DNA of 64,000 nt, taken from Candidatus Liptonbacteria bacterium. GTDB taxonomy: Bacteria > Patescibacteriota > Minisyncoccia > UBA6257 > 2-01-FULL-56-20. This document shows, one piece after another, positions 1 through 64,000 of the stretch. Made by a program: the position numbers and the translations under genes. A model generated the notes under the pieces. That model made no database searches. It saw nothing but the letters and a program-made list of their open reading frames with translations, and was not told the origin of the DNA. Where the stretch lies: NCBI GenBank assembly GCA_016182105.1, contig JACOXZ010000011.1, forward strand, positions 1,218 through 65,217, in the 5' to 3' direction. Positions within the stretch are counted from its first letter, which is position 1. Each line of letters starts with the position of its first letter.

Positions 1-538
1 GCCTGTCGTGCTCGTTTTCCGTGAGGAGTTTTTCTAGGTTGGGTGCTTCACGGAATGCACCCTGATAGGGATTGTTTCCGTGTTTGATGAGATTCACGAG
101 ATTCTTTGGCCGTGAGATATAGGTTAAGACAAGAGATGATGTGCCAGTCTTTGCTTCAAGGGAACCATAGTGAAAAAGTTTGCCTAAGGGGTTCGAGAAG
201 CTCGTAAATGTCGTGGAGTCGTCTATCCGCAGTGTTTTATCTTTCCGTCGGAAAACACCGCGCGTGTATGTAATCGAACCGGAATGGACGACGTAGTATT
301 CATAGTACCAAGAAAGAAACGCATATACGGTTACGGCAAATTGTGCGCCGGAGAGAAATAAAATTTTCGCTGCCTGGTAGGAAAGGAGGCTTGGAAAGGA
401 TAGCTGGACGTAGAGCTCGTATTTTACGTTGCCGAAGCTCACGGCAACAAGGTAGAGCAAGAACACCGCAACTTCAATAACCGCGAATTTCCATATAAGA
501 ACAATAGGGCTCCGCTTGATTATTGTCTCGTCGCTCAT
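1..538 (-). CDS. hypothetical membrane protein, 3'-truncated by the window edge (two N-terminal TM helices followed by a bacterial PH-like domain)
   Basis: Reverse-strand ATG at 536-538. Open frame with no stop reads MSDETIIKRSPIVLIWKFAVIEVAVFLLYLVAVSF... to position 1. It was not in the ORF track because it is truncated. Confidence 0.5.
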   Translation of the reverse strand, partial: MSDETIIKRSPIVLIWKFAVIEVAVFLLYLVAVSFGNVKYELYVQLSFPSLLSYQAAKILFLSGAQFAVTVYAFLSWYYEYYVVHSGSITYTRGVFRRKDKTLRIDDSTTFTSFSNPLGKLFHYGSLEAKTGTSSLVLTYISRPKNLVNLIKHGNNPYQGAFREAPNLEKLLTENEHDR

Positions 539-786
539 GGTGTGAGGTATTCTTACTCCGCGCACCTTGAGCGTAACACCGGATTTGGCCGCGTCAAACC
601 CCGTCACCTTAAAACATAAATCTTCTTCCTCAAAAATATGATTTGCGAATGAATAACATTTTCTTGAGAAAGACGGCTGGCGCTCACATCTTTCTAAGGT
701 GCGGGGTCAACGCGTCCCAGTCATCCTAGATACCTACTTACCGATAGGTATGTTGCGTTGACTAATGCTGCCGGGCTTGGTATCCT

Positions 787-1083
787 TCACTTTCGTTTCG
801 GACTACCTTTTCGACCAGACAGAAAATCCTTCTCTAAAGCTACGGCAACTAACCGTTTATATGCAAATGCCTTACCAGAACCTGACTTAAGATATCGCTC
901 GAAGTCGCGTGCCTCTTTCTCCGTGGTAAATGCACTATACCAAATTAATTTCCAGGGCAGATGAGGTTTTGTGGATGGCACACTGCCCTCGCTGTGAAGC
1001 TTGAATCTAGCCCGAAGATCATTAGTGGATCCGAAATAAAATATGTGCGACTTCGAGCTGAGCAAAATGTATGTATAGTGCAT
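787..1083 (-). CDS. GIY-YIG nuclease superfamily small protein (UPF0213-like)
   Basis: 98 aa. N-terminal YTYILLS..IFYFGSTNDLRARFKLH matches the GIY-YIG motif. Confidence 0.7.
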   Translation of the reverse strand: MHYTYILLSSKSHIFYFGSTNDLRARFKLHSEGSVPSTKPHLPWKLIWYSAFTTEKEARDFERYLKSGSGKAFAYKRLVAVALEKDFLSGRKGSPKRK

Positions 1084-1112
1084 GCTATTCCGTAGCTTTA
1101 GCGAAGGATAGC

Positions 1113-1181
1113 TGCCGGGCTTGGATTCGAACCAAGGTGACGTGATTCAGAGTCACGTATCCTACCACTAGATGACCCGGC
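1113..1181 (-). tRNA. tRNA-Gln (anticodon CUG)
   Basis: Reverse complement folds as GCCGGGT acceptor, 3-bp D stem ATC/GAT, anticodon stem CGTGA/TCACG with loop CUCUGAA, and T arm CTTGG-TTCGAAT-CCAAG. CCA is not encoded. Confidence 0.65.
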
Positions 1182-1215
1182 AAAGTCTTAGCGGTTCTTA
1201 TGTTATAATAATTCC

Positions 1216-2466
1216 ATGGCGGAAATCAAATTGCCTGATACGAAAGCGCTCAAAGTGACGATTGAAAAACAGCTCGTAAAATCCATTGATGAGGTCTCGA
1301 TCGTGGACTTGATCGACCTCTTTGTTTCTTATGCCTACGCGAGCAGGGCCTCGGACATCCATATTGAGCCAACAGCTGACACCGTGAGGGTCCGTTTCCG
1401 GATAGACGGCATTCTTCACGATATTTTCGATAAAATCGGCGTAACTAAAAGCCTCCATAACGAACTTATCAGCCGCATCAAGGTACTCTCTGGCTTACGG
1501 ACCGACGAGCACTTTTTGCCCCAGGACGGCCGCTTCAAGGCCAAGACTGATCACGTGGGCAATATTGACGTCCGGGTCTCGATTATGCCCACCCACTACG
1601 GAGAGAACGCGGTTATGCGGATCTTAGCCGAGACCCAAACTTTTGAGATTATAGACCTTGGTTTCTCGAAGCCTGACCTTGAGCGGGTGAGGCGGGCTAT
1701 TGAAAAGCCCTACGGCATGATCTTGGCCAATGGTCCCACAGGATCAGGCAAGACCACCACGCTTTACACGATCTTAAAGAAACTCAATAAACCAGAAGTC
1801 TCGATGATTACGATTGAAGACCCGGTGGAGTATTCGCTTGAAGGTACGACCCAAATTCAGGTCGACCCCAAAGCCGGCCTAAACTTTGCAAACGGTCTCC
1901 GCTCGATTCTGCGTCAGGACCCGAATGTCATCATGGTCGGCGAGATCCGCGACCAGGAGACAGCCGGGATTGCGGTCAATGCCGCCTTAACCGGTCACCT
2001 TCTTTTATCAACCCTTCACACCAACGATTCAGCCACTACTTTTCCGCGTTTGATTGACATGGGTGTGCCGCCGTTTCTTGTGGCTTCCACTTTGAACATT
2101 GCCATGGGCCAGCGCCTTGTTCGAAGGCTCTGCCCTGACTGCAAAAAAGAAAAAATTTTGAGCCCAGCGGAGGTTAAAAGTTTAAGCGAACTTGTTCCGG
2201 GAGTTGAATCTAAACCTAAGAAATATTACGCCGCCCAAGGCTGCAGCAAGTGCGGCCAGAGCGGCTACCAGGGTCGGATCGGCATCCGGGAGGTTTTGGA
2301 AGTGAATGATGAGATAAGAAAGCTCGTGATGAATCGAGCAAGCTCGCAGGAGATTAAACAAGCCTCGATAAAAAACGGCATGGTGACTATGGTCCAGGAC
2401 GGTTTAGAGAAGGCGATAAGCGGCATAACAAGCATTGAAGAGGTTCTCCGAACGGTTCGCGAGTAA
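1216..2466 (+). CDS. pilB: type IV pilus assembly / type II secretion ATPase (PilB/GspE family, short form)
   Basis: Walker A GPTGSGKTTT, Asp/His boxes and a C-terminal CxxC...CxxC zinc motif. 416 aa. Confidence 0.9.
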   Translation: MAEIKLPDTKALKVTIEKQLVKSIDEVSIVDLIDLFVSYAYASRASDIHIEPTADTVRVRFRIDGILHDIFDKIGVTKSLHNELISRIKVLSGLRTDEHFLPQDGRFKAKTDHVGNIDVRVSIMPTHYGENAVMRILAETQTFEIIDLGFSKPDLERVRRAIEKPYGMILANGPTGSGKTTTLYTILKKLNKPEVSMITIEDPVEYSLEGTTQIQVDPKAGLNFANGLRSILRQDPNVIMVGEIRDQETAGIAVNAALTGHLLLSTLHTNDSATTFPRLIDMGVPPFLVASTLNIAMGQRLVRRLCPDCKKEKILSPAEVKSLSELVPGVESKPKKYYAAQGCSKCGQSGYQGRIGIREVLEVNDEIRKLVMNRASSQEIKQASIKNGMVTMVQDGLEKAISGITSIEEVLRTVRE

Positions 2467-2478
2467 TTTAAACAAAGG

Positions 2479-3558
2479 ATGGTAGTCAAGCCCCACAAGT
2501 TTACCGAAGGAATTTTTGAGCACGTCGCAACTCAGGAGAAGATAAATTTCGCCCGCCACCTTTCTTTAACCATCAAGGCCGGTCTTCCACTTTTCGAGGG
2601 GCTCAAAATCATCAAAGGCCAGATCGTCTCCAAAACTTTAAAGAAAGTCATTGACGAGTTGATTGATGACGTGAATAAGGGCCAGTTTTTGTCGGACGCT
2701 CTTCAAAGACACCGGCATCTTTTCGGAGAATTTTTTATAAATATCATCAGAATAGGCGAGGCGAGCGGCACTTTGGCCTCGAATCTTCTCTATCTTGCAG
2801 AAGAGATGAAAAAGTCCAAGACTCTTCGAGGCAAAATCCGTTCGTCTATGATCTATCCCGTAATTATTCTTATTGCCACCCTCGCCATCACGTCACTTCT
2901 CATGTTTTTCGTCTTCCCCAAAATCCTTCCGGTTTTCGCAAGTTTGAATATCAAACTGCCGATCACGACCAGAATTATGATTGGCAGCGTGAATTTCCTT
3001 TTGGCAAACTGGCTAAAACTTGTTATTGGAATCGCAGTCGCGGTAATTGGCTTCCGGGCGCTTATCTTTCTTAATGGTTTTCGGTTTATTTTGCATAGGA
3101 TCGCGTTTTTTATACCTGTGCTCGCAAGACTGATCACTCACATTAATATGGCTAATTTCTCGAGGGTCACGGCCGTGCTCCTTAAAAGCGGCGTAAAGAT
3201 CGTGGAGGCAGTGACGATTACAAGCAAAACCTTCAATAACTTAGTCTATCGTCAGGAACTTTTGGCCGCGGCTGAAGAGATAAGGAAAGGCGGGCAACTA
3301 GGCGTCTATCTTTCAAAGAGAAAAAAATTTTTTCCGCCACTGCTCTCCGGTCTCATTACAATAGGGGAGAACACAGGCAATCTCGAAGATAATCTTTTTT
3401 ACCTTGCCGATTACTACGGCGAAGAAGTGGATGCTTCCCTCCGGAACCTCACGGCCTTGATCGAACCGCTTTTGCTTTTAGTTATGGGGCTTGTTGTCGG
3501 CTTCGTGGCGCTCTCGATTGTTACGCCGATCTACTCCATTACCCAAGGCATTAAATGA
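2479..3558 (+). CDS. pilC: type IV pilus inner-membrane platform protein PilC/GspF
   Basis: 359 aa polytopic protein with duplicated GspF-type domains. It directly follows pilB. Confidence 0.85.
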   Translation: MVVKPHKFTEGIFEHVATQEKINFARHLSLTIKAGLPLFEGLKIIKGQIVSKTLKKVIDELIDDVNKGQFLSDALQRHRHLFGEFFINIIRIGEASGTLASNLLYLAEEMKKSKTLRGKIRSSMIYPVIILIATLAITSLLMFFVFPKILPVFASLNIKLPITTRIMIGSVNFLLANWLKLVIGIAVAVIGFRALIFLNGFRFILHRIAFFIPVLARLITHINMANFSRVTAVLLKSGVKIVEAVTITSKTFNNLVYRQELLAAAEEIRKGGQLGVYLSKRKKFFPPLLSGLITIGENTGNLEDNLFYLADYYGEEVDASLRNLTALIEPLLLLVMGLVVGFVALSIVTPIYSITQGIK

Positions 3559-5315
3559 GGAACCGGCAGGGACTCACTTTTATTGATGTTGTTGTTTCGA
3601 TCGGCATCATTGGTATTCTCTTTGTCGGCATTTTTGCCACCTATTCCTCGATTTTGGACGTTATAAACAATTCCGAGAGACGAGGAGCGGCAGCCTCTAT
3701 CTTAAATAGGCAAATCGAGATTATCCGAAATCTGCCCTATAACCAGGTGGGCACAGTAGGCGGCGTGCCTTCCGGTATTATTCCTCAGGAACAGACTCTT
3801 CAGGCCTCGGGACTTACATTCGTCATAAAAACCACTGTTCGGAACATTGACGATCCATATGATGGCACCTTGGGCGGGAACCCCAATGACACAGCGCCGG
3901 CCGACTATAAGCTCGCGGAGCTCGAAGTCAGCTGCTCAAGCTGCGGGAGTTTCGTGCCATTGATTTTGACTACTACAGTCTCTCCTAAAAATTTGGAAGC
4001 CGCGAGCACGAACGGATCTATCTTCGTGAATGTCTTCGATGCGAGCGGAATCGGCATCTCGGGAGTCACGGTTCATGTGGTAAACGCAAGCATTACCCCG
4101 CCCCTAGACCTTTTTGACACGACAAACGCAAGCGGCGTTCTCCAACTTGTGGGCGTGTCAACAAGCACGCAGTCTTATCGGATTGACGTGAGTAAAACCG
4201 GCTATTCATCCGACAAAACCTACCAGCCGGGCGACCCCTCAAACCCTAATCCTCTGAAACCCCATGCGACGGTCGCGGCTCAAACAGTAACCCAAGTGAG
4301 TTTCGCGATTGACCGGGTGAGCACATTAAACGTTCGGACCTCGGACGTTGTCTGTTCGTCCGTCTCCGGACAAGATTTCACTCTTCAGGGGTCTAAACTT
4401 ATCGGTACTGGTCCGGATGTCTTGAAATTTTCGACGTCCTCGGCCACTGACGGGAGCGGCCTCAAGACTTTCAATAATCTTGAATGGGATACCTACAACA
4501 TCAGTCGTTCGGGAACGACTAATTACCTGGTCGGCACCATGCCTTTCTCTCCGTTAACCATAAACCCCAGTTCAACTCAAGATTTTCGATTTATTCTTGA
4601 GCCGTCTTCACCGGATGGGCTCCTTGTTATTGTTAAAGATTCGGGAAGCGGCGCAGTTATAAACGGCGCTTCAGTGAATCTCTCCAAGACGGGGTTCTCC
4701 CAGACTTTGATTACCGGACGCAATTTTTTGCGGCAAACCGATTGGTCGGCCGGTGAATATTCTAGTCAAGACGGCGGCATTGATGTTTCCTCGCCTGCCG
4801 GCACTTTAAAACTTCTTCTCTCGGCTTCGAGTACTTACAGCACCAGCACTGTGAGTTGGCTCACCTCGAATACTTTCAATGTCGGTTCTTCAACGGCCAC
4901 TTATTATACTTTAAGCTGGAGCCCGACCACCCAACCGCCCCAAACCGGCCCTGACAGCTTGAAATTCCAAATCGCTTCGAACAATGACAACGCCACTTGG
5001 AATTTTGTTGGCCCGGACGGCATGGCCGGGAGTTATTACACGACAAACGGCGCGGGCGTAGCCGGCCACAACAACCGTCGTTTTCTACGATATAAAGTAT
5101 TTATGAAAACGGATGACGAGAACTTTACGCCTTCACTCGATGATCTAAGCATTGAATTCAACTCCATCTGCGTGCCTGGCGGCCAGGTTCTTTTTAGCGG
5201 TCTTACCGCCGACGCTTATAGTATCACAGCCACGGCCGTTGGTTATTCTTTAGCATCAAGTTCTGTTTCGGTCGTAAATGGCTTCAATCAAACCGAGGTT
5301 TTAATGTCGCCTTAA
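3555..5315 (+). CDS. large prepilin-type N-terminal domain protein (pilus tip or minor pilin-like)
   Basis: N-terminus MRNRQGLTFIDVVVSIGIIGILFV is a class III signal (GLTFID plus hydrophobic helix). 586 aa, S/T-rich. Confidence 0.6.
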   Translation: MRNRQGLTFIDVVVSIGIIGILFVGIFATYSSILDVINNSERRGAAASILNRQIEIIRNLPYNQVGTVGGVPSGIIPQEQTLQASGLTFVIKTTVRNIDDPYDGTLGGNPNDTAPADYKLAELEVSCSSCGSFVPLILTTTVSPKNLEAASTNGSIFVNVFDASGIGISGVTVHVVNASITPPLDLFDTTNASGVLQLVGVSTSTQSYRIDVSKTGYSSDKTYQPGDPSNPNPLKPHATVAAQTVTQVSFAIDRVSTLNVRTSDVVCSSVSGQDFTLQGSKLIGTGPDVLKFSTSSATDGSGLKTFNNLEWDTYNISRSGTTNYLVGTMPFSPLTINPSSTQDFRFILEPSSPDGLLVIVKDSGSGAVINGASVNLSKTGFSQTLITGRNFLRQTDWSAGEYSSQDGGIDVSSPAGTLKLLLSASSTYSTSTVSWLTSNTFNVGSSTATYYTLSWSPTTQPPQTGPDSLKFQIASNNDNATWNFVGPDGMAGSYYTTNGAGVAGHNNRRFLRYKVFMKTDDENFTPSLDDLSIEFNSICVPGGQVLFSGLTADAYSITATAVGYSLASSSVSVVNGFNQTEVLMSP

Positions 5316-5321
5316 AATAAA

Positions 5322-5924
5322 ATGAATATCAAAAAACTAGCTGGGTTTACCTTTATCGAAGTCGTGATCGTGATCGCGATTTTCGTGGTGATTTTCACTG
5401 TGATTGCGAGCTTTGGCGAGAATACCAGTTTGCTTTCGAACCTAATAAACAAAAGCTTGCAAGCGGAACAAGACCTAAGGCAGACTTTCCAGGTTATAGT
5501 AACTGAAATCCGTTCAGCAGGGCCCTCAAGTCTTGGCGCCTATCCGATTGAGTCGGCCGCTACTTCGTCTTTCGCTTTTTTCAGCGACATTGACGAGGAC
5601 GGCGTTTTTGAGCGGGTAAGATACTTCGTGGGGACTAGCACGCTCGAGAAAGGAGTGATTGAGCCTATTGGGAACCCATTGGTTTACGCGACCTCGAGCG
5701 AGTCTGTAAAAATAGCAGTTAATTACCTGCTTATGGCCTCGAGTACTTTTGAGTATTATGACGCTAATTACACCGGGCTAGAGGCGTCGCTTAGCACGCC
5801 TATAGACGTAACCAAGATCAGGATCGTTAAAGTCACGGTTACGGCTGACGTTAACCCAGGAGCGGCCCCGAAGCCAGTGACCTTCACCAACATCATTAAC
5901 GTGAGAAATCTTCGAAGCAACTGA
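5322..5924 (+). CDS. pseudopilin / minor pilin (prepilin-type N-terminus)
   Basis: The sequence ...GFTFIEVVIVIAIFVVIF sits near the N-terminus. Confidence 0.6.
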   Translation: MNIKKLAGFTFIEVVIVIAIFVVIFTVIASFGENTSLLSNLINKSLQAEQDLRQTFQVIVTEIRSAGPSSLGAYPIESAATSSFAFFSDIDEDGVFERVRYFVGTSTLEKGVIEPIGNPLVYATSSESVKIAVNYLLMASSTFEYYDANYTGLEASLSTPIDVTKIRIVKVTVTADVNPGAAPKPVTFTNIINVRNLRSN

Positions 5925-6025
5925 TCCCGTTAGAAGCCGCGATCGCGTTGCTAAAACTCCAAATATCTATCAATGTACAGTCATTACAATGAACTCGCCT
6001 AGATCGCGATCTGCTTCTAACGGGA
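5925..6025. repeat. family-1 miniature TIR element, copy E1 (about 101 bp; TIR tcccgttagaagccgcgatcgcg / cgcgatctgcttctaacggga)
   Basis: 22-nt terminal inverted repeats read directly. The internal sequence is homologous to E2, E3 and E4. The element ends at the ATG of the downstream gene. Confidence 0.8.
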
Positions 6026-7497
6026 TGAAGAACAAAAAAGGACAACTTTCGCTTCAGGTTTTGATCTTCGGAGCGGTCTCGATAATCGTTATCAGCGGCT
6101 TTGCGCTTTGGGCTTCATCGTTTTTGAAATTCTCTCTTAGGGATTTCAATAAGACATTAGCTTTCTCAATTTCGGAGGCTGGCATTGAGTATTACCGCTG
6201 GCACCTGGCGCACGCGCCACAGGACTTTCAGGACGGCACTGGCGGCCCCGGCCCTTATGTCCACAACTATTACGACAAAAACGGAATTGTCCTCGGCCAG
6301 TTCAGTTTGGAAATCACCCCGCCAGCCACGGGCTCAACGATCGTAAAAATCAAGAGCACTGGCCAGCTTGCGGCCGACTCGAGTATTCAGAAAATAATTC
6401 AGGTTTCGATGGGCATCCCGTCTTTTGCCAAATACGCGGTCGCGGCCAATGACATCATTCGTTTTGGAGACGGCACAATAGTTTACGGACCGATTCATTC
6501 AAACGGCGGCATCCGGTTCGACGGCTACGCTTATAATTTGATAACCAGCGCCGTAGCCGACTATGACGACCCGGATCACGGCGGCGGCAATGAATTCGGA
6601 GTCCATACTCATCGCAATGAAGGAGGCCAAAGCGGAGTGGATAACAGCTACCGACCCAAAGAAGCGCCGCCGCCGCCAGCTCCCGACCGGCCGGATGTTT
6701 TCGGCGCTGGCCGTGAGTTTCCGGTGCCGGCCGTTGATTTCGTTGGCATTACCCAAGATTTGAGCCAAATCAAAGCCGATGCTCAAACAAACGGTTTTTA
6801 TAGGGCGAGCTCAACGGCTTACGGCTATGAAGTGATTCTTAAAACCGATGACACATTTGACCTTTACCGGGTCAATTCTTTAGTGTCTTCGCCTTCTTCA
6901 AATTGCACTAAATCGCAAGATCAAGCCAATAATCAAGGCGGCTGGGGAACCTGGACTATTAATTCCAAAACCTTATTGGGTAATTATGTTTTTCCGGCCA
7001 ATGGTTTGATATTTTTGGAAGACGATGTTTGGGTGAGAGGACAGGTGGACGGCGGCCGTTTGACCATCGCTTCAGCTCGGTTTCCGGATAATCCCTCAAC
7101 AAGAAGCAGCATTACTTTAAACGACAATCTTTTATATACCGATTACAACGGTCTTGATGCCATCGCTTTAATGGCGCAGAAAAATATCAATGTCGGCTGG
7201 CAGAGCCAAGATATCATCAGAATTGATGGGGCTTTGGTCGCCCAAAACGGCTGGGTGGGAAGATATTATTACAATAGTTTCTGTTCGCCGTACGATTTAA
7301 GAGACACCATTACCACTTACGGGTCGCTCGTCTCAAGCCAGCGCTACGGTTTTGCTTACACTACCGGTGTTCAAACTGTTTCCGGCTATCCGACGAGAAA
7401 CCTAATTTACGATTCCAATTTATTATACGGCCCGCCGCCGAGTTTCCCCTTGACCAGCGATCAGTATACACAAATATCCTGGGACGAAGTAAAATAG
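6025..7497 (+). CDS. pilus-associated protein with pilin-like hydrophobic N-terminus (PilX or minor-pilin-like)
   Basis: Starting at ATG 6025 the protein reads MKNKKGQLSLQVLIFGAVSIIVISGF. The ORF-track start at 5989 lies inside the repeat. Confidence 0.5.
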   Translation: MKNKKGQLSLQVLIFGAVSIIVISGFALWASSFLKFSLRDFNKTLAFSISEAGIEYYRWHLAHAPQDFQDGTGGPGPYVHNYYDKNGIVLGQFSLEITPPATGSTIVKIKSTGQLAADSSIQKIIQVSMGIPSFAKYAVAANDIIRFGDGTIVYGPIHSNGGIRFDGYAYNLITSAVADYDDPDHGGGNEFGVHTHRNEGGQSGVDNSYRPKEAPPPPAPDRPDVFGAGREFPVPAVDFVGITQDLSQIKADAQTNGFYRASSTAYGYEVILKTDDTFDLYRVNSLVSSPSSNCTKSQDQANNQGGWGTWTINSKTLLGNYVFPANGLIFLEDDVWVRGQVDGGRLTIASARFPDNPSTRSSITLNDNLLYTDYNGLDAIALMAQKNINVGWQSQDIIRIDGALVAQNGWVGRYYYNSFCSPYDLRDTITTYGSLVSSQRYGFAYTTGVQTVSGYPTRNLIYDSNLLYGPPPSFPLTSDQYTQISWDEVK

Positions 7498-7508
7498 TTT
7501 AAATTCAA

Positions 7509-7955
7509 ATGAGAAAAGGACTTACGTTAATCGAAGTTTTGATCACCATCGTTCTCGTCGCCATTTTAGGCAGCTTTGTCATCGTCTCCTTGAATCCGGT
7601 GGGCCAGCTAGCTTCGGCCAGGAACAACCAGCGGCTCTCAAATTTAAACACCATTTTAAATTCCATTAGTCAAAACGCGGCTGACAGCAAAGGCATTTTT
7701 ACCTGTTTAGGGGGGCCCATCCCCACCTCGACTAAAAGGATGGCGATTGGTGCGGGCAATTATGATATAGCTTCTTGCCTTATTCCGATTTATGCTTCGG
7801 TTTTGCCTTTTGATCCCAAAGACCCTTTAGCGCATTTCACGAGCCAAACCGATTATGACACCGGCTACACAATTATAAGAAACGCCTCAAGCGGGGCCCT
7901 CACAGTAAGCGCGCCTTCGGCTGAGTCCGGCAAGGTTATCTCGGTCAGCCGCTAA
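7509..7955 (+). CDS. type IV pilin
   Basis: MRKGLTLIEVLITIVLVAILGSFV is a canonical prepilin cleavage/methylation N-terminus. 148 aa. Confidence 0.7.
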   Translation: MRKGLTLIEVLITIVLVAILGSFVIVSLNPVGQLASARNNQRLSNLNTILNSISQNAADSKGIFTCLGGPIPTSTKRMAIGAGNYDIASCLIPIYASVLPFDPKDPLAHFTSQTDYDTGYTIIRNASSGALTVSAPSAESGKVISVSR

Positions 7956-9076
7956 GGCTTTTCGGTTTTCAAGTTTTCAATTAAAGCGATTTCCAGGGGT
8001 ACCATCTGAAAAGGGCTATAGCGCATTTCGCTGTAGGCCCGAATTAGATCTTTAGTGAGTCTCAAGAGGCGGTCAAGATCTACGGCCTCGCTCAGTTTTT
8101 TAAGCTGGACTATCTCCTCTTTGGTGAGTTCTGATTGAAAAACTTCTTCTAAGGCAGGATTCACCTTGAGCGACATAATTTTACGGGAATAATGGATCAG
8201 GTCTTTCGCTAGCTGGACTAAATTGTGGCCTTCCTCATTCAGTTTCGCGAGATAATCAAGGCTGCTTTTTAAATCACGGGCAATAATTAGGCTCGCAAGT
8301 CCGCTTACCTTTCTGAAACCCACCCGACCCGTGAGGAGCTCCGCGGTTTTAAGGTCAACCTTGTTCTTCAGTGAGGCGAGCTGATCAAGGAGCGATTCCG
8401 CGTCGCGGAGGGAGCCATCGCCCGAGGCCGCCACGAGTTCCAAGGCGGCTTCGTCAATCTCGATTTTTTCGGCTTTGGCAATTGCCTTGAGTTTCTCGAT
8501 AATCTTAGTTTTAGGGAGTTTTTTGAATAAAAATCTTTGGGTTCTTGAGGTGATGGTCGGAGGCATTTTTTCATACTCGGTCGTCGCGAGGATCAAGACA
8601 GCATGTTTCGGAGGCTCCTCTAGGGTCTTTAAGAGGGCGTTAAAAGCCGGGCCGGTTAACATATGAGCCTCGTCGATAATATAAACCTTAAAATCGCTTC
8701 CGGCAGGCGAGGCGTGGATGCTTTCCTTTAAGTTCCTGATTTCGTCAATGCCGCGGTTAGAGGCCGCGTCAATCTCGATCACATCAAAAGAAGTGCCCGC
8801 GTTGATTTCACTGCAAGAACGGCACTCGTTGCATGGCTCGCCTTGTTCTTGGAATTTCGGGTCTTTGGCCCGGAGTTCACAGTTCAAAAGTTTGGCAATG
8901 AGCCTTGCGGTCGTGGTTTTGCCGGTCCCTCGGGGTCCATAGAAAAGATAAGCGTGGCCGATCCGATTTTGACGAGCCGCGTTTTTTAAAATCTCGACAT
9001 TCGTCTCCTGACCGAGGAGGTCTCCTAGTTTCTGCGGACGATATTTGCGGTAGAGAGCCAGAGCCATCAGCTGCAT
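7952..9076 (-). CDS. dnaX: DNA polymerase III subunit gamma/tau
   Basis: Walker A GPRGTGKTTTARL, the zinc module CNECRSC, and DEAHML. Confidence 0.85.
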   Translation of the reverse strand: MQLMALALYRKYRPQKLGDLLGQETNVEILKNAARQNRIGHAYLFYGPRGTGKTTTARLIAKLLNCELRAKDPKFQEQGEPCNECRSCSEINAGTSFDVIEIDAASNRGIDEIRNLKESIHASPAGSDFKVYIIDEAHMLTGPAFNALLKTLEEPPKHAVLILATTEYEKMPPTITSRTQRFLFKKLPKTKIIEKLKAIAKAEKIEIDEAALELVAASGDGSLRDAESLLDQLASLKNKVDLKTAELLTGRVGFRKVSGLASLIIARDLKSSLDYLAKLNEEGHNLVQLAKDLIHYSRKIMSLKVNPALEEVFQSELTKEEIVQLKKLSEAVDLDRLLRLTKDLIRAYSEMRYSPFQMVPLEIALIENLKTEKP

Positions 9077-9128
9077 TATAAGGAATTTATCCTTCCGTGG
9101 CCAGCGGCTATATCAAATTTTCGACCTA

Positions 9129-9158
9129 TTGACAAAATAGCTAGTTATAGTATATAAT
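9129..9158 (+). promoter_or_regulatory. sigma70-like promoter (TTGACA, 18-nt spacer, TATAAT) driving cassette A
   Basis: TTGACA at 9129-9134 and TATAAT at 9153-9158. Confidence 0.55.
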
Positions 9159-9317
9159 TAATCTGTTCTTTGATAATTCATATTCTAGTTTTTCAATCGC
9201 ATGAGGCGAGCGTTTAGCGAGTTAGATGAATAGCTCTTTAAGCACTCGCCTTATCACGAGGCGCGTCTCTCTCCGGAGGGAGTCCGGTAAGTTCACAACG
9301 AAAAGGAGAACGACGAT

Positions 9318-10191
9318 GACGACACAGTCGATCACGTCCGTCACAGACGGTCAGAAAAAGCAGTACCTGCGGTTCGTCGAGGACGCCGCCGACAAGGCGC
9401 TCGTGGAGGCCGTTCTCGACAAGGACGGTCTCCAGCGAGTCATCGAGAACGGGGACGACCTGCAGGCGGCCATCGTGGCCAAGCTCAAGGAGCTCTCGGT
9501 CACGAACGAGTACGCTGACGAGGAGGTCGGATCGAACTACGGTTACCTCTCGGGTTATAAGCCCAAGGGTATCGCCGAGCAGATCAAGACCCTCCGCAAG
9601 CTGTTCCCGTCGATCGGTACCGCTGACGAGCAGATCGCCAGCAAGCCGCTTCCCGCCAGTGCCGAGGGATGGTTCGCCATTCCGAGGTACGAGCTGGTCG
9701 CGGCGAGCTACAACGACGCGGTTCTCGCGGTGCTCGAGCTGACCAAGAAGGATCGCAATGGCAAGTTCTACAACTGGTGCGAGGGCCACCTCGGCCCGCA
9801 GTACCTGCACCAGACGGAGCGAGCCGTGCGTTCTCTGAAGAAGATCGGCGAAGAGCAGAAGGGTCACGACATCTTGGTCGTTGCGGCGCAGTTTGGTCTC
9901 CGTCACCGGGGCCGTTCCGTCCGTCGGGCTCGCTCCACTATGAACTCCTCGGAGTTCGGACTCGGCGCGTTCGCGGTCGGGGTCATACTGCTGACCCATC
10001 CCGAGCGTCTGAAGCACTACGATGACCTCTGGATCGACTGCGCAGGAGATGAGTACTCTCCTGACGCCGATGGCCGGTTCGACGAGGCCCCGCTCTTCGA
10101 CTTCGACGACGGCGAGGTGGAGTTCTTCACCCACTGGGTGGGCAATGCCCGCGAGTTCTATGGCTCTGCGTCGGGCTTTCTCCCGCAGTAG
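9318..10191 (+). CDS. GC-rich orphan acidic protein (291 aa), no recognisable family
   Basis: SD aaGGAGaacgacg precedes the ATG. Local GC is about 62% against about 46% in flanking sequence. A hairpin terminator follows. The antisense ORF 9238-10278 is judged to be a GC artefact. Confidence 0.55.
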
Positions 10192-10263
10192 TCGCTCCTC
10201 GAAACCTCGAACGCTTGGGTCTTTCGATCGTTTATCGCTTGATCCCTTGCGTTCGCTACAACT

Positions 10264-10312
10264 GGGGGTTATCCACACGGCACACGTGGATAACCCCTTT
10301 TTCTTTTTTTAA
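10264..10312 (+). terminator. rho-independent terminator
   Basis: Hairpin gggggttatccacacg-gcac-acgtggataacccc followed by a T-run. Confidence 0.75.
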
Positions 10313-10348
10313 TTTTTGATTTTAAGAATTTTCATATACAGCAAATAC

Positions 10349-10462
10349 AATTTCCGCGCGGCTATGAGTCCGAGCGGGCATGGTCTCCGACCGCGATCGG
10401 AGGAGCGCAGGACTCATCGCCAGCGAAGCCGCACGCTGGGCGGCTGAGCGGTAGCGGAAATT
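10349..10462. repeat. GC-rich long hairpin element, copy A (closing inverted repeat aatttccgc/gcggaaatt)
   Basis: Nested inverted repeats. Both ends are homologous to the element at 11882-12150. Confidence 0.6.
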
Positions 10463-10514
10463 ATATTTGCTATATTTAAGCAGATTTCGCATAATTTTAA
10501 ATATCTTTTATGAA

Positions 10515-10629
10515 TCCCGTTAGAAGCCGCGATCGCGTTGCAAATAAATTAAATATCAACCAAATGCGTAATCGTTACAATAAAATAAACCTGCAGACTT
10601 GCGCAAATCGCGATCTGCTTCTAACGGGA
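10515..10629. repeat. family-1 miniature TIR element, copy E2
   Basis: Same 22-nt TIRs as E1. The element ends at ATG 10629. Confidence 0.8.
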
Positions 10630-11870
10630 TGAAATTTCTTTTGATTTTAGGGTCGATTTTAGTGGCGGGCGCGGGCCTCTTTTTTATATTCGGAACTTCC
10701 AAAAATTTAATCATCGAACCCAAGGAAAATCCGCAAGGTGATCTTAACCTGACGCTTCTCCGTGTTCCGGAGCCGCCGCTTCCGACCTCAACCCCGCCTT
10801 CACCGCCCACGGCCGTCGATATCACAAACCAGCCGCCGCTTCAAGACCCGCCCCGGGTAGTCAAGGGAATATATGCAACGAGCTGGTCAGCTGGGTCAGA
10901 AAATAAAATTAAATATTTACTTGACCTTATAGATAAAACCGAACTTAACGCTATCGTCATTGATATAAAAGATTATTCCGGCTACGTGGCCTACAGAACC
11001 GGCATTCCCGAAGTTAGAGCCGCAGGCGCCGAAGACCAGATTCGCATCGCAAAACCAAACGCCCTGCTCAAACGTCTTCACGACAAAAATATCTATGTGA
11101 TCGGCAGGATCTCGGTTTTCCAGGACCCGATCTTAGCCAAAGCCCATCCCGAGTGGGCACTCGTTTCTTCAAGCACTGGCAAGCTCTGGGAAGATCGGAA
11201 AGGGCTCCTCTGGATGGATCCGGCCGCAGAACCAGTCTGGGATTATAATTTGAAGATTGCTAGAGACGCCTTGACGCGGGGTTTTGACGAGATTAACTTC
11301 GACTATATTCGTTTTGCTTCTGACGGCGACCTTAAAAATATTAAATATCCGGTTTGGGACGAGAAATCTTTAAAAAGCACAGTGATTAAGAACTTCTTTT
11401 CCTATTTGCGGAAAAATCTTCCCCAAGCCAAGATCTCCGCTGATCTTTTTGGTCTTGCGACCGTGAATCAAGAGGGCTTAGGCATCGGTCAGATTATAGA
11501 AGATGCTTACGAGTATTTTGATTATGTTTCGCCTATGGTTTATCCTTCACATTATGCTCCGGGATTCAATAACTACAAAAATCCCGCCGAGCACCCTTAT
11601 GAAGTGATTCGTTATTCACTTGATGAGGCTCTTAGACGTTTAGAAAACTATTCAAGCTCCACAAATCTTGAGGTTGGTTTAAAATCCAAACTGCGGCCGT
11701 GGCTCCAGGATTTTAACCTCGGCGCGACTTATGGCCCGGAAATGGTGAGGCGTGAGATTCAAGCCGTGGAAGATTCTTTGAATAGCGCCTCGAGTTCCAA
11801 CGCTTTCGCCGGCTGGCTTCTTTGGGATCCAGCGAATGTCTATACGGCAGCGGCCCTTCAAAACCAATGA
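10629..11870 (+). CDS. exported TIM-barrel glycoside-hydrolase-like protein (GHL/DUF4015-type)
   Basis: Signal/TM MKFLLILGSILVAGAGLFFIF, and a GHL-like core VKGIYATSW...NAIVIDIKD...WMDPA...FDEINFDYIRF. The ORF-track start at 10599 lies inside the repeat. Confidence 0.55.
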   Translation: MKFLLILGSILVAGAGLFFIFGTSKNLIIEPKENPQGDLNLTLLRVPEPPLPTSTPPSPPTAVDITNQPPLQDPPRVVKGIYATSWSAGSENKIKYLLDLIDKTELNAIVIDIKDYSGYVAYRTGIPEVRAAGAEDQIRIAKPNALLKRLHDKNIYVIGRISVFQDPILAKAHPEWALVSSSTGKLWEDRKGLLWMDPAAEPVWDYNLKIARDALTRGFDEINFDYIRFASDGDLKNIKYPVWDEKSLKSTVIKNFFSYLRKNLPQAKISADLFGLATVNQEGLGIGQIIEDAYEYFDYVSPMVYPSHYAPGFNNYKNPAEHPYEVIRYSLDEALRRLENYSSSTNLEVGLKSKLRPWLQDFNLGATYGPEMVRREIQAVEDSLNSASSSNAFAGWLLWDPANVYTAAALQNQ

Positions 11871-11881
11871 TAATGATAAAG

Positions 11882-12150
11882 AAAGCAAAGCAATTCTTTT
11901 TTTCCGCGGCTATTCGGCCGAAGCGGGCATGGCGCCCTGACTTTTGGCTTTCGGGAACCGGCGTCGCCTCTGCTCCAGCGGCAGAGTCGCGCCTGCATCT
12001 CGGCACTAAAATCCGCCTAAGGCGGAACCAAGCTTTTAGTGCCTCCGATAGCTTCCCGCAAACCAAAAGTCAGGGCGAGCGAGGCCGAATCGCCAACGAA
12101 AGTCCACGCTGGGGACTTGAGTGGTAGGAAAAAGGGAATTGCTTTGCTTT
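11882..12150. repeat. GC-rich long hairpin element, copy C (269 bp; perfect 15-bp terminal inverted repeats aaagcaaagcaattc / gaattgctttgcttt)
   Basis: Nested inverted repeats (ccctgacttttgg/ccaaaagtcaggg and ggcactaaaa/ttttagtgcc). The 5' and 3' ends align with copy A. Confidence 0.65.
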
Positions 12151-12876
12151 ATGACCTATGAATTGAGTTTAGAAAAATATAGGGGGCCGCTTGATAAACT
12201 CCTCGAGCTTATTGAGGAGAGAAAGCTTGAAATTACCGAGATCAGCCTAGCCGAGGTAACTCAAGATTTTTTGAAGTATTTGAAGACTTTGAAGAGAGTT
12301 GAGGCTGCAATTTTAGCTGAATTTATCGCTGTTGCGAGCCGCCTGATCCTTATTAAATCCAGAACCCTTCTTCCTAATCTGGTGTTGACAGAAGAAGAGG
12401 AAAACGAAATAAAGGATCTCGAGGCTCGGCTTAGAATTTATAAGGAGTTAAAGCCGGCCATGAAAATCCTTGTCTTGATTTGGCAGAAGAAGAACGTCGC
12501 CTTTGGGAGACCCTATTTTTTGAGCTTGGGAAGCGGGGGCCTGGGAGCTACGAGCGAGTTTTTTTATCCCGGCAAGGAATTAAATTTAGCCGCCCTTTCC
12601 GTGAGTCTCCAAAAGATCTTTGAGACCTTGAAGAACCTAGAGTTTGAGACAGAAACCATCAAAGAGAAAATCGTTTCTGTGGAGGAAAAGATTAAAGAGC
12701 TCATAAGCCGCCTAGTTCGCGAGGTGGAGATCAGTTTCAAAAATTTATCTTCTTCCAAATCAGCAAAGGAGATCATTGCCGTCTTCTTGGCCATTCTTCA
12801 TTTGGCCAACGAGCGGCTGATCTCATTGGAGCAAGAAACCCATTTTTCTGATATACTGATAAAAAAAATAGGATGA
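12151..12876 (+). CDS. scpA: segregation and condensation protein A
   Basis: MTYELSLEKYRGPLDKLLELIEERKLEITEISLAEVT matches the ScpA N-terminus. Confidence 0.75.
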   Translation: MTYELSLEKYRGPLDKLLELIEERKLEITEISLAEVTQDFLKYLKTLKRVEAAILAEFIAVASRLILIKSRTLLPNLVLTEEEENEIKDLEARLRIYKELKPAMKILVLIWQKKNVAFGRPYFLSLGSGGLGATSEFFYPGKELNLAALSVSLQKIFETLKNLEFETETIKEKIVSVEEKIKELISRLVREVEISFKNLSSSKSAKEIIAVFLAILHLANERLISLEQETHFSDILIKKIG

Positions 12877-12972
12877 TGCAAATCTACAAAATCTATGCCA
12901 AGTATGCGAATTGCGAATCCGGAGTTTATTAGCAATTTGTAGATTGGCATTATATTTGCAAATTGGCATAAC

Positions 12973-13593
12973 ATGGAAAATGTAGAAGAAAATTTAGCGA
13001 GTTTGGAAGCCCTTCTTTTTATTCAAGGCGAACCGATTGCAAAAAAAAGAATTGGAAAGATTTTGAATCTTCCGCTTGAAGATCTCGAGAAAGTCTTAGG
13101 CGAACTAGAGAAGCGTCTTCACGAGGAGAGCCGCGGACTCTCTTTGGTACTGGACGCGGAAAAAGTCCAGCTTGTTACCAAGTCCAAATTCAGAAATCTT
13201 TTGGAGAGTTTTGCCAAAGAGGAGCTTAGCGAAGAGCTTACGCCGGCTAGCGTTGAAGCTCTCTCAATTATTTCTTATTTAGGACCGATCTCAAGAAGCC
13301 AGCTCGATTTTATTCGAGGTGTGAATTCTACCTTTATTCTAAGAAATCTTTTAATTAGGGGGCTCGTCGAGCGCACACCCCACCCTAAAAGTCCGAATAC
13401 CTATCTCTACAGCCCTAGTTTTCAGCTTCTGCGGCACTTGGGGTTAAAAAATAAAGAAGAACTCCCGGAATACGCAAAGTACCAGGAGCTTTTGAAGAAT
13501 TTCACCCCGTTACACCCAGAAAGCATGGGCTATAAAGATAAGTCGGGTCACGCAGGGGAGGGTGTAACGGGGTTTGGTAGCGATGGTGAGTAA
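12973..13593 (+). CDS. scpB: segregation and condensation protein B
   Basis: LEALLFIQGEPI plus winged-helix repeats. It follows scpA. Confidence 0.7.
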   Translation: MENVEENLASLEALLFIQGEPIAKKRIGKILNLPLEDLEKVLGELEKRLHEESRGLSLVLDAEKVQLVTKSKFRNLLESFAKEELSEELTPASVEALSIISYLGPISRSQLDFIRGVNSTFILRNLLIRGLVERTPHPKSPNTYLYSPSFQLLRHLGLKNKEELPEYAKYQELLKNFTPLHPESMGYKDKSGHAGEGVTGFGSDGE

Positions 13594-14542
13594 CCTTGAA
13601 AAATTCGTCTTTTTGGGCGTGATGATTTTGGTGACCCTTTTTGGAAGTCGTCATTCGCCAGTGATAAATACACCCCCTGCTTCTATCCTTAGTTATCAAG
13701 AAGGGCCTCAAGTTGCCGAAGTTCCGAGAACCTTAGGCGAGGGGTCCTCTATCTCCGATCTTCCGCGGGTCAAAAACCCGCCGTTTTATCGCGTCGCAGT
13801 GAGCCAGCCGTCAAAGATTCTCTCTGACGCCGCGCTTCTTTCTGACCTTAAAAGCGGAGAAATTTATTTCGACCTTAATTCATTGAAGCGCTGGCCGATT
13901 GCTTCGCTTACTAAACTTATGACCGCGGCAGTGAGTTCTGAAAATCTGAATCCCCAAGCAGTGATTACTTTGACCGGAGCCGATTTTGCAATATCTCCAA
14001 ACCATGGGAATCTTCTGAAAGTCGGCGACCGCTACACCGTCCAAGACCTTATGAAAATAATGATTATTTCTTCCTCGAACGAGGCAGCCGAAGCTTTGGC
14101 TGGATTTTATGGTCGGGTTAATTTCGTTTCTCAAATGAATAGTGAGGCGAGGAAGTGGGGCATGACCCAGACCTATTTCAATGATCCGACCGGACTTTCG
14201 GTTTCAAACCAGTCAACTATCCGCGATATCCAAAAGTTAGTCGAGCGGATTTACGAGAATTTTCCGGATATTTTTCCCCTGACTCGGAATCGAACTATTC
14301 CTGTTAAGGAACTCAACTCTGGAAATTATAGGCTCACTTCAAGCACCAATAACTTTTCCGGCCGGCCGGATTTCTTAGGAGGCAAAACCGGCTATACTGA
14401 CGAGGCTAACGGTAATCTTGTTTCGCTTTTTTCTTACGCTAGCCGGCCGATTTTAGTCGTAGTCCTCGGCTCTCCTGACCGCTTCCTCGAGACCGAAAAA
14501 TTAATCAATTGGTTTAAAAATGATTTTACTCCAAGTCAGTAG
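13574..14542 (+). CDS. D-alanyl-D-alanine carboxypeptidase (serine peptidase S11, PBP5-like)
   Basis: The SxxK (ASLTK), SxN (SSSNE) and KTG (KTGYT) motifs are all present. N-terminal membrane anchor. Confidence 0.7.
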   Translation: MVAMVSNLEKFVFLGVMILVTLFGSRHSPVINTPPASILSYQEGPQVAEVPRTLGEGSSISDLPRVKNPPFYRVAVSQPSKILSDAALLSDLKSGEIYFDLNSLKRWPIASLTKLMTAAVSSENLNPQAVITLTGADFAISPNHGNLLKVGDRYTVQDLMKIMIISSSNEAAEALAGFYGRVNFVSQMNSEARKWGMTQTYFNDPTGLSVSNQSTIRDIQKLVERIYENFPDIFPLTRNRTIPVKELNSGNYRLTSSTNNFSGRPDFLGGKTGYTDEANGNLVSLFSYASRPILVVVLGSPDRFLETEKLINWFKNDFTPSQ

Positions 14543-15566
14543 GGTTCTTCTTTTAACAATGATCGGTTTTCTCATGGCCTTGGCAGTGACCCCGATTTGG
14601 TATCGGTTTTTACAGAAATACAGGCTATCCAAACAAATCCGCACTGCGAAAGTTGCCCCGGTTTACAATCAATTTCACGAGAAAAAAACCGGCACGCCCA
14701 CAGCCGGAGGAGTCATTATCTGGGGGACGGTGGTTGGCATCGCCGCGGTCTTCGGGATTTTGGGCTTCGCTTTTAACGGGTTTTGGAAGTATTTGAACTT
14801 TTTGAGCCGAGCCGAGACCTACCTCCCACTGGCTGCCATTTTAATTGCCGGGATTCTAGGGTTTTTGGATGATTGGCTGGGGATTTTGAAGATCGGCGGC
14901 GGAAACGGCGGCGGGCTCAAGGTTCGCTATAAACTCCTGGTCTATCTCTTGATTGCCATAATTGGCGCTTGGTGGTTTTACTTTAAGCTTGATTGGACGG
15001 TTTTGAATATCCCTTTCTACGGCTCGGTTGAGGTCGGCTTTTGGTATATTCCGATTTTTATGTTCATCATTATTGCGAGCGCTTTCTCGGCTAATGAAAC
15101 CGACGGCTTGGACGGGCTTTTAGGAGGAGTGGCTCTTTTTGCTTTCGTGGCATTGACCACGGTGGCATTTGTTTTAGGGAGGTATGACTTAGCGGCCTTT
15201 GGAGGGGTCGTGATAGGAGCGCTTTTGGCGTTCTTATGGTTCAATATCTATCCTGCCAAATTCTTTATGGGCGACACTGGCTCAATGGCTTTGGGAATTA
15301 CTTTGGGCGTGATCGTGATGCTCACAAATACAACCCTACTTCTCCCGTTTTTCGCGATTATCTTAGTCCTTGAATCTTTGTCGGTCTTGATTCAGCTTCT
15401 AAGCAAAAAATTGGCAGGTAAGAAGGTCTTCTTATCCACGCCGATTCACCACCATTTTGAGGCCCTGGGCTGGCACGAGTCGCAGGTTACGATGCGCTTC
15501 TGGATTATCTCCGCGGTCTCCGCGGCCTTTGGACTCGTCGTCTTTTTCCTCACGAGGTTTTTGTAA
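14520..15566 (+). CDS. mraY: phospho-N-acetylmuramoyl-pentapeptide transferase
   Basis: NETDGLDGL and NIYPAKFFMGDTGSMALG motifs. Polytopic membrane protein. Confidence 0.85.
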   Translation: MILLQVSRVLLLTMIGFLMALAVTPIWYRFLQKYRLSKQIRTAKVAPVYNQFHEKKTGTPTAGGVIIWGTVVGIAAVFGILGFAFNGFWKYLNFLSRAETYLPLAAILIAGILGFLDDWLGILKIGGGNGGGLKVRYKLLVYLLIAIIGAWWFYFKLDWTVLNIPFYGSVEVGFWYIPIFMFIIIASAFSANETDGLDGLLGGVALFAFVALTTVAFVLGRYDLAAFGGVVIGALLAFLWFNIYPAKFFMGDTGSMALGITLGVIVMLTNTTLLLPFFAIILVLESLSVLIQLLSKKLAGKKVFLSTPIHHHFEALGWHESQVTMRFWIISAVSAAFGLVVFFLTRFL

Positions 15567-15605
15567 GCATTTAAAATTCTATGAGTTTTTCGTTAAGCTT
15601 ACGTT

Positions 15606-16886
15606 TTGCTAGACTTTGGTTTTCTTGGTATTCTCTGGTTAATGCTTCAATCTAGACTTTTTACTAAGGTCGCCCGTAACTTCCCAAAAGATGAAGAGGC
15701 GATAAACGCCAAGCTTCTTACGCGGGCGGGGTTTGTGGAGAAAGTTTCGGCGGGTGTATATTCGTTTTTGCCGCTCGGACTTCGCGTGATGCGTAAGATT
15801 GAAACAATTATTCGCGAGGAGATGAACGCGCTAGGTGGAATGGAGATCTTGATGCCCGCGTTGCATCCTAAAGAAAACTGGGAGACGACTGGCCGCTGGA
15901 AGACTTTTGACGTGCTCTATAAAATCAAATCGCGGGAAGGCAAAGAATTTGCCTTGGGTCCGACACACGAAGAAATCGTGGTGCCGCTAGTGGCGAAATT
16001 CGTGAATTCCTACAAAGATTTACCTGTTTATCTTTACCAAATACAGGACAAATTCCGAGATGAACTGCGCGCGAAATCAGGCCTTCTCCGAGGTCGGGAA
16101 TTCTTGATGAAGGACTTATACAGTTTTCATACCTCCGAAGGCGATTTAGACTCTTTTTATGAAAAAATGAAAAAAGTTTATACGAAATTATTTTCCCGAG
16201 CCGGACTAAAAACTAGAATAGTGAAGTCATCCGGCGGCACTTTTTCCAAATATTCTCATGAATTCCAGGTATTGACCCCAGTCGGCGAGGATGCGGTTTT
16301 CTACTGCGAAAAGTGCGATTTTGCCGAAAACAAAGAGATTGCAGAGGTAAAAGAAGGGGACAAATGCCCAAATTGTGCGGGGAAAATAAGGGTAAGCCAG
16401 GGAATTGAGGTCGGCAATATCTTCAAATTAGGCACCAAGTTTTCCAAGGATTTTGAGCTTCTCTATAAAGACGAGAAAGGCAAGGAGAATCATATCTCAA
16501 TCGGCTGTTACGGCATAGGCCTTAGCCGGCTTATGGGCGCCATAGTAGAGATTTTTCATGATGAGCAGGGCATAATTTGGCCGGAGACAGTCGCCCCTTT
16601 TGCTGCGCATCTTATAGAGCTTGGGGAAGGCAAATCCAAAAAGCTCTACCACGATTTACAAAAAGCCGGAATAGATGTACTTTATGACGACAGGAATATA
16701 TCACATGGCGAGAAACTGACAGAAGCGGATCTGATTGGCATACCCCTACGTCTGGTTCAGAGCGAAAAAACCGGCGCGAAGATTGAGGTCAAGCGCCGCG
16801 ACGAGAAAGATTCAAAACTGATGACAGTGTCACAAGTTATAAAATTACTACAACCTACAACCTACAACCTACAAACTATAACCTAA
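15606..16886 (+). CDS. proS: proline--tRNA ligase (short archaeal/eukaryal-type class II)
   Basis: Class II aaRS motifs and a C-terminal zinc CxxC...CxxC. The C-terminus is encoded by an acctacaa word repeat. Confidence 0.75.
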   Translation: MLDFGFLGILWLMLQSRLFTKVARNFPKDEEAINAKLLTRAGFVEKVSAGVYSFLPLGLRVMRKIETIIREEMNALGGMEILMPALHPKENWETTGRWKTFDVLYKIKSREGKEFALGPTHEEIVVPLVAKFVNSYKDLPVYLYQIQDKFRDELRAKSGLLRGREFLMKDLYSFHTSEGDLDSFYEKMKKVYTKLFSRAGLKTRIVKSSGGTFSKYSHEFQVLTPVGEDAVFYCEKCDFAENKEIAEVKEGDKCPNCAGKIRVSQGIEVGNIFKLGTKFSKDFELLYKDEKGKENHISIGCYGIGLSRLMGAIVEIFHDEQGIIWPETVAPFAAHLIELGEGKSKKLYHDLQKAGIDVLYDDRNISHGEKLTEADLIGIPLRLVQSEKTGAKIEVKRRDEKDSKLMTVSQVIKLLQPTTYNLQTIT

Positions 16887-16888
16887 TC

Positions 16889-17932
16889 ATGTCCCTCTTT
16901 GATAATTTTTTTAGAGACATCGGCATTGACCTTGGCACGGCTAATTCGCTCATATATCTCAAAAATCACGGCATTGTCGTGAATGAGCCTTCGGTTGCAG
17001 CCGTGAATACCAAAACCAGTCAGATTTTGTCGGTCGGCGAGGAGGCCAAGAAAATGTTTGGCCGCACGCCGGCTCACATAAACGTGATCCGGCCACTTGT
17101 GGCTGGCGTGATCTCGGATTTCGAGATGACCCAGGAATTGCTCCGCCAGTTTTTAAAAAGAGTGAGCCGTGGAACTTTTGCGAGCTTCAGGCGCGGGGTG
17201 CTTGCGATTCCGAATAGCTTGACCGAAGTCGAACGAAAGTCAGTCGAAGACGTGGCCTTGAATGCCGGCTGCAGCAAAGCCTACCTTGTGGAGTCACCGG
17301 TTGTGGCGGCCTTGGGAGCTGGGTTGCCAATCAACCTTCCGGTCGCGAGCCTCATTGTTGATGTTGGCGGCGGAACCACTGATATTGCGGTCATATCCCT
17401 GGGCGGGGCAGTAGCTTCTAAGACCCTGAAAATTGCCGGCGACCGGATGAATGACGATATTGTACGTTTCGTAAAAGATGAATTTCGGCTGGTAATCGGC
17501 GAGCCCACAGCCGAGCTTGCGAAGATAACGGCGGGCTCGGCAGCGCCGATTGATGAGCGGCTCGAGGTGACTTTACGCGGCCGGGATGCGGGAACCGGCC
17601 TACCCCGCGAGGTGGCGATCAAAAGCAATCAGGTTCGAACCGCCATCTCCAAATCCCTGCGCTCGATTATTGATTCCGTAAAAGAAGTGATTGAAGTCGC
17701 GCCGCCTGAACTTGTGGGCGATATGTTAAAGCAGGGGATTTATCTCTGCGGCGGCGGCGCGCTCCTCCGAGGTTTTGACGAACTTATTGAAAAAGAGACA
17801 TCGGTCATGACAACCATCGCGGAGGACCCCCTCACATGCGTCGCTCGCGGCTTGGGCCAGATTATCGATAATTTTGAACTTCACCGAACTTTACTCGACA
17901 ACCCTTTGAAGCCGCCGACAATTAATCTATAA
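16889..17932 (+). CDS. mreB: rod-shape determining protein MreB
   Basis: Actin-fold motifs IGIDLGTANS and DVGGGTTD. Confidence 0.85.
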   Translation: MSLFDNFFRDIGIDLGTANSLIYLKNHGIVVNEPSVAAVNTKTSQILSVGEEAKKMFGRTPAHINVIRPLVAGVISDFEMTQELLRQFLKRVSRGTFASFRRGVLAIPNSLTEVERKSVEDVALNAGCSKAYLVESPVVAALGAGLPINLPVASLIVDVGGGTTDIAVISLGGAVASKTLKIAGDRMNDDIVRFVKDEFRLVIGEPTAELAKITAGSAAPIDERLEVTLRGRDAGTGLPREVAIKSNQVRTAISKSLRSIIDSVKEVIEVAPPELVGDMLKQGIYLCGGGALLRGFDELIEKETSVMTTIAEDPLTCVARGLGQIIDNFELHRTLLDNPLKPPTINL

Positions 17933-17934
17933 AA

Positions 17935-18618
17935 ATGGGCCGCGAACGCTGGCTTTTGGGAATTTTGACTTTGCTTCTTGCGGCACTGATTTTTCTGCCG
18001 CTGCCTTCACTTCTCGAGTTTAAGAAATTTTTAGGCTCTGGAGGCGAAGAGGTTATAAATAATCCGATTTTAGAGAACGTCGCTTTGAAATCGGAACTCG
18101 CGAAGCTCGAGGAAATTAAAAGACAGCTTGGAGAATGGTCGCCAAAATACCTAAGCGCCTCGGTTTATTCCCGTTATCCCTTTAATCTCAAAAATGAATT
18201 TTTGGTGAATGCGGGCCTAGACCAGGGTCTTAAAGGGGGGGAGGCGGTTCTCATTGGGAAATTGCTAGTCGGTCAAGTGGATAAAGTTTTTGAAAATACA
18301 GCACTCGTGAGGACTGTTTTTGACGAACGATGGAAAGAGGCTGTGAGGATCGGAGGGGAAGGGATAGACGCGCTTCTCGAAGGCGGTAATACCCCAAAGG
18401 CGACTTTGATCGTGAAGGATGCCAAAATCTCCGAAGGCGATATCGTCTATAACGCAAGCCCGGAATTTCCTTATTCTCTGCCGATTGCCGAAGTAAAAGA
18501 AATAGGGATTTCCAAGGACCAGATTTTTAAAGAAGCGGTTTTGGAGTTTGGATATGACTTGGGCAGGATTAGCGCCGTTTTAATCTTAAAAAACTATGCC
18601 CCGCCGCCTCAAGAGTAA
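17935..18618 (+). CDS. mreC: MreC-like protein
   Basis: Position immediately after mreB, an N-terminal TM and a coiled coil. Weak direct similarity. Confidence 0.5.
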   Translation: MGRERWLLGILTLLLAALIFLPLPSLLEFKKFLGSGGEEVINNPILENVALKSELAKLEEIKRQLGEWSPKYLSASVYSRYPFNLKNEFLVNAGLDQGLKGGEAVLIGKLLVGQVDKVFENTALVRTVFDERWKEAVRIGGEGIDALLEGGNTPKATLIVKDAKISEGDIVYNASPEFPYSLPIAEVKEIGISKDQIFKEAVLEFGYDLGRISAVLILKNYAPPPQE

Positions 18619-19054
18619 TTTTCTTGTCGCATTTCTTATCGTTTCTTTTGCAGTAGTCCTTCAGCTGAAGATAGGCTTAATTTCAAGTTTGTATCCGAAT
18701 TTCACTTTGGCTGCTTTAATTGCCTCGGCCCTTTTTCTTGATTTCTCCGAACTGGGCTTTTTAGTTTTTTTTAGCGCCCTCATCTTAAACTGGCGGCCGG
18801 GTTTAAGTCCAGAGATTATGGTTTTAATCAGCCTGCCAATCACAGTTTCTGTTCTTAGAAGATTTTTGCCGGCCCAAGCGTGGATGAACCTCGTTCTTGC
18901 CCTCGTCCTCGGTCTCTTGGTTTTTTATTCCGCAGCCGGCTTTCAGAGTTTGGTCAAAAACTTTAATATTTTCTTAATAGACCTTACTATAAGCACGGTC
19001 GTTGCTGTCCCAACTTTTCTTATCCTTAAAACCCTCAATGCCTCGAAAATATAA
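18596..19054 (+). CDS. mreD: MreD-like small polytopic membrane protein
   Basis: Position between mreC and PBP2, 152 aa, all-hydrophobic. Confidence 0.4.
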   Translation: MPRRLKSNFLVAFLIVSFAVVLQLKIGLISSLYPNFTLAALIASALFLDFSELGFLVFFSALILNWRPGLSPEIMVLISLPITVSVLRRFLPAQAWMNLVLALVLGLLVFYSAAGFQSLVKNFNIFLIDLTISTVVAVPTFLILKTLNASKI

Positions 19055-20933
19055 AGCCAAAAATTTTACCGATTTCGAGGAGTCGTTAAATGGCGGCTCA
19101 CGCGAGGAAGTCATAGAGGTGCCCTTGAGCAGCCAGCCGCTTTTTTATACGGGCTTATTAATTTTTCTTTTTGCCGCGCTTGCCGTAGGCCGCGTTCTTT
19201 TCTTGGGTGTAGTCTCCGGCGAAATCTATAAAGCCAGGGCCGAGGCCAATTCTAGCGAGCTCGAGCGGCTTCAAGCGCCGAGGGGTCTCGTCTTCGCGAG
19301 AGGCGGAGAAGTTTTGGCAGAAAACCAGCCGGTTTTCCTGGCCGTCTTGAAGACCAGCGAATTTCTAAAAGACGAGTCTATCCAAGAAAAAACGCTTGCT
19401 TCAATCAAGGAGATTATGGGAATTGATAGAGAACTAGTCTGGAGTCTGATCAAAGAACGAGACCAAGAAAGAATAGGCGACCCAATTGTTCTTAGCGCCG
19501 ACCTAAGCCAAACTGAGCTAATTCAGCTTAAAAGCCTCAATTCCTTGTCCCTGGTCGTAGAGAGCGGTTTCAAGAGGAATTATCCGGACGGCCCAATTTT
19601 TTCTTCCATAATTGGCTATACCGGACTCCCTACCGCCCTAGATCTTAGAGAGAATGCCGAACTTACCGGCGTGGATTTTGTTGGCAAATCCGGCCTAGAG
19701 GCTTTTTACGATAAAGATCTCCGCGGAAAAAACGGATTTTTAGCGTATCTCCGCGATGCCAAAGGTGAAATCTTCGAAGAAAAAAAGGAGAGGCCAGTCG
19801 AGGCAGGAGCGGCTCTCAATTTAACAATTGACGCTGAATTTCAGCGCTATTTTTACCACAGGATGCAAGAGGGACTCACCTCATTAGGGAGAAACTCCGG
19901 CGTTGGTCTGGCGTTAAATCCGAGAAACGGCGAGGTTTTGGCCCTGATTAATTTACCGAGCTACGACCCCAATATTTTCTTGGCTCCAGAGAAAAACGAA
20001 GAGAGGTTGAAACTCTTGAATTCACCGGAGACGCCCCTGTTCAATCGGGCTATAAGCGGCACCTACAGCCCAGGTTCCACAATTAAGCCGCTCGTGGCTC
20101 TCGCGGCTTTGAGCGAAGGCGTGATCAACACCGAAAAACAAATTTATTCCCCAGGCTATCTTGAAATTCCGAATCCTTATGACCCCCAGAAACCCACTCT
20201 TTTCCTCGATTGGCGGCCCCAGGGCTGGGTGAATTTAGAGCGGGCCATTGCTCAGTCCTCGAACGTTTATTTCTACACTGTAGGCGGTGGCTTCGGCGAT
20301 ATTAAGGGGCTGGGGATCAAACGTTTAAACGACTGGTGGCAAAAATTTAATTTAGGAAAGCTCACTGGCATTGATTTACCTTGGGAGGCCAAGGGACTTT
20401 TGCCCACAGTCGAGGAAAAAGAAAAAAGAACCGGCACGCCCTGGCTTTTGGGCGATACTTATAACGTCTCAATTGGCCAGGGAGATCTCTTGCTTACTCC
20501 TCTTCAGATTTTAAACTACGTTGCCGCAATTGGAAACGGCGGGAAAATCTACCGGCCGTTTCTTGTCTCGAATTTCAAACACTCCGAAGTTGCTAGCGAC
20601 CTTTCTAATCTTCAAACTCAAATTTCTGAAGTGGAGAAAGGCATGAAGGCCGCAGTGAATTTTCCCTTAGGCACCGCCTACCTCCTTCACGATCTTCAGG
20701 TCTCGGTCGCTGCAAAAACCGGAACAGCCCAGATTTTGTCGAACACCCAGGCCAACGCCTTCTTTGTCGGTTTTATGCCGGCCGAGGATCCTGAAATTGT
20801 TATCCTGATTTTAGTTGAACGTTCGCGCGAAGGCAGTTTAAACACCGTGCCTATCGCTAAAGACGTGCTTAACTGGTACTACTTAAACCGGATCCCTCAC
20901 CCTTCAGAGATTTTATCTACGTCATCAAAATGA
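19002..20933 (+). CDS. mrdA: penicillin-binding protein 2 (transpeptidase)
   Basis: STIKP (SxxK), SSN and KTGTA motifs. The last 11 codons and the stop codon lie inside family-2 repeat F2-1. Confidence 0.8.
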   Translation: MLSQLFLSLKPSMPRKYKAKNFTDFEESLNGGSREEVIEVPLSSQPLFYTGLLIFLFAALAVGRVLFLGVVSGEIYKARAEANSSELERLQAPRGLVFARGGEVLAENQPVFLAVLKTSEFLKDESIQEKTLASIKEIMGIDRELVWSLIKERDQERIGDPIVLSADLSQTELIQLKSLNSLSLVVESGFKRNYPDGPIFSSIIGYTGLPTALDLRENAELTGVDFVGKSGLEAFYDKDLRGKNGFLAYLRDAKGEIFEEKKERPVEAGAALNLTIDAEFQRYFYHRMQEGLTSLGRNSGVGLALNPRNGEVLALINLPSYDPNIFLAPEKNEERLKLLNSPETPLFNRAISGTYSPGSTIKPLVALAALSEGVINTEKQIYSPGYLEIPNPYDPQKPTLFLDWRPQGWVNLERAIAQSSNVYFYTVGGGFGDIKGLGIKRLNDWWQKFNLGKLTGIDLPWEAKGLLPTVEEKEKRTGTPWLLGDTYNVSIGQGDLLLTPLQILNYVAAIGNGGKIYRPFLVSNFKHSEVASDLSNLQTQISEVEKGMKAAVNFPLGTAYLLHDLQVSVAAKTGTAQILSNTQANAFFVGFMPAEDPEIVILILVERSREGSLNTVPIAKDVLNWYYLNRIPHPSEILSTSSK

Positions 20934-21023
20934 GTACTACAGACAAGACGTTTCCTTTCAAAGTCGCTCGGCAAAAGAGATCACACCATGAAAAATCGTG
21001 CATGATCTCTGAATGGTGAGGGA
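20893..21023. repeat. family-2 miniature TIR element, copy F2-1 (about 131 bp; TIR ccctcacccttcagagat / atctctgaa.ggtgaggg)
   Basis: Homologous to the copies at 34724 and 62973. It ends at an ATG. Confidence 0.8.
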
Positions 21024-21364
21024 TGATTCAAAAATTTATTCGATTTAAAATCACAAGCGCTGCTTTCTTCGCGAGTTTGACACTGGTTTTAAGTGGATGG
21101 CTTTGGGCCTATTTTTCGTTAAGAAATCTCCCGCCACCCTATATTCTTAGGTTTGTGAGCAATCTTGGTGTGACCCAATTAGGCGATCTTCAAGACATTG
21201 CCGCCGCCGGAGCCGTGGCCATGATAAGCGTGCTTTTGAATTTTATACTGGCTTTTGAGCTTGAGACCAAAGCAAAGTTTTTAGCGAAACTCCTGACTTT
21301 TTCAACCCTGACTTTTGCCGCCTTGATTTTCATCGGCTTCGCCGCTATTATTAGCGTCAACTAG
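21023..21364 (+). CDS. hypothetical small membrane protein
   Basis: 113 aa with three hydrophobic segments. The start is supplied by the end of F2-1. Confidence 0.35.
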   Translation: MIQKFIRFKITSAAFFASLTLVLSGWLWAYFSLRNLPPPYILRFVSNLGVTQLGDLQDIAAAGAVAMISVLLNFILAFELETKAKFLAKLLTFSTLTFAALIFIGFAAIISVN

Positions 21365-21445
21365 TGGATAGTGTGCTAGTGACTAGTGACTAGCGCACTA
21401 GCCACCAACGTACTAGTCACTAATGCACTAGTCACTAACTCTCAT

Positions 21446-21757
21446 ATGTCCACATTTGCAATTATCGAAACCGGCGGCAAGCAATACAAAGTTTCTGCCG
21501 GGGACAAAATCAAGATTGAAAAAATCTCTAGGAAAGTGGGCGAGAGTTTTGATTTCGATAAAGTGCTCCTCAAGGCCGACGGAGCGAGCGTGGAGGTAGG
21601 CGCGCCGTACCTCACGGGCGTGAAGGTGGAGGCGACGGTTTTGCGCCAGGCGCGCGACAAGAAAAAAATCGTCTTTAGGTACCACCCAAAAACTCGTTAC
21701 CGAAAGAAGAAAGGACATAGACAGTTCTTTACCGAAGTACAGATTGGGAAGATTTGA
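21446..21757 (+). CDS. rplU: 50S ribosomal protein L21
   Basis: MSTFAIIETGGKQYKV. The ORF-track start at 21386 reads through an upstream actagtcac word repeat. Confidence 0.85.
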   Translation: MSTFAIIETGGKQYKVSAGDKIKIEKISRKVGESFDFDKVLLKADGASVEVGAPYLTGVKVEATVLRQARDKKKIVFRYHPKTRYRKKKGHRQFFTEVQIGKI

Positions 21758-21884
21758 AAGCCCCGCCTTCGTCCGTAAGGACTTCGGCGGGGTGCTCGAT
21801 TTCGTGATCTCGCTTCGCTCGAACGAAATCGGCAAAGGGGCATCGGCAACATTTTACGGAAGTTAAGATAGAGAAAATATAAAA

Positions 21885-21912
21885 CCGTCCGCCTCAGGCG
21901 GACGGTTTTTTT
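21885..21912. terminator. bidirectional rho-independent terminator between rplU and pyrG
   Basis: Hairpin ccgtccgcc-tcag-gcggacgg flanked by T/A runs on both strands. Confidence 0.7.
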
Positions 21913-23533
21913 ATTTCTTCGCAATTGCCGCTTTAATGAACGCCACAAAAAGCGGATGCGGCGCCATTGGGCGCGATTTGAGCTCGGGGTGAAATTGGGT
22001 GCCTACGAAGAACGGATGGTTCTTCAGCTCGATGATTTCCACGAGATTTGTTTCAGGGTTCACACCGGAGAAAACTAAGCCTGCCTTCTCTAGCTTTTCT
22101 CGATACTTGTTGTTGAACTCATAGCGATGGCGGTGGCGCTCTCTCACCATATTTGTTCTATACGCTTTTTCGGCGATTGTGCCTTTCGTGATCCGGCACT
22201 TGTATGCGCCAAGCCGCATCGAGCCCCCGTAGTGTTCTTGGGCGATTTTCCGCGCTTGCTCCGGTAAAACAGCAATCACGGGGTGGGGCGTTTTGGGGTC
22301 GATTTCTGTGGTGTACGCGCCTTTGAGCTTGGCAATATGCCGCGCAAATTCGATTGTTGCAAGCTGCATTCCGTAGCAGAGGCCAAAGTAGGGGATTTTA
22401 TGCTCCCGCGCGTAGCCGATTACCTTGATTTTCCCTTCAATACCGCGGCCCCCAAATCCGCCAGGAACGATAATTCCGGCGTAGCTCTCCAAGGTCGTGA
22501 GGGCCCGGGGATTCGTCTCAAAGACCTCCGCGTTAATCCAATCGATCACCGGCTTCCGTCCAAGTTCCCAGGCCGCGTGCTTTATGGCTTCGATCACCGA
22601 GATATAAGAATCACTCAAAGTAAAGTCGCCGGTTGCGAAGTATTTGCCGACGATGCCGATCCTCACTGGTTTTTTAGCGCGCTGAATTTTTCTCTGGAGC
22701 TTACGCCAAGTTGAACCGTCTCTTTTTCGCGGCTTGAGGCTGAATTTTTTCAAAATTCGGTCGGCGAGTTTCTCCTTCTCAAAATTTAGCGGCACCTCGT
22801 AGATGTTTTTGATGTCGGGCGCCGAGATGATGTCTTCAGGCAAGACGTTGCAGAAGATTGAAATTTTTTCTTTGCGAGGTTTGTCAATCGGGATCACCGA
22901 GCGCGCGAGGATGATGTCTGGTTGTAGTCCGGCGGAGTTCAGGGTCCTCACGGCGTACTGGGTCGGTTTTGTTTTCATCTCGCCCAAATTTTGGGGTACG
23001 GGGAGGTAGCTCACGAGGACGAGGATGAGAGAGGCGGGATCTTTAAGCTTCATAATACGAGCGGCTTCAAGGAAAAGGAGGTTCTGGTACTCGCCAGCGG
23101 TGCCGCCTATCTCAACCAGCGCAAACTGCGCTTTGGATTTTTTGGCGGCAAGCTTGATGCGTCGGATGACCTCTTCCGGAATGTGCGGCACGACTTCCAC
23201 GCACTTGCCGCCGTACTCGAGCCGCCGCTCCCGGTCAATCACTGTCTGGTAGACTAATCCGGTCGTCATATAATTCGGCCGAAGGATATTCGTGTCGAGG
23301 AATCGTTCGTAGTTGCCGATATCCTGGTCACACTCGAGTCCGTCCTCGGTCACAAACACCTCCCCGTGCTCAACGGGGTTCATGGTGCCGGCATCAACGT
23401 TTATGTAGGGATCGATTTTGACTGCGGTGACTCGAAAGCCCCGGTCCTTAAGTAGGGCTGCAATGGCGGCAGAGCCGACGCCCTTGCCGATACCCGACAT
23501 TACACCACCCACAACGAAAATGTATCGCGTCAT
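21911..23533 (-). CDS. pyrG: CTP synthase
   Basis: N-terminal GGVMSGIGKG and a C-terminal glutamine amidotransferase domain with GLCYGMQ. Confidence 0.9.
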   Translation of the reverse strand: MTRYIFVVGGVMSGIGKGVGSAAIAALLKDRGFRVTAVKIDPYINVDAGTMNPVEHGEVFVTEDGLECDQDIGNYERFLDTNILRPNYMTTGLVYQTVIDRERRLEYGGKCVEVVPHIPEEVIRRIKLAAKKSKAQFALVEIGGTAGEYQNLLFLEAARIMKLKDPASLILVLVSYLPVPQNLGEMKTKPTQYAVRTLNSAGLQPDIILARSVIPIDKPRKEKISIFCNVLPEDIISAPDIKNIYEVPLNFEKEKLADRILKKFSLKPRKRDGSTWRKLQRKIQRAKKPVRIGIVGKYFATGDFTLSDSYISVIEAIKHAAWELGRKPVIDWINAEVFETNPRALTTLESYAGIIVPGGFGGRGIEGKIKVIGYAREHKIPYFGLCYGMQLATIEFARHIAKLKGAYTTEIDPKTPHPVIAVLPEQARKIAQEHYGGSMRLGAYKCRITKGTIAEKAYRTNMVRERHRHRYEFNNKYREKLEKAGLVFSGVNPETNLVEIIELKNHPFFVGTQFHPELKSRPMAPHPLFVAFIKAAIAKK

Positions 23534-23560
23534 AATTTAGGATGCGGTATAATTATAGCA

Positions 23561-23959
23561 ATGTCAGAAGAATCTTTTCCATCCTCTGATCATGTTGCGC
23601 TCGAGGCAGATTTAAAGCGGCTCACCCTTGAAATTCAGAGACAAGAAAAATTGCCCGAGAATCGGAATTTGGGCGGTGAAGCGCTCTTGAAGAAATCCTT
23701 GGTCTCGATCGCGCCCACTCCCGAAGAGGCGGGGCTGAAGAGCACGCCCTCTAAGGGCCCTCTCCCGGATTACGCGGAGACCTCCGGCGCCAAAACCAAA
23801 TTAGAAATAGAATATTTTCTGGACTTGGCTTTTCACCAAGGCCTTGACAGAGCCGTGAGAGAGGCGAGAAAGTCGAGCCCCTTTGTGCTTGACGCCTTCC
23901 ACGATGCTTTGGCTGGCAAGCTTTATCCTGAACTCAAAAAAAGGGGGATTCTAAAGTAA
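23561..23959 (+). CDS. hypothetical protein, stop/start overlap with the downstream ATPase
   Basis: 132 aa. It ends at taATGa overlapping the start at 23959. Confidence 0.35.
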   Translation: MSEESFPSSDHVALEADLKRLTLEIQRQEKLPENRNLGGEALLKKSLVSIAPTPEEAGLKSTPSKGPLPDYAETSGAKTKLEIEYFLDLAFHQGLDRAVREARKSSPFVLDAFHDALAGKLYPELKKRGILK

Positions 23960-26317
23960 TGACGGGTTTTTATCTCCTTTTAGGGCTTCTTGCAGCAGTA
24001 CTCATAGGCGGCTTTTATTTTTTGCGTCTTATATCAAAAAGCCGCGCTTTACGGGAATCCCTGGACTTAGGCCTCCTTTTTATCAAAATCCCCAAAGAAG
24101 CCCTTCTCGCTGGCGCTCAAGAGAAAGAGGTGAAGCTTAAAGCGGAGCTCGCCAACTTCGAACAGCTACTGGCCAACCTCGCCTCTTTTAAAAAAACTTT
24201 TGTTTTTGAAGTGGCTGTTCCTCATGTGGGCGAGGAAATTCATTTTTATCTCGCCGTGCCCAAAGTCGCAATAGAGGCGGCGCGAAGCCAGGTTCAAAGC
24301 TTGTGGAGCGGAGCAAGCGTGGCTTTGGTTTCAGACGATTACAGCATTTTTAATCCTCAAGGGACAGTAGCATCTGCTTATCTTCTTCTTAAAGAAAATT
24401 ATAGCTTGCCCATTCGAACCTATAGCGAACTTAACGCCGATTCTTTTGCCTCAATTGTCGGCGCTTTCTCGAAGATCAGCGAAGTTGGCGAGGGAGCGGC
24501 CCTGCAGGTGGTCTTGAAGGGTGCTGGTCAGAACCCCAAGAAGAAAGTTCAGGGATTCATTCGGTTTTTGAAGCGAGGCGAAACATTGAAAAAAGTTTTT
24601 GGCCGTGAATCGGCTTTTGGTCTATCCGTAATAGGGGAGGCTCTAAATCCCGAAGAGCCGGCAAAAGAAAAGCAGGAAAAAGTTGTTGACGAAGAAGCTG
24701 TTCGGGCGCTTGAGGCTAAAATTTCTAAGCCTCTTTTTCAAGTAAACGTAAGGGTGGTTACATCCGCGCCCTCACCTTTTCAGGCTGACGGTATCTTAGA
24801 CGGCATCTTGGCCGGCTTTTCGCAGTTTGGGGCGCCCCGTCGGAACTCTTTTAAGATTGTTAAGCCCAAAAACACCGCGGAGATGGTTCGTAAGTTTATT
24901 TACCGGACCTTTGAGTCAGGCGAGACAATGATTTTATCGAGCGAAGAGGTGGCGAGCTTCTGTCATCTGCCAACTGCGGGAACCGAGATCCCGCGCGTGA
25001 TGTGGCTCAAGGCCAAAGAAGCAGCCCCGCCTTCAAATCTTCCGGCAAGCGGTGTTTTGATAGGCGAGAGCGTGTTCCGCGGGGAAGTCAAAAAGATTTA
25101 TCTCGCTGACGAAGACCGCCGGCGCCACGTCTATATGATCGGCCAGACCGGCACAGGCAAATCCACCCTCCTCGCCAATATGATTGCCCACGACATAAAA
25201 AAGGGCAAAGGCGTGGCTATGATTGACCCGCACGGCGATCTCACAGAGCACGTTTTAGGCCATATTCCCCAAAGCCGAAGGGAGGATTTAATCTATTTTA
25301 ACCCCTCGGATATTTTGAAGCCTTTAGGATTAAACATGCTTGACTACAATTTCGATAGGCCAGAGGAAAAAACTTTTATCGTAAACGAGATGCAGGGAAT
25401 TTTTAACAAGCTTTTTCCTCCGGAGACCATGGGCCCGATGTTCGAACAGTATATGAGAAACGCCCTACTGCTCCTTATGGAAGATATGCCTAATGAGAGA
25501 GCGACCCTGATTGAGGTGCCGAGGATTTTTACCGACCAATACTACCGCGAACGAAAACTCAAACGAATCAGAAATCCAGTTGTTATTGATTTTTGGGAAA
25601 AGGAGGCGGTTAAGGCCGGAGGCGAGGCATCGCTCGCCAACATGACTCCCTACGTCACCTCGAAGTTCAATAATTTTATTTCGAACGACTATATGCGGCC
25701 GATAATTGGCCAGATAAAATCAGCCTTTAATTTCCGCGAGGTGATGGATAGCGGCAAGATCCTGCTCGTGAACCTTTCCAAAGGCAGGATCGGCGACATA
25801 AACGCCGGCCTCTTAGGTATGATTTTCTCCGGCAAAATCCTTATGGCCGCCTTATCAAGGGTTGATATTACGGAAGCCGCAAAGCGCCGGGATTTCAATT
25901 TCTATATTGACGAATTCCAGAATTTCACGACGGATTCAATCAGCGTAATCCTCTCTGAGGCCAGAAAATACCGTTTATCAGTTTATTGCCCAGCTTACGG
26001 AAAAAATACGGGACGCGGTTTTCGGGAATGTGGGGTCGCAGGTTGTTTTTCGTGTGGGCGCGACTGACGCAGAGTTTTTAGTGAAGCAATTCGAGCCGAC
26101 CTTTAGCCAAAGCGATCTTTTAAACATTGATAACTTCAATGCCTATGTAAAGATGCTTGTTTCCGGCGAGACCGCGAAGCCATTTAACATAGAGACATAT
26201 CCCTTGGGCGTGGGCAGCCTTGAGGCCGCGGACGAGCTAAAAGTTTATTCACGAGAGAAATACGGAACGGAGCGCCAAGTTGTTGAAGAAGAAATTTATA
26301 AGAGGCTACGAGGCTAG
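23959..26317 (+). CDS. membrane-anchored P-loop ATPase of the TraD/VirD4/TrwB coupling-protein type, interrupted by a +1 frameshift near 25980
   Basis: N-terminal TM, Walker A GQTGTGKST, and EARKYRLS in frame 1. The conserved continuation IAQLTEKIRDAVFGNVGSQVVFRVGATDAEF is in the +1 frame (ORF 26030-26317). Confidence 0.55.
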
Positions 26318-26337
26318 ATTATGTTATAATAGCAATA

Positions 26338-26849
26338 TGAAAAATATGATTTTTAGCCGAAAGGGGATGACGACTTTTATGTCTATTATGATCGCGATCA
26401 TAGTGCTCGAGCTCGTGGGTATTTTCTATTTTGCTGAGAAGAAAGGTTTTTTGGGCGGGAAGCCGATTGTGCCGGTAACCGTGAGCCTGGTTTCCGAATC
26501 CCAGATTATTGATTACCTTAAGAAAAACCTGCTTGCGCCCTCGGTGGGCAGTTGCACCTACCGGACTTTGGGCGAGAGCGAGCTTACGGCGATGCCAGTT
26601 CATACCTATATTTGGGCTTTGTGTATTGATTTTTATTCAGACAAGACCGTTAGCAGTCCCGTTGATCTTATAGCAAGAACAAGGGATGGCGGAATTGAGA
26701 TTGCTTCACATAAAATACCAAACGAAGCAAACTATCGAAGAGATGTGAAAGACATTTTCCCTTCCCAGATTCAGAATCTAATTTTTGGCTATCCCGCAAG
26801 CGACAAGATAAAAGAAATGCAGACCGAACTTCCGAGACCGTACCTTTAA
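26338..26849 (+). CDS. hypothetical membrane-anchored protein
   Basis: MKNMIFSRKGMTTFMSIMIAIIVLELVGIFYF. No family recognised. Confidence 0.35.
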
Positions 26850-26874
26850 ATAGTTTCCTTGCGCCTTGATCTTT

Positions 26875-28152
26875 TTATCCGAGGCGGTCGTTCTGGGTGA
26901 AGATCTTTAAACCCTTAAGCCACAGGCGGAGCGCTGTCCATCGCGGCATGATCGAGAAAAGATAGTTCAGCTCAACAAGCCCCTTCAATATCCAGCCCCA
27001 AAATCCCGCGACAACCAGTGGCCCGATTTTAGCGACCGCGTACTTCCCGCCGACCGGAGTTATGTAGGGATACTCCATTGATTTATAAACTTTATGATCC
27101 GCAGTTTTAGTTAGGCCATTTTCCATTTTTATATCCTCGATTATGTTTTCTGAAACGACGTTGGCCTGTGATATCGCGGCTCGAGCCACGCTCGGAATCG
27201 GTTTTTCCGTTCGAGGATCGTAGAAACAGATCGTATCGCCTAACCCGTAGACTTTTGAGCGGAATTTTAAATCGGGAGTCTGCGGCAGGCATTCCATTTT
27301 GCCGCGAACAACCACTCGGCCGCGCGCCTCATTCTTTAAGGGCAGCTTTGAGAGGGCTTCCGCGGCTTTGATGCCTCCTGCCCAAATCAAGATATCAAAT
27401 GGTTCTATACGGCCGCTCGTGAGATATGCCTTCTTTTTCTCAACCCTAGTCAGAGATTCGTGAGCGAAGATCTTAACACCCACCCTTTTTAGCCGTTTCT
27501 CGACCAACTTAATAACCCTTGTGTCAAAACCAGGCAGGATCGTTCTCCCCGCTTCGATTATCGCGACCTCAAGTTCGCACTTCCTAAATTCTTTCTCGAG
27601 TTCGCCGCACCATACCTTGAGCTCTGAGGCGAGTTCAACGCCAGTTGCGCCGCCGCCCACAACGAGGATTTTAATATTCTCCTCACCGGCCATCCCTAAG
27701 TTCCAGACGGAGTCGCGGATACGGATAGCATCAGTAAAGGTTTTAAGCGCGAGAGCCGAAGACGCCAGGCCTGGAATATCGAAATAATTGACCTCCGCGC
27801 CCAAAGCGATAACAAGATAGTCGGCTAGAATTTTTTCTTTGCCCCCGAGAATTACTTCGCCACGGATAAGATCAGCGGCTGTGACTTCTTTCTGGAGGAA
27901 GGTGAGGCTTAGATTTTTAATAAGCGGTTTGATCTTATAGGCCGCGACTTCGTGAAGTTCGGCAATATTGGCCAGTGATTTGGAGGTCGTGGCCACTTCA
28001 TAAAGAAGCGGGGTGTAAGTATGGTGGTCGTTTCTATCAATCAAAACCACTTCATAATCTTTAAGGAGCTGAAGAGATCTTAATTTTTTGGAAATTTTGA
28101 TCGCGGCGCGTAGGCCGCCGAACCCAGCGCCCAAGATCACGATTTTTTTCAT
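26875..28152 (-). CDS. NAD(P)/FAD-dependent oxidoreductase (type II NADH dehydrogenase-like)
   Basis: Rossmann GxGxxG motifs MKKIVILGAGFGGL and VVGGGATGVE. Confidence 0.7.
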   Translation of the reverse strand: MKKIVILGAGFGGLRAAIKISKKLRSLQLLKDYEVVLIDRNDHHTYTPLLYEVATTSKSLANIAELHEVAAYKIKPLIKNLSLTFLQKEVTAADLIRGEVILGGKEKILADYLVIALGAEVNYFDIPGLASSALALKTFTDAIRIRDSVWNLGMAGEENIKILVVGGGATGVELASELKVWCGELEKEFRKCELEVAIIEAGRTILPGFDTRVIKLVEKRLKRVGVKIFAHESLTRVEKKKAYLTSGRIEPFDILIWAGGIKAAEALSKLPLKNEARGRVVVRGKMECLPQTPDLKFRSKVYGLGDTICFYDPRTEKPIPSVARAAISQANVVSENIIEDIKMENGLTKTADHKVYKSMEYPYITPVGGKYAVAKIGPLVVAGFWGWILKGLVELNYLFSIMPRWTALRLWLKGLKIFTQNDRLG

Positions 28153-28206
28153 TAGTCTTTAGTGTATAATTAAGTTTAATCTACCGGAAATTTTTTAGCT
28201 ATTCTA

Positions 28207-29316
28207 ATGATTCACTTTCTCCGTGGAGCGAGCGCGGAATCTTTGAAAGGAAGAGTACTGCTCCGGCTGGATTTTAACACTGAAGATGAGTGGCGGTTAA
28301 AGTCAGCCCTGCCAACTATTCGATTTCTTCTAAGGTATGCCGAGAAAATCGTGATTGTGAGCCACAAAGGCCGGCCAATTGGCTTTGATAAAAAATTTAG
28401 CTTAAGAGCCAGCGCTAAATTTTTAGAAAAACTGCTTAAAAGGAAAATAATTTTCTTTCCCCATTTTCGATTTGAAAAGATCAAGAAAACAATTGCCGCC
28501 TCTCCGCGGGGTTCGATTTTTCTTTTGGAAAACCTGCGTTTTTTGAAAGGCGAGTGGAAAAATGACTTAAAATTCGCCAAAAAATTGGCTTCCCTTGCTG
28601 ATTATTACGTGAATGAGGCTTTTGCCGTTTGTCATCGGGCAAATGCCTCTGTTTCAGCCATCACCCGCTTTTTGAAAAGCTATGCCGGCTTAGAACTTGA
28701 GAATGAGCTTAAAAATCTCTCCAAAGTAATGAAAAATCCCCAAAAGCCGCTCACAATAGTTCTGGGAGGCGCCAAGGCTGAAGATAGGTTAGGCATTGTC
28801 AAGTTTTTGAAAAACAAAGTAGACTGGTTCTTGCTCGGCGGCGCGCCAGCTAATACTCTTTTTTTGGCTGAGGGTATAGATATTAAAGATTCTGTGGCTC
28901 TTCGCCGCCACCCGGAGAAAGTGAGACCCTTTCTTAAATATCCGAACATTGTCTTGCCGATTGATTTCGTTTTTTCCGGCCGAAAAATTTTAGACGCCAG
29001 TCCCAAAACCGTACAAGTTTTTAAAGAAAAAATCAGCCAAGCAAAGACTATTGTCTGGAACGGGCCGTTTGGCGTGATTGAGAAAAAAAGGTTCGAGAAA
29101 GGAACATTGGAGATTGGAAAAGCGATCGCGAGAAACCGGCGAGCGTTTTCCGTGGCTGGCGGCGGGGAAACCGTGATGTTTTTAAAAAAATACGGTTTGG
29201 ATAAAAAATTCAGCTTTATTTCAACCGGCGGCGGTGCGATGCTCGATTTTTTGTCAGGCAGGAAGCTTCCTGGAATTGCCGCCCTTGAGCGACGAGGAGG
29301 CAAAAAATCAAAATGA
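28207..29316 (+). CDS. pgk: phosphoglycerate kinase (divergent)
   Basis: RLDFN, LLENLRF and C-terminal GGGA/STGGGA motifs. Confidence 0.75.
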   Translation: MIHFLRGASAESLKGRVLLRLDFNTEDEWRLKSALPTIRFLLRYAEKIVIVSHKGRPIGFDKKFSLRASAKFLEKLLKRKIIFFPHFRFEKIKKTIAASPRGSIFLLENLRFLKGEWKNDLKFAKKLASLADYYVNEAFAVCHRANASVSAITRFLKSYAGLELENELKNLSKVMKNPQKPLTIVLGGAKAEDRLGIVKFLKNKVDWFLLGGAPANTLFLAEGIDIKDSVALRRHPEKVRPFLKYPNIVLPIDFVFSGRKILDASPKTVQVFKEKISQAKTIVWNGPFGVIEKKRFEKGTLEIGKAIARNRRAFSVAGGGETVMFLKKYGLDKKFSFISTGGGAMLDFLSGRKLPGIAALERRGGKKSK

Positions 29317-30146
29317 AAAAAATCATTGTTTTATATCACGGAAAGTGCGACGACGGTTTCGGCGCCGCCTGGGCCGCTTGGAAAAAATTCGGCAGCCGGG
29401 CCAGCTACATTCCTTTAGAACACCAAAAACCGCCGCCAGCCGGCCTAAAAGGCAAAGAGTTATATTTTCTTGATTTTACTTACCCAGCTTCCATCACCAA
29501 GAAGCTGATTAGAGAAAATAAAAGGGTAACCGCAGTTGATCACCATATTTCAGCGAAAGAAGCGGTTTTCGCGACCTACAGATATCTTTTTGACATCAAA
29601 CATTCGGCAGCCGTCCTCTCTTGGAAGTATTTCCACCCCAGAAAATCAGCGCCGAAACTTTTAAGACATATTGAGGACATTGATCTCTGGAAATTCAAAC
29701 TGCCTCGGACGCGGGAGATCATCGCATTTCTTGAAACTAACCCTTTTGACTTCAAGGTATGGGACAGGGTTCGGCGGGGATTAGATAAACCAAAGACGAG
29801 AAAACTTTACATCGAAGAAGGGAAAAGAATCCTAATCTACCAGGAAAAACTAATCGAACATCTTACCGAGAGCGCCGATCTGGTTAATTTTGCCGGCCGG
29901 AGAGTCTTCATCGTGAACTCGCCAGTTTTCAATTCCCAGATTGGACATCTTTTGATCAAAAAGCGGCCGCCAATAGGAATTGTCTGGAGTGCCAAAGACG
30001 GAACAATAAGGGTCTCCCTGCGTTCTAATAGCAAAGTGGATGTTTCAAAAATCGCCAAAAAGTTCGGCGGCGGAGGACACAAGAATGCGGCTGGATTCTC
30101 TTTGCGGGAGGGCGCAAAGTTGCCGTGGAAGCGTATCAAGAATTAA
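29313..30146 (+). CDS. DHH/DHHA1 phosphoesterase (NrnA-like)
   Basis: DHH motif (VDHHI) and GGGH motif (GGGGHKNAAG). Confidence 0.7.
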   Translation: MKKIIVLYHGKCDDGFGAAWAAWKKFGSRASYIPLEHQKPPPAGLKGKELYFLDFTYPASITKKLIRENKRVTAVDHHISAKEAVFATYRYLFDIKHSAAVLSWKYFHPRKSAPKLLRHIEDIDLWKFKLPRTREIIAFLETNPFDFKVWDRVRRGLDKPKTRKLYIEEGKRILIYQEKLIEHLTESADLVNFAGRRVFIVNSPVFNSQIGHLLIKKRPPIGIVWSAKDGTIRVSLRSNSKVDVSKIAKKFGGGGHKNAAGFSLREGAKLPWKRIKN

Positions 30147-30290
30147 CCTAATGACTAATTGACCTGATTTCTAATCAATGTCTAATGACTTAATTTCCCA
30201 ATTTCTAGCTACGAGTTTTGGATTTGGTCATTAGAAATTGGGGATTGATTAGGTTAATTAGAATAATTAGAGCAATTAGAAATTTTAAAC

Positions 30291-30719
30291 ATGAAAACCA
30301 AGCCCCTGTTTGATATCTCAAAAATTATCATCTACACCGACGGCGGCGCTCGCGGAAATCCTGGGCCAGCCGCAATCGGTGTGGTAGTTGCCGACAGAGA
30401 ATATGGCGAATATATCGGCGAAAAGACTAATAACCAGGCCGAATACGAAGCCGTGATTTTTGCCCTGAAGAAAGTGAAACAGCTTATTGGCAAAGTAAAG
30501 GCGAAGAAAGCGGAAATTGAAGTGCGGATGGACTCCGAGCTAATCGTGAAGCAATTAAACGGCGAATATAAAATCAAAGAGCCGGAACTCCAGCCGCTTT
30601 TTGTGAAAGTTTGGAATTTAAGGATGGATTTCGGGAAAATTAATTTTGTACATATCTCACGGGAGCAGAATCGTCGATCTGATAGATTGGTAAATTCGGT
30701 TCTTGACAAGAGGCCGTAG
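30291..30719 (+). CDS. rnhA: ribonuclease HI
   Basis: TDGGARGNPGPAAIGVV and the catalytic acidic residues. Confidence 0.8.
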   Translation: MKTKPLFDISKIIIYTDGGARGNPGPAAIGVVVADREYGEYIGEKTNNQAEYEAVIFALKKVKQLIGKVKAKKAEIEVRMDSELIVKQLNGEYKIKEPELQPLFVKVWNLRMDFGKINFVHISREQNRRSDRLVNSVLDKRP

Positions 30720-30736
30720 GGATGTATAATTATTGT

Positions 30737-31081
30737 GGTAATTCAGACGGTTACCTTACTAGATATTTATCTAGTGGGGAGGAAAGTCGGGACACCTTCT
30801 CGGGTTTTGCCCGAGGAAAAGTAGCGGCTAACAGCCGTCGAGTGAAAACTTAGAGGTGCGAACAGTGACGTCGCAGTTCGAAAGAACTGCGAGGACCCCA
30901 TCCTAACGTAGACTGGTCCAGCTCCGCTATAAGGATAAAAAGGCGGAGGTGAAACGGCTAAATCCTTACTGGGTGCAAGGCCGTGCTCCGACCCATGTCG
31001 GAGAGTGCTGCATGAACCCGAGAGTAATCGAGGGTCCAGAGAAATTGCCGTTAAATACAGAATCCCGCTTATGAATTGCCA
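30737..31081 (+). ncRNA. rnpB: RNase P RNA (bacterial type)
   Basis: GGAGGAAAGUCGGGAC (P4 5' strand), ...GGUGAAA..., and ACAGAAUCCCGCUUAU (P4 3' strand). P1 pairs ggtaattc with gaattgcc. TATAAT lies 7 nt upstream and a strong terminator hairpin sits at 31083-31125. Confidence 0.75.
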
Positions 31082-31115
31082 ACCCCGCCCCTCCATTGGA
31101 GGGGCGGGGTAGTTT

Positions 31116-31595
31116 TTATTTTTTTAAAATCCGCTTTCTTGTAAGAAGATAAAGCAGTCCGGAAATAATTATTGCCGAGAAGACAGCGAACCTCATGAGC
31201 CCCAAGCCGGCCAAAGTGCCCACAGCCGCGGTTGACCACATCGTGGCCGCGGTTGTGAGGCCTTTCACGTGCTCTTCGGTTTTGATGATGACGCCGGCGC
31301 CCAAGAAACCGATGCCGACCACAATATTAGCAATCACATTCAAAAAACCGCTGTTCCGAGCAATTACTTCTGGCAAATTTTCCGGAGAAGTGGAAACAAG
31401 ATAGGGAAGGTTTATGCCGATAATCGCGAAAATGGCAGCGCCGCCAGCGACAAGCATACTTGTCCGAATGCCGGCTTCTTTGCCGATCATCTCCCGCTCG
31501 AGGCCCATGAAGGCCCCCAAAGCAAGGGCGATCAAAAAATGAAGGATCATTTGCTCAAAGTCCATCATTGTCTTACAATTTTCATTATACAACAT
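31116..31595 (-). CDS. MgtC/SapB family membrane protein
   Basis: GLEREMIGKEAGIRT and a four-TM architecture. Confidence 0.7.
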   Translation of the reverse strand: MLYNENCKTMMDFEQMILHFLIALALGAFMGLEREMIGKEAGIRTSMLVAGGAAIFAIIGINLPYLVSTSPENLPEVIARNSGFLNVIANIVVGIGFLGAGVIIKTEEHVKGLTTAATMWSTAAVGTLAGLGLMRFAVFSAIIISGLLYLLTRKRILKK

Positions 31596-31602
31596 TTAAT
31601 TT

Positions 31603-32982
31603 ATGCGGATTCTTTCAAATGAAATCGCGAGTCACGAGGGAAAAGAGGTGGTGCTTGCCGGCTGGGTGGGAGCCCGCCGCGACCACGGCAAGCTTATTTT
31701 TATTGACCTCCGCGACAGGCGTGGTTTAGCCCAACTCGTTTTCACACCAGAGAAAAAGACTTACGCTGAGGCCGACAAATTGCGGCCGGAATGGGTGATT
31801 CAAGTTAAAGGAGAAGTCCGGCGCCGGCCAAAAGGAATGGAAAACCCTGCTCTCCCAAGCGGCAATTTTGAAGTGAGTGTCGCGGAAATCGAAGTTTTAA
31901 ATCATGCGATAACCCCACCGTTTCCCTTGGAGAGCGATGGTTATGATATTGATGAAAGTATCCGTCTCAAATACCGCTATCTTGATCTGCGGCGGCCGCG
32001 GCTCAGTCGCAATCTAAAAATTCGTCATCAAGTAAGCCAGTTTATCCGTAAGTACTTAGGTGATCGCGATTTTGTGGAGGTGGAGACGCCGATCTTGACG
32101 AAATCCACTCCCGAGGGCGCTCGGGATTTTATCGTGCCCTCCCGTCTTCAGCCGGGCAAGTTTTACGCTTTACCCCAGTCGCCCCAGCAGTATAAACAAC
32201 TCTTAATGGTCGCTGGTTTTGAGCGGTATTTTCAATTAGCGCGAGCTCTCCGAGACGAAGACCTGCGCGCTGACCGCGGTTTTGAACACACCCAGCTTGA
32301 CCTAGAGATGAGCTTTGTGGGTGAGAAGGACGTGATGGAGTTAATCGAGGGGTTAATGACTGCTCTTTTCGAAGATTTCGGCAAAAAAATTTATAAAAAA
32401 CCTTTTCCAGTTATTGACTATAAAGAAGCTATAAAAAAGTTCGGCGCTGATAAATTCGATTTGCGGGCCAAGAAAAACCTGGAAGAGGTCGCTTTGGCCT
32501 GGGTCATAAATTTTCCGGTTTTCGTCCGCGACGAGAAAACCAAGGAATTGACCTATTCCCATAATCCCTTCACCGCGCCGAGGGGCGAGGATATACCCAA
32601 GCTTTTGGCTCATAAGGATTTAGAAAATCTGGTTTCACTCCAGTATGACTTAGTTTGCAACGGTTTTGAGATTGGCGGCGGCGGCATAAGAATAAACAAA
32701 GCCGAAGTTCTAGAAAAAGTTTTTAAAATCCTTGGTCATTCCAAAGATAAGATCCAAAAGCAATTTGGCCATATGCTTGAGGCATTTCGATTCGGCGCCC
32801 CGCCCCATGGAGGGATTGCTTTGGGTTTGGACCGGATTTTAATGATTTTAGCCGGTGAAGAGTATCTGCGGGAGGTCGTGGCATTCCCCACGACTGGAGG
32901 CGGTGAAACTAGTGTAATGGATGCGCCCTCAGAGGTTGATAAGAGTCAGCTCGATGAGCTACACTTAAAAATTAAAAAATAG
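31603..32982 (+). CDS. class IIb aminoacyl-tRNA synthetase, aspartate--tRNA ligase type (asparagine--tRNA ligase not excluded)
   Basis: N-terminal OB fold (VVLAGWVGARRDHGKLIFIDLRD), class II motifs, and GGGIRI. Confidence 0.65.
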   Translation: MRILSNEIASHEGKEVVLAGWVGARRDHGKLIFIDLRDRRGLAQLVFTPEKKTYAEADKLRPEWVIQVKGEVRRRPKGMENPALPSGNFEVSVAEIEVLNHAITPPFPLESDGYDIDESIRLKYRYLDLRRPRLSRNLKIRHQVSQFIRKYLGDRDFVEVETPILTKSTPEGARDFIVPSRLQPGKFYALPQSPQQYKQLLMVAGFERYFQLARALRDEDLRADRGFEHTQLDLEMSFVGEKDVMELIEGLMTALFEDFGKKIYKKPFPVIDYKEAIKKFGADKFDLRAKKNLEEVALAWVINFPVFVRDEKTKELTYSHNPFTAPRGEDIPKLLAHKDLENLVSLQYDLVCNGFEIGGGGIRINKAEVLEKVFKILGHSKDKIQKQFGHMLEAFRFGAPPHGGIALGLDRILMILAGEEYLREVVAFPTTGGGETSVMDAPSEVDKSQLDELHLKIKK

Positions 32983-33573
32983 ATGGCCCATCCAAAGGAG
33001 GAAAAAACGGTAATTATCGTAAAGCCCGACGGCGTGAAACGCGGGTTAATCGGCGAGATTATGAAGCGAGTTGAGCAGCGCGGGTTAAAGATTATTGCAG
33101 TAAAGATGATTCAGGCTGACAAGCCTCTGATTGACAAGCACCTGCCCAAGAGCAGGCAGTGGATTATTGATGTCGGAAACAAAAGTTTGGAGGACTATAA
33201 AAAATATAAACTTGACCCTCGAAAGCATATCGGGACCGCTGATCCGTTCAAGATTGGAATGTTGGTGCGAAAGTGGCTTTTTGATTATTGGACGTCAGGT
33301 CCTGTGGTAGCGTTCGCGGTTCAGGGAGTGCACGCGATTGACATGGTGAGGAAGATTGTCGGGAATACCTTGCCGGCCAAGGCCGAGATGGGAACGATTA
33401 GAGGGGACTATTCGGTTGATTCGGCGATTTTAGGAAATTTAGGGAAACGGGCGGTGCACAACATCGTCCACGCCTCGGGGAGTCCGGAAGAAGCAAGGAA
33501 TGAGTTCAAGAAGTGGTTTAAACCAAATGAGCTTCATTCTTACGATCGCGCCGATGACGATATTATGTTCTAG
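32983..33573 (+). CDS. ndk: nucleoside diphosphate kinase (with an internal insertion)
   Basis: IIKPDGVKRGLIGEI, and a GTIRGDY....N..HAS segment that matches Ndk GTIRGDF...N..HGSD. Confidence 0.7.
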   Translation: MAHPKEEKTVIIVKPDGVKRGLIGEIMKRVEQRGLKIIAVKMIQADKPLIDKHLPKSRQWIIDVGNKSLEDYKKYKLDPRKHIGTADPFKIGMLVRKWLFDYWTSGPVVAFAVQGVHAIDMVRKIVGNTLPAKAEMGTIRGDYSVDSAILGNLGKRAVHNIVHASGSPEEARNEFKKWFKPNELHSYDRADDDIMF

Positions 33574-34342
33574 ATTTTAAGAAAGTTTTGATAATTTGAT
33601 TTAAATCTCCGCCTAAGATTTTTTCAATATTGTGGAATTTTTTGCCGAGGCGGTGGTCGGTGACGCGGTCTTCGGGGAAATTGTAAGTGCGAATTTTCTC
33701 GGCGCGCTCGGCCGAGCCGATCTGTTCTTTCCTGAGGCCGCCGATTTTTTGCTGTTCCTCGATTTTCTTTTGTTCAAAAAGCTTGGCCCTTAAGATCGCG
33801 AGCGCTTTTTCCTTGTTGGCTGATTGAGACCGCTCAACTTGAGAAGAAACCACAAGGCCGGTTGGCTTGTGCAGTATCCTCACAGCCGTTTCCACCTTAT
33901 TAACGTTCTGTCCGCCCGGGCCCGAGGAACGAAAAAAAGAGATTTCCAAATCTTGGCTCATGATTTCTACTTCTTTAGTTTCGACTTCCGGGAGTACCGC
34001 GACCGAGGCTGTGGAGGTATGAACCCGGCCGGACTTTTCGGTTTTTGGTATCCTTTGCACGCGATGCACACCTGATTCATTCTTTAAACTTTGAAAGACG
34101 TCATCGCCCGCGATTTCAGCAACCAGGGTTTTGTAGCCGCTTAAGGTTGTTTGGCTATAGTCTAAAATTTCAAAGCGCCAGAGGCGGCTCGCGGCATAAC
34201 GTTGATACATTCTTGCCAAATCCGCGGCGAAAATAGCGGCCTCATCGCCGCCCGCTCCGGCTCTAATCTCTAATATAACTTTATCCTTGCCCATAGCTTC
34301 AAATTTGCTTTTGAGTATAGTATTATAAAGGTGATGAATCAA
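33563..34342 (-). CDS. release factor 1-like protein lacking N-terminal domain 1 (259 aa)
   Basis: GGQ motif (SGPGGQNVNKVETAVRI) and PKT tripeptide in VHRVQRIPKTEKSGRVHTS. Confidence 0.6.
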   Translation of the reverse strand: MIHHLYNTILKSKFEAMGKDKVILEIRAGAGGDEAAIFAADLARMYQRYAASRLWRFEILDYSQTTLSGYKTLVAEIAGDDVFQSLKNESGVHRVQRIPKTEKSGRVHTSTASVAVLPEVETKEVEIMSQDLEISFFRSSGPGGQNVNKVETAVRILHKPTGLVVSSQVERSQSANKEKALAILRAKLFEQKKIEEQQKIGGLRKEQIGSAERAEKIRTYNFPEDRVTDHRLGKKFHNIEKILGGDLNQIIKTFLKSRT

Positions 34343-34723
34343 CCACCGCTTATTTTACTTGTTGACGACGAAGCCGATTTTCTGGAAATATTTTATACAA
34401 AACTTCGGGCTGCGGGCTTCAGAGTGGAGACAGCCGAGAGCGGCGAGAAAGCGATTGAGGCGGCCAAAAAACTTAAACCCGATCTGATTTTAATGGATAT
34501 GAAGATGCCTAAGATGAACGGCGCCCAAGTTATGATGAAGCTTAAAGAAGATCCTGAAACCAAGGATATAAAAGTGGTATTTCTCACTAATTTTGGCGAC
34601 CCTCGGACCGAGATGGAAGAAATTGATCGCAAATTTTCCAGAGATCTTGGCGCCATGGATTATTTGAGAAAGACGAGCGACCTTGATGAGGTGGTTCAAA
34701 AAATACAAACTTTTTTTAAGTGA
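34331..34723 (+). CDS. single-domain response regulator (CheY-like receiver)
   Basis: LLVDDE...D...MP receiver motifs. Confidence 0.7.
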   Translation: MMNQPPLILLVDDEADFLEIFYTKLRAAGFRVETAESGEKAIEAAKKLKPDLILMDMKMPKMNGAQVMMKLKEDPETKDIKVVFLTNFGDPRTEMEEIDRKFSRDLGAMDYLRKTSDLDEVVQKIQTFFK

Positions 34724-34855
34724 CCCCCCCACTCTTCAGAGATTTTCTCTACGTCATCAAAATGAGTACTATAGACAAAATGTTTCATTTCAAGGCCGTT
34801 CGGCAGATGAGATTATGCTACGAAAAATCGTGCATGATCTCTGAAGAGTGAGGGA
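34724..34855. repeat. family-2 miniature TIR element, copy F2-2
   Basis: It begins immediately after the TGA of the upstream response regulator and ends at the ATG of the next one. Confidence 0.8.
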
Positions 34856-35262
34856 TGAGGCCGAAACCTTTAATTTTATTAGTTGACGATGAGGCTGATT
34901 TTCGAGAGATTATCAGCGCGAAGCTCACCGCAGCGGGTTTTGACGTTGCTCTAGCTAAAAATCAGTCCGAAGCCGTCGCTAAAGCCGAGCAACTCTTGCC
35001 TGACCTGATTTTAATGGATATCTATTTGCCGCCCGGGCCAACCGGGACTGATACGGCCTTGAACATCAGGCAAAATCCCAAAACCAAAGATTTAAAAATC
35101 GCATTCCTCACCAATCTTAAAGAACCCTGGCCTGCAATCGGCGGGGATAGAGAAAAAGTTACCCAAGAGCTTGGCATGGAAGGGTTTATAGAAAAGACAG
35201 AAGATTTGAATATGCTCGTCAAAAAAATCCAGGAAATTTTAGAGAAGGCTCCCTCGTCTTGA
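34855..35262 (+). CDS. single-domain response regulator (paralogue of 34331-34723)
   Basis: MRPKPLILLVDDEADF receiver domain. Confidence 0.7.
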   Translation: MRPKPLILLVDDEADFREIISAKLTAAGFDVALAKNQSEAVAKAEQLLPDLILMDIYLPPGPTGTDTALNIRQNPKTKDLKIAFLTNLKEPWPAIGGDREKVTQELGMEGFIEKTEDLNMLVKKIQEILEKAPSS

Positions 35263-35325
35263 CCCCGCACCTTAGAAAGATTTCGTTTTCTAGAACGCCT
35301 GTGGATAAATCCTTATTTTTATTAC

Positions 35326-35410
35326 ACAAAATCTGATTTGCGAATGACCTACCCTTATTATCAAGAAAAACGGCTAGGCGTTCACATCTTTCTAAGGTGA
35401 CGGGGTTGAT
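35326..35410 (+). promoter_or_regulatory. conserved ~80-nt intergenic element upstream of rpsP (copy b of the atctttctaaggtgNcgggg motif)
   Basis: It aligns position-for-position with 636-710. The core recurs at 53342-53365. Confidence 0.4.
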
Positions 35411-35440
35411 TTTTTATCGGCTGGCGCTATAATCTTTCGC

Positions 35441-35767
35441 ATGCTTAGGATGAGGCTTCAGAGGATAGGCAAGAAGCACCAGCCGAGTTTCCGGCTCACG
35501 GTTTCCGAAGCTCGCTCAAAAATGGCTGGGCCGCCGGTTGAGAATTTGGGTTCATATAATTCTTTTACCAAAGTGGCGAATTTTAAAAAAGAGAGGATTG
35601 AATATTGGTTAGGTGTCGGCGCGAAACCTGGAGCGACAGTTCATAATCTTTTGGTAAAGGAGGGGATCTTGAAGGCGAAAAAGCTAGCAGTCAAGATCGG
35701 AAAAGCCAAGGATAAAGGCAAAGCCGAGCCGCAGATAGCCCCGGTTGCTCCGGCAGCCGCGGGTTGA
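35441..35767 (+). CDS. rpsP: 30S ribosomal protein S16
   Basis: MLRMRLQRIGKKHQPSFRLTVSEARS. Preceded by TTGATT-16-TATAAT and a 7-nt leader. Confidence 0.8.
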   Translation: MLRMRLQRIGKKHQPSFRLTVSEARSKMAGPPVENLGSYNSFTKVANFKKERIEYWLGVGAKPGATVHNLLVKEGILKAKKLAVKIGKAKDKGKAEPQIAPVAPAAAG

Positions 35768-35793
35768 CCCCATTAGATAAATATCTAACGGGG

Positions 35794-35824
35794 TTGACAC
35801 ATTTCTATTTCCGTCTTATATATA
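35794..35824 (+). promoter_or_regulatory. sigma70-like promoter (TTGACA-17-TATATA)
   Basis: Perfect -35 at 35794-35799. Preceded by the hairpin ccccattagataaatatctaacgggg. Confidence 0.55.
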
Positions 35825-35897
35825 ATTAATATAAATTAATAAGGTAAAATAGCGGGAAAAGGTCGAAAAGATTTTTTGAAAGAGAAAACAGTCAATA

Positions 35898-36215
35898 ATG
35901 GCTAAAGGAGCTGATCAGGAATTTCTCGAGTTTCTCGTGAAATCTTTAGTTGATCACCCGGATGATGTGCAGGTTCTCCGGAAAGTTGACGAGATGGGCG
36001 TACTTCTCTCCTTAAAAGTTAACCCGCTCGATATGGGACAGGTGGTTGGTAGGCAGGGAGCGACAGCCAAAGCGATTCGGTCGCTTCTCCGGATTGTTGG
36101 GATCAAGAATAATGCGAGAGTGAACTTGAAGATCGAGGAGCCGGAGGGCAGCACGAGGCCTGGGGTGAGAAGGCCTATGGGAGAGCCAGTTGCTCGAGGA
36201 AGAGAAGAATTCTAA
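35898..36215 (+). CDS. KH-domain RNA-binding protein (YlqC/UPF0109-like)
   Basis: VGRQGATAKAIRSLLRIVG is a KH GxxG-type motif. Confidence 0.65.
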   Translation: MAKGADQEFLEFLVKSLVDHPDDVQVLRKVDEMGVLLSLKVNPLDMGQVVGRQGATAKAIRSLLRIVGIKNNARVNLKIEEPEGSTRPGVRRPMGEPVARGREEF

Positions 36216-36325
36216 GGATCTAAAGTTAAAATTTAAGCTAAAGCCGCCCTTAAGGGCGGCTTTAGCTTTCTATTTTATTTGACGTGAGGGACCCGAGCTC
36301 ATATAATATCAATCTGTTTTTAATT

Positions 36326-36895
36326 ATGCTCTCCTACACTGATTTAAAAAAAGGAACTCTTTTTGTTAAAGACGGGGAGCCGTATGAGGTTTTGGAGTCG
36401 AATTTTTTGCGGATGCAGCAGAGGAAAGCAGTAGTTCAAACCAAAATCCGCAATTTAATTTCCGAGAAGATTGTTGACCAGAATTTCCAGGCGAGCGACT
36501 ACTTTGAAGAGGCGGATGTGGAAAAAAAAGAAGCGGTTCTCGTCTACTGCCACCGCGGAGAGTTTTGGTTTACAGAGCCGAATAACCCTAAAAATCGTTT
36601 TTCAGTTTCAAACGAAGTCCTCGGTGAGCGAGCCAAATTCTTAAAGCCAAATACTAAAGTTCAGATTTTGGCTTGGAGCGGCCGGATTATCAGAGTCGAG
36701 TTGCCGATCAAGATGGATTTTAAAGTTATTGAGGCGCCGCCTGCAGTTCGAGGTAATACTGCCCAAGGCGGCACAAAGACAGTAGTTATTGAAGGCGGAG
36801 CCAGGGTGTCCGCGCCCCTTTTTGTGAATGAGGGAGACCTCATTAGAATTAATACTGAAACCGGAGAATACGTGGAGCGGGGGCAAAAAACCTAA
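36326..36895 (+). CDS. efp: elongation factor P
   Basis: DLKKGTLFVKDGEPYEVLE...KAVVQTKIRNL. Confidence 0.8.
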   Translation: MLSYTDLKKGTLFVKDGEPYEVLESNFLRMQQRKAVVQTKIRNLISEKIVDQNFQASDYFEEADVEKKEAVLVYCHRGEFWFTEPNNPKNRFSVSNEVLGERAKFLKPNTKVQILAWSGRIIRVELPIKMDFKVIEAPPAVRGNTAQGGTKTVVIEGGARVSAPLFVNEGDLIRINTETGEYVERGQKT

Positions 36896-37488
36896 CGGGC
36901 TCGCCGGCCCCTCGCCCTCAAAAAGTAAATCAAATTAGGCAGGATTGAGAGGAGGATTATGAAGCCGATAATCGGCCAGAGATAGAGGTCGATGTTTTCA
37001 ACTATGCTTCCGAGGTAATAGCCTAGGCTCGAAAGGCCAACAGCCCAGAGTACAGCGCCCAAAATATTATAGATGAGAAATACGCGGTAGTTCATTTTGC
37101 CAACTCCAGCTAAGATGGGCGCGAAGGTTCTTATAAAAGGTATAAATCTTGCAAGGACAATGGTTTTCCCACCATGCTTTTCATAGAAAGTTTTTGCTCG
37201 TTCTAGATGGTCTTTGTGAAAAAAAACCGAATCTTCACGTTTGAAGATGGCCGGGCCAACGCGGCGGCCAAAAGCATAACCGAAATTGTCCCCTAAAATA
37301 GCGGCGATGAAGGTAAGGGCGGCAAGGAGCGGCAGATTGAGGTAGCCGCGCGAGGCGAGAAAGCCAGCCGTAAAAAGCAAGCTGTCTCCTGGCAGGAAAA
37401 AACCGATGAAAAGCCCGGACTCGGCAAATACGATCGCAAAAATTCCCAGATAGCCAACGGCTTTGATTAGACTTATAAGGTCAAACAC
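36892..37488 (-). CDS. DedA family membrane protein
   Basis: GLFIGFFLPGDSLLFTAGFLA. Confidence 0.7.
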   Translation of the reverse strand: MFDLISLIKAVGYLGIFAIVFAESGLFIGFFLPGDSLLFTAGFLASRGYLNLPLLAALTFIAAILGDNFGYAFGRRVGPAIFKREDSVFFHKDHLERAKTFYEKHGGKTIVLARFIPFIRTFAPILAGVGKMNYRVFLIYNILGAVLWAVGLSSLGYYLGSIVENIDLYLWPIIGFIILLSILPNLIYFLRARGRRAR

Positions 37489-37490
37489 TC

Positions 37491-38531
37491 CTAAATTTTT
37501 TGCACTGACTCGCTTTTTAGGACGATGGTCGGGTAAATATCAAAGAGAGCAAAGAGTAAACTTAAAACCAGGGGGCCGATCAAAAAGCCGATCGGGCCAA
37601 AAAAGGCAATGCCGCCGATTACGCTAAGAAGAATAAAGAAAGGATGGATGTGGATCTTGCGCTGAATTAGTTTTGGCCGGAGGAAATTATCAACTGTTCC
37701 CACAATAGCAATTCCCCAGGCGATCATCCCAATTCCTTGAGGCAGGTGACCGGAGAGGAGGAGATAAAATCCGGCCGGAATTGTGATAAGTGCCGTCCCA
37801 ATAGCTGGGAGGAGCGCCGCGATCACGGTCACAGAGCCCCAGAGCGCCGGGTTAGGAAGGCCGAAGATAAAGAAACCAAGACCTGCAAGTGCCCCTTGGA
37901 TCAAGGAGACGATCAGGGTCCCCTTAATGACCGAACTTACGGTTACTCGGAGTTTTTTAATGATCATACGGTTGTGTTCGTCAGTAAGCGGGCTTAAGGA
38001 AATCAAGGAGTTTTTAAAGCTATTGCCGTCTTTGAAAAAATAATAAAGAGCAAAGAAACTTAGAACGAAATTTATGAAAAATTTGGAGAAGGTGGAAAAA
38101 ACCGAGCCGAAGTTTTGGACGAGCGATTCCAAGATTTGGCGGAGATACTGGTCAAAATTGAAAGAGATGCCGGGGACGAATCTTTGGAGTCGATCTTTTA
38201 TTAAAACCGCAATCTCCTTAGGAAGCGCGGTGTTTTTGCCGGTCGTAAGATCGGTATAGAGCCCTCGAGCTTCCTGAATAAGTTGAAAACTGAAAAGAAA
38301 TAAAGGTACAAGAATGACAATAATAACAATCATAGTTGAAAGAAAAGCAGCCAAGCCATCGTTTTGCCGCATGAGTCGGAGGATCTTTTGATGAAGCGGC
38401 TGGAAAATTACGGCAAAGGTGGCTGCTAAGACAAAGACGCTTAAGTAGGGAAGAAAAATAAAAAAGACGAGCGCCAGAATACCGATCAAGAGGGCTAGAA
38501 AAAAATAGATCTGGAGGTCTCGAGTGTTCAT
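37491..38531 (-). CDS. AI-2E family transporter (UPF0118)
   Basis: Eight-TM pattern with a typical N-terminus. Confidence 0.65.
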   Translation of the reverse strand: MNTRDLQIYFFLALLIGILALVFFIFLPYLSVFVLAATFAVIFQPLHQKILRLMRQNDGLAAFLSTMIVIIVILVPLFLFSFQLIQEARGLYTDLTTGKNTALPKEIAVLIKDRLQRFVPGISFNFDQYLRQILESLVQNFGSVFSTFSKFFINFVLSFFALYYFFKDGNSFKNSLISLSPLTDEHNRMIIKKLRVTVSSVIKGTLIVSLIQGALAGLGFFIFGLPNPALWGSVTVIAALLPAIGTALITIPAGFYLLLSGHLPQGIGMIAWGIAIVGTVDNFLRPKLIQRKIHIHPFFILLSVIGGIAFFGPIGFLIGPLVLSLLFALFDIYPTIVLKSESVQKI

Positions 38532-38568
38532 TGTAGAATTTAAACTCTACATCTATTATATATGAAGA

Positions 38569-39744
38569 ATGAATGGCGTAAAGGCTAAAAAAGTGGTTTT
38601 CGTGGGACTAAGCGGAGGGGTGGATAGCTCGGTCGCAGCCCTGATTTTATCTGGCTACGCCAGATCTCGCGAAGCGAGAAAAGAAAAAGGATACGAAGTA
38701 ATCGGGGTTTTTATGCGCTGTTTCAATTTAGACGGGTGTGCCGAGCGAGATGCCGAGGACGCCAGACGGGTGGCTGGTCACCTTGGGATTCCTTTTTACG
38801 TCTGGGATTTTGAGGAGGAGTATAAGCAACGGGTGGTGGACTACATGGTTCAGGGATACGCCCAAGGGATTACCCCGAATCCGGACGTGATGTGCAATAA
38901 GGAAATCAAGTTTGGGCTCTTTTTAGAGAAGGCGCTTAAGATGGGAGGGACTCACGTGGCCACGGGGCACTATGTTCGGCTGACTGTTTCTCGGGACCGG
39001 CTGTTGACTCGCTCCAGCGGCGAGTCCCAGCCTGCGAGAGCTCCTTCGAAGCAATCAGCCTCACCAGTTTATTCGCTTTCTGTTGCTAAAGATAAAAATA
39101 AGGACCAGTCCTATTTCCTTTGGACTTTGACCCAAAAACAGTTGAAGCATTGCCTTTTTCCGATAGGAAGTTATTTAAAGTCCGAGGTGCGTGAAATTGC
39201 ACGTAAGGCCGGGCTCCCGACGGCTGATAAAAAAGATTCGCAGGGGATTTGTTTTTTAGGGAAAGTGACGCTCGGGGATTTTCTGCGAGAGTATATTCCC
39301 GAGGAGAGGGGGCCGGTTTTAAGCGTGACTGGCGAGCGGCTCGGCGAGCACCAGGGCTCTCATTTTTATACGATCGGCCAGCGCCGCGGGATTGGGATTG
39401 GCGGCGGCACGCCCTACTACGTGGCGGAAAAGGATGTGGCGACAAATACGCTCGTTGTTGCCCCGAGTGAAACTCACGAGTCGCTCTATCGAAAGGAAAT
39501 CGAGCTTACTGATGTAAATTTCATCCGGTCGGATTTACCATCTCTAATTCGCGCGAATAAGGGAATTGAGGTTTTAGCTAGAGTTCGCTACCGCCAGCCG
39601 CTTGCTCTCGCGAAACTCTATAACCTATCACCTAACACCTATCACCTCGAATTTGGCCGGCCTGTCAAATTCGTCACCCCCGGCCAGTCAGCCGTGTTCT
39701 ATCTAAAGGACGGTGAGATGTTTGGCGGGGGGATAATCACATGA
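38569..39744 (+). CDS. mnmA: tRNA 2-thiouridine(34) synthase MnmA (with a GC-rich in-frame insertion)
   Basis: PP-loop SGGVDSS and the KDQSYFL motif. Confidence 0.8.
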   Translation: MNGVKAKKVVFVGLSGGVDSSVAALILSGYARSREARKEKGYEVIGVFMRCFNLDGCAERDAEDARRVAGHLGIPFYVWDFEEEYKQRVVDYMVQGYAQGITPNPDVMCNKEIKFGLFLEKALKMGGTHVATGHYVRLTVSRDRLLTRSSGESQPARAPSKQSASPVYSLSVAKDKNKDQSYFLWTLTQKQLKHCLFPIGSYLKSEVREIARKAGLPTADKKDSQGICFLGKVTLGDFLREYIPEERGPVLSVTGERLGEHQGSHFYTIGQRRGIGIGGGTPYYVAEKDVATNTLVVAPSETHESLYRKEIELTDVNFIRSDLPSLIRANKGIEVLARVRYRQPLALAKLYNLSPNTYHLEFGRPVKFVTPGQSAVFYLKDGEMFGGGIIT

Positions 39745-40328
39745 TCATAGTGTTTACAGGTAATGGTAAAGGTAAGACTACCGCGGCTCTGGGACAGGCT
39801 ATGCGGGTTTTGGGGCGCGGTAAGCGGGCGCTAGTGATCCAATTCATTAAGGGTCCGTGGAGAAGCGGCGAGGATGAGTTTGTAACAAAAATCAGAAATC
39901 AAAAAGCAAGAATCAGAGCCAAGGACGCCTCGCTCTTGGACGGCGTCGAAAATATCCACGACTTCGAAATCCGCAAAATGGGCTTAGGTTTTGTGGGGAT
40001 TTTGGGTGACAAATTGCCCCGGGAAGATCATATGAAAGCCGCGGAAAACGCCCTAGAGCATTTTCGAGAAGAGCTTTTTCGAGGCCAGGGCAAAGCCTGG
40101 GATCTGATTGTCTTGGACGAGATTAACGTAGCCACTTCCCTGGGGCTTCTTAAAAAAGAAAATGTTTTGTCTATTTTGAAGCTCGTTCCTCAAGACAAAA
40201 TTGTGATTTTAACCGGCCGCGCTGCGCCCCAAGAATTTCTTGATCACGCTCATCTTGTGACTGAAATGAAAGAAGTGAAGCATCCTTTTAATGACGGCAA
40301 GCTCGCGAAGATCTTTTCAGAATTTTAG
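39741..40328 (+). CDS. cob(I)yrinic acid a,c-diamide adenosyltransferase family protein (CobA/CobO/BtuR)
   Basis: FTGNGKGKTTAALGQAMRVLGRGKRALVIQFIKG. Confidence 0.6.
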   Translation: MIIVFTGNGKGKTTAALGQAMRVLGRGKRALVIQFIKGPWRSGEDEFVTKIRNQKARIRAKDASLLDGVENIHDFEIRKMGLGFVGILGDKLPREDHMKAAENALEHFREELFRGQGKAWDLIVLDEINVATSLGLLKKENVLSILKLVPQDKIVILTGRAAPQEFLDHAHLVTEMKEVKHPFNDGKLAKIFSEF

Positions 40329-40370
40329 AACCAACCCTGCCGCCAAAAACTGAGCAAAATTTCTACTATG

Positions 40371-40403
40371 ATTATACCGCAATTGCGGTATAATCGTAGT
40401 AAG
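40371..40403. promoter_or_regulatory. perfect 24-bp palindrome ATTATACCGCAATTGCGGTATAAT plus CGTAGTAAG (copy 1, upstream of rpsB)
   Basis: Read directly. A near-identical copy is at 62923-62955. Confidence 0.5.
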
Positions 40404-40448
40404 AAGGGCGGTTAGACAAATTGAAGAGGGTCTTATACACTTTTACCT

Positions 40449-41264
40449 ATGTCCGAAGAGTCAATTATAGCGAAAACTAAAGAACTTTTTCCGGATGAGG
40501 CCTTCCGTGAGATGGTCGAAGCCGGAGTTTTTTATGGCCGAAAAAAGAGTCGGGTGAATCCCAAGATGTGGCCATACATTTTAACCAACCGCGGAGGCAT
40601 TGAGATCATCAATTTAACGAAGACTGTTCAAGACTTGGACCGAGCTATGACTTTCCTTCGCGAAAAAGCCAAAGAGAACGCCATGATACTTCTCGTTGCC
40701 ACCCAGCCGCATGCCGAGGAAATTAAAAATTTAGCCATTGAATTCAACTTTCCATATGTTGTGAAGCGTTGGATCGGAGGCACCCTCACTAATTTTAAAA
40801 TTATCTCCCTACAAGTCGAGCACTTTAAGAGACTTAAAAGCGATCTCGCCTCAGGCGCTTTTCAAGAATACACTAAAAAAGAGAGAGCCCGCGTTGAGGC
40901 CGAAATAAAGAAGCTTGAGGAACTAATTGGCGGACTTGAGAACATGAGCCGGCGGCCGGATCTTGTTTTAATAGTTGACTTTTACCCTCACAAAACAGCC
41001 GTAAGAGAGGCAAGACGGCTTCGGATCCCGATCGTGGCTTTCTCGAATATTGACAGCGACCCAGATCAAGTTGATTACCTTGTACCAGGGAACACAAACT
41101 CTAGGAAAAGCGTCAATTGGTTTCTAGGAAAAGTGAGAGAGGCCCTCAAGGAAGGCGAGCAGGCGAGACTCACAAGCGCGCCCTCAGCAGCAGATATTGA
41201 CCCGACTCTTCACGAAACTAAAGAAGACGAGAAGAATATTTTGGAATTCGCTAAAGATGGATAA
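40449..41264 (+). CDS. rpsB: 30S ribosomal protein S2
   Basis: Typical S2 core, 271 aa. Confidence 0.9.
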   Translation: MSEESIIAKTKELFPDEAFREMVEAGVFYGRKKSRVNPKMWPYILTNRGGIEIINLTKTVQDLDRAMTFLREKAKENAMILLVATQPHAEEIKNLAIEFNFPYVVKRWIGGTLTNFKIISLQVEHFKRLKSDLASGAFQEYTKKERARVEAEIKKLEELIGGLENMSRRPDLVLIVDFYPHKTAVREARRLRIPIVAFSNIDSDPDQVDYLVPGNTNSRKSVNWFLGKVREALKEGEQARLTSAPSAADIDPTLHETKEDEKNILEFAKDG

Positions 41265-41703
41265 GTTAGGCGATATCCAGAGGCTGCGGGAGGCAACCGG
41301 AGCTGGAGTCATGGAGTGCAAAAAAGCCATAGAAGATGCGGAAGGTGATTTTGACCGAGCAGTAAGTTTGATTCACAAAAGGGGGCTTCTTAAGGTTCAA
41401 AAGCGCAAGGCACGGGAAACCGGAGCCGGACTTATTGAATCCTACGTTCATAATGATAGGATTGGCGTTCTCTTGGATTTGCGGGCTGAGACTGATTTTG
41501 TTGTCCGTTCCGAGCCTTTTCGCCGGCTCTCCCACGAGCTTGCCATGCAGATTGCGGCTCTCGCGCCTCAAAATCTTGAGGAATTATTGAAACAGCCGTA
41601 TATTAAAGATGAATCTAGGACTGTCGAGGATTTAATAAAAGAAGTGATTGCCCTGGTTGGCGAAAACATCCGAGTTAATAAGTTCTATCGTTTAGAACTC
41701 TAA
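41257..41703 (+). CDS. tsf: elongation factor Ts (short form)
   Basis: LREATGAGVMECKKAL-type N-terminus. It overlaps the rpsB stop. Confidence 0.7.
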   Translation: MDKLGDIQRLREATGAGVMECKKAIEDAEGDFDRAVSLIHKRGLLKVQKRKARETGAGLIESYVHNDRIGVLLDLRAETDFVVRSEPFRRLSHELAMQIAALAPQNLEELLKQPYIKDESRTVEDLIKEVIALVGENIRVNKFYRLEL

Positions 41704-41735
41704 AACCTAAAACCTATCACCTAAAACCTAGTAAC

Positions 41736-42062
41736 ATGCTTCAATTCATTTTAACCAACATCTTAATGATTTCTTTGGGAACGATCCTTTATCTTGTGGC
41801 GAGAACCTTGCCAAGGATTGACGGCGAGCCCTCGGGAAAGGAGAATATTCTGGATCGCTTGGCTAATTCCGAGATACCGGAAAAGGTAGACGTGGTCCTC
41901 AATAGTTTTTTGGCAAAGTTCTTGAGACGGCTCAAAATTTTCCTTATGAAAATTGACAATTTTGTGAGCGAAAGGCTGAAGAAAATTTCGGTTAATGGCG
42001 GTAGTTCCAAGACTAAAATTGACTTTAAGGGCATAAACGAAGAAAATAAGACTGAAGAATAA
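41736..42062 (+). CDS. hypothetical small membrane protein
   Basis: 108 aa with an N-terminal TM. Preceded by the G-poor repeat ctaaaacct. Confidence 0.35.
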   Translation: MLQFILTNILMISLGTILYLVARTLPRIDGEPSGKENILDRLANSEIPEKVDVVLNSFLAKFLRRLKIFLMKIDNFVSERLKKISVNGGSSKTKIDFKGINEENKTEE

Positions 42063-42065
42063 AGC

Positions 42066-42153
42066 GCGCAGGTAGTCCCGTAGGGGGCGGGAGTGGTCTG
42101 TAAAACCATTGCCCATCTGGGCCCCGTGAGTTCGACTCTCACCCTGCGCACCA
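42066..42153 (+). tRNA. tRNA-Tyr (anticodon GUA), class II with a long variable arm, CCA encoded
   Basis: Acceptor gcgcagg/cctgcgc, anticodon loop CUGUAAA, variable arm gccca-tc-tgggc, T arm gtgag-ttcgact-ctcac, then ACCA. Confidence 0.65.
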
Positions 42154-42393
42154 CGTTGGAAAAGTCAATGCCTCGCGGCGCGGAACGCGCCGCTCGGCGA
42201 CCAAATCGTAAGGATTTTTCGGGGCAAAAAGAAATTCCCGATTCCATTAAAAGCAGAAAAGAAAAATTTTTCAAACACTCCCAAGAGGTGGCAAGCCGCC
42301 TCTTGACTTTTGTGACGTAATATGCTATCTTTAGGTGAAATCTGGGCATAGTGCTTAAATGGAATCAAATCGTACCTTGAAAGGAGAAAGACG

Positions 42394-42558
42394 ATGTACA
42401 ATATCACACGGCCGTTGTTCGGAGGAATGGCCATTCCCGCCCCTTTCTTTGCCATGAATGCGGACAGTTCAGAGAAGGCGTTGGCATGGGTCGGGTATGG
42501 CATCATCTTCGCCCTGCTCTCTCTCGTGTCGGCTGTCGCCGCTCGCGACGAGAAGTAA
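42394..42558 (+). CDS. GC-rich 54-aa hydrophobic peptide (cassette B ORF)
   Basis: SD aaaGGAGaaagacg precedes the ATG. Hydrophobic stretch ALAWVGYGIIFALLSLVSAVAA. Followed by a terminator. Confidence 0.4.
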   Translation: MYNITRPLFGGMAIPAPFFAMNADSSEKALAWVGYGIIFALLSLVSAVAARDEK

Positions 42559-42580
42559 GCAGACCTTTCTTCGTGCCATA

Positions 42581-42617
42581 ACGGGGATTCGCGCAACGCG
42601 GTCCCCGTTTCTTTTTT
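42581..42617 (+). terminator. rho-independent terminator of cassette B
   Basis: Hairpin acggggattcgcgcaacgcggtccccgt followed by a T-run and the conserved AT-rich linker. Confidence 0.65.
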
Positions 42618-42672
42618 AATTTTTGATTTAAAAGTTTTCATAAAAGAATTTGCCGCCAAAGAAAAACTTGAA

Positions 42673-42832
42673 ATTGTCAGCGGTGCGGCTCCCCGATACC
42701 ATCCGCCTTCGGCGGAGCTACGGGGCAGGCCGCCGCATTTTCGGATTTTCGCGGGGGGCTTTCCTCGCTCCGACGTTACGTCGGAGCGAAATGCGCTGTG
42801 CCCCGTAGTAAGCTTTGCTTTACTACTGGGGT
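42673..42832. repeat. GC-rich structured element of cassette B (multiple hairpins, e.g. cgctccgacg-ttac-gtcggagcg)
   Basis: It occupies the same position relative to the AT linker as element A. Sequence similarity to A and C is weak. Confidence 0.4.
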
Positions 42833-42974
42833 TCGGATTACTTTAAGAATACTGTATAAGTAGCAAAAGCACTGCCGTAACTGAAGCGGTTTGTAACAAA
42901 ACATACTATTCTATCGTATATTTAAATAAATCTTTCAAAGGTCGTTAAATCCAACCAGACATAACACGAGAGAT

Positions 42975-44459
42975 ATGAAAAAAGTATTGTTAAGTGTAGT
43001 GCTTGCTGGTTTTCTTGGACTATCCATCTTCCCCTTTGGAGTCTTGGCACAGACCAGCCAAAATACCCAGGCGCTCCTTGACCAAATCCAAGCGCTCCTG
43101 AAGAGGGTTCAGGACCTGCAGAATCAGATAAACCAGCTCCAAGTACAGAAGCTGGAGGCCGCGACACAGGTCTCAAACCTCGTTAAATCGCTGAAGCAGG
43201 GTGATTCAGGAGAAAACGTGAAGACCCTTCAAGCCCTTCTTGCGGCTGATTCGGATATCTATCCAGAGGGCCTGATGTCGGGCTACTACGGGAGACTTAC
43301 TGCCGCTGCCGTGAAACGCTTCCAGACGAAGCACAGCATTGAGGCTGTGGGCGTGGTTGGGCCGAAGACGCTAAAGAAGTTGAATGAGGTCCTCCAGAAA
43401 AATCCGGTTGCTATCGAGGTTTCGAGTTCAACTGGGGAAAGACGGCCCTGCGCGATTGTGCCACCCGGGCATTTGATCGCCCCTGGATGGCTCAAAAAGA
43501 ATGCGCCGCCGGTCGTGCCTCCCTGCCAAGTGCTCCCGCCGGGCATATTGACGAAGCTCGGTCAGGCGACCACGACTCCCGACACAACGGCGCCCGTGAT
43601 TTCCGGCATTGCTACGCAAAATGTGACAGTGAATACTGCGACAGTCGCCTGGGCGACCAATGAGCTTGCGACGAGCAAGGTCTATTACGGGACTTCCACT
43701 CCGCTCAGCCTCGGCACGGCGAGCATGGTTACGGACAACACCCTCATTACTAGCCACGCGATTGGCTTGAGCGGTCTTGCCGCGACCACCACTTATTACT
43801 ACGTAGTCGAATCCAAAGATGCGGCCGGAAACACAGCCACCTCCACGGAACGGTCTTTTACCACTACGGCGCAGGCTGACGTAACAGCGCCGAGCATCAC
43901 ATCCTATTCAGTTGTTCCGGCGACCTCGTCAGCTATCATTTCCTGGGTGACGAATGAAACGGCTGATTCGCAGGTTTTCTACGACACCTCGACTAGCTAC
44001 GGCCTCGCGACGCCGCTTGAAACCCCGCTCTTGACAAGTCATTCCCAAACACTAACGGGACTTACGGCTAGCACTACCTATTACTTCCAGATTCGTTCTA
44101 GGGACGCGGCTTTGAATCTCGGGACAGCGACCGGGCAGTTCACGACCCTAGCTCTTCCTGATACAACCGCGCCGGTAATCTCGGCGGTTACCGCGACCGG
44201 CGTCAATAGCTCTTCGGCCACTATCGTTTGGACGACTGACGAACCTTCAACAAGTAAGGTATTTTACGGAACGGTTTTCCCAATAGACACCGCTACAGCC
44301 GCCTTTGTTAGCTCTGCCGCGCTAGTCACAAGCCACTCGATTCCGCTTACGGGTTTGAATGCGAGCACGACTTACTACTATACCGTTCAGTCAGCGGACG
44401 CAAACGCCAATACCGCCACTTCCGCGACTTCGAGCCAGCAGTTCACGACCGGTTTGTAG
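42975..44459 (+). CDS. secreted protein with a peptidoglycan-binding domain and three fibronectin-III-like repeats
   Basis: Signal peptide, a PG_binding_1-like segment (YYGRLTAAAVKRFQ), and three repeats of about 95 aa. Confidence 0.6.
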   Translation: MKKVLLSVVLAGFLGLSIFPFGVLAQTSQNTQALLDQIQALLKRVQDLQNQINQLQVQKLEAATQVSNLVKSLKQGDSGENVKTLQALLAADSDIYPEGLMSGYYGRLTAAAVKRFQTKHSIEAVGVVGPKTLKKLNEVLQKNPVAIEVSSSTGERRPCAIVPPGHLIAPGWLKKNAPPVVPPCQVLPPGILTKLGQATTTPDTTAPVISGIATQNVTVNTATVAWATNELATSKVYYGTSTPLSLGTASMVTDNTLITSHAIGLSGLAATTTYYYVVESKDAAGNTATSTERSFTTTAQADVTAPSITSYSVVPATSSAIISWVTNETADSQVFYDTSTSYGLATPLETPLLTSHSQTLTGLTASTTYYFQIRSRDAALNLGTATGQFTTLALPDTTAPVISAVTATGVNSSSATIVWTTDEPSTSKVFYGTVFPIDTATAAFVSSAALVTSHSIPLTGLNASTTYYYTVQSADANANTATSATSSQQFTTGL

Positions 44460-44537
44460 AAGAACGAACTTTCTAAGCGAGAACCCCCGAAAGTTCGGGG
44501 GTTTTCGTTATGACTTATATGGGATATGATGTTTTAG

Positions 44538-45038
44538 ATGCTCGAATACGTAAGCGATGCTGTTGTTTTGGATCGGGAGGAAAACGGCGACCTGGATGTC
44601 GTTCTACTCATCTTTACTAAAAAATTCGGGAAGCTCCGCGCCAAAGTGAAGAGTGTTAGGAAAATCACCTCCAAGCTTGCTTCACACCTTGAACCAGGGA
44701 ATTTGAGCCAGGTGCGGCTGGTCGAGAAAAATGGTTTTCAAATTACTGACGCTTGAAAGCAAACCCGTCTTGAAGTTACCTTGCCGGACCTCTATTTCTT
44801 AAACCAGCTCATCCCTGAAGCCGAACCGGATTTTCTTCTTTGGGAAGCTTTAGTGGGAAAGAAATTCGACTGGCAGGCGATTTTAAGGATCTTAGGTTGG
44901 GATCCGAGTCTCGGGCGCTGCGAAGTTTGCGTGAGGGGTGCCCCTGAGTTTTTTCATCTTAAAAAGCTGGATTTTGTCTGTGAGCGCTGTAGCGCTTCTT
45001 CCCGAATACCGAAAAGTGAGGTAGTATACTTAAGATAA
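44538..45038 (+). CDS. recO: RecO-like recombination protein interrupted by one in-frame TGA at 44754-44756
   Basis: ORFs 44538-44756 and 44781-45038 share one frame. C-terminal Cys cluster CEVC...CERC. Confidence 0.45.
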
Positions 45039-46757
45039 ATGAGAGGAGCGTCGCTTGTCGGGATTATTTTTTTAGTGGTGCTGATTATAGCTGGGGGCGT
45101 TTATTTTCTCTTGCGAGGCGGGGGCAGTCCCAATGTAAGTTTAGAATTCTCGAAACCTGACCAGGTGCTCTTAGGCCAGCCGTTTAGCGTCACTGTTTCC
45201 TTCTCAAACTATTCGGAAAGCGTCCTCAAGAATACGAAGTTGTCGTTAGCATTGCCGGAAGGCGTTTCCTTCCTAGGGCAGTCGCCGGACCAGAAAGTCA
45301 TGGAACAAACAGTGGGCGACCTGGGCGTTGGGAGTTTAAGTCAGCAGACCTTTAGTTTGATTGTCACATCCGGCAGCCAGAGTTTAAAGCGGCTTATGGC
45401 CAAACTAATCTATGCGACCGAAGAAAATCTTAAAGTCCAGTTTGTGAGCATTGCCAATGCCGATATTCCAGTTGGTCAGCCGGCGATCAGCTTGAATTTA
45501 GGAACGCCAGCGAACGTCTTTAGCGGAGAGAGTTTCGCGGTTAAGGTGAGCTATCAAAACAACACCAACGAAGATTTCAAAAATCTCGGCCTCAAAATCG
45601 ACTACCCGTCCATCTTTCGATATCAGAAAAGCACCTTGGACCCCACCTCCGGCAATAATTTTTGGCGGCTGGGGGCCCTCACCCGCGGCTCGGACGGCTC
45701 ATTTACTATTACAGGGAGCGTCGTAGGCCCAGAGCAGTCTTTTTTTAATGTGGACGCCACCCTCACAGCTGATTTTCTAGGTCAAAACTACACTTTAGGC
45801 ACCCAGACGGCGAGCGTGGCGATCTCTGTTGCTCCGCTTTCTTTGTCAATTAGCGTGAACGAAAGCATGGATTACATCGCGAAGGTCGGCGACACCCTGC
45901 GTTATGTTTTGAGGTACAGAAATAATTCCGACACCGCTCTTCAAAATGTGGTAATCCAAACTAAGCTAACCGGCGAGCTTCTTGACTTCCAAACCGCAAG
46001 GAGCGAGGCATCTTTGAATTCACTGACCAATACTTTTTCCTGGGGAGCGGCGAACACCCCCGAGCTTTTGAGTTTAGCGCCGGGTCAGGAAGGAACGGTG
46101 AATTTGGAGATTAGACTCCTTCACGCTTTTCCCATCCGACGCTTGAGCGACAAAAACTATACTTTGAAGGCCCAAGCCGAGATTCAGTCGCCAACTGTTC
46201 CCCAAAACACCACAGCCGAAAAAACTCTTTCAGTCACGAGTCTCGAGACCAAAGTGGCGGGTCAAATAGCGATTGATTCACGGGCTTTTTTCCGAGACGC
46301 GGCTTCCGGATTTTTGAACTCGGGTCCATATCCCCCCAAAGTGAACGTAGCGACACAGTACACAATTCACTGGCTAATAACTAATTACTCTACGGATGTC
46401 GTGAATATCCAGGTTTCGGCATACCTTCAGTCCGGGAGCCGCTTCACCGGAAAATTTAAATCCAATCTTGAGGGCCAGCCGCCGGTCTTCGATCAGAATA
46501 GCGGCCGGGTTTTGTGGCAGGTCCGAAGCATTCCAGCGACCAAAGGAATCGTTGGGGAACCGGCCGAGGCCATCTTTCAAATCGAGACAACTCCTGCAGT
46601 AAATCAGGTTGGCCAGGAACTCCCGCTACTTAGCGAAACTAGGATTCAAGCCTTGGACAGCTTCACTAATTTAACTTTAGAGTCGTCGGATGGCGCTTTA
46701 AACACTTCTTTGCCTGATGACCCTACTATTCAAGGCGACCGTCGAGTTCAGCCCTAA
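45039..46757 (+). CDS. large membrane-anchored or exported hypothetical protein with beta-rich repeat domains (DUF11-like)
   Basis: N-terminal TM. 572 aa, S/T/N-rich. Confidence 0.4.
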   Translation: MRGASLVGIIFLVVLIIAGGVYFLLRGGGSPNVSLEFSKPDQVLLGQPFSVTVSFSNYSESVLKNTKLSLALPEGVSFLGQSPDQKVMEQTVGDLGVGSLSQQTFSLIVTSGSQSLKRLMAKLIYATEENLKVQFVSIANADIPVGQPAISLNLGTPANVFSGESFAVKVSYQNNTNEDFKNLGLKIDYPSIFRYQKSTLDPTSGNNFWRLGALTRGSDGSFTITGSVVGPEQSFFNVDATLTADFLGQNYTLGTQTASVAISVAPLSLSISVNESMDYIAKVGDTLRYVLRYRNNSDTALQNVVIQTKLTGELLDFQTARSEASLNSLTNTFSWGAANTPELLSLAPGQEGTVNLEIRLLHAFPIRRLSDKNYTLKAQAEIQSPTVPQNTTAEKTLSVTSLETKVAGQIAIDSRAFFRDAASGFLNSGPYPPKVNVATQYTIHWLITNYSTDVVNIQVSAYLQSGSRFTGKFKSNLEGQPPVFDQNSGRVLWQVRSIPATKGIVGEPAEAIFQIETTPAVNQVGQELPLLSETRIQALDSFTNLTLESSDGALNTSLPDDPTIQGDRRVQP

Positions 46758-46814
46758 TCAGGTTTTACCTGCCTGCCGCAGGCAGGGGTGTCAGATTATA
46801 GGTTTTAGAAAAAT

Positions 46815-48137
46815 ATGATGGAAAATATGATGGAAAAAATTGTGAGTTTAGCCAAGCGCCGAGGTTTTATTTTTCCCGGCTCCGAGATCTACGGCGGGCT
46901 CGCCAATTCTTGGGATTACGGCCCTTTGGGCGTGGAACTCAAAAATAACGTTAAAAAACTCTGGTGGGAAAGGTTTGTCCATCGTAGGGACGATATTTTG
47001 GGAATTGATTCCTCTATTATAATGAACCCCAAAGTTTGGGAGGCGAGCGGACACCTTAAGGAGTTTAAGGATAAACTTGCCGAGTGCAAGAATTGCAAAA
47101 AGAGGTTTAAAGCAAGCGACACCCGTAACGATACCTGCCCAGCCTGTGGCCATAAGAGCGGGTTTAATATGGAGGTCAAGGATTTCAATTTGATGTTCCA
47201 GACCCATTTGGGGCCGGTGCTCGACAAGAAAGCCCTTGTCTATCTGCGGCCGGAGACAGCCCAAGCTATGTTCGTCGATTTCAAAGCCATCTTGGACTCT
47301 GCGAGCGTGAAGATTCCTTTTGGCATTGCGCAGGTTGGCAAGGCTTTTCGGAATGAAATTACGCCGGGGAACTTCATTTTCCGCACTCGCGAATTTGAAC
47401 AAATGGAGATTGAATATTTCATACGAGAAAAAGAGTGGCAGAAATATTTTGATTACTGGCAGGAGGAGATTTTGAAATGGATTGAGTCCGTCGGGATAAA
47501 CAAAAAAAGAGTCCACCTTGTCGAGGTCAAGGAAAGAGAAAGAGCCCACTATTCCAAGCGCTCTGTAGATTTCGAATACGAGTTTCCTTTTGGTCAGGCC
47601 GAGCTTTACGGTTTGGCTTACCGAGGCGATTTTGACCTCAAGAATCACGAAAAGTATTCAGGCACAAGTCTCAAGTATAGAGATCCGGACACAGGGGAGG
47701 AATTTTTGCCGCACGTGATTGAACCAACTTGGGGAGTTGACCGATCGGTCTTAGCCATTCTTCTCGATTCTTACGAGGAAGAAAGTAAAGGCAAAGAAAA
47801 GAGAACTGTTCTTCGTCTTTTGCCGCAGCTCGCGCCTTACAAGGCCGCAGTTTTTCCGCTTCTGGCGAACAAAGACAAGCTTATAAAATTAGCGAGAAAA
47901 GTTTATGAGGATCTGAGAGGAAATTTTTTTGTCGCCTGGGACGATAGGGGCAATATAGGCAAACGTTACTTTGCCCAAGACGAGATCGGCACGCCATTCT
48001 GCCTTACGGTTGATTTTGAGAGTCTGGAAAATGACGAGGTGACTGTCCGAGATCGCGACTCTATGGGGCAGGAAAGAATTAAAATAGAGAAGCTAGAAAG
48101 TTTTCTGCATGACAAAGTTTATAGTAAAGGGCGGTAA
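46815..48137 (+). CDS. glyQS: glycine--tRNA ligase (homodimeric alpha2 type)
   Basis: KRRGFIFPGSEIYGGLANSWDYGPLG. Confidence 0.8.
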   Translation: MMENMMEKIVSLAKRRGFIFPGSEIYGGLANSWDYGPLGVELKNNVKKLWWERFVHRRDDILGIDSSIIMNPKVWEASGHLKEFKDKLAECKNCKKRFKASDTRNDTCPACGHKSGFNMEVKDFNLMFQTHLGPVLDKKALVYLRPETAQAMFVDFKAILDSASVKIPFGIAQVGKAFRNEITPGNFIFRTREFEQMEIEYFIREKEWQKYFDYWQEEILKWIESVGINKKRVHLVEVKERERAHYSKRSVDFEYEFPFGQAELYGLAYRGDFDLKNHEKYSGTSLKYRDPDTGEEFLPHVIEPTWGVDRSVLAILLDSYEEESKGKEKRTVLRLLPQLAPYKAAVFPLLANKDKLIKLARKVYEDLRGNFFVAWDDRGNIGKRYFAQDEIGTPFCLTVDFESLENDEVTVRDRDSMGQERIKIEKLESFLHDKVYSKGR

Positions 48138-49404
48138 AGAACTTCACGGCGAAATTAGGCTTGCTGGCGCGAAGGCTGAAGCGCCGAAGCTTATGATCGC
48201 TTCGCTCTTAACCGATGAGCCGGTGCGGCTCGATAATTTCCCTAAGATCGGCGACACGGACATCACCCGTGAACTCTGCGAACGTATAGGAAGCAAGTTT
48301 TCAGTAAAAAACGGATCTGCGACGCTCACGACTCCTTCTCTAAAAAACAGCCGCGTTTTGGAGCTAAGCCGACGAAATCGAATCCCAATACTTGCCCTGG
48401 GCCCGCTCCTCGCCCGTACTGGCGAGGCGGAAGTGCCGATTTTGGGGGGGGATAAGATTGGGCCGAGGCCAGTTGACCTCCATCTCCAAGCGCTCCGCGC
48501 TTTGGGCGCAGAGATTGAAATAACCGCTTCAAGTTTCAGGGCAAAGGCACCCAAAGGCCTTCGAGGAGCTTTAATAGAACTTGGTTTTCCAAGTGTTGGT
48601 GCGACAGAAAACACAATCCTTGCCGCAGTGCTTGCTAAAGGCAAAACAGTCTTGAAAAATGCCGCACTTGGGCCGGAAATTATAGGACTTATAAAGATGC
48701 TTCAGAAGATGGGTGCGATAATTGAGCTTGCCCCGCCGCGTACTATTACGATAGAGGGCGTATCCCGTCTCCGCGGCACGAGGCATCGGATTTTGCCCGA
48801 CCGTAACGAGGCCGTTTCATTTGCGTGCTTAGCGATTGCGACGGGAGGCGATATTTTAATCCGCGGCGCCGTTCAGGAACACCTCATCACGTTTTTAAAC
48901 ACACTCCGGCGAATCGGCGCCGACTACGAAGTTTTGCCCGAGGGCATTCGTTTCCGGCGCATGAATAATTTACGAGTGACCGACATTGAAACCGCAACCC
49001 ATCCTGGCTTTATGACCGACTGGCAGCAGCCGTTTGCGGTGCTCTTAACGCAAGCGGACGGTGCCTCGACCATTCATGAAACGATCTACGAGGATCGCTT
49101 CGGTTACGTGGCGGACTTAAACGCGATGGGCGCCTCGATCGAGATATCGGACATGTGCCCCTCCGGCCGCAGCTGCAGATTTTCGGGCGGGCACTCTAAG
49201 CACGTTGCAAAGATTTCAGGCCCCTCGAAACTTCGCGGCGGCAAACTCGCTGTTCGCGACCTCCGCTCGGGGATGGTAGACGTGATCGCCGCGCTTGTTG
49301 CAGAGGGGGAGTCGTTGATCGAAGGCGTCGAAGAAATCGACCGCGGCTACGAGCGCATAGACGAACGGCTGCGGAAGTTAGGAGCCGAGATTAAACGGAT
49401 ATGA
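48109..49404 (+). CDS. murA: UDP-N-acetylglucosamine 1-carboxyvinyltransferase
   Basis: Typical MurA N-terminus and length. Confidence 0.8.
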   Translation: MTKFIVKGGKELHGEIRLAGAKAEAPKLMIASLLTDEPVRLDNFPKIGDTDITRELCERIGSKFSVKNGSATLTTPSLKNSRVLELSRRNRIPILALGPLLARTGEAEVPILGGDKIGPRPVDLHLQALRALGAEIEITASSFRAKAPKGLRGALIELGFPSVGATENTILAAVLAKGKTVLKNAALGPEIIGLIKMLQKMGAIIELAPPRTITIEGVSRLRGTRHRILPDRNEAVSFACLAIATGGDILIRGAVQEHLITFLNTLRRIGADYEVLPEGIRFRRMNNLRVTDIETATHPGFMTDWQQPFAVLLTQADGASTIHETIYEDRFGYVADLNAMGASIEISDMCPSGRSCRFSGGHSKHVAKISGPSKLRGGKLAVRDLRSGMVDVIAALVAEGESLIEGVEEIDRGYERIDERLRKLGAEIKRI

Positions 49405-49457
49405 AACTCTATTAAATTAGATTGACTTATTAGTATTTTTGAATTTAAATTAATGTA

Positions 49458-50465
49458 ATGTTTACTCGGAAAATCGGCATTGATTTGGGCACGGCGAATA
49501 CGATTGTTTTTGTTCCGGGAAAGGGATTCATTATTAACGAGCCGACGATTGTGGCAATGAATAAACCCGAGAACTCTATCCTCGCTGTAGGCGTTGAGGC
49601 CAAAGAGATGATAGGCCGAACTTCCGAGAACATCTTGGCCTACCGTCCCTTAAAAGACGGCGTGATTGCCGATTACTATATCACGAAGGCCATGCTCACT
49701 TATTTCATCTCCAAAGCCGTGAGCTGGTTTAATTTGTTTAAGCCGGAGGTGGTGATCTCGGTGCCGGCCGGCATAACCCAGACCGAGCGCCGTGCCGTCG
49801 TGAATGCCGCTCGGGAGGCAGGGGCGAGGCGGGCCTATGTTGTCCGCGAGCCGGTACTCGCGGCCCTAGGCGCAGGCATCCCCATTAATGCCCGCTCTGG
49901 CAATATGGTGGTGAATATCGGAGGCGGCACATCCGAGGTGGCTGTGATTGCTTTGGGAAGCATTGTTTCATGGACAAGTTTGAGGGTCGCTGGCAACCGC
50001 TTTGATCAGGCCATTCGTGATTATGTGAAGAAAAAGTACGCCCTCGCGATCGGCGAGCAGACTGCCGAGGCGGTGAAGATTGAGATAGGATCGGCAATGC
50101 CCACCAAAGAAAAGATGGAATACGAAATTCGCGGCCGAGACTTGGTTTCGGGTCTGCCTAAGGATGTGGCCTTGACCTCGAATGAAATTGCCGAAGCCCT
50201 GAACCCATACCTCATAGAAATCGCCGGTTCAGTGCAGAATGTTTTTAACGTGACCCCGCCAGAGCTTGTGGCCGATATTATGGAGAAAGGGATGGTTTTA
50301 TCCGGAGGCAGCGCCCAACTCCACTCACTTCCAGAATTTTTTGAGCGGACCTTAGGTGTTCAGGCTTACGTGGCCGAAGATCCTCTTTTTTGCGTGGCCA
50401 AAGGCACGGGTCTCATCTTGAGCCACCTCGACACTTACAAAAGGACGCTTTCGAATAAACAGTAA
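49458..50465 (+). CDS. MreB-like actin homologue (second copy)
   Basis: IGIDLGTANT, NIGGGTSE. Confidence 0.75.
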   Translation: MFTRKIGIDLGTANTIVFVPGKGFIINEPTIVAMNKPENSILAVGVEAKEMIGRTSENILAYRPLKDGVIADYYITKAMLTYFISKAVSWFNLFKPEVVISVPAGITQTERRAVVNAAREAGARRAYVVREPVLAALGAGIPINARSGNMVVNIGGGTSEVAVIALGSIVSWTSLRVAGNRFDQAIRDYVKKKYALAIGEQTAEAVKIEIGSAMPTKEKMEYEIRGRDLVSGLPKDVALTSNEIAEALNPYLIEIAGSVQNVFNVTPPELVADIMEKGMVLSGGSAQLHSLPEFFERTLGVQAYVAEDPLFCVAKGTGLILSHLDTYKRTLSNKQ

Positions 50466-51382
50466 TGTTGATAGGCCACGAGCGGATCATTAAGGACTTA
50501 GAATATCTAGCGAAGAGTCGCGACTTCAGTCACGCCTATCTATTTTTCGGAACAGAGCAAGTAGGTAAAAGGAGAGTGGCTTTAGGATTAGCAAATTATT
50601 TTGAAAAAGGAATTTTTGACCCGCCAGCCTCGACTAGCTCGAGTCTAGGCGGGCCAGGCGAGCCGCCCTCCGCTGGGGGCGAGCCTCGCCTCCATGGAGG
50701 CGGGAGACCCCTGAACGACACCCGGCAAATTGAGCCGAGCCCGGAGAAAACAATCGGCATTAATGTCGTCCGGGAGCTAAAGAATTACTTGTCCCAAAAA
50801 CCGAATGTGAGTCCATACCGTCTGGTGATTATAAATGATGCTGAATTTTTGACCCCAGAGGCCCAAAACGCTCTTCTCCGCTTAACTGAAGAGCCGCCGC
50901 CTTCTTCTCTTTTAATCTTAGTTTTACGGGATCCGGAGTCGCTCACGCCTACGCTTACCTCGCGTTTTCAAAAAATTTATTTTGGGACGGTTCAAACCTC
51001 GATCGTGAAAGTCTGGTTAGAGAAAGAGTTAAAGATTTCAGTTAAAAAAGCCGAAGAAGTTGCTAAGATTTCCCGCGGGAAGCCCGGGCTCGCTTACAGC
51101 ATGCTTAAGGATAAAAACTTTGAGGCGCTCACGCGAACGGCGGAAAAATTCTCTAAAGTCCCCAAAAGAGATCGCCGCCTTTTTTTAAAAAAACTTCTCG
51201 AATCCAAAAACTTTAATTTCCCTGCCTTTTTAGATGCTTTAGTCATAAATCTGGAGCCAAAAAAAGTGGATAATTTTCACCTCTGGCACAAAATTTTAGA
51301 ACTCAAGAGGAAAATGACCTATTTCAATTTGAATCCGCGTCTCCAGCTTGAGAATCTTTTGGAGGCTTTTGTATCCCGTTAG
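50465..51382 (+). CDS. holB: DNA polymerase III delta' subunit-like (with a GC-rich low-complexity insertion)
   Basis: AAA+-like N-terminus HAYLFFGTEQVGK and RLTEEPP. Confidence 0.6.
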   Translation: MLIGHERIIKDLEYLAKSRDFSHAYLFFGTEQVGKRRVALGLANYFEKGIFDPPASTSSSLGGPGEPPSAGGEPRLHGGGRPLNDTRQIEPSPEKTIGINVVRELKNYLSQKPNVSPYRLVIINDAEFLTPEAQNALLRLTEEPPPSSLLILVLRDPESLTPTLTSRFQKIYFGTVQTSIVKVWLEKELKISVKKAEEVAKISRGKPGLAYSMLKDKNFEALTRTAEKFSKVPKRDRRLFLKKLLESKNFNFPAFLDALVINLEPKKVDNFHLWHKILELKRKMTYFNLNPRLQLENLLEAFVSR

Positions 51383-51412
51383 ATAACTATCTCACGGGAT
51401 AAACAAAACCTT

Positions 51413-51519
51413 CACCCAGCACATAAATTTATGATGACGTTCACAAACAACAAATCAATAACTGCCACACAAAACAGCTTAATACTGAAGGTCACCTGGT
51501 TAAATTTATGTGCTGGGTG
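51413..51519. repeat. perfect 19-bp inverted repeats (cacccagcacataaattta / taaatttatgtgctgggtg) flanking a 69-nt loop
   Basis: Read directly. Intergenic between holB and frr. Confidence 0.6.
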
Positions 51520-51558
51520 CTCAATTTTATCATCTCGCTTCGCTCGAACAAAATTGGC

Positions 51559-52125
51559 ATGACAGCTGAGGTAGCGGGAAGATTTATTAAGGAACTCGAA
51601 GCTGAATTGAAGTCGGTGGTTCAAAGATTCCGTGAAGAGGTGAGAGTCCTCCGCGGCAGCCGTCTTTCGACCGAACCTGTGGAAAATATTAAGGTTAATT
51701 ATTATGATGAATGGCTTACAATAAAAGAGCTTGGGACCCTTACGGTCGTACCGCCACGCGAAATTGATATTAAAGTCTGGGATAAAACTGCGGCACCGCT
51801 TATCTTAAAAGCTTTGGAAGATTCTAAAAGCGGGCTCACAGTTCAAAGTGAAGGGGACTTAATTAGAACCTTTCTTCCGGTTTTAACCAAAGAGCGCCGC
51901 GAGGAGCTTGGAAAACTCGTTAAAAAAATATCCGAGTTGAGCCGTATCCAAGTTAGGAGCCGTAGGGACGAGGCGATAAAAAAAATCAAGTCAGCAAGCG
52001 ACAAAAAAGAGATTAGCGAAGATCAGGTTTTTAAGTCTAAAGAAAAAATCCAAGAATTAGTTGATAATGCGAATAACCAAATCGAAACCATTGTTCAGAA
52101 TAAAATCAAAGAACTAAGCGAATAA
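51559..52125 (+). CDS. frr: ribosome recycling factor
   Basis: RRF motifs VRVLRGSR, VKVWDK. The ORF-track start at 51508 reads through a hairpin motif. Confidence 0.8.
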   Translation: MTAEVAGRFIKELEAELKSVVQRFREEVRVLRGSRLSTEPVENIKVNYYDEWLTIKELGTLTVVPPREIDIKVWDKTAAPLILKALEDSKSGLTVQSEGDLIRTFLPVLTKERREELGKLVKKISELSRIQVRSRRDEAIKKIKSASDKKEISEDQVFKSKEKIQELVDNANNQIETIVQNKIKELSE

Positions 52126-52149
52126 TCTCCACCCTTCAAAGATATCAAG

Positions 52150-53211
52150 ATGCTAATTGCTTTATTCGTCATTATTGGACTTTCACTTTTAATTTTAGGC
52201 CACGAGGCCGGGCATTTTTTGGCGGCCAAGTACTTTAAGTTAAAAGTTGATGAGTTCGGTTTTGGTTTTCCGCCTCGGATTTTTGCCTGGAGGCCAAAAG
52301 CCAAAAAAAGTGAAACTGAGTATAGTGTGAACTGGCTGCCTTTCGGCGGTTTTGTGAAGATTGCTGGTGAAAATGCCGAGATAAAGAGCGACACGCAGAA
52401 ACTCGAAGAAATTTCCGAGGAAGAAAAAGAACAGCTTTTTGTTTTTCAATCAGTTTCACGGAGAAGTCTTATAATTTTGGCTGGGGTCACGATGAATTTC
52501 ATTATCGGTTGGTTTTTGATTTCCTCAGTGCTTATGATCGGCACGCCTCCGGTTTTGATTGTAAGCGAAGTCCAAGCCGGTTCGCCGGCGGAGGAGGCTG
52601 GCATACTTCAAGGCGACGTGATTAAAAATTACACTGCGGCTGATTCCTTTATTAAGTTCGTGAGCGGAAATCGAGGCAAAGAAATCGAGGTTCAAGTTGA
52701 GCGCGGCAAAAAAGATTTGGTCTTTAAAGTCACGCCCCGAGCCGAAGTTGACCCTAAACAGGGAGCTCTCGGAGTTTTTTTGGCTGAAGGAGGCGTACCT
52801 CGGCAAGGTTTTTTTAATGCCATCTACACCGGTCTAAAACAGTCAGTTGTGATTGTTGGGCTCACGATCTCCGCCCTTTATGAACTTCTAAAAAATCTCA
52901 TTCTTCACGGATCTCTGATTTCCGGGATAGTGGGGCCGGTTGGAATTTTCGGGGTAGCTCAGCAGGCCGGAGAGATCGGTTTTATCTATTTGCTCCAGCT
53001 GATGAGTTTGATCTCTTTAAACCTCGCGGTTGTCAACCTCATTCCTTTCCCGGCTTTGGACGGCGGCCGATTTTTGATGATTTTAATCGAGAAAATCAAA
53101 GGCTCGCCGATACCAAGACGAGTTGAGGCCTTAGTGAATGGCCTGGGCTTCGCTTTTCTTATCTTTCTTATGGCCATTCTTACCATCCGTGATATCGCGA
53201 GATGGTTTTAG
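52150..53211 (+). CDS. rseP: RIP (site-2) zinc metalloprotease RseP
   Basis: HEAGHF (HExxH), a PDZ segment and a C-terminal LDGG motif. Confidence 0.75.
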   Translation: MLIALFVIIGLSLLILGHEAGHFLAAKYFKLKVDEFGFGFPPRIFAWRPKAKKSETEYSVNWLPFGGFVKIAGENAEIKSDTQKLEEISEEEKEQLFVFQSVSRRSLIILAGVTMNFIIGWFLISSVLMIGTPPVLIVSEVQAGSPAEEAGILQGDVIKNYTAADSFIKFVSGNRGKEIEVQVERGKKDLVFKVTPRAEVDPKQGALGVFLAEGGVPRQGFFNAIYTGLKQSVVIVGLTISALYELLKNLILHGSLISGIVGPVGIFGVAQQAGEIGFIYLLQLMSLISLNLAVVNLIPFPALDGGRFLMILIEKIKGSPIPRRVEALVNGLGFAFLIFLMAILTIRDIARWF

Positions 53212-53225
53212 GCAACTGAGCGTTG

Positions 53226-53341
53226 TCCCGTTAGAAGCCGCGATCGCTTTGGGTAATGCATAGTTGTTTGCCGTATGGATAGTCATTGTTATACATCGCT
53301 ATAGTCCACATATCACTGATCGCGATCTGTTTCTAACGGGA
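53226..53341. repeat. family-1 miniature TIR element, copy E3
   Basis: Same TIRs as E1 and E2. Flanked by cgttg on both sides. Confidence 0.8.
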
Positions 53342-53383
53342 CGTTGCTATCTTTCTAAGGTGCGGGGTAAAATAGAGATATAA

Positions 53384-53761
53384 ATGCCTAACGTGAGGCC
53401 CACGAAGAAAATCTTGATTGTTGAGGATGAAAAGCCAGCGGCTAAGGCCTTTGGGCTTAAACTAGGCCGCGCTGGCTTTGAATCCGAAGTTGCTTTTGAC
53501 GGCGTAGACGCGCTCGCGATATTAGCCAAAAAAAACTTCGACCTTATCCTTCTTGACCTTGTGATGCCGCGGATGGATGGCTTTGAGTTCTTGGCTGAGC
53601 TAAAAAACAGGAATATAAAAACACCGGTCATCGTGACAAGTAGTTTGAGTCAGGAAGAAGACGCCAAAAGAGCCAAAGATTTGGGCGCTATAGATTATTT
53701 TGTGAAATCCGATACGCCGATTGCGGATATCGTCGAGCACGTGAAAAAAGTTTTGAACTAA
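53384..53761 (+). CDS. single-domain response regulator
   Basis: KKILIVEDE...DLVMPRMDG. Confidence 0.7.
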   Translation: MPNVRPTKKILIVEDEKPAAKAFGLKLGRAGFESEVAFDGVDALAILAKKNFDLILLDLVMPRMDGFEFLAELKNRNIKTPVIVTSSLSQEEDAKRAKDLGAIDYFVKSDTPIADIVEHVKKVLN

Positions 53762-55446
53762 TGATTGACACCGGAAAAATAGAATCCATCCTTTTGCGGG
53801 AAAATTATGTCACCTCCGATGAGATCAAAAAGGCCGAGGAGTTTGGGAAATCCCGCAATACATCGCCGATTGAGTATCTATTAACCGAGGGACTCATAAC
53901 CAAAGATCTTTTGGGTCAGGCCATTGCCGAATCTTTTGGGGTGCCTTACGCCGATTTGAATTCCAACGCGCCGTCTAAGGAGCAAGTTTTAAAAATCCCC
54001 GAGGAGACTGCCAAAAAATTTCACATCGTCCTTTTCAAAGAAAGCGAGCTCGAAGTCGTAGTTGCAACCGATGATCCAGAGCAGGAAGGGCTAAAAGAGG
54101 CGCTCGATAACATTTTCAATCCCTTTAATGTTTTTGAAAAAGTCAAAAGGACAACGGTTGCTTATTCTCTGCCCGAGGACATTGAGTCGGTTTTTATTTA
54201 TTACCGGAAGCCCCTAGAGACAAGATTCACTAAAATCATCGAAGCCAAGAAACGGGTCGCGCCCGAGATCATTGAAGAAATTTTGGAAGACGCCATTGCC
54301 TTCCGTGCTTCTGACGTCCATTTCGAACCGCAGGAAAAGGAAGTGCTTATCCGCTTCAGGATTGACGGTGTTCTTCACGAGGCCGGCCGGATTCCAAAAG
54401 AACACTATGAAAACATTTTAAACAGGATAAAGGTCCAGTCACATCTTCGGATTGACGAGCACCTCTCCGCTCAAGACGGCGCGATGAGATACGAGAGGTC
54501 TGGAGGAGCTGTTGACTTACGTGTCTCCGTAGTGCCAACTCTTGACGGCGAAAAAGTCGCGATCCGTATACTTGCTCAGTACATTCAGAGTTTTTCCCTT
54601 GGCGATTTGGGGTTCTCACACTCGGATCAGGAAGGTATTTTGGAGGCGGGAAAATTGCCTTTTGGAATGATTTTAGTCACCGGCCCAACTGGGTCGGGAA
54701 AAACCACCACTCTTTACGCCCTGATTAAGATTCTGAACCGTCCAGAGGTAAATATCACAACCATTGAAGACCCAGTGGAATATAAGATAGTTGGGGTAAA
54801 CCAAATCAGAGTGAACCCTGCGACTAATCTCACTTTTGCCGAAGGTCTTCGTTCGATTGTGAGGCAGGACCCCAATATCATCTTGGTTGGAGAGGTCCGC
54901 GACCGCGAAACCGCTGAAATTTCCGTAAATGCCGCCTTAACCGGTCACCTTCTCCTTTCCACTTTCCACGCCAATGACGCCGCAACCGCTATCCCTCGGC
55001 TCTTAGACATGGGCGTTGAGCCATTTCTTCTCGCTTCAACGCTTGAGGTCGTGATCGCCCAACGGCTCACTCGCCGAATTTGCGTAGCCTGCCGTAAGAG
55101 CGTCTCAATGAGTTCCGAGGAGCTCTTGCATCTCCATCCCGCCATAAGTCGATATTTCCCCGGGAAGAGTTTTAACCTTTACAAAGGCAAGGGCTGTAAT
55201 ACTTGCGGCAAGACAGGTTATAAAGGGAGAATAGCCATTTTTGAGATCATCCGGATTACGCCGGAGATGGAAGACTTGATTTTGAAAAACCCGCCGACCT
55301 CCGAGATTTGGAAGCTGGCGAGGCGTCAGGGGTCTCGCTCGCTTTTTGAGGACGGTTTAGAGAAAGTTAAAGCCGGCATCACTACTTTAGAAGAACTTTT
55401 CCGAGTGGCTAATCCGCCAGAGATGACTTTAGGCGGCCTGGAGTAA
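53761..55446 (+). CDS. pilB: type IV pilus assembly ATPase PilB/GspE (long form with N-terminal domain)
   Basis: GPTGSGKTTT plus a C-terminal Cys cluster. Paralogue of 1216-2466. Confidence 0.85.
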   Translation: MIDTGKIESILLRENYVTSDEIKKAEEFGKSRNTSPIEYLLTEGLITKDLLGQAIAESFGVPYADLNSNAPSKEQVLKIPEETAKKFHIVLFKESELEVVVATDDPEQEGLKEALDNIFNPFNVFEKVKRTTVAYSLPEDIESVFIYYRKPLETRFTKIIEAKKRVAPEIIEEILEDAIAFRASDVHFEPQEKEVLIRFRIDGVLHEAGRIPKEHYENILNRIKVQSHLRIDEHLSAQDGAMRYERSGGAVDLRVSVVPTLDGEKVAIRILAQYIQSFSLGDLGFSHSDQEGILEAGKLPFGMILVTGPTGSGKTTTLYALIKILNRPEVNITTIEDPVEYKIVGVNQIRVNPATNLTFAEGLRSIVRQDPNIILVGEVRDRETAEISVNAALTGHLLLSTFHANDAATAIPRLLDMGVEPFLLASTLEVVIAQRLTRRICVACRKSVSMSSEELLHLHPAISRYFPGKSFNLYKGKGCNTCGKTGYKGRIAIFEIIRITPEMEDLILKNPPTSEIWKLARRQGSRSLFEDGLEKVKAGITTLEELFRVANPPEMTLGGLE

Positions 55447-55449
55447 GCG

Positions 55450-56520
55450 ATGATCCCTTTTTTACGCAACTTCGGCCTTGGCCAAGAAAAAGATTATTTA
55501 ATCGAAAATTTATCTCTACTTCTCGCTTCCGGGATTACTATCACCTCGGCGCTTGAGGCCATTAAAGTTGAGGTTAGATCTCAAAGGATCAAGGGGATAG
55601 TGACTGCGCTTGAGGAAGACGTAGAGAGCGGCGTGCCGCTCTGGAAGGCGCTTCAAGGGAGCCGGCTTTTCGCGCCGCATGTGGTCTCACTCGTGAAGAT
55701 CGGCGAGGAGGCTGGCCGTCTTCCCGAAAATCTAAAGGTCATTGCCGAGGAAGAGCAGAAGGATAGGGTATTTCGCTCGAAAATACGTTCGGCCATGATG
55801 TATCCGGTTTTCGTCTTTACCCTGACTGTAATAATCGGCGTCGGCATTGCCTGGTTTATCCTGCCGCGTTTGGCCTCGGTCTTCAGCGAGCTTGATATCA
55901 AACTGCCCCTTGTGACGAGGGCCTTGATCGCTCTCGGCAAATTTTTAGGAGAGTATGGCGCTATCGTGATCCCTCTTATTCTTCTTGCGGCTGTTGCCCT
56001 AATTTACTTTCTTTTTATTTTCCGGCGCACCAAGTTTATCGGCCAATTTATTCTTTTTAAGATCCCGGGCGTCGGGAAACTAATTAAAGAAGTGGAACTA
56101 GCGAGAATGGGTTATATTTTAGGGACGCTCCTCAAGGCCGGGCTTACTGCTCCAGAATCTTTAGGGTCGCTATCCGAGGCCTCAACTTCTTTTACCTACC
56201 GCAACCTATACGCTTTTTTGAAGGACCATGTTGAGGCAGGGGATTCATTCCAAAAGAGCTTTCGTTTTTTTCCAAAGATAAATTCATTTATCCCAACGCC
56301 GATTGAGGAACTTATCGTTACAGGCGAGAAATCCGGCCGTCTCTCGGAGAGTTTTCTTAAAATCGCCGAAATATTTGAGAGTAAAACCGATATTACGACA
56401 AAGAATCTCACGGTTATTTTGGAGCCGATTCTTCTTGTAATTGTCTGGTTGGGGGTTGTGGCTGTGGCCTTAGCTGTCATTTTGCCGATTTACAGTTTGA
56501 TCGGAGGGTTTAATAAGTGA
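55450..56520 (+). CDS. pilC: type IV pilus platform protein PilC/GspF (second copy)
   Basis: Paralogue of 2479-3558. Confidence 0.8.
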   Translation: MIPFLRNFGLGQEKDYLIENLSLLLASGITITSALEAIKVEVRSQRIKGIVTALEEDVESGVPLWKALQGSRLFAPHVVSLVKIGEEAGRLPENLKVIAEEEQKDRVFRSKIRSAMMYPVFVFTLTVIIGVGIAWFILPRLASVFSELDIKLPLVTRALIALGKFLGEYGAIVIPLILLAAVALIYFLFIFRRTKFIGQFILFKIPGVGKLIKEVELARMGYILGTLLKAGLTAPESLGSLSEASTSFTYRNLYAFLKDHVEAGDSFQKSFRFFPKINSFIPTPIEELIVTGEKSGRLSESFLKIAEIFESKTDITTKNLTVILEPILLVIVWLGVVAVALAVILPIYSLIGGFNK

Positions 56521-56521
56521 G

Positions 56522-56950
56522 ATGCGCGGCTTTATGTTACTAGAGGTCCTGCTTTCAGTAGTTTTGATTGCGGTCTTGGCCGTGATCACTATCCCTATTT
56601 ATCAGTCGTTTCAGGTAAAAAACGATCTCGAGCTTGCGGTAAATACCGTGTCGCAGACTTTGCGGCGGGCCCAAATTTTTGCGGAGTCAGTCGCGAGCGA
56701 TACCGCTTGGGGCGTTTTTGTGGGTTCAAGTAGCATCACCCTTTTTCGGGGCCCAAGTTTTTCAAGCCGGGTTACCTCTTCAGATGAAGTTTTTGATTTG
56801 CCATCCACCATTTCTCCGGGAGGGCTTCGGGAGTTTATTTTTTTGAAATTCTCCGGTGAACCGCAAGCTACTGGAACACTAACCCTAACTTCTTCAGCTA
56901 ATGAGACAAAGTCCGTTAGCGTTAATAGTAAGGGAGTCGTTACTTATTAG
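56522..56950 (+). CDS. pseudopilin
   Basis: MRGFMLLEVLLSVVLIAVL. Confidence 0.55.
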   Translation: MRGFMLLEVLLSVVLIAVLAVITIPIYQSFQVKNDLELAVNTVSQTLRRAQIFAESVASDTAWGVFVGSSSITLFRGPSFSSRVTSSDEVFDLPSTISPGGLREFIFLKFSGEPQATGTLTLTSSANETKSVSVNSKGVVTY

Positions 56951-56952
56951 CG

Positions 56953-58497
56953 ATGAAACTACCGACTACTCACTACTCACTACTCACTCGTCGTGGCTTC
57001 AGTCCGGTTGAGGTGATTTTAGCGGGTTCTATCCTGGCTTTGATCGTGACAGCCATTGTGGGCGCCTTGGTTTACGGAAGAGAGGGGACTCAAGTTTCCG
57101 GGAGTAGGGCGAGGGCGATCTTTTTGGCCGATGAGGGGCTTGAGGCTCTTCGCAATATGCGCGATGAAAGCTTTACTAATCTAACCGACGGTCCGCATGG
57201 TCTTGTAACCTCTGGTAGTCAGTGGGTCTTTTCGGGAGTAGAGGACGTGACCGATATTTTTACGAGGCAAATTCAAATCGGGACGATTGATTCAACGACC
57301 AAACAAATCACTTCAACTGTAACCTGGCAGCAGAATCCCCAGCGCCAGGGATCTGTATCTTTGGGGACACGATTGACAAACTGGAAGATTATAGCCGGTT
57401 TTCAGGCTGATAGTCTTTCTGTGAATACTTCAGCTGCCGATGTGGATTCTACAGACAATACGCATGTCATCGGCGTCACTATCGATAACCTTGGTGTCAC
57501 CGATATCACCATCACCCACATGACAGTTTCTTGGAGCGGTGTCTCCGGCGCGACAAGGCTGAACGGCATCACGATCAACGGCACCCAGGTTTTCTCCGGT
57601 AATTCTAACTCAGGCACACTTCTTGATATTGCTGATTTTACTTTGACTGCGGGGGCGGGGAGTTATCCCATCAATTTTTTTGATTTCAATAGGAATATGA
57701 CCAATAGTACCTTGACAGTTGTCTTTACCATGGCTGATGGTTCAACCAAGGAAGTGACCTTTAGTCCGGGTGCCGTGCCGCCGGACACCACCCCGCCGGC
57801 AGCGATTACCAATCTCGCCGTCTCGAATGTGACCTCCAATTCCACCGACCTTTCTTGGACCGCTCCGGGAGACGATGATAACACCGGCACCGCTACCTCC
57901 TACGACGTTCGCTATTCTACCGCTCCGATTACTGATGCCACCTGGTCATCAGCCACCCAGGTGACCGGAGAACCCGCCCCCGCTCCCGCAGGGACAGCTC
58001 AATCCATGACCGTCACAAGCCTATCGCCGTCTACGACTTATTACTTTGCTATTCGAACCGCCGATGAAGTACCAAATATCTCAAGTCTCTCGAATATACC
58101 GAGCGTCACAACGTTAACACCTGCTCAAGCCGATAGTCTTTTGGTGGATACTTCGGCTGTCAATATTAATCCAAGTGATAATACCCAGGTGATCGGTATA
58201 ACCCTTGAGAATACTGGAACCTCGAATATCACCATTACCCAAATGACAGTTTCCTGGAGCGGTGTATCAGGCGGGACAAGATTGAACGGCATCACGATCG
58301 GCGGCACCCAGGTTTTCTCTGGTAATTCTAACTCCGGTACGCTTCTTGATATTACCGATTTCACTTTGACTGCGGGTGCTGGAATTTATCAACTCAATAA
58401 TCTCGACTTCAACCGGAGAATCACCGGAATAACTTTAAGTATTACCTTCACTATGGCTGACGGGTCCACCAAGACGGTAAGCGGCATCACCCCGTAA
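56953..58497 (+). CDS. large pilin-like protein with two tandem duplicated domains flanking an FN3-like module
   Basis: N-terminus RRGFSPVEVILAG. Two nearly identical ~125-aa repeats (57402-57780 and 58125-58497). Confidence 0.55.
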   Translation: MKLPTTHYSLLTRRGFSPVEVILAGSILALIVTAIVGALVYGREGTQVSGSRARAIFLADEGLEALRNMRDESFTNLTDGPHGLVTSGSQWVFSGVEDVTDIFTRQIQIGTIDSTTKQITSTVTWQQNPQRQGSVSLGTRLTNWKIIAGFQADSLSVNTSAADVDSTDNTHVIGVTIDNLGVTDITITHMTVSWSGVSGATRLNGITINGTQVFSGNSNSGTLLDIADFTLTAGAGSYPINFFDFNRNMTNSTLTVVFTMADGSTKEVTFSPGAVPPDTTPPAAITNLAVSNVTSNSTDLSWTAPGDDDNTGTATSYDVRYSTAPITDATWSSATQVTGEPAPAPAGTAQSMTVTSLSPSTTYYFAIRTADEVPNISSLSNIPSVTTLTPAQADSLLVDTSAVNINPSDNTQVIGITLENTGTSNITITQMTVSWSGVSGGTRLNGITIGGTQVFSGNSNSGTLLDITDFTLTAGAGIYQLNNLDFNRRITGITLSITFTMADGSTKTVSGITP

Positions 58498-58502
58498 CAT
58501 TT

Positions 58503-59018
58503 ATGCGTAGAAAGGATACTAGAAACAGGAGAGGTTTTACTCTGGTCGAGCTTATTCTTTATGTAAGCGTGTCCGCATTAGTGGCGCTTGCGGCAGCCGG
58601 GCTCATAGTTATCATTATTCAAGCTCGCGTTAAAAGCCAAACCGTTGCCGAAGTTGAGCAGGTTGGGAGCCATGTGCTGAATCTTATCACCCAAACCGCG
58701 AGAAACTCTCTTCGAATTAATTCACCCCTTCCCGGCGGCTCGAGCAGTGTTTTGTCCCTGGCTAATCAATCCAGTACCAAAAACCCTACTATTTTTGATG
58801 TTCAAAGCAGCACGATTCGAATTACAGAGGGCGCCTATCAGCCAGTGCCGCTTACCTCTTCCCGGCTTTTAGCTTCAAGTCTTTTGTTTCAAAATCTATC
58901 CCGAACCAACACCTCCGGCACCATAAGAATTCAATTTACTTTAACTCACCAAAATCCCGGCAGTCGAAACGAATATGATTACGTAAAAAATTTTTATGGT
59001 TCAGCAACAGTTAGATAG
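58503..59018 (+). CDS. pseudopilin
   Basis: RRGFTLVELILYVSVSALVA. Confidence 0.5.
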   Translation: MRRKDTRNRRGFTLVELILYVSVSALVALAAAGLIVIIIQARVKSQTVAEVEQVGSHVLNLITQTARNSLRINSPLPGGSSSVLSLANQSSTKNPTIFDVQSSTIRITEGAYQPVPLTSSRLLASSLLFQNLSRTNTSGTIRIQFTLTHQNPGSRNEYDYVKNFYGSATVR

Positions 59019-59087
59019 CTTTTAGCTGATAGCTTTTAGAAGTAAAATAACTAAAAGCTAAAAGCTGTAACCTAAAAGCTAGTAATT

Positions 59088-59456
59088 ATGTATATCGAAT
59101 CATTTAAACAATTGACAGTTTGGCAAAAATCGATCCAATTAGTGAAAGAAATTTATAGGGTGACAGACAAATTTCCTGCCTCGGAGATGTACGGCTTAGT
59201 AAGTCAGATGAGAAGAGCGGCAATATCAATTCCTTCAAATATTGCCGAGGGCAAAAAAAGGAAAACGAAGAAAGATTTTCTGCAATTTCTAAGAATAGCC
59301 GATGGTTCCGCCGCTGAGCTAGAGACCCAAATTATTATTGCAAAAGAATTATTTCCAAAATTAGACTTTTCTAAGACAGTATCATTACTAGAGGAGATCC
59401 AAAAAATGTTAATAACCATAATCAAAAAGTTTGAAGGAAATGGTCATGCTGACTAG
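59088..59456 (+). CDS. four-helix-bundle protein of the 23S-rRNA-IVS / DGR Avd-like family
   Basis: 122 aa. WQKSIQLVKEIYRVT...AISIPSNIAEG is typical of this family. Flanked by aaaagct repeats. Confidence 0.6.
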   Translation: MYIESFKQLTVWQKSIQLVKEIYRVTDKFPASEMYGLVSQMRRAAISIPSNIAEGKKRKTKKDFLQFLRIADGSAAELETQIIIAKELFPKLDFSKTVSLLEEIQKMLITIIKKFEGNGHAD

Positions 59457-59502
59457 CGGCCTAAAAGCTAAAAGCTATAAGCTAAAAGCTAAGGGTGGTT
59501 AC

Positions 59503-59874
59503 ATCACGCTTTTAATGGTTATTATTGTGGGCGCGATAGGCGTCGCAACCGGCGTCTCTCTTCTTCTTTTAGGCGTCGGTTCATCTCGAAGCAGCTTATC
59601 GTTTGAGAAGTCGAATCAAGCCAAGGCCTTGTCGAATGCCTGCGCGGAGGCAGCACTTGATCAAATAAGAAATTCATCTGCCTTCTCCGGAAGCGCTGGA
59701 TTAACTTTCGGCCGTGGCAGCTGCAGCTATCAGGTTTTAAACTTAGGCGGCCAGAGTCGTTTAATTAACGCTTCAGGCACGGTGGATGAGGTCGTAAGAA
59801 AAATCAAAATAACCCTAAATCAAATCACGCCTAAGATTAACCTTACTTCCTGGCAAGAAGTTTCTGATTTTTAA
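59503..59874 (+). CDS. pseudopilin-like protein
   Basis: GGYITLLMVIIVGAIGVATG. The upstream part of ORF 59431 is encoded by the word repeat. Confidence 0.4.
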   Translation: MTLLMVIIVGAIGVATGVSLLLLGVGSSRSSLSFEKSNQAKALSNACAEAALDQIRNSSAFSGSAGLTFGRGSCSYQVLNLGGQSRLINASGTVDEVVRKIKITLNQITPKINLTSWQEVSDF

Positions 59875-59949
59875 TCCACAGAGAAAAATCAGTGAGTTAT
59901 GATATAATTTTTATAAGCCAGACCCCCACACTAATCAGGACTTTGAGTT

Positions 59950-60087
59950 ATGTTCTATGTGTATGTGTTGCGTAGCATGAAAGACAAGAAATTATATAAT
60001 ATAGGTTATACGAATAATCTTAACCGCAGGTTGATAGAACATATTAGTGTGGGGGAAAGGTCGCGAGAATTTCAGATTCTAAAATGA
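59950..60087 (+). pseudogene. truncated GIY-YIG nuclease remnant (45 aa)
   Basis: MFYVYVLRS...KLYNIGYTNNLNRRLIEH is the N-terminal half only. Confidence 0.5.
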
Positions 60088-60557
60088 TAAGTAATTTTTC
60101 TTCGAGACGCGGTTTTACGCTTTTGGAAATCCTGCTTGTAGTGGCTGCCCTGGGAATCCTGGCTGGCATTGTCATTTTGGCGATCAATCCCGGAAAACAG
60201 CTTGGCGACACAAGAAATGCTGCGAGGAAGGTTGACGTGAACACCATTATTAACGGCGTTTATCAGTATTCTCTTGACAATAACGGCAACCTGCCGTCCG
60301 GGCTTTCGACTTCAACTTGTTCGACAGCCACCAATAATATCTGTAAGACTTCAGTTGCAACCTCGAGCTGCACAGGCTTTGTTGACCTTTCGGTTTTGAC
60401 TCAAAACGAGAAATATCTTGTTTCTATTCCTATTGATCCCTCGATTTCGAGTGCCTCAACCGGCACTGGTTATTTCGTAAGAAAGACGGTGAACGGCCGA
60501 GTGGAGGTTTGCGCGCCAAACGCTGAACAAGGAGCCACTGTGAGCGTAATCCGTTGA
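60084..60557 (+). CDS. type IV pilin
   Basis: RRGFTLLEILLVVAALGILAGIVILAINP. Confidence 0.7.
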   Translation: MISNFSSRRGFTLLEILLVVAALGILAGIVILAINPGKQLGDTRNAARKVDVNTIINGVYQYSLDNNGNLPSGLSTSTCSTATNNICKTSVATSSCTGFVDLSVLTQNEKYLVSIPIDPSISSASTGTGYFVRKTVNGRVEVCAPNAEQGATVSVIR

Positions 60558-60563
60558 GAGGAG

Positions 60564-60680
60564 TCCCGTTAGAAGCAGATCGCGATCTGGGTAAGTCTGC
60601 AGTTCAATTTTATTCACTGTAATGACTATACACTGATAGATGTTGGATTTTTAGCAACGCGATCGCGGCTTCTAACGGGA
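60564..60680. repeat. family-1 miniature TIR element, copy E4 (inverted relative to E1, E2 and E3)
   Basis: The reverse complement of the internal sequence aligns with E1 and E2. It ends at the ATG of the histidine kinase. Confidence 0.8.
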
Positions 60681-62203
60681 TGAAACTACCAACTAAAATC
60701 GCCCTTATTATTTTCTCCGGCGCGACCATCGGCGCTGTCGCGGCCGGTTTTTTGGTGTTTTCTTTCACCCGCTCGGCGCTTCAAGAAACAATCGGCATCC
60801 AGAATATCATCGTTCCTTCTCCGGACGGTTCTTCAACGATTGTTACCTCGCCCGCGAGAGACACGGCTTTGAATTTGGTTTTTCTTTTGATACCCATTTT
60901 CTTCCTAGCGACGAGTGTGGTGATTTTATTCGTTGTTGTCTTCGTGGTGAGGCCGATTACGGTTCTCACGAGAACCGCGAAGGCTATCGCCGGCGGGGAC
61001 ACCAGTTTACGGGCGAAAGTTACCTCCACCGACGAAGTGGGCGAGCTTACCAAGAGCTTTAACGCCATGGCCGAGCGACTGATTAATTTAAGCGAAGAGA
61101 CCAAGGCAATACTAGAGACCCTGCCCGAGCCGCTTTTCGTTTTGACTGAAGACGGGGTCGTTACTTCCGTGAACCGCGCTGCCTCGGAGATGGTCGGCCA
61201 CAGCGAGAAAGAGATGAGGGGACGGCTTTTAAGGGATGTCTTGGCTGGCATCGCGCTTCTCGAGGAAGCCAAAGATGTGGCCTTAAAAATTGAGGAAGGA
61301 GTAGCCGCGGCCAAGCCTATAAAATTCGAGGAAGTCTCTATAAAAAATAAAGTTTTCGAAGTTTTTATAACTCCAGTCAAGGATTATCGGGGTAGAACCT
61401 CTCACGGCGCTGTTATTTTCCATGATATAACCCACATTAAAGAAGTTGATCGTTTGAAAACCGAATTCGTCTCAGTGGCTTCGCACCAGCTCCGAACACC
61501 GCTTACTGCCATTAATTGGTATATAGAAATGCTTTTCTCCGGAGATGCCGGGAGAATCGCGGGAGCCCAAAAGGATTATCTCCAAGAGATTTATGACGCG
61601 AGTAAACGAATGGTCAGGTTAATCAACGACCTTTTAAATGTTTCGCGACTTGATAGCGGCCGCCTCAAGATCGAACCTACGCCGACCCAGCTTGAAGATT
61701 TTATCGATAATGTTTTATCAGAGCTTAGGCCAGTCGCTAAAGAAAAAAATTGCGAGTTGCTTTTCAAAAAACCAAAAACCAGGCTTCCTAAAGTGGACAT
61801 TGATCAAAGTTTGCTCCGGCAGGTGATTCAAAACCTAGTCACGAATTCGATCCGCTATTCAGAGCCGAAGTTGTGTGACACTGCTTTAACTTTGGAAAAA
61901 AGGGATGGCAAGGATTATTTGATTACAATCAAAGACAGTGGCATTGGGATTCCGAGGGAGGTTCAGGCAAGGATTTTTGAGAAGTTTTTCCGGGCTGACA
62001 ATGCCATAAGAGTAGTGGCTGAAGGAACCGGCTTAGGCCTTTATATCGCTAAAATGGTTATCGAAACTTCCGGAGGCAAGATTTGGTTCGAGTCCGAGCC
62101 GGAAAAAGGCCTGCCTGCCGGTAGGCATGGCACGACTTTTTATTTCACAATTCCTCTTACCGGAATGAAAAAGAAGGGGGGAGAGTTAGGGCTTGCGGGG
62201 TAG
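60680..62203 (+). CDS. sensor histidine kinase (TM, HAMP, PAS, HisKA, HATPase_c)
   Basis: H-box SVASHQLRTPLTAI and G-boxes. Confidence 0.8.
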   Translation: MKLPTKIALIIFSGATIGAVAAGFLVFSFTRSALQETIGIQNIIVPSPDGSSTIVTSPARDTALNLVFLLIPIFFLATSVVILFVVVFVVRPITVLTRTAKAIAGGDTSLRAKVTSTDEVGELTKSFNAMAERLINLSEETKAILETLPEPLFVLTEDGVVTSVNRAASEMVGHSEKEMRGRLLRDVLAGIALLEEAKDVALKIEEGVAAAKPIKFEEVSIKNKVFEVFITPVKDYRGRTSHGAVIFHDITHIKEVDRLKTEFVSVASHQLRTPLTAINWYIEMLFSGDAGRIAGAQKDYLQEIYDASKRMVRLINDLLNVSRLDSGRLKIEPTPTQLEDFIDNVLSELRPVAKEKNCELLFKKPKTRLPKVDIDQSLLRQVIQNLVTNSIRYSEPKLCDTALTLEKRDGKDYLITIKDSGIGIPREVQARIFEKFFRADNAIRVVAEGTGLGLYIAKMVIETSGGKIWFESEPEKGLPAGRHGTTFYFTIPLTGMKKKGGELGLAG

Positions 62204-62314
62204 CTATTTGCGAGTATCAAAAATTTTCTCCTTGATTTTTGTGCCTTAGGCATAAAATACTAAATTGCAGTGTTATTGTAATCCCGCAAAATTTACCGCG
62301 CAAATAATAAGTGC

Positions 62315-62383
62315 TGCGGGGGAAGGAGTCGGACCTTCATACCGGGATTCAAAGTCCCGTGTCCTACCGTTAGACGACCCCGC
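62315..62383 (-). tRNA. tRNA-Gln (anticodon UUG)
   Basis: The reverse complement has the same architecture as the tRNA at 1113-1181. The anticodon loop is CUUUGAA. Confidence 0.6.
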
Positions 62384-62409
62384 AAGTTAACTGTTATAAT
62401 ATCCCAAAC

Positions 62410-62907
62410 ATGAAAAAAGGCAAAAAATCTTTTCTCGTCATTTTCATTTTGGTCGTGGTGGCAGTTGGCCTTCTGGGCTTCAATAATATTTTCAGGCCAG
62501 CTGGTTCTTCGAATAGTTCCGACGAAGACCCGCTCTCGCGCTGCATCCAGCATTTGAGAGGGGGCATGCATATCCATCCGCACCTGACAATTGTGATTGA
62601 TGGCGAGCGGCAAACAATTTCAGGGAATGTCGGAATGTCAATCATGTGTATGCGTCCGGTGCACACTCACGATGTCACCGGGGAGATCCATATCGAACAT
62701 CCTTCTTTCCAAGATTTTACCCTCGGTGATTTTTTCAGCGTTTGGCAAAAACCGTTTTCGAGAGGCCAAATTTTAGACTATTCGCCTAACCTTGAGTATG
62801 AAATTGTGATGACCGTGGACGGCAAGCCCAGCGACGAATTTGAAAACCTGATTTTCAAAGACAAGCAGCAAATCGTGATAGAATACAAAAAAGTCGTAGG
62901 TAAATGA
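62410..62907 (+). CDS. hypothetical secreted protein with His-rich motifs
   Basis: Signal peptide. HLRGGMHIHPH...HTHDVTGEIHIEH. Confidence 0.35.
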   Translation: MKKGKKSFLVIFILVVVAVGLLGFNNIFRPAGSSNSSDEDPLSRCIQHLRGGMHIHPHLTIVIDGERQTISGNVGMSIMCMRPVHTHDVTGEIHIEHPSFQDFTLGDFFSVWQKPFSRGQILDYSPNLEYEIVMTVDGKPSDEFENLIFKDKQQIVIEYKKVVGK

Positions 62908-62922
62908 AAAGAGTTACTATTA

Positions 62923-62955
62923 TTATACCACAATTGCGGTATAATCGTAGTAAGG
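62923..62955. promoter_or_regulatory. palindromic motif copy 2 (attataccAcaattgcggtataatcgtagtaag)
   Basis: 32 of 33 positions match 40371-40403. Confidence 0.5.
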
Positions 62956-62972
62956 TTTAATAAAAGAAAATG

Positions 62973-63103
62973 ATCCCCCACCTTTCGGAGATTTCTCCCC
63001 GTCATCAAAACGAAGTTTGGACACAAAGCATTTGTTTTCAAGGTCGCCTTAGACTTGAGACCGTGCTTCAGAAAGAAGCGTATGATCTCTGAAAGGTGAG
63101 GGA
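62973..63103. repeat. family-2 miniature TIR element, copy F2-3
   Basis: It ends at the ATG of sodA. Confidence 0.75.
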
Positions 63104-63741
63104 TGAAATTTGAATTACCAGCGCTCCCGTATCCATACGACGCACTAGAGCCATTTATTGACGCTCGGACCATGGAGATTCACCACACCAAGCATCACGC
63201 GACATACGTGGCGAAGCTGAACGAGGCCCTGGAAAAACACCCCGCCGTCGCTCACGCTTCGGCGGGCAAGCCCGAGTTCGAAATACTGGAAGGACTTTTG
63301 AAGAATCTCGAGGCGGTTCCAGAAGATATAAGAACCGCAGTCAGGAACCACGGCGGAGGGCACTGGAACCATTCTTTTTTTTGGTTGGTAATGGCTCCAA
63401 ATGCCGGAGGCGAACCGAGCAGCGTCTTAGCTGAAGCAATAAATAATGCTTTCGGCAGTTTTGAAAAATTCAAAGAAAAATTCACTAGCGCTGGTCTTAA
63501 TAGGTTTGGCTCCGGCTGGGCCTGGCTCGTGGCGAGTAACGGCAAGTTAGAAGTTTACAGCACGCCGAATCAAGACAACCCTTTAATGGAAGGAAAAGTT
63601 CCGGTTTTGGGTATCGATGTGTGGGAACATGCGTACTATGTTAAATTTTTATGGAATAGGGCAGAGTATATTAAGACCTGGTGGAACGTCGTTAATTGGC
63701 GACGAATTGAAGAAAATTACAATAAAATTGTGAAAAAATAG
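63103..63741 (+). CDS. sodA: Fe/Mn superoxide dismutase
   Basis: [18 protein letters not shown]. Confidence 0.9.
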
Positions 63742-63831
63742 TTTCATAGACGCCTCCGATGTGCCTCGGGTCGCCCCGGAATTCACAGCCGGGACGTTTT
63801 TTTGCGTTTAGCGTGTGTTAAAATTATAGTA

Positions 63832-64000
63832 ATGCCGTTCTTTCGGAGGAGAAAACTAAAACGGAGGATTTTAGACGTCCATTTTAGGCCTTTGCATCAG
63901 CCGAAGAAGATATTTTATAGCCTGCGGCAGGTGGTCTCTGGGTTCTTGGGGAGTGAGGAAATTCTTGATCTTCGCCAGAATGCTTGGAGGCAGCCGGAGT
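63832..64000 (+). CDS. hypothetical protein, 3'-truncated at the window edge
   Basis: ATG 63832, open to the end. Basic N-terminus. Confidence 0.25.
   Translation, partial: MPFFRRRKLKRRILDVHFRPLHQPKKIFYSLRQVVSGFLGSEEILDLRQNAWRQPE

Follow-up and report, generated by a model that had tools for sequence, protein, structure and literature searches.

ERIC/IRU sequences are imperfect palindromes in which internal extra sequence gives rise to size variants, and they are transcribed within mRNAs. Orphan RNAs and ribozymes, such as raiA, ROOL, twister and hatchet, combine conserved junction and loop nucleotides with covarying stems, optional stem insertions and scattered genomic contexts. ERIC copies are occasionally intragenic (PMC10969869), and REPs carry a conserved GTAG tag beside a hairpin (PMC3733652). 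The bcr1 repeat of the Bacillus cereus group, about 155 bp long, is interspersed and transcribed, its distribution varies between close strains, and its RNA has a cruciform-like two-hairpin structure which is kept by compensatory base changes (PMC3184786). Rickettsia palindromic elements (RPEs) are palindromic repeats of about 100-150 bp, found in a reduced genome both between genes and in frame in housekeeping open reading frames (ORFs); they form several families, and the enzyme that mobilises them is unknown (PMC10969869, PMC3184786).

Here we describe an element located directly in front of scpA in a genome of Candidatus Liptonbacteria. The window that we analysed is a stretch of 64 kb, and the element, called here copy C, occupies its positions 11882-12150 on the + strand. 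It is a non-coding composite, in which a module of one family, L, is nested inside an element of another, S; neither family is represented in Rfam 15 or in the literature searched. S is a non-coding structured family with a three-way junction, ~110-130 nt in length, and L is a 145-nt three-way-junction module, which in copy C takes the place of the tip of the long S arm.

The copies of L residing in the mnmA gene behave like in-frame RPEs, by analogy rather than as members of the RPE families. However, S and L occur in the CPR phylum and presumably have no sequence relationship to RPEs; they form three-way junctions in which the loops are invariant and the closing stems vary, their copy number is apparently low, and copies are common to classes as distant as Saccharibacteria and Parcubacteria. 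RPE-1 to RPE-10 encode a conserved peptide, whereas L is read in varied frames and orientations with no conserved peptide, and in-frame insertion holds for L only, S never being seen in an ORF. With bcr1 the two families share compensatory changes that keep the fold and a strain-variable distribution, a likeness suggesting that they may work like bcr1 rather than belong to it; bcr1 has 5-bp direct repeats and many copies per genome; in S and L direct repeats of this kind were absent, the copies are apparently few and the spread is described as cross-phylum. Copy C resembles ERIC/IRU in being an imperfect palindrome whose size variant is due to internal extra sequence, but ERIC inserts are family-internal, the insert of copy C is an independent structured module, and there is no sequence similarity. 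As in REP/BIME sequences, a folded single strand rather than a terminal repeat would be recognised, and S has an invariant GGUAG at its junction. REPs, however, are extragenic, high-copy simple hairpins of 20-40 bp with a terminal GTAG or CGTC tag and a RAYT gene nearby, whereas S and L are low-copy three-way junctions of 110-150 nt (110-270 nt with composites) and the GTAG of S is internal; no RAYT or HUH transposase was found in the 64-kb window. Finally, S and L have the conserved junction and loop nucleotides, covarying stems, large stem insertion and scattered contexts of orphan RNAs, but they match no Rfam model, the data imply no cleavage site or ligand, and the presence of L inside ORFs in both orientations is atypical for such classes.

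The composite element in front of scpA

The sequence-only reading described this locus as a GC-rich nested hairpin with perfect 15-bp terminal inverted repeats, ending exactly at the scpA start codon, and all these features were borne out. aaagcaaagcaattc (11882-11896) and gaattgctttgcttt (12136-12150) are exactly reverse-complementary, the core is rich in GC, and copy C stops one base before the ATG at 12151-12153; the ScpA protein corresponds to P0001 of the source genome (241 aa, 100% identical). The pairing extends to a 24-bp closing stem, P1, formed in the minimum-energy fold by the AU-rich 5' arm (11882-11905) and the 3' arm (12127-12150); it contains 2 mismatches, its outer 15 nt being perfectly paired. 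Folding of the + strand yielded -144 kcal/mol, as compared to -95.8 +/- 5.0 for 200 dinucleotide shuffles (z = -9.7), and for the - strand z = -7.8 was obtained.

Inside P1, on the same strand, the 5' half of S (11906-11932) aligns to positions 10358-10383 of copy A, the other S element of the window. Its parts are the junction GC, the 5' strand of P2, GGCUAUUCGGCC (11908-11919), and one strand of the internal loop, GAAGCGGGCAUGG (11920-11932), which is conserved. At the tip of the long arm lies L (11933-12077; model R2, 151 bits, E = 6e-39). It is built from an outer stem, a GGAA/UUCC stem and two hairpins, of which one bears the invariant loop UCCAGCG (11974-11980) and the other, a long one, the bulge ACCAAGC on its 3' side (12027-12033). 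The 3' half of S follows (12078-12126), fitting both the pattern CGAA..CACGCTGGG..TGAGYGGTAG and model R1. It contains the loop strand AGCGA, then the 3' strand of P2, GGCCGAAUCGCC (12083-12094), the P4 hairpin (12101-12117), which has the loop ACGCUGG (12106-12112) and is flanked by tandem G.A pairs, and the junction GGUA.

Both ends of the element had been proposed to be homologous to a hairpin further upstream. That hairpin, copy A, exists as the short, canonical form of S on the + strand (model R1, 130.7 bits, and fold), and its extent, previously given as 10349-10462, was corrected to 10340-10471 once the closing stem is included. In copy A, P1 is formed by 10340-10357 with 10454-10471 and P2 by 10360-10371 with 10410-10421, the apical hairpin lies at 10385-10404 and the P4 loop at 10433-10439; folding gave z = -5.3 for the + strand and -7.0 for the - strand. 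The proposed homology withstood comparison with shuffled controls: local alignment to copy A scored 35 for the 5' end of copy C (shuffles 14.7 +/- 2.4) and 37 for the 3' end (shuffles 13.9 +/- 2.2), and none of 1000 shuffles reached either score. Compensatory substitutions between the copies were found as well, P2 showing three compensatory pair changes. It had been left undecided whether copy A is a deletion derivative or copy C bears an insertion. We reject the former possibility and accept the latter, because the apical hairpin of copy A, CUCCGAC...GUCGGAG, is the canonical one, present also in the S copies L006, L008 and L013 in spite of their distance from copy A, and because the extra 145 nt of copy C, namely L, constitute a self-contained module found alone elsewhere. 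Full covariance-model scans without filters revealed no further S copy in the 64-kb window.

The S and L families

The S pattern search returned 4 genome loci and 10 metagenome loci, which represent 13 distinct S copies. Groundwater at Hainich (H41/H43) and Rifle was the source of the loci L002, L010 and L006. The S copies are closed by P1, a long stem rich in AU, and further comprise the long arm P2, the hairpin P3 and the short hairpin P4. In the long arm P2 and P3 are separated by the asymmetric loop GAGC-GGGCAKGGU / GAGCGA, and the P4 loop, CACGCUGGG, is followed by the invariant GGUAG; GCGGGCAKGG and GAGCGA are kept among the copies, neither of them being forced by the search pattern. When 10 short copies were compared, 82% of cells were paired, versus 33-47% with the partners slid, and double changes occurred at 32 of the 45 pairs, a value as high as this appearing in 0 of 500 shuffles. 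P1 covaries (double changes at 12 of 17 pairs), as does P4. The closing-stem sequences vary among copies and are common only to close sub-lineages (L008/L016 and L014/L017); since these related copies share the stem in different contexts, the stem travels with the element.

The non-canonical pairs of S are strand-asymmetric (G.A/A.G 46 versus C.U/U.C 4; G.U 20 versus A.C 13), and S is co-oriented with both neighbours in all four tandem-gene contexts. The asymmetry and the co-orientation both indicate a role at the RNA level, which is counted against mobility, as is the finding that none of the S copies lies inside an ORF. The neighbours of S are unrelated (MurE, GT2 glycosyltransferase, deaminase, MurG/holB, rplJ, 5S rRNA, SIMPL), and S is also located between convergent genes.

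For the L family, 12 copies were found, in which 93.7% of cells are paired, double changes are present at 39 of the 43 pairs, and the UCCAGCG loop and the ACCAAGC bulge are conserved. L is devoid of strand asymmetry (G.U 10, with one invariant pair excluded, versus A.C 14). At locus L001 it occurs alone, on the opposite strand, between dnaX and DUF4015; a possible CCTCAATTT direct repeat was noticed around this copy. Thus placed directly upstream of dnaX, and in L014 of a holB/dnaX-like gene, L occupies the classical position of ffs, the gene for SRP RNA. Identity with SRP RNA was nevertheless rejected, as helix-8 motifs and an Rfam match are missing, L follows a pilin gene in L020, in a position and orientation other than in L001, and L is also found inside mnmA.

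In the window a truncated L without the long hairpin (38973-39066, + strand; R2 45.8 bits, E = 3.5e-10) lies in frame in the mnmA ORF 38569-39744, and comparison with solved MnmA structures revealed ~22-28 extra amino acids exactly at this site. Full L copies were detected in the mnmA ORFs of L026 (+), L027 (+) and L028 (-). None of the four ORFs is interrupted, the insertion being in frame. A conserved L peptide is ruled out: some MnmA proteins have RSSGE at the L hairpin and others LAPAAS, which means two frames or more, and in one case the hairpin is read antisense.

S and L are linked and co-oriented at 4 independent loci, nested in copy C/L003 and in L011, and in tandem in L014 and L017. 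The S loop CGCUGGG is complementary to the L loop UCCAGCG over 6-7 bp; the duplex of both loops with their closing pairs has an energy of -14.6 kcal/mol, and the chance of such complementarity for two random 7-nt loops is ~9e-4. The idea that S is an inverted homologue of L was abandoned: the topology is shared and the models cross-match at 22-33 bits, but homology is not supported, and a search of L with the S profile (nhmmer, both strands) gave no match.

Comparisons with known RNAs and sites were negative. Neither the window nor 18 loci matched Rfam 15 at gathering score, a collection whose models cover riboswitches, ribozymes, SRP, 6S, RNase P, tmRNA, omega, HEARO and retron RNAs, and the element alone, at E <= 10, gave only chance matches (Listeria rli56, 19.6 bits; MIR4239, 14.8 bits); three tRNAs predicted by ARAGORN all lie elsewhere. 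Retron msr/msd, IS110 bridge RNA and TnpB/IscB omega RNA were rejected, no reverse transcriptase, recombinase or nuclease gene being located nearby, and so was integron attC, as S and L have no R''/R' cores. The GC-rich ORF 9226-10191 beside copy A has no Pfam, PHROG or PADLOC match and bears no relation to the ORF adjoining the L006 copy. Promoter and terminator scans returned counts equal to the chance expectation, with no terminator or anti-terminator.

Mobility and the competing explanations

The explanation that we favour, though with as much reservation as confidence, is that S and L are non-autonomous, structure-selected mobile elements comparable to RPEs or bcr1. Only L003, an 86% strain, shares the copy C element before scpA among the relatives examined. 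In L001 and L005 (82-85% ScpA identity) a YkuD-peptidase gene lies between DUF4015 and scpA, with a gap of ~3 nt before the latter, and at the DUF4015-scpA junction of L020-L025 (52-61% ScpA identity; gaps 0-48 nt) no R1 or R2 match was found. The site is therefore polymorphic, being filled in the window and L003 and without the element in L001, L005 and L020-L025; no element precedes scpA in syntenic Liptonbacteria. S and L are hosted by Liptonbacteria, Paceibacterota, Saccharibacteria and metagenomes, in unrelated gene neighbourhoods with neither position nor neighbours conserved. Termination of three contigs within an element was also counted for mobility.

Other observations speak against it. 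Between the strains the element is 94.4% identical, as compared to 88.7% and 81.9% for the flanking genes, and the changes keep the structure; conservation exceeding that of the flanks indicates purifying selection or very recent transfer. Copies A and C are so diverged that blastn gives 11-nt seeds only, which excludes a recent burst. The copy number of both families looks low: of 185,579 species representatives only 4 were matched by the strict S pattern, each of them once, and the 64 kb of this genome contain two copies each of S and L, which have all diverged strongly. No candidate mobilising enzyme for S and L was found, and transposase, integrase and reverse transcriptase genes are absent from the 64-kb window. 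Carriage by phages was considered and rejected, as in IMG/VR the S pattern had 0 matches and the L pattern 68, approximately the chance level and with 0 confirmed by R2, and blastn against 50,697 phage genomes was without a match. A further insertion in the window, that in NDK (32983-33573), is not palindromic.

If S and L are mobile, or were formerly so, an enzyme provided in trans would copy them into new DNA sites. It would recognise a folded single strand, with its junction and invariant loops, and not a terminal sequence, which might explain why the stems covary and yet the termini differ between lineages. The long closing stem would allow the GC-rich core to fold independently, and thanks to this self-folding an insertion may be tolerated in the space that separates the stop codon of one gene from the start codon of the following one, or where the protein has a permissive loop. 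Co-transcription with host genes would then produce a very stable structure, and P1, a double-stranded RNA of 15-35 bp, is plausible as an RNase III site or as a stabiliser of mRNA ends.

The most serious alternative, although in our opinion an unlikely one, is that S and L are domains of a functional two-domain RNA of ~270 nt, with the S loop kissing the L loop. Such an RNA could be encoded with one domain nested in the other or with both side by side, or S might stand on its own and act on L located elsewhere (e.g. in mnmA mRNA); gene loss and horizontal transfer, instead of transposition, would then have scattered it. The linkage and co-orientation of S and L, in nested as well as tandem connectivity, together with the strength of the loop complementarity, fit this possibility as well as they fit nesting. 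It is also favoured by the conserved loops and bulges of S (GCGGGCAKGG, GAGCGA) and L (UCCAGCG, ACCAAGC), unforced by the pattern, by strand-specific tandem G.A pairs in S, by conservation above the flanking genes with wobble-compatible changes, and by the apparently low copy number. On the other hand, the kiss gains no support from covariation because both loops are invariant, and an internal CCAGCG of S competes for the S loop. A functional RNA is also difficult to reconcile with L lying within coding sequence in both orientations and different reading frames, with the same site being empty in close relatives, with the lack of a conserved position or neighbour for S or L, and with the missing strand asymmetry of L.

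We are somewhat more doubtful about a broader proposal, that S and L are two halves of a new CPR-wide class of structured RNAs or the RNA part of a protein-less mobile element. As members of such a class, the loops CACGCUGGG and UCCAGCG would kiss intramolecularly when nested or adjacent and intermolecularly otherwise, and S might act in trans on L-tagged transcripts such as mnmA; alternatively, the S-L pair might be a ribozyme or a guide of an RNA-based mobile element.

The indifference of L to orientation raises the question of a site acting at the DNA level, that is a cruciform or folded strand to which a recombinase or a factor for replication or segregation would bind, or else a signal of the Chi or uptake type. 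L retains its structure in either orientation and within genes, it bears no RNA-strand signal, and the invariant loops contain GCTGG and AGCGG motifs. Quasi-palindrome template switching is an established mutational mechanism, and it could yield paired changes without selection on RNA. We consider this explanation improbable in view of the strong G.A strand asymmetry of S and its co-orientation with genes; moreover, no associated DNA-binding or recombinase gene was found, and the elements are too rare and irregular for a genome-wide signal.

A slightly poorer prospect still is a classical MITE, whose terminal inverted repeats would be recognised by the transposase of a related IS, with target-site duplications (TSDs) and many near-identical copies. 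The sequence-only reading had hesitated between a structured non-coding family and a MITE-like repeat. The first part stands, in view of the covarying stems in S and L. The second stands only with respect to presence/absence polymorphism, nesting and insertion in ORFs, to which the perfect terminal repeats of copy C may be added, while conserved termini and a consistent TSD are missing and the copy number looks low in the 64 kb. Termini that vary while internal loops are conserved are the reverse of a MITE. No consistent TSD or target motif was present at the borders of the 12 L copies and the S copies, no parent insertion sequence was found, the two copies in 64 kb are highly diverged, and the window is without transposase. 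The unrelated 'B' hairpins of the same window are a genuine MITE family, three of the four copies being flanked by TSDs of 3-5 bp (TGA, TGAA, CGTTG), and hence the genome does host MITE-type elements; identity of the B hairpins with integron attC was rejected, by eye only, as the motif order is inverted.

The position of copy C, which ends at the start codon with the 3' arm of P1 forming the 24 nt upstream of the ATG, might suggest a leader that regulates scpA in cis (a riboswitch, thermometer or attenuator, for example). This is very improbable: the seven other scpA loci examined (Liptonbacteria/Parcubacteria; among L001, L005 and L020-L025) have no element there, S adjoins unrelated genes and occurs also between convergent ones, and no terminator or anti-terminator was detected. 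A conserved cis-regulatory function for scpA is refuted, and copy C is not its dedicated regulator; a lineage-specific side effect of copy C on scpA translation is possible.

The ORFs called across 11882-12150 had been suspected to be artefacts, and this was confirmed, as they have no Pfam match and no real protein homologue. A composite six-frame peptide query against 5.8 billion proteins gave no match, though this artificial query missed even the L003 ORF. When the natural ORF was run against 1.84 billion representatives in a full HMMER scan, three small ORFs (86, 95 and 162 aa) came up, in our reading ORF calls on further L copies. The other matches were to giant proteins and weak, their scores adding up over repeats; P0242, the one examined, shared 33% identity across repeated domains. 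Nothing homologous at the protein level extends over the element. Despite the open frames of 101 and 117 aa (11822-12127, + strand; 11713-12066, - strand) and an 86-aa ORF annotated by a gene caller on the L003 copy, a protein-coding gene can be dismissed almost entirely, since database matches are confined to what we take for ORFs over L copies and to spurious repeat-summed hits, and the substitutions between strains track base pairing, not codon position.

Significance for CPR genomes

To our knowledge, almost no non-coding RNAs or repeat families have been described in CPR bacteria, whose genomes are tiny. Two element families are defined here, each with a testable consensus structure and a working covariance model. 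They span CPR classes and nest in each other, and L is inserted in frame in a conserved tRNA-modification gene in several lineages. Whether mobile or functional, the element before scpA should be annotated neither as a gene nor as a regulator of scpA. If S and L are functional RNAs, they would constitute a new class with a predicted, directly testable loop-loop interaction. If they are mobile, the CPR would have its own equivalent of the 'selfish DNA in protein-coding genes' of Rickettsia, and some odd insertions and spurious short ORFs annotated in CPR genomes would be explained.

Structure and coding status of the composite

The stretch at 11882-12150 (copy C), flanked by a DUF4015 glycosyl-hydrolase-like gene (10632-11870) on one side and by scpA (ATG at 12151, followed by scpB and a D-Ala-D-Ala carboxypeptidase gene) on the other, is real and non-coding and combines two structured element families, one nested in the other. 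Its inverted repeats are perfect over the outer 15 nt of each side, as the sequence-only reading had stated, and pairing continues to 24 bp. The + strand folds stably, reaching -144 kcal/mol versus -95.8 +/- 5.0 in dinucleotide shuffles (z = -9.7). The proposed homology of both ends with the element at 10349-10462 also withstood a shuffle control: local alignment scores were 35 (5' end) and 37 (3' end) against about 14-15 +/- 2.3, and 0 of 1000 controls reached the observed values.

Both ends of copy C and the related copy A (10340-10471) have a common architecture, a three-way-junction element denoted S. P1, its closing stem, is long and AU-rich. P2 (GGCUAU-N6 / N6-AUCGCC), a helix of 12 bp, has a conserved U.C mismatch and differs between the two copies by three compensatory pair changes of the kind that the earlier reading had proposed to look for. 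The internal loop, GA(A)GCGGGCAUGG / GAGCG(C)A, is asymmetric, and P3 is the hairpin at the apex. On the 3' side stands the hairpin P4, with loop CACGCUGGG and tandem G.A pairs on its flanks, followed by GGUAG. In copy C, 145 nt (11933-12077) stand in place of the tip of the long arm. Whether copy A was a deletion derivative or copy C carried an insertion had been left undecided; because the P3 hairpin of copy A (CUCCGAC...GUCGGAG) recurs in distant S copies, copy A is canonical and copy C bears an insertion. The insert is an independent module, denoted L.

No real gene with homologues was found across the stretch, and the open reading frames called there are artefactual, as had been supposed. 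Pfam gave no match on them, and a six-frame peptide query against 5.8 billion proteins found nothing. HMMER, run in full against 1.84 billion representatives with the 101-aa ORF as query, recovered nothing but an 86-aa ORF called on L003, a related strain, two small ORFs of 95 and 162 aa, read as called over further L copies because their sequences match the translated L region, and weak matches to giant proteins. Each of these giants matched over 3-7 stretches; in the one inspected (P0242), the matches have 33% identity to a tandemly repeated domain and are inflated because repeats were summed. Rfam 15 yielded no match at gathering score for the window and 18 related loci, and chance matches only at E <= 10 for the elements alone; both families are absent from Rfam 15 and from the literature searched.

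Occurrence and covariation of S and L

The same composite occupies the same site in L003 (86% ScpA identity). When public collections were searched with the 3' motif CGAA-N-CACGCTGGG-N-TGAGYGGTAG, S was found at four loci, one per genome, in 185,579 species-representative genomes (Liptonbacteria, Paceibacterota, Saccharibacteria and an unclassified MAG) and at ten in metagenomes, with no match among viral contigs; removal of duplicates left 13 distinct copies. The hand-derived structure of 10 short copies places 82% of cells in standard pairs versus 33-47% with slid 3' partners, and 32 of 45 pairs show double-sided changes; none of 500 column shuffles reached any of five measures. The family of structured non-coding elements, one of the options offered earlier, is thereby upheld. 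Conservation extends to GCGGGCAKGG and to the loop strand GAGCGA, neither of which the search motif demanded. Since non-canonical cells are strand-asymmetric (G.A/A.G 46 vs C.U/U.C 4; G.U 20 vs A.C 13), the constraint acts on the strand co-directional with scpA. The closing stem is part of the element, because related copies in differing contexts have common stem sequences (L008/L016, L014/L017). In L007 (4560-4680) the 5' arm of this stem (tttaagcgaggaaRcctttattctcc) is duplicated ~75 nt upstream of the element, perhaps left over from a second copy or from the insertion event.

The module L also occurs apart from copy C. In L011, a diverged homologue forms the apex of another S copy, just as in copy C. 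L014 and L017 have L immediately upstream of S; in L007 the two are 2.4 kb apart, and the Liptonbacteria locus L020 has L after a pilin gene. In L001, an 85% relative, L stands alone on the other strand between dnaX and DUF4015. This solitary L is flanked by CCTCAATTT (3960-3985 and 4140-4165, ~20 nt before and 6 nt after); no other S or L border showed a candidate direct repeat. All copies fold alike: besides an outer stem and a GGAA/UUCC stem, they form one hairpin whose loop, UCCAGCG, is invariant and a second, long hairpin bearing ACCAAGC as a 3' bulge. Twelve copies aligned to R2, the covariance model of L, have 93.7% of cells paired versus 42-53% when slid, with double changes in 39 of 43 pairs.

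A truncated L lies within the mnmA ORF of the window (38973-39066; R2 45.8 bits, E = 3.5e-10), exactly where its product has ~22-28 aa extra relative to solved MnmA structures, between GHYVRL and KDKNKDQSYFL; the peptides RSSGE and LAPAAS are two-frame readings of the L hairpin cgCUCCAGCGgcgag. Insertions at this site vary among CPR MnmA homologues. In all three further mnmA genes examined the ORF is open and holds a full L with its ACCAAGC bulge (L027, + strand, 81 bits; L026, +, 53 bits; L028, the opposite orientation, -, 46.6 bits). CPR MnmA proteins vary in length between 344 and 574 aa and have several sites of variable insertion; in the window, codons 28-37 (38650-38680) hold a second small in-frame insertion, SGYARSREAR, with a mini-hairpin tctcGCGAAGCgaga, and the homologue P0165 carries a longer one, SGSARSREARKRAGLPAGR, at the same site.

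Neighbouring genes and other repeats

Gene order in Liptonbacteria and relatives is dnaX(-) / DUF4015 / scpA / scpB / peptidase S11 / GT4. In L020-L025, DUF4015 and scpA are separated by a gap of 0-48 nt; L001 and L005 have a YkuD-peptidase gene that abuts scpA. Neither R2 nor R1, the covariance model of S, matched at this junction in any of these loci, and elsewhere S has unrelated neighbours (MurE, GT2 glycosyltransferases, deaminase, MurG/holB, rplJ, SIMPL), often lying between convergent genes; a role of copy C as an scpA regulator was therefore rejected. A YkuD-peptidase S11 fusion gene stands between DUF4015 and scpA in L001 (5465-6796), L005 (1219-2583) and L023 (8585-9952); the lineage of the window and L003 is devoid of it, and the composite sits there (window 11871-12150). 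One S copy directly follows a 5S rRNA gene (L012 3173-3300, - strand; 22 nt downstream of 5S at 3034-3151, +), and the adjoining 23S rRNA of that locus (1-3300) is interrupted, with a LAGLIDADG endonuclease ORF inside (2108-2587).

The B hairpins, TCCCGTTAGAAGC...GCTTCTAACGGGA (~100-117 bp; 5925-6025, 10515-10629, 53226-53341 and 60564-60680), form a separate family, ~70-97% identical to one another, which is a bona fide MITE. Three of the four copies have border direct repeats (TGA, TGAA or CGTTG). Comparison with L001 shows that the copy at 10515 entered DUF4015 two bases into its start; in three copies ATGAA is restored by the final A of the element together with the duplicated TGA(A), including at the starts of DUF4015 (10629) and of a called ORF (60680). 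The dnaX-DUF4015 spacer (9077-10631) is an insertion hot spot: at 1.55 kb here it exceeds the 260 nt of L001 and the ~60 nt of L020 and L023, and it contains an orphan ORF (9226-10191; 321 aa, 62% GC; no match in Pfam, PHROG or PADLOC), a terminator hairpin (10264-10298), copy A and a B hairpin, while L024 has NYN and T5orf172 genes at this position. The window also holds a 133-nt repeat family (20894-21026, 34726-34858 and 62974-63106; 86% and 62% identity), a 39-nt palindromic motif TACTATGATTATACCGCAATTGCGGTATAATCGTAGTAA at 40364-40402 and 62914-62952, and a 300-nt duplication (57402-57701 with 58125-58424) within a gene for an fn3-domain protein.

Mobility versus a cellular function

With moderate confidence, we read copy C as a non-autonomous mobile element whose fold is under selection. 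The presence/absence pattern and the nesting point to mobility, and the mnmA insertions, the variability of MnmA insertions and the travelling closing stems add to this case, as do three metagenome contigs that break inside an S or L element (L002 and L004 at position 1, L010 at its end), as could be expected if repeats or strong hairpins disrupt assembly. The MITE-like option of the sequence-only reading survives only loosely; the defining tests of a classical MITE failed, and that identity is very unlikely. The window contains housekeeping genes only, with no transposase, integrase or reverse transcriptase gene.

A functional two-domain S-L RNA is a possible, though doubtful, alternative, which several observations keep alive. 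Filter-free scans detected only two S and two L in 64 kb, and the blastn comparison suggested earlier gave, within the window, only 11-nt seeds common to copies A and C. Loops are conserved while termini vary, and no consistent target duplication was seen at S and L borders, unlike at B hairpins. The element of the window shares 94.4% identity with that of L003, whereas flanking DUF4015 and scpA sequence shares 88.7% and 81.9%. Among the 15 differences in the element are two complete compensatory pairs, ~six G.U/Watson-Crick switches and two changes that create A.C. However, template switching rather than selection can also yield paired changes in palindromes. In 4 of 4 tandem-gene contexts S is co-oriented with both neighbours, and four independent loci, representing two connectivities, have S and L linked in the same orientation; against this, L has no strand asymmetry and is found within ORFs in both orientations. 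The invariant loops of S and L are complementary over 6-7 bp (-14.6 kcal/mol for the duplex with closing pairs; chance for random 7-nt loops ~9e-4), but the pairing is without covariation support because both loops are invariant, and CCAGCG inside S competes for the S loop. That the stretch is instead a site acting at the DNA level seems to us improbable.

The mobile element that we favour would work like two known kinds of repeats, though it belongs to neither family. Rickettsia palindromic elements (RPE) insert in frame into unrelated genes (PMC10969869), as L lies in frame within mnmA ORFs; bcr1 of the Bacillus cereus group varies in distribution between strains and keeps its RNA fold by compensatory changes (PMC3184786), a behaviour that S and L parallel. 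Spread might then depend on a trans-acting enzyme that recognises the folded single strand, the closing stem would insulate the element from its surroundings, and its transcript may be processed by RNase III.

Follow-up and report, generated by a model that had tools for sequence, protein, structure and literature searches.

Short tandemly repeated words stand directly before, or across, the start codons of several genes in a 64,000-nt stretch of Candidatus Liptonbacteria DNA (the window; all coordinates are window positions). The locus raises the question of whether these words act as unstructured translation leaders that work without a Shine-Dalgarno (SD) sequence, are locus-specific microsatellites produced by slippage, or have some other origin. 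The original prediction had offered the first two readings for six places, at which it described different words of 8-9 nt that were nearly G-free and ended close to an ATG. Repeats were present at all six places and the units did differ between them, and the 8-9-nt words proved to be overlapping windows on arrays with a period of 7 nt (TRF and self-match scans).

Repeat unit and abundance

The 7-nt period was found at all six sites (TRF and self-match scans), with 3-6 copies per array. At a threshold of at least 3 copies and at least 85% self-match, the window contained 8 period-7 arrays, whereas none of the periods 6 and 8-15 gave more than one. The census sample consisted of 136 related loci plus the window (1.47 Mb, about 1456 genes), the relatives of the window by MreB being Liptonbacteria and Parcubacteria MAGs; its MnmA was 100% identical to a protein from a Candidatus Liptonbacteria MAG. 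TRF detected 130 period-7 arrays in this sample, versus 18, 21 and 38 arrays with periods 6, 8 and 9, respectively (no other period exceeded 38), 4 period-7 arrays in shuffled sequence, and none in a 50-kb E. coli control. The arrays are heptanucleotide tandem repeats, a known 7-nt simple sequence repeat (SSR) class, and occur lineage-wide in Liptonbacteria and related Patescibacteria.

The unit varied by locus (CTACAAC, CTAAAAC, ACTAGTC, ACTACTC, CTAAAAG and others). Unit distance was 2.72 within a genome and 2.81-2.85 between genomes (p = 0.25-0.29), and a genome-specific unit, as expected of one binding factor, was rejected because units were no more similar within than between genomes. A small set of units reused genome-wide, as in cyanobacterial STRR, was not found in the related-loci census.

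An independent Logan assembly of SRR12113430 was 100% identical to the window over 20810-22921, including the array before rplU. Exact-protein look-ups with MnmA and bL21 gave matches solely in Logan contigs from a single run, which did not differ from the window, and those with MreB, the ORF at 41736, the four-helix-bundle protein and RNase H returned no matches. Scanning GTDB genomes and JGI metagenomes with MreB gave no relative closer than 76% protein identity. The proposed comparison of copy number between strains found no same-species sequence, and was possible between species only: copy number was identical in both cross-species comparisons (L017 vs L023, and window vs L163), unlike the expectation for an actively slipping microsatellite.

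Arrays and hairpins matched no Rfam family (only tRNAs exceeded the gathering threshold; RNase P RNA was sub-threshold). Consensus promoter and terminator matches between 15000 and 31200 were as numerous as expected from shuffling, and none coincided with the arrays at 16848, 21360 and 30147, for which reason an intrinsic terminator or sigma-70 promoter was rejected.

Position and strand polarity

Array density was about 7-fold higher outside called genes than inside. Fifty-six of the 130 arrays lay well inside called genes, though 87% of the DNA is coding, and the examples found in coding DNA were in-frame 21-nt blocks or terminal tails. In co-directional spacers with at least 30 nt of slack, 27 of 34 arrays were located within 10 nt of a spacer edge (10.8 expected), and arrays were rare in the middle of long spacers. 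The predicted association with gene starts was confirmed, and was strand-specific: 30 of the 130 arrays ended from -3 to +15 nt before a called start, with a mean sense-strand content of 4.8% G and 19.8% C (starts were called by a home-made ORF scorer, mreB starts alone being anchored by homology). Only 30 genes out of about 1456 (about 2%) carried a start-side array. In long spacers, stop codons were abutted by 13 arrays and start codons by 16, a similar frequency, and the array at one of the six sites forms an inverted terminus of a gene cassette; none of these results favours the leader reading.

Of the 32 start-side arrays, 24 contained more C than G (mean G 6%), and of the 17 stop-side arrays, 12 contained more G than C (mean G 24%); the G fractions differed between the two sides (Mann-Whitney p = 1.6e-4). 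Strand bias was absent from intragenic arrays (26 vs 25) and from all arrays together with respect to the + strand (65 vs 54), and G-depletion through a general mutational bias between the strands was rejected on these counts. Because nearly all genes lie on one strand (134 of 1456 on the minus strand), transcription and replication polarity are not fully separated in this comparison, intragenic arrays being the sole control.

Among the 32 start-side units, 19 contained CTA where 6.8 were expected, and among the 17 stop-side units, 12 contained TAG where 4.1 were expected, both enrichments exceeding the prediction from base composition. Stops were counted on the actual sequences; six-frame-stop enrichment calculated from consensus units overcounts, and was set aside because it also flags arrays inside ORFs. 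Nine of the 32 start-side arrays, and seven of the 17 on the stop side, had an inverted partner within 150 nt (1-2 for shuffled arrays). About one third of junction arrays are inverted pairs folding into a spacer-spanning hairpin, and the majority of arrays are single, without a complementary partner.

Base composition and folding at the six sites

The description as nearly G-free was accurate for three intervals (0%, 3% and 12% G) and failed for four others (21361-21440, 30147-30290, 59025-59087 and 59457-59495), in which G amounted to 16-23%, versus 24.7% in the whole window. In each of the first three of these four, an array is accompanied by its complement and the two form a hairpin, with fold energies of -32.3, -41.8 and -24.1 kcal/mol (z = -3.07, -5.53 and -4.06, respectively). 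The fourth contains a single CTAAAAG array whose local fold was not significant (z = -0.4); its G is due to the unit itself and to G-rich bases flanking the array. Arrays ended near an ATG, as predicted, before mreB (gap of 3 nt), rplU (6 nt), rnhA, the 41736 ORF (5 nt) and the four-helix-bundle gene (2 nt), and did not at the remaining two places: the pilin array lies inside its ORF, and the array at 59461-59492 follows a stop codon, the next start being uncertain.

Enrichment of SD motifs was absent: GGAG, GAGG or AGGA occurred at -20 to -4 in 11.4% of 1066 ATG genes, versus 14% in in-gene controls. G decreased to 11-14% at -12 to -4 of the same genes, and start regions were A-rich and G-poor. 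A 16S rRNA gene, whose 3' end would carry the anti-SD, was not found in the 64-kb window or in any related locus. The single arrays at 16848 and 41700 had folds of 0 and -1.4 kcal/mol. The proposal of SD-independent, unstructured leaders agrees with the lack of SD enrichment and with the folds of these two single arrays, but not with the strong hairpins at three of the six sites.

Single arrays

The array before mreB, (CTACAAC) x5.4 (16848-16885, + strand; sequence, TRF), is a single direct array with 0 G. The ORF of prolyl-tRNA synthetase (ProRS; proS) reads through it as its last 12 codons (LQPTTYNLQTIT and stop), with its stop TAA at 16884-16886, 2 nt ahead of the mreB ATG at 16889. The anticodon-binding domain of ProRS ends at residue 416 of 426, and ProRS of more than 100 relatives ends at about query residue 415-417, some 10 residues short of the array-encoded tail of the window. 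Repeated words were seen by eye in the proS-mreB spacer of about 20 of about 135 relatives, with differing units, and TRF detected a period-7 array at this junction in six (L017, L028, L079, L087, L103 and L133). An array was kept across a sub-clade (L017, L023, L103, L028, L102 and the window) despite change of the unit.

A second single direct array with 0 G, (CTAAAAC) x4.4 (41700-41730, + strand; TRF), was unstructured. The stop TAA of EF-Ts (41701-41703) falls in its first unit, and the array ends before the ATG at 41736 of a 108-aa ORF without a Pfam match.

The third, an in-frame ACTACTC array (56957-56993, + strand; TRF), lies within the leader-peptide coding sequence of a prepilin-like gene (MKLPTTHYSLLTRRG/FSPVEV). 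About 3.4 perfect copies occupy 56965-56988, corresponding to codons 4-12 of the ORF. Three units are 21 nt and keep the reading frame, and the leader without three units (MKLPTRRG/FSPVEV) resembles neighbouring prepilin leaders; the leader has grown by exactly three units. Loss or gain of one unit would cause a frameshift, with a stop at codon 19 or 22, respectively.

A CTATCAC-type period-7 signal inside mnmA (39618-39647, + strand; TRF) was rejected as an in-frame insertion. The peptide that it encodes (LYNLSPNTYHLEF) corresponds in homologues to one of equal length and similar sequence (FYNLQPNTYHLEF in P0002 and LYNPSPETYNLKF in P0100), and since it is conserved, the signal is a false positive of the scan. 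A further period-7 signal was observed at 39886-39915, inside a cobalamin-adenosyltransferase-like gene.

Inverted pairs before rplU and rnhA

The junction before rplU holds an inverted pair of arrays (21360-21439, + strand; TRF). The left arm is of ACTAGTG type (29% G) and starts on the stop TAG of the upstream ORF (21362-21364), and the right arm, of ACTAGTC type (11% G), forms the hairpin with it. The rplU ATG is at 21446, and the Pfam match to bL21 begins at residue 4 of the ORF starting there.

A degenerate inverted pair, with a CTAATGA-type left arm and a TTAG-containing right arm (30147-30290, + strand), fills the entire spacer between a gene with a DHHA1 domain and the RNase H gene (rnhA; ATG 30291; Pfam). 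The hairpin comprises 30148-30271, leaving the final 19 nt unpaired. Arm polarity here is opposite to the general rule, the G-poorer arm being on the stop side and the start side having 20% G.

Four-helix-bundle cassette

The gene at 59088-59456 (+ strand) encodes a four-helix-bundle protein of the 23S rRNA intervening-sequence (IVS) protein family PF05635 (E = 4.2e-38; 130 bits vs a cut-off of 33.8), and is the cargo of a cassette situated between pilin-like genes. As predicted, repeats were found on both sides of it, with CTAAAAG arrays on each side and their complement on the left. At the left end (59019-59085, + strand), AGCTTTTAG-type units (59019-59040) form an inverted arm, which a loop separates from a direct arm of about 4.5 CTAAAAG-type units (59051-59085), the latter stopping 2 nt short of the ATG at 59088. 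The right end, (CTAAAAG) x4.6 (59461-59492, + strand; TRF), is a direct copy of 59051-59085 (29 of 35 positions) and is complementary to 59019-59040; the duplex of the upstream with the downstream flank had -33.8 kcal/mol (z = -3.8). The pilin-like ORF that follows may draw part of its Lys-rich leader (LKAKSYKLKAK) from the right-end array.

The cassette including its arrays was 96.6% identical between the window and L163, versus 77% and 75% for the flanking genes. By part, nucleotide identity was 97.3% for the four-helix-bundle gene and 95% for the left end, versus 77% for the neighbouring pilin gene, and the right-end array of L163 had the same copy number and variant units as in the window. 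Homologues were present in five other contexts (RNR to DsbA, response regulator to histidine kinase, aminotransferase to Mur ligase, FolC-like to TopA, and holB to BNR protein). An array of AGCT-containing heptamers lay upstream of the homologue in all five and a complementary array downstream in four, and upstream-downstream complementarity was significant in four of the five (z = -3.9 to -8.1). Over PF05635 loci, complementary flanks were found in 7 of 9 (duplexes of -19 to -66 kcal/mol, z = -3.6 to -8.1); in L032 and L191 clear flanking complementarity was not found. L021 had the same cassette architecture with a different unit, TTCTAAN; in L032 the homologue was exactly at the proS-mreB junction; and L075 had a solo CTAAAAG array in-frame within a large ORF. 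The CTAAAAG/AGCTTTT arrays are terminal inverted arrays of a small cassette that appears to move between gene junctions.

The cassette shares with the IVS of rRNA genes the PF05635 family, complementary flanks able to form a long stem, and copies at many unrelated sites. IVS with PF05635 ORFs in 23S and 16S rRNA genes have been reported also from CPR rRNA genes (PMC11270868). Unlike these, the present cassette lies between protein-coding genes of an operon and has heptamer arrays as flanks, and excision by RNase III would be hypothetical. A literature search found no paper tying PF05635 genes to flanking repeats outside rRNA. The inverted arrays might, at a rather low probability, be the ends of an undescribed small mobile element of CPR, an IVS-like PF05635 cassette that colonises operon junctions; the arrays at rplU, rnhA and mreB would then be derivatives without ORF or half-sites, and RNase III would cut the stem and uncouple the flanking cistrons.

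Origin and retention of the arrays

The reading that we favour, with about even confidence, is that the heptamer arrays were born by slippage, kept at gene junctions, and filtered so that G-poor, unstructured versions abut starts. Replication slippage would expand a 7-nt unit. Arrays survive only where 20-40 extra bases are tolerated, which is against a stop, against a start, or in coding ends that can be dispensed with, for example the C-terminal tail of ProRS and the prepilin leader peptide. Since the lineage shows no SD signal and its start regions are rich in A and poor in G, an array in contact with a start would be kept only if G-poor and structure-free in the mRNA orientation, with a CTA(A) core. 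The complementary, G-rich TAG orientation sits against stop codons and provides stops in all three frames. Start-side arrays would be passive unstructured spacers, across which ribosomes finishing the upstream gene reach the next AUG, or else would simply be translated through, as by the ProRS ORF at proS-mreB. The pattern of the filter could reflect active selection for an enhancer or mere avoidance of harm.

It is unlikely, in our estimate, that the G-poor arrays are active translation enhancers, that is, SD-independent landing pads for S1 or a cold-shock-type protein that raise initiation at the AUG. Arrays do end 0-10 nt before starts far above chance in a lineage without SD signal, their G content on that side is about 5%, the two single arrays of the window at starts are G-free and unstructured, and the proS-mreB array has been retained across a sub-clade while its unit changed; the same role was proposed for TAACTGA repeats (MacGregor 2015, PMC4679880). 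The share of genes with an array (about 2%), however, shows that this is not the general initiation mechanism of the lineage, and the locus-specific units (p = 0.25-0.29) argue against a single sequence-specific binding factor. The region before the AUG is moreover sequestered in hairpins of -24 to -42 kcal/mol at three of the six sites (21360, 30147 and 59019), stops are abutted about as often as starts, and arrays occur within coding ends as well. It is less probable still that the junction arrays, and the inverted pairs above all, are footprints of mobile elements, as ends or ORF-less, MITE-like derivatives of IVS-like four-helix-bundle cassettes. The enclosed PF05635 gene, its homologues in five other contexts, all with upstream AGCT-containing arrays, the contrast between cassette and flank identity to L163, and the arrangements in L021, L032 and L075 are in keeping with such an origin. 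Only 3 four-helix-bundle genes accompany the 130 arrays in 1.47 Mb, however; most arrays are single, with units differing between sites, complementarity is unclear in L032 and L191, and the cassette showed no sign of a transposase, a target-site duplication or empty-site polymorphism.

Purely neutral microsatellites, slipping everywhere, seen at junctions because lethal elsewhere, having no effect on expression and constrained in orientation solely by the need to spare proteins, are a very unlikely explanation. Heptamer excess is widespread in bacteria and attributed to polymerase slippage (PMC4679880, PMC4692102), and the units that differ between loci, the arrays in tolerant coding ends, and a stop-side placement that is partly automatic where the unit contains a stop codon are what neutrality would give. 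The originally proposed slippage microsatellites agree with the probable origin of the arrays and with units that differ between loci. Neutrality alone does not fit the orientation that differs between start side and stop side while intragenic arrays are unbiased, the CTA/TAG core enriched beyond base composition, the avoidance of mid-spacer positions in long spacers, or the copy number and variant units that were identical across diverged genomes. Phase variation, in which gain or loss of 7-nt units would switch genes as at contingency loci, is highly improbable. It would apply chiefly to the surface-exposed pilin-like gene, whose array at codons 4-12 leads to early stops on a change of one unit and back into frame on a change of three, and a second pilin-like ORF may read through the array at 59461. 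The arrays are short, however (3-5 units), their copy number was unchanged in both cross-genome comparisons, and most precede housekeeping genes (mreB, rplU, RNase H).

Comparison with known repeats

A close likeness is to the G-poor 7-nt unit TAACTGA of marine Beggiatoaceae, which, in MacGregor (2015, PMC4679880), occurs in 2-6 tandem copies directly upstream of SD-lacking starts, precedes housekeeping genes including those for ribosomal proteins, and is in some cases inside ORFs. Both systems share heptamer direct repeats that end a few nucleotides before SD-less starts. The Beggiatoaceae, in contrast, use the single unit TAACTGA genome-wide, whereas here each locus has its own unit and none is TAACTGA; the complementary stop-side class, the frequent inverted pairs and the link to a gene cassette also set the present arrays apart.

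Heptanucleotide tandem repeats are known as short tandemly repeated repetitive sequences (STRR) from cyanobacteria (Mazel 1990, as cited in PMC4692102), and a heptamer excess with a proposal of slippage goes back to Mrazek (2007, as cited in PMC4679880 and PMC4692102). Long SSR have units of 5-11 nt, and those of a length not divisible by 3 favour non-coding DNA, as the present arrays do. STRR and long SSR heptamers share with the present arrays the excess of 7 nt over other periods, the mostly intergenic location and the occasional inverted pairs. The present arrays differ from STRR in belonging to Patescibacteria with tiny compact genomes, not to a cyanobacterium, and in being short (3-6 units); edge position and start/stop polarity are without mention for STRR or long SSR in the available parts of PMC4679880 and PMC4692102. 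The GGGAATC and GGGGA(T/C)T repeats of Xanthomonas and Nostoc are, in Rehm (2015, PMC4692102), intergenic heptamer arrays, with some inverted pairs of hairpin potential, whose position is conserved among related species while sequence and length vary. They are G-rich, and a quadruplex was proposed for them, in contrast to the G-free start-side arrays here.

A likeness at the level of mRNA is offered by the omega leader. The start-side arrays resemble it as G-poor, unstructured short direct repeats directly 5' of an AUG, and it may be a model for those at 16848 and 41700. Omega, from tobacco mosaic virus (TMV), is a G-free, SD-independent translational leader with ACAAUUAC direct repeats and CAA tracts. 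The likeness is without homology, half of the sites here are hairpins, and any enhancer role of the arrays is putative.

Implications

Start-adjacent heptamer repeats have already been described in cyanobacteria, Xanthomonas and Beggiatoaceae; a literature search found no report of them in Patescibacteria/CPR. The present lineage gives an unusually clean view of them, with compact genomes, no SD signal and a simple rule of orientation, the G-poor CTA strand lying towards starts and the TAG strand towards stops. The rule makes it testable how ribosomes locate internal start codons in SD-less operons. The array-bounded four-helix-bundle cassette, exchanged between diverged genomes, provides a handle on a very abundant protein family. 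In annotation, the arrays give rise to spurious ORF extensions and false starts, such as the ProRS tail and the GTG at 21386 taken as the start of rplU.

Heptamer arrays of the window

Tandem repeats were present at all six places named by the original prediction, which had described words of 8-9 nt. Tandem Repeats Finder (TRF) and two self-match scans gave a unit of 7 nt everywhere, the longer words being overlapping windows on the arrays. On the + strand, (CTACAAC) x5.4 preceded mreB (16848-16885), ACTAGTG-type and then ACTAGTC-type units preceded rplU (21360-21439), a degenerate CTAATGA-type tract preceded the RNase H gene rnhA (30147-30290), (CTAAAAC) x4.4 preceded the ORF at 41736 (41700-41730), (ACTACTC) x3.4 lay inside the pilin ORF (56965-56988), and two (CTAAAAG) arrays of about x4.5 (59051-59085 and 59461-59492) lay around the four-helix-bundle gene (59088-59456; PF05635, the family of 23S rRNA intervening-sequence proteins). 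With cut-offs of at least three copies and at least 85% self-match, the self-match scan found eight period-7 arrays vs. none or one apiece for period 6 and for periods 8-15, and no period-7 array in a 50-kb E. coli control. In an independent assembly of run SRR12113430 (Logan), the sequence was identical to the window over 20810-22921 and 36239-40006, so the arrays are not one assembler's artefact. Pfam confirmed the genes for ProRS (anticodon-binding domain ending at residue 416 of 426), MreB, bL21 (true start ATG 21446, not GTG 21386), a DHHA1-domain protein, RNase H, EF-Ts, an Fn3-containing prepilin-like protein and the PF05635 protein. Sigma-70-type promoters and T-run terminators were rejected as identities of the arrays, no consensus hit in 15000-31200 falling on those at 16848, 21360 or 30147.

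Ending a few nt before an ATG, as had been claimed, held for mreB, rplU, the 41736 ORF and the four-helix-bundle gene (gap of 2-6 nt), and the RNase H tract reached its ATG, but the pilin array occupied codons 4-12 of its ORF. Near absence of G was true of three intervals (0%, 3% and 12% G); the remaining four had 16-23% G, vs. 24.7% for the window. G was higher in the rplU, rnhA and upstream four-helix-bundle tracts because each is an array followed by its own reverse complement, and all three formed hairpins, at -32.3, -41.8 and -24.1 kcal/mol (z = -3.1, -5.5 and -4.1, respectively). The interval 59457-59495 was a single CTAAAAG array with insignificant local fold (z = -0.4), its G coming from the unit itself and from G-rich bases flanking the array. 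The proposed unstructured leader thus fitted the mreB and 41700 arrays, both single (0 and -1.4 kcal/mol), and not the three hairpins: single arrays are unstructured and paired arrays are strong hairpins.

Occurrence and placement in the lineage

The nearest MreB relatives (57-76% identity) were all in Liptonbacteria, Parcubacteria or Patescibacteria MAGs, and MnmA was 100% identical to a Candidatus Liptonbacteria MAG protein on a 65.8-kb contig. The mreB loci of GTDB genomes were pooled with those of JGI metagenomes and deduplicated (136 loci plus the window, 1.47 Mb, nearly all genes co-directional). At 2.8 copies or more, TRF called 130 period-7 arrays vs. 18, 21 and 38 of periods 6, 8 and 9, and 4 in shuffled DNA; heptamer arrays are therefore lineage-wide, at about one per 11 kb.

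Although 87% of the pooled DNA was coding, only 56 of the 130 arrays lay well inside genes called with a simple home-made codon-usage caller (mreB starts anchored by protein homology), an approximately 7-fold enrichment outside genes, and 30 ended -3 to +15 nt ahead of a called start. Where a co-directional spacer had a slack of 30 nt or more, placement was bimodal, with 16 arrays at most 10 nt from the start, 13 at most 10 nt from the stop and 7 elsewhere; edge-hugging arrays numbered 27 of 34, vs. 10.8 expected under uniform placement. The predicted association with gene starts was thus recovered, but with a comparable cluster beside stops. Placement beside a stop is to some extent built in where the unit itself carries a stop codon; placement beside a start is not.

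Longer repeated words (e.g. AATTCGCATTATT, TTGCAAATTGGCAT) and their complements also built spacers, at window 12877-12972 and upstream of mreB in L086, L024 and L156 (L-numbers denote contigs or loci of related genomes, with local coordinates), so heptamers are not the sole junction-filling repeat type.

Strand polarity and translation context

C exceeded G in 24 of 32 start-side arrays (mean G 6%, C 20%), and G exceeded C in 12 of 17 stop-side arrays (mean G 24%, C 9%; G fraction, Mann-Whitney p = 1.6e-4). Neither intragenic arrays of the pooled loci (26 vs. 25) nor all arrays on the + strand (65 vs. 54) had a C/G bias, which argues against general mutational asymmetry as the cause and ties G depletion to position; of the first reading, it was G depletion beside starts that held up. 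CTA occurred in 19 of 32 start-side units (6.8 expected with each unit permuted) and TAG in 12 of 17 stop-side units (4.1 expected likewise). The arrays thus have a position-dependent strand polarity and a CTA/TAG core. An inverted partner within 150 nt accompanied 9 of 32 start-side and 7 of 17 stop-side arrays, about one third of junction arrays, vs. 1-2 for shuffled arrays. The usual order was stop, G-rich TAG array, loop, G-poor CTA array and start (L024 7052/7092, L087 7813/7861, L096 14092/14169); the window rnhA hairpin was an exception, with its G-poorer arm at the stop side.

GGAG, GAGG or AGGA occurred at -20 to -4 in 11.4% of 1066 ATG genes of the pooled loci, vs. 14.0% of intragenic control windows, and at -12 to -4 of these genes G fell to 11-14% and A rose to 40-46%. 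The lineage therefore has no Shine-Dalgarno (SD) signal and its start regions are generally G-poor, a rule to which start-side arrays conform and beyond which they go. No 16S rRNA was found in the window or any pooled locus. TATAAT ended 9-11 nt ahead of the ATG of many operon-first genes of the window (e.g. ATGs 1216, 23561, 35441 and 62410), and a T/A pattern at -15 to -10 in the pooled loci matched this placement, which points to leaderless or near-leaderless mRNAs as a common type in the lineage. Heptamer arrays, in contrast to these TATAAT-led first genes, were located at internal operon junctions.

A conserved leader, CGTGCATGATCTCTGAANNGTGAGGG, lay directly 5' of the ATG of three small ORFs of 113, 135 and 212 aa (20997-21025, 34829-34857 and 63077-63105, + strand). 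These were the sole clearly SD-like (GTGAGGG) start regions of the window, and for two of the three leaders the spacer on the 5' side (34724-34854 and 62908-63102) held complementary CCC..CTTCAGAGAT motifs. The 113-aa ORF, the one of the three that was scanned, had no Pfam match.

Arrays in coding sequence and turnover between relatives

The ProRS ORF crossed the array before mreB, since CTACAAC is stop-free in every sense frame; it read through as LQPTTYNLQTIT, with a TAA stop 2 nt before the mreB ATG. In more than 100 relatives ProRS ended about 10 residues earlier, frequently overlapping the mreB start. Removing three units (21 nt) from the prepilin leader, MKLPTTHYSLLTRRG followed by FSPVEV, left a normal-looking MKLPTRRG before FSPVEV; a change of one unit gave a frameshift with a stop at codon 19 (one unit fewer) or 22 (one unit more). 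A CAAAAAT-type period-7 tract (x4.3) inside the cobalamin-adenosyltransferase-like gene (39886-39915) encoded KIRNQKARIRAK. The period-7 signal in MnmA was rejected as an insertion and classed as a false positive of the scan, its peptide being conserved in homologues. MnmA (38569-39744) had a 10-residue insertion at about residues 28-37 (GYARSREARK region), directly behind the PP-loop motif, that was absent in 14 of 14 aligned homologues.

At the proS-mreB junction a repeated-word spacer was seen by eye in about 20 of about 135 relatives, with differing units, and TRF called period 7 in six (L017, L028, L079, L087, L103 and L133). Every member of the sub-clade L017, L023, L103, L028 and L102 had such a spacer, and the orthologous arrays of L017 and L023 were equal in length and differed by point changes only. 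Units were no more alike within than between genomes (p = 0.25-0.29), which makes a single sequence-specific binding factor unlikely.

Proposed origin and role of the arrays

The arrays belong to the heptanucleotide simple-sequence repeats, a class shared with the STRR of cyanobacteria, the TAACTGA repeats of Beggiatoaceae and the GGGAATC repeats of Xanthomonas and Nostoc (PMC4692102). They departed from STRR and TAACTGA repeats in unit reuse and taxon, the lack of greater likeness within genomes setting them apart from TAACTGA in particular. The literature searched yielded no report of heptamer arrays in Patescibacteria, of a start/stop polarity rule with a CTA/TAG core, or of a four-helix-bundle cassette bounded by heptamer arrays.

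We give even odds to the reading that the arrays are born by slippage, kept where tolerated and filtered to G-poor, unstructured, passive spacers at AUGs. Slippage, proposed as the origin of the heptamer excess in bacteria (Mrazek 2007, cited in PMC4679880 and PMC4692102), would generate them, and they would survive at sites that tolerate extra bases. Selection on the initiation region of an SD-less host would admit beside the AUG only arrays that are G-poor and free of structure, and terminating ribosomes may cross these spacers or translate through them. Behind stop codons the complementary orientation would be tolerated, or might be useful as a three-frame stop. The active enhancer role of the original prediction has a precedent in MacGregor's proposal for TAACTGA repeats (PMC4679880), but we rate it less likely, as it is weakened by the rarity of the arrays (about 2% of genes), by the hairpins at half of the sites and by the use of a different unit at each locus.

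The four-helix-bundle cassette

On the + strand the four-helix-bundle gene is bracketed on the left by a AGCTTTTAG-type arm (59019-59040) and a CTAAAAG arm (59051-59085), and on the right by the CTAAAAG arm at 59461-59492. The right arm matched the left CTAAAAG arm at 29 of 35 positions and was complementary to the AGCTTTTAG arm (duplex -33.8 kcal/mol, z = -3.8). In L163, a contig of another assembly with the same pilin context, positions 861-1361 were 96.6% identical to window 59005-59505, with equal copy numbers and variant units; identity was 77.0% in the pilin gene and 75.1% in the downstream gene, and the step lay at the arrays. This alignment suggests that the cassette was exchanged recently, with its site conserved.

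Homologues with 74-79% protein identity occurred in five unrelated contexts: downstream of the ribonucleotide reductase small subunit, and at response regulator/histidine kinase, aminotransferase/Mur ligase, FolC-like ligase/topoisomerase I and holB/BNR-repeat protein junctions. AGCT-containing heptamers lay upstream in all five, and upstream-downstream complementarity was significant in four (z = -3.9 to -8.1). A more distant homologue (L021) had the same layout with another unit, TTCTAAN, and that of L032 was placed exactly at the proS-mreB junction. Since arrays were shared across contexts and with L163, they travel with the gene; the CTAAAAG arrays are terminal inverted arrays of the cassette and differ in nature from the other junction arrays.

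The architecture resembles that of rRNA intervening sequences carrying a PF05635-family ORF, a family reported also in rRNA genes of CPR bacteria (PMC11270868); the literature searched contained no account of such cassettes in places other than rRNA. Homologues numbered 7801 proteins at E < 1e-15, many 70-80% identical and mostly on very short contigs, as expected of a repeated or mobile, assembly-breaking gene. A solo CTAAAAG-type array (CTAAAAGCTAACAGCTATAAGCTAAAAGCT; L075 9130-9165), with no four-helix-bundle gene in its vicinity, lay in-frame in a 2.5-kb ORF and encoded QLKANSYKLKAKF, the peptide type that the window 59461 array would encode.

Other elements of the window

An RNase P RNA of bacterial class A was located at 30735-31086 (+ strand), with a perfect TTGACA-16-TATAAT promoter ahead of it (30703-30730) and a strong terminator behind it (31082-31110); the default Rfam scan missed it because its 93 bits fell below the gathering score of 100. 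The 22-nt element CCCGTTAGAAGCCGCGATCGCG, which includes the palindrome GCGATCGC, occurred four times (0 expected), at 5926-5947, 10516-10537 and 53227-53248 (+ strand) and 60658-60679 (- strand). At 60558-60679 and 53212-53383 inverted copies surrounded about 100-150 nt of non-coding DNA, and the element resembles a small repeat of the dispersed or mobile kind.

Follow-up and report, generated by a model that had tools for sequence, protein, structure and literature searches.

A 131-bp non-coding mobile element at gene starts in Candidatus Liptonbacteria

The window, that is, the whole 64,000-nucleotide stretch of DNA analysed here, comes from Candidatus Liptonbacteria, an ultra-small groundwater bacterium of the CPR (Patescibacteria). 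It carries three copies of a 131-bp non-coding mobile element, hereinafter family 2, at whose ends begin the ORFs 21023-21364 (a membrane protein), 34855-35262 (a response regulator) and 63103-63741 (SodA). The features at these loci are:

20893-21023, plus strand: family-2 MITE copy 1, between PBP2 and the 113-aa membrane-protein gene; inverted repeats at 20893-20911 and 21005-21023
20892-20933, plus strand: new C-terminal tail and stop of PBP2, IPHPSEILSTSSK followed by the stop, read from copy 1 in place of the ancestral IKNAK and stop
21023-21025, plus strand: rebuilt ATG of the 113-aa gene, its A being the last base of the element and its TG target DNA
34721-34723, plus strand: TGA stop of the upstream response regulator, abutting copy 2 and matching the TGA of the ATGA at 34856-34858
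34724-34855, plus strand: family-2 MITE copy 2, separating two tandem response-regulator genes
62915-62954, plus strand: promoter-like palindrome containing TATAAT, which lies upstream of copy 3 and recurs at 40364-40403
62970-62973, plus strand: remnant of the original sodA start (ATGA), left of copy 3
62974-63103, plus strand: family-2 MITE copy 3, of a divergent subfamily, within the sodA 5' leader

A sequence-only reading of this DNA had described three full-length copies of a miniature inverted-repeat element, and end-to-end alignment bears this out, with 84-86% identity between copies 1 and 2 and 66-70% for copy 3. The coordinates it gave are right for copies 1 and 2 and one base off for copy 3, which begins at 62974 rather than 62973. 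The terminal inverted repeats (TCCCTCACYCTTCAGAGAT) span 18-20 nt and are 90-95% complementary, the left repeat of copy 2 being degraded (CCCCCCCAC); these repeats are conserved at 93.6% as against 75.3% for the interior. Within that interior, the segment which had been singled out as conserved, CGTCATCAAAAYGA, is indeed exact in all three window copies. The right-end motif ATGATCTCTGAANNGTGAGGGATG has three exact occurrences (0.00 expected from 100 shuffles), and all three copies end in ...GTGAGGGA, the final A of which is the first base of an ATG. The element, 130-131 bp long, is interrupted by stops in each of the three frames and has no transposase ORF; thus, reading that enters from the left terminates inside it. 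A sigma-70 scan found no promoter in the three copies and an intrinsic-terminator scan no sense-strand terminator; CATGAT/GATCAT were considered as outward -10 boxes and rejected as too weak, as judged by eye.

The right ends of the three copies coincide, as had been proposed, with the start codons of the membrane protein, the response regulator and SodA. The Pfam domains of the downstream genes start at residues 2-7, too early to accommodate the better alternative starts that the same reading had raised against itself, and close orthologues (82-92% identity) match the 113-aa protein in length and at the N-terminus. We recovered seven further copies: six in a sister population, located in the JGI metagenome Ga0213870, and one related element (L007) in Liptonbacteria RIFCSPLOWO2_01_FULL_56_20, found by a symmetric-repeat pattern scan of the GTDB representative genomes. 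This brings the total to ten copies over nine loci, and all ten end in ...GTGAGGGA followed directly by TG and the remainder of the ORF, i.e. flush with the ATG. The genes behind them are unrelated, encoding an HMA-domain protein, Fmt, ScpB, SodA, a response regulator and small membrane proteins. The exact right-end pattern gave no matches in the GTDB representative genomes, and nhmmer profiles of families 1, 2 and 3 (see below) detected no additional copies in any of the fetched loci.

That these sequences were inserted is proved by empty sites in relatives, a check which the sequence-only reading had proposed and which succeeds for copies 1 and 2. Copy 1 is missing at the orthologous junction in L011-L014 and L017, where the DNA reads ...CGGATCAAAAACGCAAAATGATTCAAAAA, an ATGA overlap; copy 2 has empty sites in L018, L019 and L020, and its orthologous filled counterpart in L004 is 90% identical. 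For the copy in L005, the corresponding empty site lies at window position 12973. Orthologous contigs that lack the element are available for all three window copies; the sodA relative (L008-L010, 73% identity) is non-syntenic and provides no exact empty site for copy 3. One might otherwise have taken the element for a conserved, immobile cis-regulatory RNA leader of particular genes (a riboswitch, thermometer or attenuator), given that it always lies upstream of a gene in the sense orientation and has a strong sense-strand fold that takes in the start region. However, the empty sites already contradict this explanation, the relatives with empty orthologous loci being 85-92% identical. Moreover, the downstream genes are functionally unrelated, there are flanking duplications and one copy overlaps a coding tail, no covariation is seen beyond the terminal stem, and Rfam yields no match beyond tRNAs and noise (whole window at the gathering threshold; copy 2 at E<=1). 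We therefore regard an RNA leader as extremely improbable.

Family 2 does not stand alone: the window contains at least two sister families, which together with it make up a small superfamily. Family 3 has inverted repeats related to the family-2 ones. The copies are:

5925-6025, plus strand: family-1 copy A, TCCCGTTAGAAGC...GCTTCTAACGGGA, flanked by TGA/TGA and ending flush with the ATG at 6025
10515-10629, plus strand: family-1 copy B, flanked by TGAA/TGAA with a remnant ATGAA on the left, flush with the ATG at 10629 (DUF4015 gene)
53226-53341, plus strand: family-1 copy C, flanked by CGTTG/CGTTG, away from a start codon and abutting or sitting in a family-3 remnant (53344-53367)
60564-60680, minus strand: family-1 copy D, flush with the ATG at 60680 (histidine kinase gene), with an interior that runs opposite to that of copies A, B and C
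35263-35405, plus strand: family-3 MITE, CCCCGCACCTTAGAAAGAT...ATCTTTCTAAGGTGACGGGG, with TTGA flanks at 35259-35262 and 35406-35409
599-706, plus strand: family-3 copy with a degraded left repeat

Comparison of the flanks across these families shows that insertion duplicates 3-4 bp, which in almost every case are the TGA (or TGAA/TGGA) belonging to an ATGA where a gene begins. The family-2 direct repeats are TGA in copy 3 (left 62971-62973, right 63104-63106), L001, L003 and the copy 2/L004 pair, TGGA in L005 and TGAA in L007, and those of family 1 are TGA, TGAA and CGTTG; hence, the length varies among copies between 3, 4 and 5 bp. On their left sides, six family-1/2 copies still carry ATGA, ATGAA or ATGGA, each a simple duplication. 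The ATGA is present at the empty sites too, often as a stop/start overlap. A perfect duplication is missing at copy 1, copy 2/L004, L002 and family-1 copy D, which need secondary changes. Placement at starts is non-random, with 12 of 13 independent insertions of the family-1/2 type found there, against a background in the window of 158 intergenic TGA/TCA sites and 33 NTGA starts.

The manner in which the start codon survives follows from these junctions. Since family-1 copy C, which lies off a gene start, ends in ...GGGA followed by CGTTG, and since the empty sites read ATGA, only the A is derived from the element and the TG of the rebuilt ATG is duplicated target. The earlier claim that the element supplies the start codon therefore stands as regards its position, flush with the ATG in every copy, and has to be narrowed to a single base as regards what it contributes. 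Because the element ends in ...GGGA, the right copy of the target is again preceded by an A and the downstream ATG is kept at its old position. On the left, the target copy either preserves the TGA stop of the upstream gene or remains as a leftover ATG at which a short uORF begins; at copy 3 this uORF runs for 40 codons and ends in the right repeat. Insertion thus spares both neighbouring proteins.

At copies 1 and 2 the left junctions were subsequently trimmed by small secondary deletions at GATC/TGATC microhomologies. Copy 1 lost 17 nt (TCAAAAACGCAAAATGA) between two GATC microhomologies, which is why its left duplication is absent and why PBP2 now ends inside the element, reading 13 codons and a stop from it rather than the 11 codons that had been counted earlier. 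Copy 2 lies behind a TGA and divides two response-regulator genes, just as previously noted. Such junctions at microhomologies, as opposed to clean duplications, are what could be expected if the element had spread without a DDE transposase, either as a REPIN-like hairpin moved by a RAYT/IS200-type transposase or by template switching or gene conversion at GATC on the left and ATGA on the right. The hairpin architecture resembles that of REPINs, a uniform orientation of the kind described below is predicted by strand-specific mechanisms, and no transposase turned up in the window, the fetched loci, the GTDB representatives or viral contigs. However, the family-3 element at 35263-35405 has an exact 4-bp TTGA duplication around a clean empty site in L004 (cgccTTGAtttttt), simple left duplications persist in the six copies listed above, and family 1 abuts the ATG in both orientations. 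IS200/IS605-type elements, for their part, make no duplications and have subterminal hairpins in place of terminal inverted repeats. These points make spread by such a route improbable.

Four features by which a MITE is recognized are found here: small size, inverted repeats, target duplication, and dispersed copies with filled/empty polymorphism. Accordingly, we hold with good confidence that the three repeats belong to a non-autonomous DNA transposon (MITE), a member of a superfamily with a TGA-type target at gene starts. Such an element would be mobilized in trans by a transposase, whose autonomous carrier should be bounded by TCCCNCAC...GTGNGGGA or CCCCGCACC...GGTGCGGGG. Searches for an autonomous element or a transposase with matching repeats returned none in the window, the fetched loci, the GTDB representatives (exact 19-mer) or viral contigs. 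Matches of the family-2 and family-3 repeats in viral contigs were dismissed as chance, as they lie inside coding DNA and have no second repeat; likewise, about 1.1 kb present in L005 and missing from the window proved to be a peptidoglycan-enzyme gene and not a transposase. We know of no convincing match of the repeats to those of IS5, IS1380, IS3 or Tn3.

Could the element have become a useful module retained by selection, rather than one that is merely tolerated, either by donating a ribosome-binding site (AGGTGA) together with the start or by acting as a hairpin switch which couples or throttles translation? The first part of this proposal had been anticipated by the sequence-only reading. 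The usual 16S 3' end can pair with AGGTGA, the aligned spacing being some 6 nt (the 16S end of this host lies outside the window), and within the element the motif stands at an acceptable distance from the start, AGGTGA-GGG-ATG. However, any 4-mer SD-like motif at -18 to -4 precedes 8 of the 60 gene starts in the window (13%), which is no more than the background rate of 0.149, and a 5-mer precedes three, two of which are element copies. Native upstream regions are A/T-rich or lie 6-8 nt behind a TATAAT. AGGTGA is itself part of the inverted repeat, at the equivalent place of which family 1 has CTAACGGGA. The role as an SD donor is therefore unsupported, and AGGTGA probably does not serve as a Shine-Dalgarno site.

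The second part, a hairpin switch, concerns the predicted RNA. The stems have energies of -40 to -49 kcal/mol with z-scores of -4 to -6, and the pairing extends up to the AU of the AUG, in answer to the earlier suggestion that the stem be examined for sequestration of the start. For the interior, RNAalifold gives three small helices with many G-U changes, and its covariation is not above that of shuffles, which speaks against a selected module. In favour of such a module, the interior has the same orientation relative to the gene in all eight independent family-2 insertions (about 1 in 128 by chance), a uniformity left unexplained by symmetric repeats and simple transposition. The geometry of the uORF was considered as its cause and rejected, as the frames of a reversed element also end inside it or at the rebuilt ATGA. 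The flush right end of all ten copies, and the secondary deletions in copies 1 and 2 that retained or tidied this arrangement, are also consistent with domestication. Against it, close relatives do without the element at all three window loci, and copy 2 and its L004 counterpart have diverged as fast as their flanks (90% vs 90.6%). Taken with the points against the ribosome-binding site, we consider domestication unlikely.

For the transposon that we favour, the repeats would nonetheless have consequences at the RNA level when co-transcribed. An RNA stem of about 20 bp formed by them would bury the sequence as far as the AU of the AUG, so that the downstream gene could be translated only once this stem is opened. 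This might be achieved by ribosomes traversing the left arm, arriving from the upstream ORF or from a uORF at a remnant ATG; alternatively, RNase III may cleave the stem, whereupon the downstream gene could be translated. Copy 3 would lie inside the sodA transcript if, as its sequence suggests, the upstream promoter-like palindrome initiates it. We tentatively suggest that the families might represent a CPR MITE superfamily that has specialized on start codons, with a transposase directed at the TGA of ATGA within the A/T-rich initiation region. In this scenario, the terminal A would be an adaptation for rebuilding the ATG, the stops in three frames and the stem would yield translation-coupled or RNase III-processed junctions, and the single orientation would reflect an RNA function of the sense strand.

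Genomes of the CPR/Patescibacteria are tiny and dense (89% of the window is coding), and how mobile DNA survives in them has been little studied. The present element points to one way: insertion in a start codon with restoration of the upstream stop and the downstream ATG, which spares both proteins. If the proposed specialization is true, this would constitute a 'stealth' persistence of mobile DNA where hardly any intergenic sequence is to spare, and new post-transcriptional control might arise from it. If the stem gates translation, every insertion would rewire the coupling of neighbouring genes, and the comparison needed for this is already available in natural groundwater populations, which have both filled and empty alleles. 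For annotation, such elements extend or change C-termini, as in PBP2, create decoy ATGs and uORFs, and can be mistaken for ribosome-binding sites or RNA regulators.

Our literature search found no paper describing MITEs in CPR bacteria. Those of other bacteria (Correia/CREE of Neisseria, RUP, ERIC, Nezha and Chunjie; reviewed in PMC3184786) share with the present element a size of about 100-200 bp, no ORF, terminal inverted repeats, short duplications, many dispersed copies and long RNA stem-loops when co-transcribed (PMC3184786). In the Correia element, whose stem is an RNase III substrate, the end and the TA duplication together create a functional signal, namely promoter elements (PMC3184786), much as an ATG is rebuilt here. 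However, there is no sequence similarity to the known bacterial MITEs: the repeats differ from the 26-bp Correia inverted repeats, and the duplication is of 3-4 bp centred on TGA as opposed to TA. REPINs resemble the element as hairpin-forming intergenic repeats of about 100 nt with two inverted arms, but they lack the target duplications verified here and are associated with a RAYT gene, of which no likeness was noticed among the window ORFs scanned (a part of the total). The REP2 repeats of Neisseria and IR-A/IR-B of Borrelia are likewise dispersed repeats of about 120-180 bp, situated directly upstream of genes and fused to a translational start; they differ in having no terminal inverted repeats and in carrying a promoter, RBS and the whole ATG as copied 5' regions (PMC3184786). 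In contrast, the present element has no consensus promoter, contributes only the A of the ATG, and was inserted by transposition, as seen from the empty sites. A closer parallel is offered by the MIRUs of Mycobacterium which, as the review presents them, lie between operon genes with tetranucleotide direct repeats and filled and empty sites (Supply et al., 1997, cited in PMC3184786), and whose ends overlap the stop and start of the neighbours so that polycistronic translation is preserved, similar to what we see here. In that account they are units of 40-100 bp, often in tandem, with imperfect inverted repeats and small ORFs in frame with the neighbours (PMC3184786), whereas the present element is a single 131-bp unit with strong repeats that halts all incoming frames. 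What sets it apart from the known MITEs is its placement flush with gene starts, where a terminal A and a duplicated TG together rebuild the ATG.

The three stretches assigned to the family-2 element proved real, with homology spanning the entire length of each, and have the following exact limits:

20893-21023: family-2 copy 1, upstream of a gene for a 113-aa membrane protein
34724-34855: family-2 copy 2, upstream of a response regulator gene
62974-63103: family-2 copy 3, upstream of sodA

Copies 1 and 2 are 84-86% identical, and copy 3 is a divergent subfamily with 66-70% identity to the other window copies. The arms of 18-20 nt show complementarity of 90-95%, and the right-end motif has three exact occurrences where shuffles expect none. 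Each copy terminates in ...GTGAGGGA, whose final A is the first base of the ATG of a real gene, opening the 113-aa protein, the response regulator and SodA, respectively. These starts are well supported because the Pfam domains of the downstream proteins begin at residues 2-7 and their orthologues have matching N-termini. Copy 1 also encodes the end of PBP2, as the sequence-only reading had noted, though with 13 codons and the stop rather than 11.

An exact-pattern scan of the JGI metagenomes with the family-2 right end, its ATG omitted from the pattern, recovered six contigs, all from metagenome Ga0213870, whose population shares ~85-90% identity with the window. When representative genomes were scanned with the symmetric repeat, Liptonbacteria RIFCSPLOWO2_01_FULL_56_20 yielded a related element (L007) with the same termini and a different interior. 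Across these three sources ...GTGAGGGA|TG is followed by an ORF in 10/10 copies, and the genes 3' of them are unrelated (HMA-domain protein, Fmt, ScpB, SodA, response regulator and small membrane proteins). Window copy 2 has its orthologue in one Ga0213870 copy, on contig L004; the remaining copies lie at new loci, giving nine in total. No transposase partner with matching repeats was found in the window, the fetched loci, the GTDB representatives (exact 19-mer) or viral contigs.

Comparison with element-free orthologous sites, which exist for the window copies, shows the family-2 element to be a mobile insertion; junctions are described for copies 1 and 2, the copy on contig L005 and family 3, a sister family. 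For copy 1, five contigs with orthologues of the 113-aa gene (90-92% identical) read ...AACCGGATCAAAAACGCAAA-ATGA-TTCAAAAATTT, where the PBP2 stop overlaps the next start, and the filled window site reads ...AACCGGA[element]TGATTCAAAAATTT. For copy 2, the syntenic contig L018 (NDK, RF, RR, RR, S16) has AAATGATCTTCGATGAGAGC between the two regulators, and contigs L019 and L020 likewise are without the element at this locus. The neighboring release-factor-like gene (33563-34342, minus strand) and its relatives (L018 2246-2971; L019 754-1485) encode 241-259 aa; the PCRF profile matched only from position 98, indicating an N-terminally short release factor conserved in relatives. The L005 copy is inserted in the ATGGAA start of scpB, whose window orthologue at 12973 is without an element. 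Family 3 at 35263-35405 has repeats (CCCCGCACCTTAGAAAGAT) clearly resembling those of family 2, and the sequences of L004 (cgccTTGAtttttt) and the window (cgtcTTGA[element]TTGAtttttt) make a classic filled/empty pair that shows a duplication of 4 bp. Its target at 35259-35262, TTGA, serves as the stop of the second response regulator and also begins the -35 box of the rpsP promoter (TTGATT-16-TATAAT, now at 35406-35433); the duplication restored both.

The window also holds other small repeats. Upstream of the window scpB, an intergenic inverted repeat at 12877-12972 (GCAAATCTACAAA...TTTGTAGATTGGC) is missing from L005 and may be another small insertion. Window 11598-12157 holds nested inverted repeats (11882-11905/12127-12150 and 11933-11957/12053-12077) in the place where L005 (1166-2814) has a gene for a 454-aa product, by its sequence a putative cell-wall (peptidoglycan) enzyme, which points to gene loss in the window lineage or to a further small element there. 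At 51413-51431/51501-51519 lies a perfect inverted repeat of 19 nt; its right arm holds the ATG of ORF 51508-52125, whose initial ~48 nt recur at 21787-21834.

With the element bounded as TCCC...GGGA, the flanks show these direct repeats:

Copy 3 and the copies on L001 and L003: TGA (left flank ATGA)
Copy 2 and its L004 orthologue: TGA (left flank GTGA)
Copy on L005: TGGA
L007 and family-1 copy B: TGAA
Family-1 copy A: TGA

The empty sites already read ATGA; insertion thus splits a start's A from its TGA, TGA is duplicated, and the element's terminal A restores the right-hand ATG. The left-hand TGA stays as the stop of the upstream gene or, with the old A before it, forms a decoy ATG. Thus, the claim that the element supplies the start codon is better put as rebuilding it: the ATG is flush with the element, but only its A comes from the element, the TG being duplicated target. 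Of the four copies of sister family 1 (TCCCGTTAGAAGC..., with the same TCCC...GGGA tips), three sit flush with an ATG, and both orientations occur; the remaining copy, next to a family-3 remnant, lies between two CGTTG repeats and terminates as GGGA|CG, which places the TG of the ATG outside the element. Duplication length varies from 3 to 5 bp. No simple duplication flanks copies 1 and 2, which against their empty sites show a loss between microhomologies formed by the duplication and the element's first bases: 17 nt between GATC repeats in copy 1 and, in copy 2, probably 10 nt between TGATC repeats. The former took the last PBP2 codons and stop, so that PBP2, formerly ending IKNAK*, now ends IPHPSEILSTSSK* within the element. 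A TGA inside the element meets each of the three incoming frames, which precludes any read-through fusion to the downstream gene; in most copies one such TGA lies in a conserved CATCAAAATGA box, in the decoy-ATG frame.

AGGTGA could pair with a canonical 16S 3' end at workable spacing, and the element had been proposed to supply a Shine-Dalgarno motif. This finds no support: a 4-mer SD-like motif at -18 to -4 precedes 8/60 window gene starts, which is the background rate (0.149), and a 5-mer precedes three, two of them element copies. Native sequence ahead of the starts is A/T-rich (GC mostly 0.07-0.40 over the last 15 nt), and the elements substitute G+C-rich (0.53-0.67), stem-locked sequence for it. 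Accordingly, we provisionally take AGGTGA to belong to the inverted repeat and not to be a delivered ribosome-binding site, the host 16S 3' end lying outside the window. Nine of the 60 starts lie 4-16 nt after a TATAAT/TAnnAT box, and the sequence suggests that leaderless or very short-leader mRNAs are frequent in this Liptonbacteria genome. Two further upstream features recur. A 20-bp perfect palindrome overlapping TATAAT (TATACCGCAATTGCGGTATAAT; 40364-40403 and 62915-62954) precedes gene 40449 and sodA, and looks like a shared promoter-operator of some regulator. Arrays of ~31 nt of heptad-like units (CTAAAAC/CTACAAC) occur at 16848-16878, 39611-39641, 41700-41730, 59051-59081 and 59461-59491, and at L002 371-400; three are found ~10 nt ahead of an ATG (16889, 41736, 59088), and the sister population retains one.

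The window is 89% coding, with ~158 intergenic TGA/TCA sites outside elements and 33 NTGA-type starts, and starts hold 12/13 independent family-1/2-type insertions, a non-random placement. The transposase may prefer TGA in very A/T-rich initiation regions, insertions elsewhere may be purged because they disrupt promoters or leaders, or the start-flush arrangement may be under positive selection. Family 3, whose terminal base is G, not A, is at starts in 0/3 cases. Despite symmetric repeats, the interior has the same orientation relative to the gene in 8/8 independent family-2 insertions (chance ~1 in 128). The geometry of upstream ORFs fails to explain this bias, as reverse-orientation frames would terminate harmlessly too. 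Nearly all window genes lie on one strand, so insertion may be strand-specific with respect to replication; RNA of the sense strand may also have a role, and covariation in the family-2 interior did not exceed that of shuffles.

The predicted RNA fold of each copy has a terminal helix of ~20 bp in which the A and U of the AUG are paired, with energies of -40 to -49 kcal/mol and z-scores of -4 to -6; scans of the three copies found neither a consensus promoter nor a sense-strand terminator. The left arm would receive ribosomes in every copy: the PBP2 frame crosses it in copy 1, the upstream stop adjoins it in copy 2 and L004, and in copy 3, L001, L003, L005 and L007 a uORF of 14-40 codons runs over it from the decoy ATG, which keeps its native upstream region. 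Such traffic would open the stem and expose the rebuilt ATG, and this translational coupling by unfolding appears the most economical model for downstream translation. Alternatively, RNase III, known to cleave the stems of Correia elements, might cut the stem to leave a short-leader mRNA.

The family-2 element agrees with a MITE in every testable respect, and we regard this assignment as highly probable; comparison with the defining features of Correia elements, REPINs and known RNA families rejected each of these as its identity. We count the host, a CPR/Patescibacteria bacterium, as new, because full-text literature searches found no description of MITEs in that group. Functionally nearest are three kinds of repeat (PMC3184786): the MIRUs, found at operon junctions, with tetranucleotide direct repeats and ends overlapping the neighboring stop and start; the Neisseria REP2 and Borrelia IR repeats, fused to translational starts; and the Correia elements, in which the end and duplication create a signal and the stem is processed. 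What is new beside these is that insertion is consistently into the start codon, with an ATG remade from the element's terminal A and the duplicated TG.
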